From Sphacelaria rigidula (taxonomy: Eukaryota), in NCBI GenBank assembly GCA_964200075.2, contig CAXNAA020000042.1, positions 1 through 32,011 of the forward strand: a stretch of DNA of 32,011 nucleotides, written 5' to 3'. The translations under genes were made by a program, and so were the position numbers. The notes under the pieces were generated by a model. That model ran no database searches, was not told the DNA's origin, and saw only the letters and a list, made by a program, of their open reading frames with translations. This document shows positions 1-32,011 of the stretch, piece by piece. How positions within the stretch are numbered: the first letter of the stretch is position 1; each line of letters begins with the position of its first letter.

Positions 1-288
1 GATGTCAATAACCGAAATGTTGGGGTCCTACGGGAAAATCCAATTTCAGGGTATTTCGGCGATCCGATCGGATAAGTAATGCGTATCCTGCGATGCAAGC
101 AGGGTTACGAAATGACCAACCATTGAACAGAGCAAGAGCTGTTCGTTTGCTGAGAAGAAGTACAGGTCCGGTACAGTAACAGCTACGAGTGAAACATTGC
201 CGCCGGCGGGAGAGAGTCGCCCGGCGGATGACGCGTGCAGGGCTCCAGCGACGCATGAGCTCATGACCCACAAAGACTGCGAGGAGTA

Positions 289-317
289 TGCGTGGGTGTG
301 GGTGCGTGTGTGTGTGC

Positions 318-370
<53 letters not shown>
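289..370. repeat. (GT)n microsatellite
   Basis: Long TG dinucleotide run, degenerate at its 5' end. Confidence 0.98.
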
Positions 371-372
<2 letters not shown>

Positions 373-1487
373 CATGACGGTTGTGTTGATGAATTTTGCG
401 GTTGATGTGGGGATGTAGGTATGTGCATGTAATTCGAAATGGCGTATAGGCGGATCAAGAGCACATAAAAGTTAACGTTCACACGATCGCGACATCAGCG
501 ATGGATTAACGATTCCTACTGTCGGTAGCCTAAAACGGAAGCATGGAACTTTGCGAGAAGTACAGTATCGAGCCTTGCAATTGATATTGCCAGCTCACAC
601 GCACAAATGTGGTCACACCTGTGTACCTTCATCACTGCACCACCGCCAATGGTTCCGTGCCCACTCTCGAGAGATCCGTCTGCTTGCTCACCACCAGGTG
701 GCGATGTTTCAAGAAAGTCTGAAGCTAGCTATCCTCGGGAGGGTCGATGTCCACCGGGAGAAGAAACGATCTAGAGTGGGGCGGAAATAGCTTTTCATAC
801 ATTTTGACTCCCGCCTCGGTCCCCGCTTCTATCTCGGGCCGGGAGAGATCCCGAGGTCCATGGGCTGAGCAGCACTGACTGTCGACAACGGCTAGCTTGT
901 GAAAAGAGCAGCAACCTCTTCGCAGACGGTACGCTATGCACAAGCTCAAGCTCTTCTATATATAGGTGTATGTAGGTCGGTCACGAATGCACGGCAGTCA
1001 TGTTCGGCTGTTCACGCGATATAGATATATGGCCATGTGCTCAATGGCCATGCAAAACTCAGACTCACGTTTTCATTGCTTGGCGATTTTTCGTTCGATG
1101 CATTTCTGTCCTGACCATCAAGGTGTCAGTCCAAGACGAGTTCGAGGGAGATGAGGCGATTGAATCGGCAGGGGAAGTTGGACTTGAAGGAGTCATGTCA
1201 CAGCAGAGGTTGCACATTTGTAACCCGGATGTTTCTCATTGAAGGGCTCCCAAAGTTAGGAGTTGCACAGGAATATGGGCTCTTGTACTTCCTCTGTACC
1301 ATAAGTCTGGGGAGTTGTGGGTGTGTAACTGTTCGCGCATTCATACTTTTCCGATCATGCTAATGTTAGGTTCGTTGAAAAGCTGAAGTCCCAACGCAGC
1401 TGATGCAAATATATATATATATATTGTTCATACTAAAATTCAGTAAAAAAAAGCCCATTTTGGCCCGTTTTTGAGATTTTTTTGAGG

Positions 1488-1770
1488 ATTTAGTGTGGGA
1501 CCACTAAGTGTCTTGGTTTTAGTGTGGGACCACCAAGTGTCTTGGATTTTGTGTGGGACCACCAAGTGTATTGATTTTAGTGTGGGTTCACTATTATACT
1601 GGTTTAAGTGGGGGAGGGGCATGGATAGTTGTTGAGTACTTGCAGAGGGCGGGGGGGTTCCTGTTGTTTGGATTGCACCGCAAGTGTCTTGGTTTTAGTG
1701 TGGAACATCCAAAGTGTCTTGTTTGTAGTGTGGGTTCACTATTATACTGGTCTAAGTATAGGGGGCGATA
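1488..1770. repeat. About 29-bp minisatellite (TTTTAGTGTGGGACCACCAAGTGTCTTGG) within a larger duplication; probably internal to a TE
   Basis: Units near 1491, 1520, 1550 and 1578; the block 1534-1620 recurs at 1681-1770; an (AT)n run precedes it near 1410. Confidence 0.85.
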
Positions 1771-2149
1771 TGGATCGTTCAGTAGACGGGGGTTAGGTTC
1801 TGGGTGAGGGATATTTCTTGGGGGGTTTAGGTTTGGTTTTCATCTTGCCCCCATCCCACTCCCTAGTGGAAAAGCGTCAAAATATGCCCATTTTTGGCCT
1901 GACTACTTTTTTGTTAGCCGCTGGCACATGCAGAATAGTGCGCAAGAGAAAAAAAAAAAAGTGTTTCAGCCCAAAAAACGCTCAAGATTCCAAAAAAATT
2001 ATCGCCGAAGGCATCCGAGACCGTTAATGGTGTCTCCCAACATAACTCCCCAGACTTATGGGACAGAGGAAGTATACCCCAAATAGTGCGGTCGTGGTAG
2101 ATGATCCGCAATCTTTCCCCATGGCCTTCTTTTCTACGACTTGGTATGA

Positions 2150-2410
2150 GTGCGGTCCTGCGCAGGACTTTTCCCACTCACTGAAGCCATGTAGTAGAGG
2201 CCGGCCATTTCTATTCTTCCTTTATTCCTCTTCATATTTCCCCCCCTTCTCTGTTTTTCTCGCAGTCTACTGTCTGTTTTTCTGTTCCATATTTTCTGTA
2301 TTTCTTATTTTTTTCAGCGAGTGTTTCAGTTTTGTTTCTCAGGGGTACGTCTCTCATGTAACCACGGCTGAATCCCTGGGGGGTCAGTCAAATTGCGGCA
2401 ATCAACCAAT
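2150..2410 (+). mobile_element. 3' end of a non-LTR retroposon (RTE-like LINE or SINE tail)
   Basis: T-rich tract followed by ACCACGGCTGAAT...TCAGTCAAAT, resembling the three reverse-strand tails at 23.5-24.2 kb. RTE assignment is from recalled resemblance, not a search. Confidence 0.5.
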
Positions 2411-3782
2411 GCGCCATTTCCATCTTAGAATTCATTCGAGATATCCCCCGACGTAGCCCATTGGAATGGTGATCGTGGCGTGCTCTCACATACTCACGGT
2501 CGTCTTGGGGTGAGATCAAGGGCTAGCAAGGATTCAGACCTGATATACTATTGTTCGCCCTTACCGTGGCACCACTCGCATCCAGCTTCGTCACTCACGA
2601 GGCACAACGAGGCATGATCACCTTGGGGCTTGTGGCTACAGGCCTACCGGTCTGCGAAGAAACAGTCTGAGATATGCCGTACTGCGCAATATATCCTCAT
2701 GACGAGCGAGTTAGAGGAGGGCCATCGACGCGTCACCCACTATTTGACAGGTTATCCATCTCCTCGGGTACGTGGGGCATGCTTATTTTATCGCCACAAC
2801 TTGAATATCTTCCAGTCCTGCTTCCACCCGGAAGTCCACGTTTGTCCTACGTCAATTCACGTGTGACGTGAAACTTACATGTGGTTTCTACAGTCCACAA
2901 ATACTGGATTTCAGAGCCTCACCTCTCCTCTGCTTGAGGTCAGAGTCGAAGTCAGGGCGACGGTTTCCAAATTGGCGTATACGGCCAGCTCCTACATGGC
3001 AGCGCATTTAGTTGTTCGTGCGTCATATTGGCGACCGGGCGAGTTAATCAAACGAGTAAAGAAGATGAACAGCCTTCATCACCGTTTGAAAACTTAAACG
3101 CCGTGGCAAGGCCCTGCTTGCGCAGCTCGAGAAAAAGTTTGAACGCTGAACACTATGATGGTGTTGCCGGAGACCTGTCGCTCCTGGAACTGAGTAAACC
3201 TTGCTTTGCTGTGCGTGCGCCATGCGCAATAAGTGACCCAAAGTTACAACAGCACACAGGCGACTTGCTGACGATTTGAAGCTGAACGTATGCAGCAACA
3301 TTGGCGAGACATGAAAAATGAGAGCTGCCACTTTCCACGGACATACTCATCGTACGAAATGATCAACATAAGTTACCGGGGACACGGCATGCAAAGGAAC
3401 CATGGCGGGACACAACGCACAGTACAGTGGGTCAACTTCACTCCAACCAAGATCGATCGGTCAAGATGGTGCGCGGGACTTCCCGTCTGCTTCATCGAAT
3501 AAAAGGGGCTGATCTACTCACAACATGTTCGCGACCTTGGTCCTGGCAAATAATACCAACGGTCGCAATACAAACTGCTGCATCCTCTTTCATCATCGCG
3601 ATAGGGGGCGGGGCGTACATGAATGAAGCTCGTGAGTGCAAAAAGCGTTGTCGAAAAGCTACCAGAATCCAGGATAGCTGCTGTGATGACAACAATGTAG
3701 CCCTCGCCATGTTCACCAGTGAAAATGTCCACCACTAGGGAAGTGCGGGCGCCCATCCACTTCCTCTGTACTAATCGTTCAT

Positions 3783-3912
3783 CTACGCCTTGGCTCTCGA
3801 AGCTTTCCTCGCGGAACTGTTGTTTCCCAGACAGGCATTGATGTGGTCGTTCGCCATGATATTCTTGGGGTCAAATAGTTTTCTCAAGCCGTTGAAGTCG
3901 TCAATCGGGAAC
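3783..3912 (-). CDS. GLDH: GLDH terminal exon (R)FPIDDFNGLRKLFDPKNIMANDHI...AKA*
   Basis: CAG acceptor in phase 2; xDPxN C-terminal motif; TAG stop at 3785-3783. Confidence 0.93.
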
Positions 3913-6900
3913 CTGGATTAAGAAGAAGAGAGCAAACGCGGGAATATGCACGGCAACACCGCACCACTCAATGCGAGAGAGACGTGCAGGTGTATACAAC
4001 TGTCCTGCCGCTTTACACGAGCATGCAGGCGTTAACACTCAACCTGCCGGGTATCCAGTACACGTCTGCACTACCCATCACACGGGGCCACGTTTGTAGC
4101 AGGGTGATCACAGCACAGCGCATTACTCTATGGCAATACACTTGTGTTTCAAAGATGGCACTCGTCCTGGAGATCAGCTCCCTGTAACTCGAGCTAGCCC
4201 TTTTCTAGCGTAGCTCCCTATTGAGCTATGAGAGCTACATGGGCTACCAAGGGTCTGTCAAAAACATATTTCGGGACACGTAGGCCCCAAAATCGAAAAT
4301 CCGAGTTTTCGAGGGGGGGGGAACACCCAGCCGTGTGTCCCCTGGTTTTTCGCTGAGGCGTTGGCGGATGTGGTCAGCTGCCGTAGACAGTAGAGATCCT
4401 TATACATCATATATGATTTATTATATGTTATTTTTTATATTTCATATATCATGTTTCATATACTATATTTCATATATTATGTACCATATAATATAGGTCA
4501 ATATTATAGGTCTACATTACACATATCCTTCTTTTCCTTAATATATACAATATATTTATACATTATATAATTATGTATATGAATATTCATCAAGGGGCAG
4601 CATATACTATATTATACAATTATATATTTATGTATATAGATGCTATATAATATGTAACATATTATCCTTATATCATATATTATATATTATATATTATAAA
4701 TATAAAAATAAATATGTAAAGGAGCAGAAGCGAACATGTACCCCGCAAAACCCACAAAACTCGTCGGATTTTGTCAATATTCATTGATTAATTTCTTGCA
4801 ACAAAATCAACAGAAAATATTGAAAAAAACAGGATAATTTTAATTGTCGGAAAATTGCCCTCCGGCATCTGAGGTCATCGGGACAGAACGGGCAAGGAGC
4901 AGAAGCAGATACACGAGCCCCACAAAGCCCACAGACTTTTCCGTTTTCATCAGCGTTTATTGATCAATTTTTTGTAACAAAATCTACAGATATAATCAAA
5001 ACAGTGTTTATTGATCAATTCCTTGCGATAAACTCGACAAAAAAGAATCGAAAAAATCATGACAATTTTGGAAAAAATGCCCTGCGGGAGGGGGGGGGCG
5101 TACTCATTTGTTGCTTGANNNNNNNNNGGAGGAATAATCATGTTGTTGCATAAATAAGAAGGAAAACAAAAAACAACAACTCCCTTAAAAAAAGGACGAC
5201 GGAGGGGGGGGGGGGGAACTTACGTGTCCGAAATTTTTCGCTCGACAGACCCTTCGAGCTAAGCATATTTTCCCTGGGTGAGCTACGAGAGCTGTATGAG
5301 CTACATATGTTTGCCCTAAGTGAGCTATGGGGGCTTTATGAGCTACACACGTTTGCCATAGGTGGGCTACCAACCCGTAGCTCATCAGTTCATATTCGTC
5401 CTGGGCGAGCTATGAGAGCTGCATGAACTACGCATGTTTGCCCGGGATGATCAGCTCATATTCGCTTCGAGTGAGCTATGAGAACTGCGTGAGCTATGCA
5501 TGGTTGCCCTGGATGAGCTATCAGAGATGCATGAGCTACACATGATTGCCCTGGATGTGCTATGAGAGCTACATGAGCTACCCATGATTGCCCTGGTTGA
5601 GCTCAAGAGCTGCGGGAGCTACGCCGATCTTGGAGTTGTTTCTGTGCCGATGCTCATGCACGTTGAAATTGTACGTACGTGACGACGGTTAGATGTGCAC
5701 ACACCTGTGTTCCGTTTCGTGTAGTGGTGCATGGATTTGCTTTTTGTGAACATCAACATGGCTGCATACAAAGTCATCCGCACCACAGCCACCACGAATA
5801 CACACAACCACAGACGCACGCACCACCACACACACCACCACACACACATAATTCGCCCTGCATGGCGACCGTGGGAGGCAGCAGCTCGAGCGGCGCTTCA
5901 GTCGGAAATGAACGAGGATTTGCGTTGACTTATTTTACTTCTATCGCGAAGAGTGGGGCAAAACGCCACAACCTAATGCTATATGACGCCATCCGTTCGA
6001 ACGAGAATGTTATATCATAAGCGACATCGGGTTGGTCAGCGGTGAGCTAGGCACGTGACGTGAGGGAGCTACGAGCAAGTGTCCCTGGGTTGACCTACCG
6101 GGCTTAGCTCATCCGCTCATGTTTTCCCCGTGTAAGCTGTGAGAGCTGCGCGAGCTGCACATGTTTGCCTTGGGTGAGCTATCGCGCGTAGCTCATCCGC
6201 ATATGTCTTCCCTGGGTGAGCCATGAGAGGTGCATGAGCTAAACATGTTTGCCCTGAGTGAGCTACCGGACGTGGCTCATCCGCACATCTTCGCCCTACG
6301 TTAGCTACCAACCCGTAGCTCATCAGCTCATACTCGTCCTGGGTGAGCTATTGGAGCCGCCTGAGCTACGCATGTTTGCCCTGAATGAGCTACCAACCCG
6401 TAGCTCATCAGCTCAGATTCTCCCTGGGTGAGCGAGCTCATCAGCTGTCCGACATGTGCAAATATTCTCCCCACTGCGTCTTTTGACCGCGATTATTCCT
6501 AGGACGAGACCCTTTCCGTTACTTCGTATGCTTTCGATAAAGCGAGAAGCAGCTCAAGTAAAGAACATGGGGTTTCGCGTATTGAGTCACCATGCACACT
6601 CTCAGTACTTCCATAATGGAAACTGAGAGACAGAGAGGTGCCCTGGCCACGCCTTATGTCTGCGGGTGTACAATACGGCCTGTGGTGTACAGCTGAGTAC
6701 GGTTGTCGATTTATGCTACAACAGACTTATGCCGTGACCCGTTGCCGACGTGCACCACCGCAACATTAGTAGCAGCGTTCGCAACGTCTGATGTCTTGAC
6801 GACGTTGGGGAGAACCTTCCTGAGCATTTTGTGTGGACCTCCTGCTTGTGTATTTCGGAAACCTGTACCTCCTCCTTCCCCAAGACCATGCGAGTTTCCA

Positions 6901-9900
6901 TCTCCAACTTGAACCTGTGCATCCCCCAGAGTTAGTACTCTTTCTTGTTTGCTGGATTCACGAAGTTTGATGCACGACACAAAAGACAGACCCGACACAA
7001 AACAATACACAGCCGCAATGCAATGCACTGTACATGTATGTTCGTCGTTCTCGGGAGTGATAATTGTGATACTGGGCGCTTGGGGTGCGGTTATGACCGT
7101 TATGACACTGAAACAGGGTGTGGAAAGTGGCAATTGGCCAAAAAACAGCTGTCATGGAACCGATTCGTTTTTTCATTTCATTTCCGTCGTGGAAATCGGG
7201 ACAACCGGTGGGAGAAAGGCTTGCAAGATCAATCTCAACGTCTAGAATGGATCTTACCTCCGCCTCAGTCTCGCGGTCGACTCGGCACTCTCTTTCGCCG
7301 AGCGTGGCTTCTCAAGCTTCGCCCAATGGTCTACGCAGTTGTACCTGTTGGCAACGTCGGGCAGAAAAAACATTCAATGACTTGAAGAATGAAGTACAAA
7401 CCTTCACGCAAAGCAGTCGTAGCTTGCATTTATTTGGTGTCAACTACGAACCACAACACTGCGTGTCAAAACGTACGAAGAACTGTGAATGACGTCGAGG
7501 CCTCCGAGTCACCGTGCAAAATGCCAGCAGGACAGATAGCAAGGCATGGTCGGGAAACTAGGTTGCGGTGGTGTGAATTCGATTTGCCCAGTGCGCGACG
7601 CAGACGAGGAATGATAGACATGACACTCTCGATAGAAATGACATGACCTCGACGACCGTAAGTATCAGGAAGTACATTTGTTGGTCGTGCTGTAGTCTGA
7701 GGCGACGGCGAAACATTACCTTTCCCACAACTTCGCCTTGCAGGTGTCGCGGTACGCGAAGAACGCCTCCGTGATCCGCTTTCGCGCATCTGCATCATCC
7801 ATTGGAAGGTACATGATGATACCCACCCAGGAAAACATCTTGAAGTGACATACGAAAACGAACCACACGAGCGACGAGCCAGGGGAAGCAGGACGACGTC
7901 AGGGGGGACCAGGCGACACTCTCTGCCACACTCGCCGCGATCGGGGTACCTCCGTCATTCCAGAACAAACGTTACACATGTTGCTCTTGGCCTTGCGCAT
8001 TTGTTCTCTAGTCGGCAAGCCCGAAGCAACAGCGCCGCGCGGAAAGAGGTGCTGCAGATGGAAAAGACTTGTGGTGCTGTTGGGATGGTAGCGGAAATGA
8101 ATAGTAACTTACACAAACAAAGCAAGCTCATCGTAGCAACCGGCGGAATCCAAGCGGCGCCTTCCCTTCAATCAAGGGGAACTAAACCTACATCGAGCGG
8201 AGAGTACGCAAGACATCATGACGTGTCCGGAAGCAAGCCTCACCGTGTCGGGAGAAGCGGGATCGTGAGCTGGACTCATGTAGGCCGTGCTAGATGATGT
8301 CCACCGCTGTTCGATAGGTGCAGGAGCTGCCACCCCTTTCTCCTCGATCAGACGTAGCAGTTCACTCTGCATAGAAGACATTTTGAGGTTGGCTGCATAA
8401 TGATGGGCAAGTACAGTATCCTCACACATTTCCTTTAAATCTGCGAATGTCAGTTTGTGATATCGGGCGAAACGAGTAAATACCTCGTTAATCAGGAGGG
8501 TGTTATTGACCGTGAAACACAATCTTTCGGCCCTGGTGCAATACGTCGGCAGAATTTCCAAAAAATAAAACTGTACATTCCTTCACAAATATGATCGGGA
8601 CAGGCTCGATCGATCGAAAATACAGAAGAGTAAGAATCTGGGCTGAAACGTGGCAACACCCCCGATGACCGGTCAGCCTGTAAGTTACTCAATGTTGAGT
8701 ACGAGTACGTAGAGATGATTTTTTCTTCTTGGAATGTGGGGCGGATACAAATATCTTTGGATCCCCGATGTGATGAGCGGCGGCAAGCGAAAAGAGCCCG
8801 AGAAGATCGGCAATTACGAAAAAATCACAAAATGTCACAACATGAAAAGTTAGACCGCCCACTACTGTAGTCCTGAGAATCAAGGGAAGAGAAAGGAGGT
8901 GTCTGCGGGAAAGACCGAGTATAGAGTTTCTTCCTCTTTCCTTGATTCTCGGGCCTACGTTGAACACGAGCGAAACACAGCACGCGCGGATCGTCGAGCG
9001 CACAGACTGGACACCCACCACAACCTGTTGACGTAATAGCTTCCTCGGTGAACCCGCTTTTGCTTGAGATGGGATAACTGGATTCAACTGCCGCGGTTTG
9101 TACAGCAGTAGTCACTGTTTGTGTTTGATACTTCTGTGTATGTATCTCGAAATGTTATGTACATCGGTGAGAGCAACGATTATTGCATGCTTGATGAGTA
9201 TAGTAGTGCATGCATATGAAGGGAACCTTTCTTGTTCCTACCCAACTGAAGTGCTTACAACGTCTGCGCGATACTAGTAGACGGGATATCTGGATAACTT
9301 GGGCCCTCTTGCTACATATGTACACATAAACATGCGTGTTCAACAAGGGGTGCCCATGTACCTTCGTTTGTGCATATATAAGCCCCGCCGATGTTCTCTG
9401 TGTTCCTTCTACAGACACTCTACTTCGTGCTGCAATGAGGGAATTTAGAAGCCACTTTTATCCGTTTAATTAAACTGAGAAGCGCCCGTTAGCATCACGC
9501 GCAAATGGGATCATTGTCGAGATAACAGCGCTTCAACGAGGCTACGTCAGTCGGTGCATACGTTTGCAATGTATTTGTGGTACTGCACATGGAACGATTC
9601 AACCGGACGATGGAGAACAGCACCTTGGCCCATGACTGTCGCCACCATCATGTAGAGACAGAGCGCATCTATTTAAACTTGGTGGCAACCGCACGCGGTA
9701 TCAGCTAGGCAGGGGTGGTAGTATTTCATCGTCGCACCATGTAGTCAAGGTCCTTGTCATTTGGCTGCTCCAGCGTTCCCACTGGAAAGCACACCTCGCT
9801 GACCCACTGCTGTCCGCCGCACTCGAAGCCCAGGATCCTGTCGCTGAAGTTGACGCGCGTGCCCTGGCTTCTTCGCCAGTACTCCGCCTCCGCTTCGTTT

Positions 9901-12900
9901 ACCTACAATAATCCTTGGCAGCGCAACAGTTCGCTCAGATAAACCTCTCAGCCGACGTTCGCCAGGGTAAAGTGTGTCCGCCTACAATACCATCGTGAAG
10001 ATATCTAGGTACAGCAACTGGAGTGAACGGTGGGAACTTCTTTCTTGTATTAGACGCACAAGGTCGACCTTCAGCAAGTAACAAGACGAAGGTCGTCTGT
10101 GTAGCGAACACGACCCCCCTTATCAAATTTGGCTGGGATAGCTTCCGCCGGTGCGGGAACGCTCATCACGTATCGAGAGGCATGGGCAGGTACAGAATCA
10201 AGTTTTCCTCTCCCGAGAGGAAACCGTCAATAAAGGCAAAGAAATTACCGTGCGCTGTCCCGAGGCTCACCTTCTTGATCCATTCAACGTCTAGCGCCCC
10301 CAATGCCAGCAGCCGATCCCGCAAGTCGGCAAAGTTCATGGACTTTATGTCCTCTAAAGCGGGTGCGGACAGGGTAGATCCAATCCGTTTCAACAGAAGC
10401 TCTCTCAAAGGCTGCAGGCAGACGGACATGTCAAGTACTGTGCAGGTTGACAGCACGCGTGGATGGAGTGATAGCAGCAGCGGCACATAGAGCAAGGGTT
10501 ACGTATCATGTTTACGATAGGGAGGAGCCTTGTTTTACAGGCGGCAGTTGAGTATCCGGGGAGGTTGTCCTCGAAAGCAGAGATGAAATTGCTTCGTCAA
10601 TTTTCGCACCAAATCTACGTGATGTTGGAGGTGTCTCTATTACGAGCGGTGCCCCGTTTCGCAAAGGACGCGTGGTCAATGGTCAAAGACTAAGGTAAGT
10701 AACAAATGAGTACGCCCCCCCCCCCCCACTCCACGTGAACATGTGAAACACTGGGCATTGTGCGTAGATGGTCACGCGTGTTGAGAAGCGAAGACAAAGC
10801 GAAGGAACTCTCCCCATCAGAGATGGAGCCGCGCATCAACACGACCAAGCGTTAAAGAGTCTCTTGGCATACACGAAAAACTAAACAAACTCAACAGCCG
10901 TGCCACTGGTACCTTGTTTGCCATCTCCATGTTTGACACTCTCGCCGGGTGCGCCTTCGCACGTCACCAAGTTTGACGGCGGCTGTGCGGTTGGACAAAA
11001 ACGCGATACAGCGAGAGCTGTGAGAAAACGGGCAGCGAGTACAACAGTAGCACGCACATGCAACCTTGCGTCCTGCAGCGGGGAGAAAGAACGTGCCACA
11101 CCAAGGGAATAGACATCGTACACTACGTTACGTCATGGGCGATAAAGGTGCAATCAGAATCCTCGACCCGTCATGAGTTGCTGGAACCCCTACCTGCGTC
11201 GCTCGTCTCAGCAATCGGTCGTTGAGGCCCATAGGGTTGCTGCGCACCACTATCACGGCGTCAGTGTATGGGATCCACATGTACCTGCAGAGGACCGAAA
11301 GCCAAGCAATGAATGATGTCAGACAGGCCCCAAGTGAGCAACACCAAGGAGAGTCAGGATTTGCTGTACAGAGCCGACCGGCAGCGCGTCGATATGTGAG
11401 ACATGAGGGGCTTGCCTGACATGCTTGTTGTCTCGGAGTAGGGAGTGGTGTTTCGCCTTTACTTCTGCGCGGGACATGACCGATGTCGATTCCAAGAGTT
11501 CATGGCGCGGTACGCACTTGACGGTCACCTCTGTCACCACACCAAGCGCGCCAAGGCCCACCTGCGTCAGAAAGCATGAAATATACCACGAACAGCAACA
11601 AACGCCGTACAGTACATTGAGTGGAGTGTTGAGGGTAATACACAAGTACACGCGTTTTCCTTGTTGTAATTCGGTTTATTTGGGCATCAAAAGGCCGAGA
11701 ATGTGCCAGCTCTATTCAATACATGTAGCTGGAATACATCAGATCGACCTGTCATCGTCACCTTAGCATCGAAAGTACATGATGGTCAACTGTCATAAGC
11801 TCGTTATTCACTGTCTCCACTAAATACCTCGCGAGCTGAATCAAATTGACCCACAACGGATGTTCTCAAGCCATGTGTTTTCCATGGTACCCTCCACTCC
11901 ATTCCAACACAACACAGCGCTTGGCTTAATCCGCGTAACTTATGGGTGCTTCCAGGTCAGTTCTAGCTTTTCTCACAAGTGGCGCAACCATCAGTGTGGA
12001 ATTATGTATTCTGAGCGACAGTCCCGGTCGTTCACCTTCGCCATGCGGAAAAGGTCGGGGTTGTGCCGGTTGCTGAGCTCCACCGTGCCAAGGCTAGGGG
12101 TGACGAGCTTCATCGACACCACCTGTTCATCTACCGGCGGTATGCTTGCGCCCGTACCGTGTGCTCCCACCTGTAGACAACGATTAGGTACGTTTTGGCT
12201 ATCACACGTGCACAGCAGCCCACGGCCTGAAGTGTTGCCTGGTCAGCTGGCCAAAACGAAGGGCGTAGCTTCTCCGGATTTGTATTTAGCAAGCTCGTTT
12301 TGTGGTAAGCATATTTCGTCCGGCGGAGGAACGTTACAGTAAACGAAGACGATTTGTGACTAACGTGACCAACGAGCGCACTGATCTCATAAACAACGTG
12401 GCATGCCACATGTGGCGAAGGGGTGAGTGTCAAGTGACAACGCACATGAATGCTAGGATCAGCACCGGCATTCATCCCTCGTCACAACTTCAATGCCTTT
12501 GTATAATAGTATTACCGTACGTCTAGTCTCCATCTCCTCAACGATGCTATCCCACCCAATAATCACGACAGCCCACGTGCTCCTATTTGCTTGCTAACGC
12601 CATTTACCTGGGGGGCAATTTTCTTGGGTGTTATCCATGGATGCTCATGGCAATACATGAATATTTCACGGGCACTCATGGTCGCTCCCGGAACTGGCGT
12701 GCCAACGCCGTGCAGTCATGAAGTAAGTGCACAACATTGCCAAGTATCTCAACCTGCTGCACAGCAACGAACGGTTCAACCACGCGATACTGTATGCAAC
12801 CGAGCAAAACACGCGATATTGTATGCTATACACCGATAAGAGTGCACCCTCAAAACCCAGCACTTACTAGCACTACTGGTACATTACAGCTGAGCAGTTC

Positions 12901-15900
12901 ATTACACCACTTTGAAATCAAGTTATTCGTGTTACCATCCCAAAGCAAAGCAGTTCATATTGCACGGTGACAAAGCTACAGTCAACCATGTCACAATGAT
13001 ATATATCATATTCCTCCCCATAATACACCATGTCCAGTGGACGTTTGGGGCCTGATGATCCATGAGCAAACGATCGTGCACAACGTTGTTTGTACAGTAC
13101 CTGAAGAAAGCCACCCATTTGTTGCTCGCTAATGGACGCAAAATTCTGGAGAGTCAAGCCGTGCGGGGCAAGCGCATCCACCACCTGCTGTACCCTGGCG
13201 CCAGCCTACACGCGAGGCGGTCGCACGAGCAGACAGTAACGGCGTTTGAAGTCATACAAAGCTTTGTTCTCGCCGCATAAATTGTCATTGTCAGCACCAC
13301 CGCCTCACTGAACTTGGAAGATGCGATGTTTGACTGGTTAGATGTCCCTCACTGTTTCACGCCTACACCGCCAGACGTGGGGCATGTGAACACTAACTTA
13401 CGTAAACTCTAGTGTCGATTACGATAGTACTATCCGCCTAGATCCCAAAGGCCGGCCAGCGTCGTCCCTAGGCCTGGATGCACGGTCATAGGGTCACTTC
13501 ATCCCAAGCTTACTCAACTACTGTCGATTTATTCACGTGCTCAAGTTCGCGGCTACGTCTCGCTCTCTCTCACCTCTACGGTGACGGTACCTCGCGCCTT
13601 GTCCACCTCAAGAATTCGATCGCACTGACCTAGGGAAAGCATGGTGCCCTCACTCAGCCCACAGCCATTCGGGGATAGCGCGCTACCTACCACCCGTACG
13701 CTCTCGCCAGCCTCGTGAGCGTCTCTAATTATACGCTCCACCTGAAATCAACAACGATAACCGCACATTACGTATATGGTGAAAGTTCATTTTCCTCTAC
13801 GGACATCCTTGTCGTGGTGGGAGCTCTTCTCTTTTATGTATAATAGTAGTATCCTGTAATGAGGTTACGGTGCTGTTATGGTAAGCACGGGCTCGCTAGA
13901 CAAGGCAAGGGTCCAGTCCGCAGACTGAACAGCCAGGTAGGACAACAGCAACCGACTCACACAAGACGAGTTCGGCAAATACCAAATACCTCAGAATGAT
14001 CTCACACGCAGGTTGTATCTTCTTTATTATTTGGTTTCGACCTTCCAGGATCCACTCAATCAATCCAATCTCACGCTCAGTAAATCATTCTTACCATGGT
14101 AGACTTCTCGCTGAGAGAGAGCAGTAGATGGTAGTGTCAGAGGGTGGGGTTTCGTTCGTGCGAGGACAAACGAAGCCGACATCATCTCTGCAATATACAA
14201 GTTCACACTAGTACCTGACCAACTCTGAGCAGACCTGCAGTCTTAGATCCTAGAATACCCTAGATGCAAATAGCCGGACTCATCAACGGATCTGAAGCGG
14301 CATGGCAACAGGCTAACATGCGTCTTCATGACACTAACCCACCCAGACGAACCTTTATTACAGCTGCGAGGATTTATCCTCAAAGCAGCGGAAACCAAGG
14401 TTTTTTCTTTACCCGTAAAGAGCGGCTAATAAAGCATACCTAAGGAAAATAATTCCGTACCCAACAGTCCCGTACCCACTCCCACACCTCAAACGAAGGG
14501 AAGCATAGACTGCTTCGAGGAGCAGAAAAACTGCTCCGAAACGCGGGAGCATAAACTCCTTGTGCGTGCTAGCGATCAACGAAGAAGCATAGATTTCTTC
14601 GGCGTCCTAGCAAAAATTAAGGGGGGGAAACAGGGAGGTACAACAGGGAGCAGAGCTCTAACCTGGGGTAATCTAAAGGTACAACAGGGAGCAGAGCTTC
14701 AACCTGGGGGAATCCAAAGGTACAACAGGGAGCAGAGCTTCTACCTTGAGGAATCCAAAGGTGCAAAAATTGCAAGATCAGGAATCTGAAAATCGGTGAT
14801 CCAGCGAGATCGAGCGCCAGCCGCAAGGGGATATCATAGCTCCAGCAGTCGTAGATGTTGGTCGTCTTCAGTAATTCTTCGATCGTCGTCCGATGTAGGT
14901 CGCGCTATTGTGATGTCGTAGAAGAGGGTCGTGGTGGAGAAGGGAGGGCAAACAATGCTACAGAAAGGGCGTACTCATTTGTTGCTTGCCTTCGTCATTT
15001 GACCATTGACCACGCATCCCTTTCGAGACGGAGCACGATGAGTATGAGAAGGAATCCCAGATCGCTCCGAGATTTGAACCCGCGATCCAACCGTCAGGAG
15101 GTTTCGAAGCATGAAAAATAAAAAGTCGTGTTCGTGAAGCTTTAATTCTTCGCGTACCTTCGAAACCAAGTAAAGCCAAGTGATATTCGTGGGGTTCGGC
15201 AATACATTACACATCACACTTCCACGACGAGAACAAGACCAGACAAATACCAAAATGCTCTGCAATGCTTGCTCAATCAAGCTACAGAAAGGGAGGGGGG
15301 CAACAGTCGCGACGAAGGAGCGTGGTTCAAAGCGGGGCGTGGACGTCGTGGGTGTGGTCGATGTTGCGCTGAAGACCACGGCGAAGTCCTTTGGACTCAA
15401 GGCGCTGGAGGCACCAGGATCCGCATGGTGCAGATGAGCTGGTGGTGTATAGTGCTGGCCGGAGCTCGAGCTGTTTGGGTCCAGGGTCATCGATGAAGCG
15501 CACGATATATGTGTCGGCCGAAACCAGGTTAGCGGAGTGGGTCTGATCCAACCACCAGAGATCGTCGCTGCCTTCGAACCAAAAGTAGCTGCCCTTGGGT
15601 AGTATTCGCTGGTTTGCGAAGAACTTCGTCTTATAAGTCTTGGTGGGTACAAGGTTCGTAACCATCAGCGACGAAGCGTAGTCCCTGATCGCGGTGAAGT
15701 TCGCGGGCTGCTGCGCCACGACGCATGTTGCGATATTTCTCGTTGTGAGCAAGATGCTGATGTTGGGATTGCGTCCAATGTAGGAGGATTGCACCGCGGT
15801 GCAATTGAAGGTGGGATTCGCGTTCCCAAGACGCTCTCCGGAGACCGTGCCAGTGTATCTTATACACGACAGCGATTCTGCCACCTCGACCACGGGTTAT

Positions 15901-18900
15901 CTGGTGGCCGGAGATGGTGGACACGGTCAATCAAAGAGGCTCTTCCGTCATGTCGTCGGTTGTAACGTGGTAGGTCGGGGACTTGGTCGAGTAGCTGTTG
16001 AGAACATACTATGTGAGTCCGGCAGGCAGGTACTTGGGCATGTCACTTGTATCATGCGAGTTCGTGCAGGGTTTGCACCTGTGCACGGAGACGCGGGGTT
16101 TGGTGTCCTTGCCCCGGAAGTCGCGAGGCAAGTCGAGATAGAGCAGTTTATCACCAACGGCTTTATCATTCGGTGATGATGACGATGGTCCGACTGTCAG
16201 GATCTTGAATGGTCCTGTGCAATCGAGGGACAATTTTATCTTCAAAATTGTTTCGTTGGCTGCCTTGCTGGTGCCTTGGTGGGTGGTCGACAAACTGTTG
16301 TAGATCCAAACCCAATCACCAACTTTCCAGTTGGGGCGTTTGTGCATGAGGTTGTAGAGAGTAGTGTTAGATTTCTCCAGGCGCGAGGCGTTGATAGCGT
16401 GTTGTTCGCGCACGAAGGTAAACGCTTTGCGTTGTCGTGCATGCGCCAGCTCGTGGTAGGATATCTGGTCCTGATCCAATCCTTGGTGGCCGTCGAAGGT
16501 GTGTCGCTCAAAGACGGTGATGGGCAGCCGAGGGTAATGTCCAAGATGGAGTTCGCTCGGAGAAAGGCCTGTGGCGGCCTTAACCGAGTTGTTGTAGGAC
16601 AACATGATGTGCGAGATATGTAGGTCCCAGTCGTTTTGGCGGTCATTGATGATGTGATGAACTCTTTCGGTACCACCGTTATCGTTCGGATGGTCGGTGC
16701 TCGTGGCAATTTTGCGGATGCCCAGGAGCTTGTAAAGCACACCAGAGAGATCTGAGCAAAAGAACTGACCATTGTCTGAAAGGCGTCGCTTTGGGCAACC
16801 GTAGTGCTTAATGTAGTCGTCGACCAATATGTCGGCCGCTCCGGCGGCAGTGAAATCTGCAGCGGTTACCACGTACATGGACGCGTGGCGGCTGAAGCGG
16901 TCAGTGAAAAGTAAGATGTAGGTGTTGCCGCGACCTTTGGTCGGTAGAGGGCCAACTTCAAGGTGGCCTGGCTCGTTGGGGAGTCCCATAGAGATGACGG
17001 GCCACCGTACTGTCTGCCATGAAGTCTTTCGGGCTTGGCATTCGAAGCATCGCCGAATCCAGAAGCGGGTGAAAAATTCCATGCCAACCCACCAGTAGAA
17101 GCGTTCCATGAGTGTTAGCGTGCGGGTGACGCCAAGTGACATGACAAGTCTGTGTGGCAGCCTTTCATGACCCAGGGGCGCATTAAAATGGGACATATAT
17201 GCGCGTTGTTTCGTCGTCGAGTAGTCGTGCGTGGCGTCCCGTGGTTGAGACGGAAATTGTGCCTGTCAAACGCGTGGGGCGACGCACGAGTACTTGCACA
17301 CCTTCTTCCGAAAAGGGTGCCTTTACGCACGAGCTCGTATACGTCAGAAATAACTGGTGATGGCAGTGTGCCAACCAGGGCCAGAAGGGCGGATGGAAAA
17401 GGGACTGGACAGTCGAGTTGTAAGTACCGGATGGCTGCGCGACATAGCGGTTCCGCGTTTTGTTCGCGAGCCCAATCGCGGTGAGAGTAGCTGGCGAGAA
17501 ACTCGTGTAGTTGACCATCCGCTGGCGAGCCGACCGAACATGGTGAGGCAGGCGGCGGGGGAATAGGCGACGGGGTAGAAATGTCGACGTCAATATCTGT
17601 CCCGGGAGCAGGAGCTAAGCCGTCAGCTCCGTGCTCGCGAGCGGTAGATGTTGGCGGCGCCGTCATGGGCGGCGGGGCTGTATCAGTGCGCGGCAAAGAT
17701 TGTCCGTGGCGCGTGGTGCACGTTGCAGAAGTTTTCGCGGAGCGCTGTGAGTTGGTCCGTGGAACTTGTGCTGCGTGGCTCGTGGAATTTGCAGGTGTTA
17801 TCGGTGGCGGCCGGGCACTCGAGGTGGTGCGGGCGGCAGACCGGGAGCGAGTGTTGTCGGAGATTAGGTGGGTGATTGGAGGTGTCTCCGCGAAGAGCTT
17901 CGCGCGAGTACCGAAAGTGCGGGAATCGACAAAATCGGGGGTAGTGGGCTTTAACCCACCCAAGACGGCATCATATGGTAGAGGGCGAGGTCCTCCCATA
18001 TGCATACCAGTTTCCGGGCACTGCAGGTTGAGGGCGTGAACGGGCGTTGAAAAACGTCTAATCGCGTAAATTCAAGGTTCATCGGATTCCAAAGGTCCCT
18101 CCAGGTCCTATTAGGCTTCATTTTCCCGTATTTCCGGATACAAGCTTCGCCGTTGCACTTAGCATTTCTTGGTGTCACGCTCCTTTGATTAGAGCCCGAC
18201 GACTAGACACACTGCTCCTACCTTTTTGAGCACACAAGTTGCGTACGATTATCATGTCACACAGACATAACGCTGCCTCTTCCCCTCAATTGAGAAACCA
18301 ATCGCTTCGTCGGACACGAAGTAAAACCCCTGGCGGTTCGAAATCTTTTGATATGAGTGTCGCGTCACCTTCAACTATTCGCCGCACGTACGCGAGCGCT
18401 GTTCGATCTTCGGGATCTGGAGACCAACCTTCGAGCGATGCTCGTTCTTCGGGGCTTGACGACAAGACTATGACGCCGCGACCTGTTCTCTCACGTACCG
18501 ATTCGGACTCAGAGAACAGGCTTGTGCCACCGGCCGAGTCATTGGCTCCTGACAGACATGTCAGCGAACCCATAACGGTGGATCCCGTAGCACTCCCCTC
18601 GCTGCGGCCTGTTCTTCCGAATCCCGATGTGGAATCCGAAGTCAGGATTGTGCCCCCAGCCGAGTCGATGCCCCTGGACACACGCGCCCAGCTTGGCCCT
18701 GTAACGGTTGCTTCAACCGTGGCACCCCGTCGAACGACGATTGACAAATCTCGAGACGACTCAGTCCCGACAAAGCGTATCGCTTCTGGAGCAAGAGATT
18801 TTGTCACGCGGGCTTCTTCCGTTACGGACCCCCATCGCACGACTCTCGGCAGTCCCATGCGCCCTGCTGCGCAGTCCAATGTCGGACCAGCAGTCGCGGC

Positions 18901-21900
18901 CATGCATTCTGCCCTGCAGAATATGCATGACACTTCATCGGCGTCGGCGCACACGCCAGTCTCAGCTCTAATCGAGGCATTTTCGGCTTATGCCAGGCCA
19001 CGCTCCAAGACCAATGGACGTCTGCTCACGTCTGCTCACGTGCAATTCAACGATGATTCTGCACCCGCCACGCCCAAACCCGCACGTTTGGCGCCCCGAT
19101 CGGCGACATCGCGCCCTCCGTTCGTCTCTCATGAAAAAATCAACCAACACGAGTCTAGCCCCTCCTCCACTTCAAACCAAAGTCTTGCTCGCGCTCCTGA
19201 ACGGCGCCGCACACCGACAGTTGGTCACGACCACGTCACACGTGCTGGCAGTTCCAAGGACAACTCCCAGCACAGCTTGAATTCATCGCGCGTTTTCGCA
19301 CGCCCGAAGAATGTCGCTCATGGTCGCATATATGACGGTAGTTCACGACACAGTTCTAATTCATCGCGCGCTCCGAAGCGCTCGGTGAATGTCGACCGTG
19401 ACCGTACTCACGATGATGATTCGCGGCACAGATCAAGTTCGTCGCGCGTTCACTCGCGCTCGAAGAACACCGATCATGCAACCGCGCGCACCCCTCCTAC
19501 TCCGCATCCTTCACGCCGCCATCATTTACGCAATGATAATACTGTACATGCTGCCGACATCCAGAATGTATTTTCGGACATGTCACCGGCTCTTGAATCC
19601 TCAATTGGGGGATCCAGCCGTACTTCATCACATGACCGACGACCCCGCAATGACCGCGACCCGCCGCCCCGCTCTGATGCTGCGATTATCCGTTCCCTTC
19701 AACAACGATTGACAGATCTCGAGCGAGAACTAGCAAAGTCAACAATGGAGAACAAGAGAACCACCGCCGCTGCCGCCAAGATCACGGTGCAGAACACAGG
19801 CGTTATTGCAGCTGCTGCTGCCGCCACAACTGCCGCTGCCGCCGCTGCTACCTTGGCCGCTGCGCGTCCCGCCACGCCAACTACAGTCACGGCTCCAACA
19901 ACCGTTGCAGCCCCGTCTACCGTCGATACCGACGCAGATAGTGATCCAACCCCTGGCCCAGTCACGGATGCCCCCGTGCGCTCGCCCCCGTCTGTGGAGG
20001 ATCGGAGGATCTCCGTCCGCTCGGCGACGAGCATTGCCCCACTGGCCTCCTCTTGAGGCTGTTCCGGAACCGCCCCCGCGCGGAGCAGCTGATGCTCATT
20101 GAGGATTACGCCTCACAAGCCCCAGCACTTGCAAAAGATATCCTCGACCAACAACGAGAAGCTGACGCTGCCGCTGTCCACCTCCTTGTGGAGGAACACG
20201 CAGATAGGCAAAAGGATCCCCAGCGGCAGGCTTCCCACGCTGAATCCACGAATACGGCTGCCCAATGCGCGCTCCAGGAAGGTCGTACTGCTGCCATGGC
20301 GGCTCAGAGACGGGTGCGGGGCCTGGAAGATCACATCCGACGGACTGCTCACGAAGCGGCTACGTCGGTGGCGCGCTTGACCAACCATCAGGCCTCTCCG
20401 CCGTCCACCGGCAACCTGCTCAGTGCTCACCCTCCTCGCCAGCCTTCGGCCCAAACGGCCCAGCCCCAGACCGGTCAGTCATCTTACACTATCCCACGTA
20501 AGTCTGACCAACAGTCGTATGCTGCGCACGTGCGATAGTTATGTGCGCGTCGCATCTCTTCTAGATCTAAGCTGTCGACATAACGACATCAGTCAGTCAT
20601 CTCACAGAGAGCGACCTGGAGTTGGTGGGGTGGCCCGGAGATATACCCCACTACGATAAAACAACCTGGCAACAATTTGAGGGCGTGACAACTTCGCTTA
20701 CGGAGGTAAAACAGTAAACATTCCACCGTATTTATCTAGATTTGGCGGAACAAACGGCCGCCCACAAAAACGTTTGAACCACAGGAGAAAAGGTACCGCG
20801 TTCTTCTTTCGCGCCCTGTACGGACATTTGACAGTTTTACAAGCCACGAACCAGCATCAGCCATATCATACAGCGCAGCGAGGAGGAGGTGGGATAGCCT
20901 AAGGTGTCTTACAGCCGAAGATGCGGTACACAGCAATGGTCAAGGCAGTGTACGAATTCATGGGTAAGACCAAGATGGTGCTGTTTTCAAGCTATCTTGT
21001 ACAAAATATATATATCCTATGCAGATCCTTTACTTCGAAAATAGGATACTCGTGCTTCTTCTGCTTTGAAACACCGACGCCTTTCGGCGAACCACATGTA
21101 CTGGTACGAATTTTGAGCCTTTTTCATGTTGACAATAGTGTGTTCGTGCTTGCTCCAGTGTGAGGACGCCCAAGGGCAGGCATCATGGATCTCAGCAACA
21201 ACGAGGATCCCCGCATGGCTTCGTATATCCTGCTCTCTGTGATGTAGTGTGAGTACTCGTGCAATCAAGACTTCGATTATCCATCAGAAATGAAGCGCTT
21301 TCAAGAGCTCCAGAAGTCATACATCTACACCAACATCGCAAATGCTGGTACATGGAATTCTTACTCGCGCATAGTCACTAGAACACGTGCTGATACTATC
21401 GCCACTCCCCAGCCTGAACATCACCGAAATTTGAGTTTGAACCCCTTCCTCATTTTGCTCTCGTTGTTGCGACGACTGTTATTGTCGGACCACCCCCATC
21501 GCGTGTGCTAACGGTGTTGCCGTGTCGAAAAAGAGGGAACGATGACCGCCCACAGCAGGGTGCTCGATGCAGACGAGAAGGGACAACCGCGTGCGCGCAC
21601 ACTCCAGGAACAAACGTACACTGTTTCTTCTTGTTGAAATGCGGTACAACAAAGGCTCCATAGCGTACATCCGTCTCACCTCTTGTGTGGACTCCGGCTG
21701 CAAGTATGCCTTGGTCTTGACAGAGTGTGTTGACGACCAATTTTCAATCTCAACCTCGGAGGTACCATCTTCCGCGGCCTGTCCAAAACAAGACGGGAGG
21801 AGACTTTTTTTTTCGACAACACGGCGCAAGCACAAAACGCGACATGAGCTCGTACAAAGATCGATGGATGCTGGTGGACTTACACACAGCTAGCAGCCTC

Positions 21901-24067
21901 AGCTGCAGCATGCAGTTAAAACCGTTAGGATATTCTCGAAGATCCCAGCGTACATTAGAACCCAGCGGTTTTACGTGATATCCGGGCGGGATTCAAACCA
22001 TAAGTACAGTGCAGCATCGGCTGTCATTTTCAAAACTGTCGCCGGAGTAAGCGGGCAAATGCTGCGCTTGAATTTAGTGTCACTCTTGTCGCCACTCATC
22101 CGGAAGCAAGCACTGTAGGGTCAACCAACTCGACGAAGCATGAACTCGCACAGATGATGGGTACACGACTGCACGTTACCCTTGAAGTTAATTTGCGTCT
22201 TACCTACACAGCGCAAGGGAAGATGTTTCAGGATGTGCTGTGTGAGTAGAGCTATCGTCAACTCTCTGTGGGGTGTTTTGGCATAGTAGGTGCAGTGCTG
22301 CCGCCGTGCCCCGATGGTCTAACCTACCGGGGTATACTGTATACTGCATACTGTATCCCGGAGCCGGTTAGGGAAGAGTAGGGTGTTCGATTCCTAGCAG
22401 TAATTTTGTTTCTCGGGAGCGCAGTATCTGATTTGCGCTGGAGAAATTGTGAGGACGTTGAGTAGCATAAATAGGTCGTCGCTGTTGTTCTTAGACGAGA
22501 GTCGACGCGGTGCGGGAGAGCTCATGGTCATGATCCAATTGAAATACCAAAACGTAAGGCGTGCACCGGGAGAGAGATGGGTTGATCCCTCCCTTGAGAC
22601 TCGAGACTGAGGACTCGTTCCGAGAAAGACGAGCAGTCGGAAGTGTGGCGGAGAAAAAAGAGTGTGGGCGAAACGAACACTAAGGCTGGCATGACAAGCA
22701 CGGCGAATTCGCCGCACACGGATCTTGCTGGCGACTGTAGCTCTTGGGGTCTTGTGGCACACTTGCGGTTTGCACTGTTGCTGAATCCCAGACGTGATGC
22801 AGTCATCAGGTAGGTCGCTTGTAAACTGTAGCATGGTGTCGACAAGCCTTTTTTTTTTTTCGTGTTTGAATCTAAGCATGGCACTGTACGGTGATTGTTA
22901 CGGGCTGTACCGAGGCCAAATAAGGTACGCTGTGACGCCACAGTATTCACACCATTGTCCAATATACTTGGCGTTAATTGATCCGATTCGCGACGTGCAA
23001 TACATGTACTGCATGTCGGCAAACCTTTTGCAACGGACCGCCCATGATCCGTTGAGGGCGTGCATTCCTCTGGTGTTTCATTAAAACAACGTGGCGCTTT
23101 CGTATAGATAGAGGGCTGTGCATTTGATTACAGCATCAACAGCATAGCGGTATCAAGAACGGAAACGCCTAGGTTCGATCTGTACTCAAGTTCAAGTCAA
23201 AATACAAGATTTGGCAAATATCGGGCGCCTTTTCTGAGTTTTCAACCATTTTTCACGCCCATGGGCACGATCTCTCCGTATCTCCGCGGGAATAAGCGGA
23301 CTCTGATTTGGTTCAAGAGAGCGCTGTACCCACTATTGAAATGGTTGTTACGTATCACATTACATCTCAAGGAGGATATGCGGAATTTGAGGTTTACACC
23401 GCGTAAGGCGTGATTCGTTTGGACTTGACACAGTGCGCTGTGCTGCCATTTTCTGATCAATTTATCGGACATTAGCTGATACTCTGGAAATGCAGCCGTT
23501 GTCCCAGGATAGGAGTACTGAAGGGAAATAAAAAAGGCGAACACTTGCTAATGCAGAGGAGGCTCGACAAAGGGAGGACATGAAGAAAGAGGGCGAGTGC
23601 AAACAGAGTGAATTGAAAAAGCGAGAAACAGAACAAAACTTGAAAGAAAAGGAAACGAAATAAATAGAAGAGGAGGGGAAAAAGAAAAGAAGGGGAAGTA
23701 GAAAGGCGCGAAGATACGTCTTGTACCGGTCCCGCCAAGAACAAAAAAGAATGACCGACCCCCGCGTGATGGCTGCAAATAAGGAGGCCGTGCAAGGTAA
23801 AGCAAAAAACGAAAAAATGGGGCCGATACGCATGTACAAAATATATAGGCCGGGCGTTAATAGTCATGCACTGGCCTTTCCAGAGACAAGACTCGAAAAA
23901 AGTAGAAGCCAGCATATCAAAATTTTCCCTCTGATTATCTCACATTAGCTGATTGCAAAAATCCAGCCCGTGGTCAGGAGAAGCAAGAAAAAAACAGAGT
24001 AAGAAAGGAGGAAAGAAACAGAAAAAGACAGAAGCAACAGCCACAGAAAGGAAAGAAGAAATGAAGC

Positions 24068-24116
<49 letters not shown>

Positions 24117-24751
24117 GCAATAACAACAGCAAACAAACACACACACAACGCAAGCATAAACAACACAACAAGATGATTATCTCGCATCACGTAGCTGATT
24201 GCAACACTCCAGCTCGTGATCAGAAAAAACATGAAAAAAAAGTGGAGAAAAAAAAAAGGAAAAGAAAAACTAGAAGAACAAAACCTTTACAAAATAGCTG
24301 CTGTCACATGAGACGAGAGACAAATCCTTCTTCGCTCTGTGCTAAGCTCAGCGATCCCGCCGTGCACGTCCATCAACAGATGAAGCCGAAGGAGCTCCCT
24401 TCGAGGCAATGCGCGTAACCGACAGACAGATACCTACATGAGTCCTCTGCGGCCTACAGCAGGGCCGACTCGATCTTCAAGCACCTGCACAGGCTACACC
24501 AATAACATTTTCCTCTATACCTCGCACAGGGTCACACCAGCAGCAACGCCGCCCGCTACCGCCAGTTCAGCTAGACGGCGGAAGTCCCAGGATGACGAGC
24601 CTCCATCAGTCCCACCGCCGGGTAGATCAAGCAGTTGCTCAAGCTGTGCTTGTCGCTGCTGCTGGCCGAGGTGACATGTTTGAAAACGCGACGTCACCAC
24701 CAGGATCCGCGAGCGTCGCCCGAGCTGTGTGCTATTCCTGGCCGACCGCAC
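3783..24751 (-). CDS. GLDH: L-galactono-1,4-lactone dehydrogenase (mitochondrial, VAO/aldonolactone oxidoreductase family); 14 exons, 5' end incomplete
   Basis: Manual splice in transcript order: 24751-24521, 21778-21680, 13741-13574, 13205-13101, 12170-12036, 11561-11416, 11284-11194, 11072-11058, 10411-10271, 9902-9738, 8366-8244, 7838-7720, 7344-7258, 3912-3783. Total 1755 nt, phases consistent, no internal stop. Motifs in the expected order: NWSSTH, RVVGSALSPNG, LQNFASISEQQMGGFLQVGAHGTG, YMWIPYTD, ILGFECGGQQWVSE, PAPIEQRW, FSWVGIIMYLP, HWAK, LFDPKNI. Confidence 0.93.
5086..5118 (-). mobile_element. SINE 3' end with poly(C) tail, cut by the gap
   Basis: Reverse complement reads CAAGCAACAAATGAGTACG followed by a C run. 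Confidence 0.7.
5119..5127. other. Assembly gap (N run)
   Basis: 9 N bases. Confidence 0.99.
7258..7344 (-). CDS. GLDH: GLDH exon (R)YNCVDHWAKLEKP...RLRR(R)
   Basis: CAG acceptor, GTAAGA donor; HWAK motif. Confidence 0.95.
7720..7838 (-). CDS. GLDH: GLDH exon MFSWVGIIMYLP...KAKLWE(R)
   Basis: AAG acceptor, GTAATG donor. Confidence 0.93.
8244..8366 (-). CDS. GLDH: GLDH exon SELLRLIEE...PAPIEQRW...SPDT
   Basis: CAG acceptor, GTGAGG donor; Glu-x-Arg substrate-binding motif. Confidence 0.95.
9738..9902 (-). CDS. GLDH: GLDH exon VNEAEAEYWRRS...ILGFECGGQQWVSE...DLDYM
   Basis: TAG acceptor, GTGCGA donor, 55 codons. Confidence 0.95.
10271..10411 (-). CDS. GLDH: GLDH exon PLRELLLK...FADLRDRLLALGALDVEWIKK
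   Basis: CAG acceptor, GTGAGC donor, 47 codons. Confidence 0.92.
10649..10727 (+). mobile_element. 5'-truncated SINE copy with a C13 tail
   Basis: Aligns with the reverse complement of 14967-15035 (GCGTGGTCAATGGTCAAA...AACAAATGAGTACGCCC). Confidence 0.75.
11058..11072 (-). CDS. GLDH: GLDH 15-nt microexon (DARLH)
   Basis: Pyrimidine tract TTCTTTCTCCCCGCTGCAG, then GACGCAAGGTTGCAT, then GTGCGT donor; frame-preserving. Confidence 0.6.
11194..11284 (-). CDS. GLDH: GLDH exon (R)YMWIPYTDAVIVVRSNPMGLNDRLLRRATQ
   Basis: CTGCAG acceptor, GTAGGG donor. Confidence 0.92.
11416..11561 (-). CDS. GLDH: GLDH exon VGLGALGVVTEVTVKC...NKHV(R), ending at a GC donor
   Basis: CAG acceptor; AG|GCAAGC donor; phase 2 matches the next exon. 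Confidence 0.92.
12036..12170 (-). CDS. GLDH: GLDH exon VGAHGTGASIPPVDEQVV...DLFRMAK
   Basis: CAG acceptor, GTGAAC donor, 45 codons. Confidence 0.95.
13101..13205 (-). CDS. GLDH: GLDH exon AGARVQQVVDALAPHGLTLQNFASISEQQMGGFLQ
   Basis: TAG acceptor, GTACTG donor, 35 codons. Confidence 0.95.
13574..13741 (-). CDS. GLDH: GLDH exon VERIIRD...RVVGSALSPNG...GTVTVE
   Basis: CAG acceptor, GTGAGA donor, 56 codons; FAD-binding loop. Confidence 0.95.
13855..14466 (-). repeat. Putative 3' LTR (TGTTGGG...ATTACA)
   Basis: TG...CA ends; purine-rich GAGGTGTGGGAGTGGGTACGGGAC immediately upstream (14490-14467); AATAAA at 14028-14023. No second LTR is present to confirm the boundaries. Confidence 0.6.
14637..14759. 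repeat. 41-bp tandem repeat, 3 copies, in the retrotransposon 3' UTR
   Basis: GGTACAACAGGGAGCAGAGCT...AATCYAAA at 14637, 14678 and 14719. Confidence 0.95.
14970..15280 (-). mobile_element. tRNA-like SINE-containing insertion with a 13-bp TSD
   Basis: GCTACAGAAAGGG at 14957-14969 and 15281-15293; B-box-like GGTTCAAATCTC at 15080-15069; 3' end shared with two other copies. Confidence 0.75.
15330..18040 (-). pseudogene. Frameshifted pol 3' part: integrase (HHCC, DDE core, GPF), chromodomain and a C-terminal extension
   Basis: GCHTDLSCH / CFECQARK zinc motif, YILLFTDRFSR, LSDNG, NGGTERV, TGPFKI; chromodomain-like ISGHQ...YKIHWHGL...SWERE at 15930-15800; several frame changes. Confidence 0.88.
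18254..20538 (+). pseudogene. Long Ser/Arg/Ala-rich gag-like ORF of a probable second retroelement, broken by an 8-bp duplication; degenerate coding sequence may continue to about 21500
   Basis: The 605-aa and 161-aa ORFs fuse if one GGAGGATC (19996-20011) is removed. Intronless, antisense within a GLDH intron, with coiled-coil-like stretches and a PBS-like site at 18187-18201. No catalytic motif recognised. Confidence 0.55.
21680..21778 (-). CDS. GLDH: GLDH exon AAEDGTSEVEIENWSSTHSVKTKAYLQPESTQE
   Basis: CAG acceptor, GTGAGA donor; NWSxTH start of the FAD-binding domain. Confidence 0.92.
23462..24290 (-). mobile_element. Three head-to-tail 5'-truncated retroposon 3' ends
   Basis: Related terminal motif (ACxxGGCTG...TCAGCTA...GATAA on the minus strand) at 23462-23503, 23933-23976 and 24175-24222, each preceded by a T-rich tract. 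Confidence 0.7.
24066..24128. repeat. (CAA)n microsatellite
   Basis: Direct trinucleotide run. Confidence 0.97.
24521..24751 (-). CDS. GLDH: GLDH putative N-terminal exon (presequence plus hydrophobic segment)
   Basis: Open frame VRSARNSTQLGRRSR...RRLAELAVAGGVAAGVTLCE, then GTATAG donor in phase 0 with the next exon (CE|AAEDG). No in-frame ATG, and the acceptor is uncertain (exon start 24751 or about 24662). Confidence 0.55.
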
Positions 24752-25489
24752 CTGCACATAAGTCGCACATACTTTTCCTTTAGATCTCACGCTACAAATG
24801 AGAGACGTCGACAATGGACACCATAACACACCAGCACCACTTCACGCAGTCGAATGGCATCGCAATACAGATAATCACGAAACATTCAATACCCGAATTA
24901 GCGACTAAAATGGGGTGATACTCAGACGTAAGGTTACAATACTGCCCGAGCCACGCGTCAACGCTTGTGGTGCAAGTGCTGTTGTGTCACTGTATGTGTA
25001 AGGACCACTGCTTCTGGGTGGGAATAAGCAATCTTGAAAAAAGTAGCGTCAGCCCACAAAAGCTAGCGGAGATACTGCGCTTGGTACAAGTTGTGGTCAA
25101 GCGGTAATGACCAGTCGCAAGTGTTCTTGCCAATATCCAAGGATGCACATGAGTCTGAGGATGCATCAAAATGCAGCTTTTTTTTTTTGCGGCGCCGGCT
25201 CGCCAAAACAATAATTTTTCAGGGATTATTCTCCATACAAACAGGTGGTTTACGCCCTGACAAATAAGGCATGTCTTACTCTCTGCCTTGAAGCTCCTTT
25301 CAGGAAGGGTTTCCTGAGACGGTGTTGCTTGAAATGCCCCGATCTTCTCAAGGCACACAGAGGCAAGCGTAAAATGACGCCGTTAGTTTAGAACTCTTTC
25401 AAACCGGGGGCTAGGGGACACAAATACGTCGAAGGGCATTGGACACGTGATTTTCATCTACGAAACCCCTTTGAGGTCCCGTTTGAACG

Positions 25490-26034
25490 AGACAAAAAAA
25501 TGAGAATACAATGATGATGATGATGATGATGTTGATGATGACAAGGACGATATGACGGTTCACGATTTCATCATGACGAGATATCGGTCACCTTTCCTAT
25601 CGATGGAAAAAAAAACAATTATAATGAAGATACAATGACGGTAAACAACACGCAAACAGACCAAGGATTCCCAGCAGGATCATGCGCTAGGTGCATGGGC
25701 ATTGTTGCATGGCCGAAACGCGGACCACCTCCCGCACGAGGAGAGACAGCAACAGCGGCGGCAGCAGCATCTGCACTTCAAGCAGCTGTGTACGATTTCG
25801 GGTGGGATTGAATCAGCGGGTGCCGAGACTGTTGCTGCTGCTGCTCTTCCTCGTGCGAGAGACAGTCCGCGTTTCGACGGTGCGACAATTCACATGCACC
25901 TTGCGCACGATTGCCACCCTGCTGGGAATCCCTGGTCCGTACTAACCGCCGGTGTTGACGAAAAAGGAAAATTGAGAATGGAACGATGAGAGTAACAGTG
26001 AAATGACGGTTCACAACTTCATCATCACAAGATA
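25490..26034. repeat. Hairpin-containing repeat unit (about 455 bp), copy 1 plus the start of copy 2
   Basis: ATGACGGTTCAC...ATCAT...AGATAT at about 25552 and 26003; internal inverted arms at about 25659-25755 and 25830-25938. Confidence 0.8.
25512..25541. repeat. (GAT)n microsatellite
   Basis: Direct trinucleotide run. Confidence 0.9.
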
Positions 26035-26843
26035 TAAGGCGCGTCTCATAGTAGCACATTTTCCCCCATCGAATGAATGCGGTGGAAAACATTTTTTTCG
26101 ATATTATAGGTCCACCACATTTCTGTTCCTAGGTGGCTTCAACTATTTTCATAATTAGTGGCGTGCGGAGAAGAAGTAAAAAACAAGAAAGCTAAGCCTT
26201 TTCGATCGAAAACATGCGGTCGAAAGGCACAAAGGGGCACTTGACTCCTATCTTGCACACGACCACGCTAGATACCACCGTTCACAGAACCATGCAAATC
26301 CCACACGATTTATTCTGAGCTACCGTCGCAGCCTTGCAGCATAGAGCACGAGTACAGCACAGGGATAAATACACTACAGTACTTGGGTATGCTTTGTTCA
26401 TTTTTCGTTGGCGAAAACTTGAGCATCTTTCACGGTAGGGAGCAACGACGGAACTGCGTGGTACGGTGGGCGAACGACTCGCGTGCACGCTCATGGACAG
26501 TGCAGGCAGTACAAAGCTGCACGTTGTCCAAGTCCTTTTCACGTCACATTGTATTCAGGGAGAACAGATAGTCCGACGCTGTCTGTACTGCACGTTGCCC
26601 GCTTCTCTTTCACATCCTACCGTACGAAACATGCACACATACACTCAGACACACTGGATGCAAACAGTGCACAATACAGACTGTCTGTGCTGTACATGAG
26701 AGACCAAGTACCGTTTCACGAATTTCACTGTCTTTTTTCGATTGAAAGCTTGAAAATTTGCTTGGACCCGACTCGAGAAATTGAGCGAATTTCGCTCAAA
26801 TCAATCCCACCGCCCTTTTTTTCGATCGAATAAATTGTGCCAA

Positions 26844-27306
26844 GGCCACTTTTCATTGTTGAAAAAAAGTTGTTGAAAACTGTACTTTTGGCCTTTCCTC
26901 GTCGTTTTTCACCCGATAACAGGGCGAGGCGGATGATGGCACCTTGGAATGGCTTGCTCTACTCGTTGAGATCGTTCCAGGGCACCTTCGTGTTTTCCGT
27001 AGGCCGCGGTATTGTTTTTGGCCCAACTTGCATTTTCAACAACAAACGGTCAAGTTACAAAAAAAATGGCTGTTTTTCCACTATTTTTTTATAAGTTGAC
27101 CGTTTGTTATTGAAAATGCAAGTTGGACAAAAAGCAAAACTGCGACCTACGGTAAACACGAAGGTGACATGGAACGGTCTCAACGAGTAGAACCGGTCAT
27201 TCCAAGGTGTCGTCATCCACCTTGCCCTCTTATCGGGCGAAAAACGACGAAGGGTCAAAAATACAGTTTTCAAAACGATTTTTATTTCAATACAAAAGAA
27301 GTGGCC
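26844..27306. mobile_element. Fold-back MITE B (near-complete palindrome)
   Basis: GGCCACTT...AAGTGGCC ends; arms of about 225 bp around a short loop at about 27070-27078; flanks CAA and TAA. Confidence 0.9.
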
Positions 27307-27309
27307 TAA

Positions 27310-28545
27310 GGCTACTTCTTATGCATAAAAAAACAGGGTCAGAAACGCGTTTTCCGATAGCAGGCCAAAACCCCACTTCTTAAGTGATGCAGAAACGCGC
27401 TTTCCGATAAGAATTTTTCTGATAACATTTTCCAACAGCCCAAACTTATCAGAAAATCGTGATGTTCTGATAACCTTGGTTTATCAGTAAAATGTTATTG
27501 AAAAAGCGTTTGAACACACCCTACAGCCCACGACAACACCTGTGATGGCTTGGCTGCCACCACTACTACTGTTGTTGTTAGTGCTCGCGGGCATTCAGCG
27601 TGTTGCATCATTGTTCTTCGCTCGCCAGTATCGTGGTGGCCCTTTACCCCATGAGAACAGCACAGGGCAGGGGCGATGACGAGTGCTGTACAGACAGGAC
27701 AGTCTATATGTAGTCCGTACAATATTGTACATTAGTAGCTCAGTTCAGGTCTGTGCAGGCAGCGTGTTGCGAACACCCGTCGCAATACTTTACAGACTGC
27801 CCACGCACCCGAGCCTTGTAGAGACAGGACCGGGCTGACAGTACACACAAGACTATAAGATAGAGCTACTACTGTAGTTCATCCAATGCATACAATACAG
27901 TACTGTCTGCTGTACTGTTGTTCATGCTGTCCGTTTCATCGAGTACAACACGCGAACGGTGCAGCGAAATCGCAGATCAGTTCAGGTCTGTGCATGCAGC
28001 GTGTTGCGAACAGACATCCCTATGCAGTACAGACTGTCTACGCACCCAAGCCTTGTAGATACAGGACCGTACTGACAGTACACGCCAGACTTTGAATGGC
28101 GCTACTGTTGCAGTACTACAGCCAATGCATACGATACAGCATTGTCTGTACTGTTGTCCGTGCTCTCCGTATAATCGAGTACTACGGTGTAGCGAAAAAT
28201 CCCAACCGTCAGCTCTACAGTCACTTCGTGCAGCAAGGTGGTGTTCTTATTGCTCGTCTTGCATCACACAGCCCACCCTGTATTGCTCGGTCAATATATT
28301 ACAGTAGTGCAGACAGACAGTGCGGACCGTACACCACGACACGACAGCAGGATATTGTGTCTCTCTCGCGCGCCCCAGAATTTGAAATTATGCCCACACG
28401 TCTTGTAGAGAACGATGAACACTGATTTTCCAATGTTGATAGCGTCAATCACGTAAGAAGAGCTACTTCGAAAAATTATGTCGAAAAACGTGCTGTTGAA
28501 AAACGGCCGTTTTGATAACGTTTTTTTTATACATGAGAAGTAGCC
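27310..28545. mobile_element. Harbinger-like non-autonomous element C
   Basis: TIR GGCTACTTCTYATGYATAAAAAAA with TAA on both sides; internal 237-bp tandem duplication (27740 and 27977). Confidence 0.88.
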
Positions 28546-28548
28546 TAA

Positions 28549-29351
28549 GGGCGTGTCTTACAACGTCATTTTTCGATCGAAACAGCGCGGTGGAAAACAA
28601 GGGTTCCCATGTGATAGTTTGTGATTTAAACAATCATCAACATTACTTACGATAGTTCGAAGTCGAAAATGTGCGGTGGAAAAAAAAAACTCGATCTAAT
28701 AGGTCGATATTTCAACTGTCGTATTTCATGTTGACAAAAGTTTATATCACGACCTATCAGATCGGAAATCTTGTTTTCCACCGCGTCGTTGGTATACAAA
28801 ATTTGACTTCACGGCCGACGAGGGAAAGGGACTGCTGAACCCCTCTCGCGATATAAAATGAGGCAAGCACCGCAGAAGGAAGGTGGAGTACTGAAATAAA
28901 ATTAGTTAAAAATAATAAACTCCTGTGTTGGCCTTCCTCCTGTATGACCCGGGCTAATGCGCCTACATATACCAAAAGGTGTAGACTGGCGTTCAGAATA
29001 GATGGGATTACACACACAACACACACCGCATTTTTCCGATCGAAAATCAATGTGCCAAGGCCTATTATTATCAACATTGTTTTTTCATAGATCGCCGATA
29101 TTGTCAGGACTGGCATGTACCCGATTCTTATCAAATGCTTGCGAGTGCAACGGTGTATTCACAGGGCAGGGCATCTCTCCGAAGTGCTGCGTTGTAGTCC
29201 GAATTTTGCAGACTTTGTGGAAAATGGAGCTGCGGGAAAAAAAGAAGCCGCTTCCTTCTCGGAGAAGTCTAAACGCAGAGTCCGAAAATTCTCAAATTTT
29301 CTGATATGTCTGAAAAACCTGTGTCGATAGGAATGGGCCGAAGACACAGTC
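28549..29351. mobile_element. Harbinger-like element D (A/G family)
   Basis: Left TIR GGGCGTGTCTTA; subterminal TCGATCGAAA...GCGGTGGAAAA motifs; right end split by element E. Confidence 0.6.
29059..29339. mobile_element. MITE E nested in the right end of D
   Basis: Left end GGCCTATTATTATCAAC versus reverse complement of the right end GGCCCATTCCTATCGAC; flanks CAA and GAA. Confidence 0.65.
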
Positions 29352-29365
29352 TAGACGCGCCCTGA

Positions 29366-29730
29366 GGCGCCATTCCTATCGATGGGGAACAAACAGTGAT
29401 ACGAAAATACGATGACGGTAACAACACGCGAACAGGCCAGCCATTTCGAGCAGGGCGGCAATCACGCGCAAGGTGTATGGGCATTGTCACAGGTCGAAAC
29501 GCGAACCGCCTCCCGCACGAGAAGGAGAAGAAGCAGTACCAGCACATGTGTCCAGTTTGGGGGTGGGGTTAAATCAGCCGGTGCCGAGACTGGTGGTGGT
29601 GATGGTGATGGTGCTGCTGCTCTTCCTCGTGCCAGAGACGGTCCGCGTTTCGACCGTGCGACTACGCCCGCGCACCTTGTGCTCGATTGCCACCGTGCTG
29701 GGAATCGCTGGTCCGTACTACCCGCCGATG
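29366..29730. repeat. Remainder of hairpin unit copy 2
   Basis: Aligns with about 25588-25953, including both arms and the loop. Confidence 0.85.
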
Positions 29731-30559
29731 GGTCCATGCTTGCTCACTCGGCGAAGTGCTGGGACATATAGCTGTGTGCGTCTCTCTTCGGGAGCTGGGC
29801 ACGTCGGGTGTGTATTCCACGCGCGGCTACCGCTGGTGATGGGAAAGCCAGCTGTGCACCCAATGAAGAGTCAGGCAGGCTGCATTTGGAGCGGGACAGA
29901 TTCGCTCGGTAACTACCAGTCAGATCGCTCCATTTCGCTTGGGGATCGCCAGGGGAGTAGTCTAAAACCCAGTGTTCGTGCGGTCGAATCTCGTAGCGCG
30001 TTCCAACGCACTACAGTTTCATAGATAGTGCAGTATAGTACACTGAACACAATACAGAAGTACGGTACAGTACAGGCGCCCAACGCACGGCACCAGCAGG
30101 AGTGTCGCAGCAGCGGACAGCGCGTTTTTCGTCTTACGGAAGACGACACAGCCAACACACCCATATAGCTGTCAGCAGTGTGCGGCCAGCACTGCGTGCC
30201 GACTGAGATTGCTTTCTGCAGAGACGAACACTGCGACAATATCGCAACTCATGCAATCCAAATCATCTTCGCAATGCGTGAACACACCACAACAGTACAG
30301 ACAGTGGAAGCTCCAACACATGAGAGGGCTTGAATGTTTTTGCTGCGGTACAACAACTGTACAGTAGTGAAACATGACATGTTACAAGTTCTAGTCCTCC
30401 ATCTGATTTTGAAGAGGTCCTCAATTTTGGGCAAATGCCGAGTTTGAACGCTCGGCCACAGTCGCGCTTCTTTAAATTCACTGTGGGTTACCCCTATCTG
30501 TGTGTGGGAGGTTTGGCTTGTGATGCGGGCTTCGCCCGCAAATTATTTGTCCGGGTACA

Positions 30560-31020
30560 TCTTCATTTTGCCTAGAGTTGGACAGCCCATGCGTGACAAC
30601 CATATTATATCCCTTGCGCGTTCTCATGGGATTGTTTCTTCGCCCTCACTTTTTCTCAATGGGAATATACAAAAAAAGGGTACACCCTGGTACATCTGGA
30701 ACAAAAAAGGGTAACGCTTTTTCCGCTTTAGCGCGCGGCGCTACACGCGGGCTGAACACCTCAAAAACACGTTCCAGCGCCTCAGCCTCACGCTCAAGGT
30801 GTCTGGGCAGCATGCCCGTCCATTTTTTTTCATTTTCACAAGTGTTACTAGGCTGAACTACGGCGCCGAAAATGAGAGCTCGTGAGAGTACCCTTTTTTG
30901 TAAGCAAAACAGGAGGGTACACCCTGCCCTCTGCTAAAAAGTGATCTTGTACCCTTTTTTGTTCTCCTGTTGACCCTTTTCTGTCAAGTGTTGACCCTTC
31001 TCAGTCAAGTGGTGACCGTA
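30560..31020. mobile_element. Possible hAT-like transposon end with subterminal repeats
   Basis: AAAAAAGGGTA and its inverse TACCCTTTTT repeated; TGTTGACCCTT twice; ends GTGGTGACCGTA. Matching left end not found. Confidence 0.4.
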
Positions 31021-31031
31021 ACGCCGTCTGA

Positions 31032-31890
31032 GGTCGTGTCTTATCAAAAAAATTCGACTCGAGAACATGCGGTCGAATCGAATTGGTCGCTACGAGACCG
31101 TATCAGATACGTCCACGGTATTTGTGTTCTTAGATGACTTCAAGTCAGTTTATAGTCAGTTGCGCGCGACGGGCAGGGTCAAAAGTAGAACAGTTGAGCG
31201 TTTTCGAGCGAAACGAGCGGTGGAATAAACGAAGGGGCACGTATCTCATATGTTGCAGACAACCGTGCCAAATACTATCCTTTCACAGAATTACGCAAAA
31301 CCCAAATGGTTCATTCGCAGCTACCTACTCAACCCTGCGGTGTAGATCGCGACCTGAGCACAAGGAAACATACACTGCAGTAATAGGAAACCGACACCAC
31401 CACCCTCTTGGCACTATGTATTTCTTCTTGTTGGTGAAAACTTGGGCATCTAATTTTGTGGCAGGATCCACCGATTGAGTTGCGTGTTCAGGTGGGCGAT
31501 CGAATTGCGAACGCGCTCATGGACAGTAGAGGCGGTGCAAAACTGCACGTGTTTCAAATCTGCTTTGCATCCTCCAGTATGCAGAGAGTCAGAAAGCTGT
31601 GCTGTCTCTATGTCGCGTTGCCCGCTTCTTTCCCACATCGCGCTTGCATGCTAGGCAAAACACACACACCATCTAGACAGTACAGGCCGCCACTGTTGTT
31701 GTACAGTCTGTGCTGTCTGTACCGTACTGTCCATGGAATATAAGTATATGAGTACCGCTTCACGAATTACGCTGAGCCTTTTTAATTCAAAGCGTGCAAA
31801 TTCGCTCGAACCCAAACATAGCAAAGCGAACTGAATCAGTTCCGCCGCACGAACTCGTTCGAGTCGAAGAAAATTTGATGAGACACGGCC
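31032..31890. mobile_element. Harbinger-like non-autonomous element G with both termini intact
   Basis: TIR GGYCGTGTCTYATCAAA with extended subterminal symmetry; flanks C-TGA and TCA-G. Confidence 0.85.
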
Positions 31891-32011
31891 TCAGCACAAG
31901 TTACGCCGAGCAGCCACAACCATCACCATTTTTGGTAAAATTACACCCCACCAAAAAAGGTCGAAGCCCAACGACCAGAAGAGTGTAGCCCCCCTGTTGG
32001 TTAGCCCGAAG

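Follow-up and report, generated by a model that had tools for sequence, protein, structure and literature searches.

A train of putative Tourist-like MITEs in Sphacelaria rigidula, probably built by repeated insertion at one target site

How do transposable elements with different end sequences come to lie side by side, separated by a single three-base target? The question is raised by a locus of the alga Sphacelaria rigidula, contained in a window of 32,011 nucleotides (the whole stretch of DNA that we analysed). Here, one of two neighbouring paralogous copies of a repeat, H, contains 3,325 bp of extra DNA (26038-29362), which comprises five non-coding pieces in two end-sequence groups (Table 1). 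Their order is A1 - B - TAA - C - TAA - D - TAT - tail, with TAA and TGA as the outer bounds. Group I, with ends GGNCGYGTCT, includes A1, D and a solo element, G, whereas group II, with ends GGCYACTTCT, includes B and C; the fifth piece of the block is a one-ended tail. Element sizes range from 463 to 1,236 bp. The best reading of this train, which we consider probable, is repeated insertion at the same regenerated target site.

Table 1. Positions of the pieces of the train, of its host repeat H and of the solo element G in the window.
Feature	Position	Strand	Description
H copy 1	25549..25954	+	Uninterrupted paralogue, empty site for the train; blast, direct repeats
H copy 2, left part	26000..26037	+	Ends in TAA (26035-26037)
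A1	26038..26847	+	Complete member of group I, 810 bp; ends GGCGCGTCTCAT (left) and, in reverse complement, GGCCTTGGCACA (right)
B	26844..27306	.	Group II palindromic element (putative MITE), 463 bp; ends GGCCACTT(T/C)T; left GGCC is the right-terminal four bases of A1
TAA	27307..27309		Common to B and C
C	27310..28545	.	Non-coding member of group II, 1,236 bp; 24-nt ends GGCTACTTCTYATGYATAAAAAAA, 22/24 matching; flanks TAA/TAA
TAA	28546..28548		Common to C and D
D	28549..29062	+	Member of group I, 514 bp; ends GGGCGTGTCTTA (left) and, in reverse complement, GGCCTTGGCACA (right); flanks TAA / TAT
Tail	29066..29362	-	One-ended piece, 297 bp; right end in reverse complement GGGCGCGTCTAGAC, similar to A1 left end
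TGA	29363..29365		Between tail and host repeat H; counterpart of TAA 26035-26037
H copy 2, right part	29366..29730	+	Starts GGCGCCATTCCTATCGA; high summed contig depth
G	31032..31890	+	Solo member of group I, 859 bp; termini GGTCGTGTCTTATCAAA and GGCCGTGTCTCATCAAA, 15/17 matching

The junction strings quoted in an earlier, sequence-only reading of this DNA are all present where it placed them, and the solo element does sit in C-TGA...TCA-G. They are GGCC-TAA-GGCT between B and C (27303-27313; more widely, AGAAGTGGCC-TAA-GGCTACTTCTT at 27297-27320), AGCC-TAA-GGGC between C and D (28542-28552; AGAAGTAGCC-TAA-GGGCGTGTCTTA at 28536-28560) and GCCC-TGA-GGCG between the tail and H (29359-29369; TAGACGCGCCC-TGA-GGCGCCATTCC at 29352-29376). 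The proposal of that reading that different elements abut through a single trinucleotide holds for B/C and C/D, but not for the third junction, which adjoins the host repeat H, with a paralogue at 25591, and shows no separate TIR element. Exactly one target copy of duplication length is found at the junctions of B and C, of C and D, and of D and the tail (TAT). The A1/B junction has no trinucleotide spacer, and both ends overlap in one GGCC.

The two H copies align in blast on both sides of the train (25549-25584 with 26000-26035, 86%; 25591-25954 with 29370-29730, 73%), and the offset between them rises across it by 3,328, that is, 3,325 + 3. Likewise, copies of the host repeat of G that do not contain it skip 862 positions, that is, 859 + 3. 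Together with the identical TAA on either side of C, these figures support a duplication of 3 bp. Within the host repeat of G, one class of empty-site joint (31027 to 31890) skips 862, a second (31029 to 31893) skips 863 with a single T between, and a third (31029 to 31897) skips 867 with TAGTG between. Reconstruction of the empty sites gives C-TCA-G and C-TTA-G, TTA being the reading of the class with the greatest depth, and G itself is flanked by TGA (31029-31031) and TCA (31891-31893), in the contexts CGCCGTC-TGA-GGTCGTGTCTTAT (31022-31044) and GAGACACGGCC-TCA-GCACAAGTT (31880-31902). A consensus of loose contig ends behind 31891 from sequencing run X1 (20 contigs, agreement 0.43) gives right ends of the G family followed by T-GA-GGGCCC, which is suggestive and too mixed to be read further.

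The sequence-only reading had treated 'A' as one outer element within which the others were nested. Instead, its left part, A1, is complete by itself: it is collinear with G from end to end, through the right terminus of G (blast; 26106-26616 with 31107-31639, 67.6%; 26707-26769 with 31751-31813, 76%), and it shares its right-terminal 12-mer with D (TGTGCCAAGGCC). Alignments of 70-nt ends, compared with shuffles, also relate the left ends of A1 and D (z 10.4) and of D and G (z 6.8), the right ends of A1 and D (z 12.2) and of A1 and G (z 7.5), both ends of B (z 15.4) and the right ends of B and C (z 9.6). B is a near-palindrome, with 167-nt arms (26899-27065 and 27084-27250) that are 86% complementary, and C contains a 237-bp internal duplication and no Pfam domain. 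These relationships bear on the idea that 26038-29362 is a single outer element (GGCGCGTCT... / ...AGACGCGCCC) that took in B, C and D at one internal TAA, or that entered H already assembled as a composite. The left end of A1 and the right end of the tail do share a CGCGTCT variant, CGTGTCT being the form in D and G, the block is bounded by TAA and TGA, and the 3,328-bp offset is compatible with the whole block having been inserted once; nevertheless, the completeness of A1 argues against this idea, and in the 70-nt comparison the tail end matches the host flank only (z 5.5) and no group I end. We thus regard it as unlikely.

The left edge of the tail shows no TIR, and 16 nt of this piece (29324-29339) match the host flank in inverted orientation, 13 nt of them at 100%. 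We considered the tail as an inverted copy of H and rejected this, the alignment being confined to 17 columns (16 matches; score 27 vs a shuffle maximum of 25).

Contig depths give a further view of the block. In run X2, contigs without differences and with depths of 58-79 (67.5 in the single-copy flank) span 26037/8, 27306-10, 28545-9, 29062-6 and 29362-6; among the contig pieces listed none spans A1/B, and the other five of the six junctions are at single-copy depth. Conversely, the summed X2 contig depth over the element bodies, which is a rough guide to copy number only, is about 1e3 to 1e5, vs about 60-70 for single-copy DNA. A very high copy number of the families, together with single-copy depth at five junctions, means that the train is no single amplified unit. 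By the same token, B, C and D are not confined to one composite unit, an arrangement that the sequence-only reading had recognised as incompatible with its model. The single-copy junctions also weigh against a composite moved into H, although one cut-and-paste move would yield a single copy too. In run X1, from another study, one contig crosses B/C (27174-27567, with 11 differences and 3 gaps) and another crosses the tail/H junction (29259-29472).

The sequence-only reading is supported in its view of the pieces as TIR elements that are non-coding, have GG...CC ends and make 3-bp T-N-A duplications, as PIF/Harbinger MITEs do. The group I pattern GGNCGYGTCTYA, allowing up to one mismatch, occurs six times in the window vs 1.65 expected, a count reached by none of 100 shuffles, and four of the six matches are ends of A1, D and G. 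For GGCYACTTCTY, there are five occurrences vs 1.63 expected (3/100 shuffles reach five), four of them being the ends of B and C. A scan for 12-nt inverted ends starting with GG was noisy and recovered only C with matching T-N-A flanks; the absence of G from it is due to the scan seed. Published PIF/Harbinger ends (GGGCCCGTTTGTTT, GGTCCTGTTTG..., GGGYCYGTTTGG) all start with GG and are associated with TTA duplications (PMC6327408 Table 2), and group I ends resemble them in the pattern GGnCnnGTnT, whereas group II ends have nothing beyond GG in common with them. H was also evaluated as a canonical Harbinger-ended element and discarded: GGNCCYGTTTG occurs six times vs 3.9 expected, and 23/100 shuffles reach six. 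This motif has one exact match, at 25475, its overall count being no better than chance.

No ORF of the train block had a Pfam match at E<=0.001, among 87 ORFs of 45-89 aa plus those of >=90 aa (99 across the window, including those of the block). A single Defensin_beta match in the block ORFs (E 0.01) is at chance level and fails the cut-off. Neither DDE_Tnp_4 nor Myb/SANT-like domains appeared among the window ORFs scanned, no partner transposase for the train elements was seen within the window, and an Rfam search of the window gave no match. Searches outside the window were equally negative: a metagenome scan with GGCCTTGGCACAN{3,8}TTCGATCG retrieved seven loci, none with blast similarity to the window; an 18-base internal motif had nine matches in genome contigs, all bacterial and all due to chance; and motif scans of viral contigs gave two chance matches in one and none in each of the others. 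The lack of a transposase among the scanned ORFs, the divergent group II ends and the presence of TGA, TCA and TAT duplications besides TAA/TTA would fit another superfamily of DNA transposons with 3-bp duplications. Such an assignment appears quite improbable to us, because group I ends do fit the published pattern, TAA is the commonest flank and TTA is the empty-site consensus of the host repeat of G. In our preferred explanation, this repeat-rich intergenic part of an algal nuclear genome probably holds a cluster of MITEs that are non-autonomous and of PIF/Harbinger type (Tourist-like).

The trinucleotides that flank the elements of the train and G are TAA three times (26035, 27307 and 28546), CAA, TAT, TGA twice and TCA, to which the empty sites of G add TCA and TTA; all fit T/C-N-A/T and about half are TWA. 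The duplication is perfect for C alone and imperfect at B (CAA/TAA), D (TAA/TAT), the outer flanks (TAA/TGA) and G (TGA/TCA). At the flank positions that are independent of the element ends, C before or G after the trinucleotide fits in 4/6 cases (binomial p ~0.04 at 25% background, our own arithmetic on about six readable flank positions in this window); the misfits to C-TNA-G are the A at 26034, before TAA, and the T at 29066, after the TAT of D. In the 5.2-kb block without C there are 76 TAA/TTA sites, three of them C-TWA-G, and C occupies the only one that lies between two elements (1/76). Without B and C, 67 such sites are left, about two of which flank an element (2/67). The joint chance of both element-flanking placements is ~4e-4, by our own, post hoc arithmetic for a window that was picked for looking unusual.

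These figures are relevant to chance adjacency, in which elements needing only TAA/TTA accumulate in a transposon-dense 'graveyard' and their end-to-end order is a coincidence picked up by the scan. Indeed, contig depth indicates repetitive sequence throughout from ~25.6 kb to the window end, and the imperfect flanks and the two misfits weaken an extended motif. In addition, CC-TNA-GG is not enriched in the window, with five occurrences, three of which are the three junctions, vs ~8 expected (our own arithmetic, from length and even base use). We nonetheless find chance adjacency an improbable explanation, given the two exact placements among 76 and 67 sites, the 70 TAA/TTA sites within the six pieces, none of which contains a recognisable TIR insertion, and the independent target of G, which is likewise C-T(T/C)A-G. 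We infer that a target preference reaching past the three bases, approximately with C ahead of T-N-A and G or GG behind it, drives the abutment and is rebuilt by the GG...CC ends. In maize PIF, the target is a palindrome of 9 bp that has TTA at its centre, directly preceded by C and followed by G; a full-text literature search with this 9-bp motif gave no match. PIF/Harbinger elements show an extended target preference of 9-15 bp (PMC2836001).

Under repeated insertion, the starting target would be a single TAA within the resident H copy 2, used repeatedly. Each insertion would duplicate three bases, giving the new element a copy at both of its edges, and one of those copies would then be entered by a later arrival, from the same family or from another with the same type of target; C would be the youngest member of the train. 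The overlap of A1 and B in GGCC without a spacer is not predicted by this simple model, and could reflect a later 7-bp collapse of GGCC-TAA-GGCC. Similarly, the one-ended tail calls for one or more deletions or for some other process. A broader version of the model is tentative and, in our view, rather less likely to be right than not: GG...CC ends together with a 3-bp duplication would rebuild a preferred palindromic target, making element edges hot spots open to unrelated families, so that multi-family trains could grow from one TAA and collapsed GGCC-TAA-GGCC junctions could fuse neighbours into chimeric MITE families.

That an insertion keeps its target intact and adds another has been published before, in passages of McGurk and Barbash (2018, PMC5932611), where double or multiple insertion produces tandem dimers of transposons such as the P element, hobo, jockey and R1, and of bacterial IS. 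As in the train, neighbours in those dimers are one duplication-length target copy apart, and the logic is that of the 'self-regenerating target' of the sequence-only reading; unlike them, neighbours in the train come from different families with two groups of end sequences. Because the duplication in the train is just 3 bp, a wider preferred motif would need to be supplied by the element ends, an aspect absent from those same passages. In a limited phrase search of an incomplete literature collection, no paper turned up in which the target is said to be rebuilt by Harbinger or MITE ends. MITE multimers, in which MITEs lie beside or inside others through independent insertions, as in the train, are summarised in a review for adjacent and nested Tourist and other MITEs of maize and rice (PMC5172404), according to which multimers account for over 10% of 6,600 rice MITEs (Jiang and Wessler 2001).

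The elements of the train resemble mPIF/PIF from maize and mPing/Ping/Pong from rice in being short, non-coding and of high copy, with GG ends and a 3-bp duplication, for which about half of the trinucleotides in the train and at G fit the T-W-A of those systems (PMC6327408). They differ from mPIF and mPing in their algal host, in flanks that include TGA, TCA and TAT, and in group II ends that match the listed ends only in GG. Tourist-like MITEs with PIF/Pong/Harbinger partners have a target preference wider than the duplication (PMC6327408, PMC2836001), which for the train we infer from about six positions.

The train had been placed 'just upstream' of GLDH. Over 12.8 kb separate it from the only GLDH exon found (12921-13205, minus strand), and a gypsy-type integrase remnant lies in this interval (a sequence-atlas search of its ORF named a gypsy integrase, with no useful taxon), so this location does not hold, and no link between the train and the gene is demonstrated. 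At present, the train is a clean example of one target site being reused in an algal genome, and it does not define a new mechanism. If true, our reading would stretch the double-insertion model, described for same-family dimers in flies and bacteria, to trains of mixed families in which the duplication is only 3 bp. If a genome-wide target logo agreed, there would be a sequence-level reason for the clustering of Tourist-type MITEs into multimers and islands.

The junction strings quoted in the sequence-only reading are all present, as seen on reading 25500-30000 and 30800-32011 and printing the junctions (see Table), and the train, a row of TIR pieces (A1, B, C, D and a one-ended tail), lies within a host repeat, H. 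The second of the two adjacent ~450-bp copies of H is broken by 3,325 bp (26038-29362), to which the five piece lengths and three 3-bp spacers, with a 4-bp overlap, add up. The two copies align at 25549-25584 and 26000-26035 (86%) and at 25591-25954 and 29370-29730 (73%), with an offset that increases by 3,328, or 3,325 + 3, across the train, indicating that the uninterrupted copy is a paralogous empty site. The 3 additional bp beside the train are TAA (26035-26037) and TGA (29363-29365). The DNA to the right of this TGA, earlier taken for a separate TIR element, belongs to H, whose paralogue at 25586 likewise begins with GG. The H units (25475-25965, and 25935-26037 plus 29366-29736) are spaced about 450-460 bp, each with a long hairpin (arms 25679-25756 and 25834-25911, 78% complementary). 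In the reads, very many copies resemble the right-hand portion of copy 2 (29366-29730), and copy 1 is near single copy at 90% likeness.

Positions of the train pieces, the solo element G, the junctions and the coding remnants
Feature	Position	Strand	Details
A1	26038-26847		810 bp
B	26844-27306		463 bp
C	27310-28545		1,236 bp
D	28549-29062		514 bp
Tail	29066-29362		297 bp
G, solo TIR element	31032-31890		859 bp
B/C junction	27303-27313		GGCC-TAA-GGCT
C/D junction	28542-28552		AGCC-TAA-GGGC
Tail/H junction	29359-29369		GCCC-TGA-GGCG
G left flank	31028-31032		C-TGA-G
G right flank	31890-31894		C-TCA-G
GLDH exon	12921-13205	minus	FAD_binding_4, E 0.0024; best PDB matches L-galactono-1,4-lactone dehydrogenases, E 3e-14
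Gypsy-type integrase remnant	16012-17265	minus	Integrase_H2C2, weak rve; between GLDH exon and train

An outer element "A" enclosing B, C and D, as first proposed, gave way to a different arrangement: A1 is collinear with the whole of G, from left end to right terminus, and its final 12-mer is that of D, so that A1 is a complete element and the train a row, not a nest. A1 and B meet without a trinucleotide, the last GGCC of A1 being the first of B (26844-26847; read within 26836-26854); the model is most simply repaired by a putative 7-bp collapse of GGCC-TAA-GGCC, which may have fused two MITEs. The tail has a single TIR-like end; reverse-complemented, this reads GGGCGCGTCTAGAC and is nearest to the left end of A1. 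Located 23 nt inward, 16 nt of the tail (29324-29339) match the host flank (29366-29382) in inverted orientation. The resulting inverted repeat across the right junction of the train is perfect over 13 nt and, extended as GGC(G)CCATTCCTATCGA, matches in 16 of 17 aligned columns; one arm belongs to the tail, the other consists of the opening bases of H, and the motif recurs in the uninterrupted copy, at 25591.

When the outermost 70 nt of each end were aligned and compared with shuffles, two groups emerged, one with both ends of A1, D and G (group I; z 3.2 to 12.2) and one with both ends of B and C (group II; z 3.9 to 15.4). The group I pattern, GGNCGYGTCTYA, occurs six times in the window against 1.65 expected, a count reached by none of 100 shuffles, and the variant right end GGCCTTGGCACA, common to A1 and D, occurs exactly twice; the group II pattern, GGCYACTTCT, has five matches against 1.63 expected (reached by 3 of 100 shuffles). 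The termini of C are identical at 22 of 24 bases, and B is near-palindromic, with 167-nt arms 86% complementary. C also contains a 237-bp internal tandem duplication (27737-27949 and 27974-28185; 80% identity), and its interior is far above its ends in read copy number, so it may have captured another repeat or formed around one. No train piece codes for anything recognisable: in 25.5-32 kb, none of the 87 ORFs of 45-89 aa matched a Pfam family at E<=0.001 (one chance-level match, E 0.01), nor did train ORFs of at least 90 aa, among 99 scanned window-wide.

The window is present in five of seven listed public runs from two studies: X1, labelled as an alga-related metagenome and from a different study, and X2-X5, possibly the very sample behind the assembly; contigs from four runs were placed on 24012-32011. 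All element families are present in very many copies: contig depths summed along the bodies of A1, C, D and G are ~1e3 to 1e5, against 58-79 for single-copy X2 pieces, a rough measure that simple sequence inflates in places. X2 contigs that match without differences, at single-copy depth, cross 26037/8, 27306-10, 28545-9, 29062-6 and 29362-6; the train is thus not an amplified unit, and the occurrence of B, C and D only as one composite, which would speak against the sequence-only reading, is not what we found. X1 contigs cross the B/C junction (27174-27567; 11 differences and 3 gaps in 393) and the tail/H junction (29259-29472), indicating that both are older than the divergence of X1. G resides within another high-copy repeat with copies lacking it, joined as 31027->31890 (skip 862 = 859 + 3), 31029->31893 (skip 863, T between) and, at the highest depth, 31029->31897 (skip 867, TAGTG between). 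These empty sites, read as ...CCGTC-TCA-GCAC... and ...CCGTC-TTA-G..., indicate that G produced a 3-bp duplication at C-T(T/C)A-G independently of other element ends.

Tourist-like MITEs of the PIF/Harbinger superfamily combine a 3-bp T-N-A duplication, ends starting with GG, a small non-coding body and high copy number. Their defining partner pairs a DDE transposase with a Myb/SANT protein, both bounded by the ends that the MITEs carry; neither domain was found in the window. Published PIF/Harbinger ends (GGGCCCGTTTGTTT, GGTCCTGTTTG..., GGGYCYGTTTGG...; PMC6327408, Table 2) have the GGnCnnGTnT frame in common with group I, and only GG with group II. The train elements and G are probably PIF/Harbinger-type MITEs.

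The row most likely grew by repeated reuse of a single TAA of H as insertion target, each insertion leaving a trinucleotide copy on either side and the next element entering one of them, with C as the latest arrival (its TAA/TAA is intact and its ends are the best matched). Taking C out leaves 76 TAA/TTA sites in the 5.2-kb repeat block, three of them C-TWA-G, and C sits in the only one of the 76 lying between two elements; taking out B as well leaves 67, of which about 2 adjoin an element. Under uniform TAA/TTA use both placements have a probability of ~4e-4, by our own post hoc arithmetic, and the six pieces contain 70 TAA/TTA sites, none with a recognisable TIR insertion. Such abutment would be explained by a target preference wider than three bases. 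The maize PIF target is reportedly a palindrome, with C immediately before TTA and G immediately after. For this superfamily a target preference exceeding the duplication is well established, with a 9-bp preference in plants and a 15-bp one in vertebrates (PMC2836001). Where flanks do not come from element ends, C/G is found in four of six (p about 0.04; misfits A at 26034 and T at 29066), a preference that, from six window positions, is suggestive and no more.

The train had also been placed just upstream of GLDH; the sole GLDH exon found lies >12.8 kb away, past the integrase remnant. This exon aligns to residues 91-126 of PDB GLDH chains, and the gene is intron-rich. Adjoining the remnant, in G+C-rich DNA, is a 608-aa open frame (18230-20053, plus strand) with no Pfam match. 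A further TIR element (1286-2074; 34-nt ends TACTTCCTCTGTACC..., 94% complementary), with 29-bp tandem repeats at 1486-1739, recalls Stowaway-type MITEs with TA duplication. There are also 42-bp and 41-bp tandem-repeat arrays and an A+T-rich low-complexity stretch (listed regions 5264-6433, 14636-14766, 4400-4720), and a 9-N assembly gap (5119-5127) within a possible 1-kb TIR element (4249-5254). The window is eukaryotic nuclear DNA.

Comparable arrangements, in the accessible parts of the sources, are P-element tandem dimers with one 8-bp duplication between them, with R1 and bacterial IS dimers cited (PMC5932611), and MITE multimers, adjacent Tourist elements included, described in 2001 (via the review PMC5172404). 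Unlike these, as far as those parts describe them, neighbours in the train come from different families, and the duplication is only 3 bp, so any wider motif must be rebuilt by the GG...CC ends; our literature search, of incomplete coverage and excluding the key 2001 work, returned no statement that Harbinger MITE ends rebuild their target. The row most likely arose by serial insertion into a target that regenerates, an already known kind of event. The junction arrangement itself is real, and somewhat tidier than would be expected by chance; the proposed C-TNA-G rule and the notion of a "landing pad" stand as a testable hypothesis.
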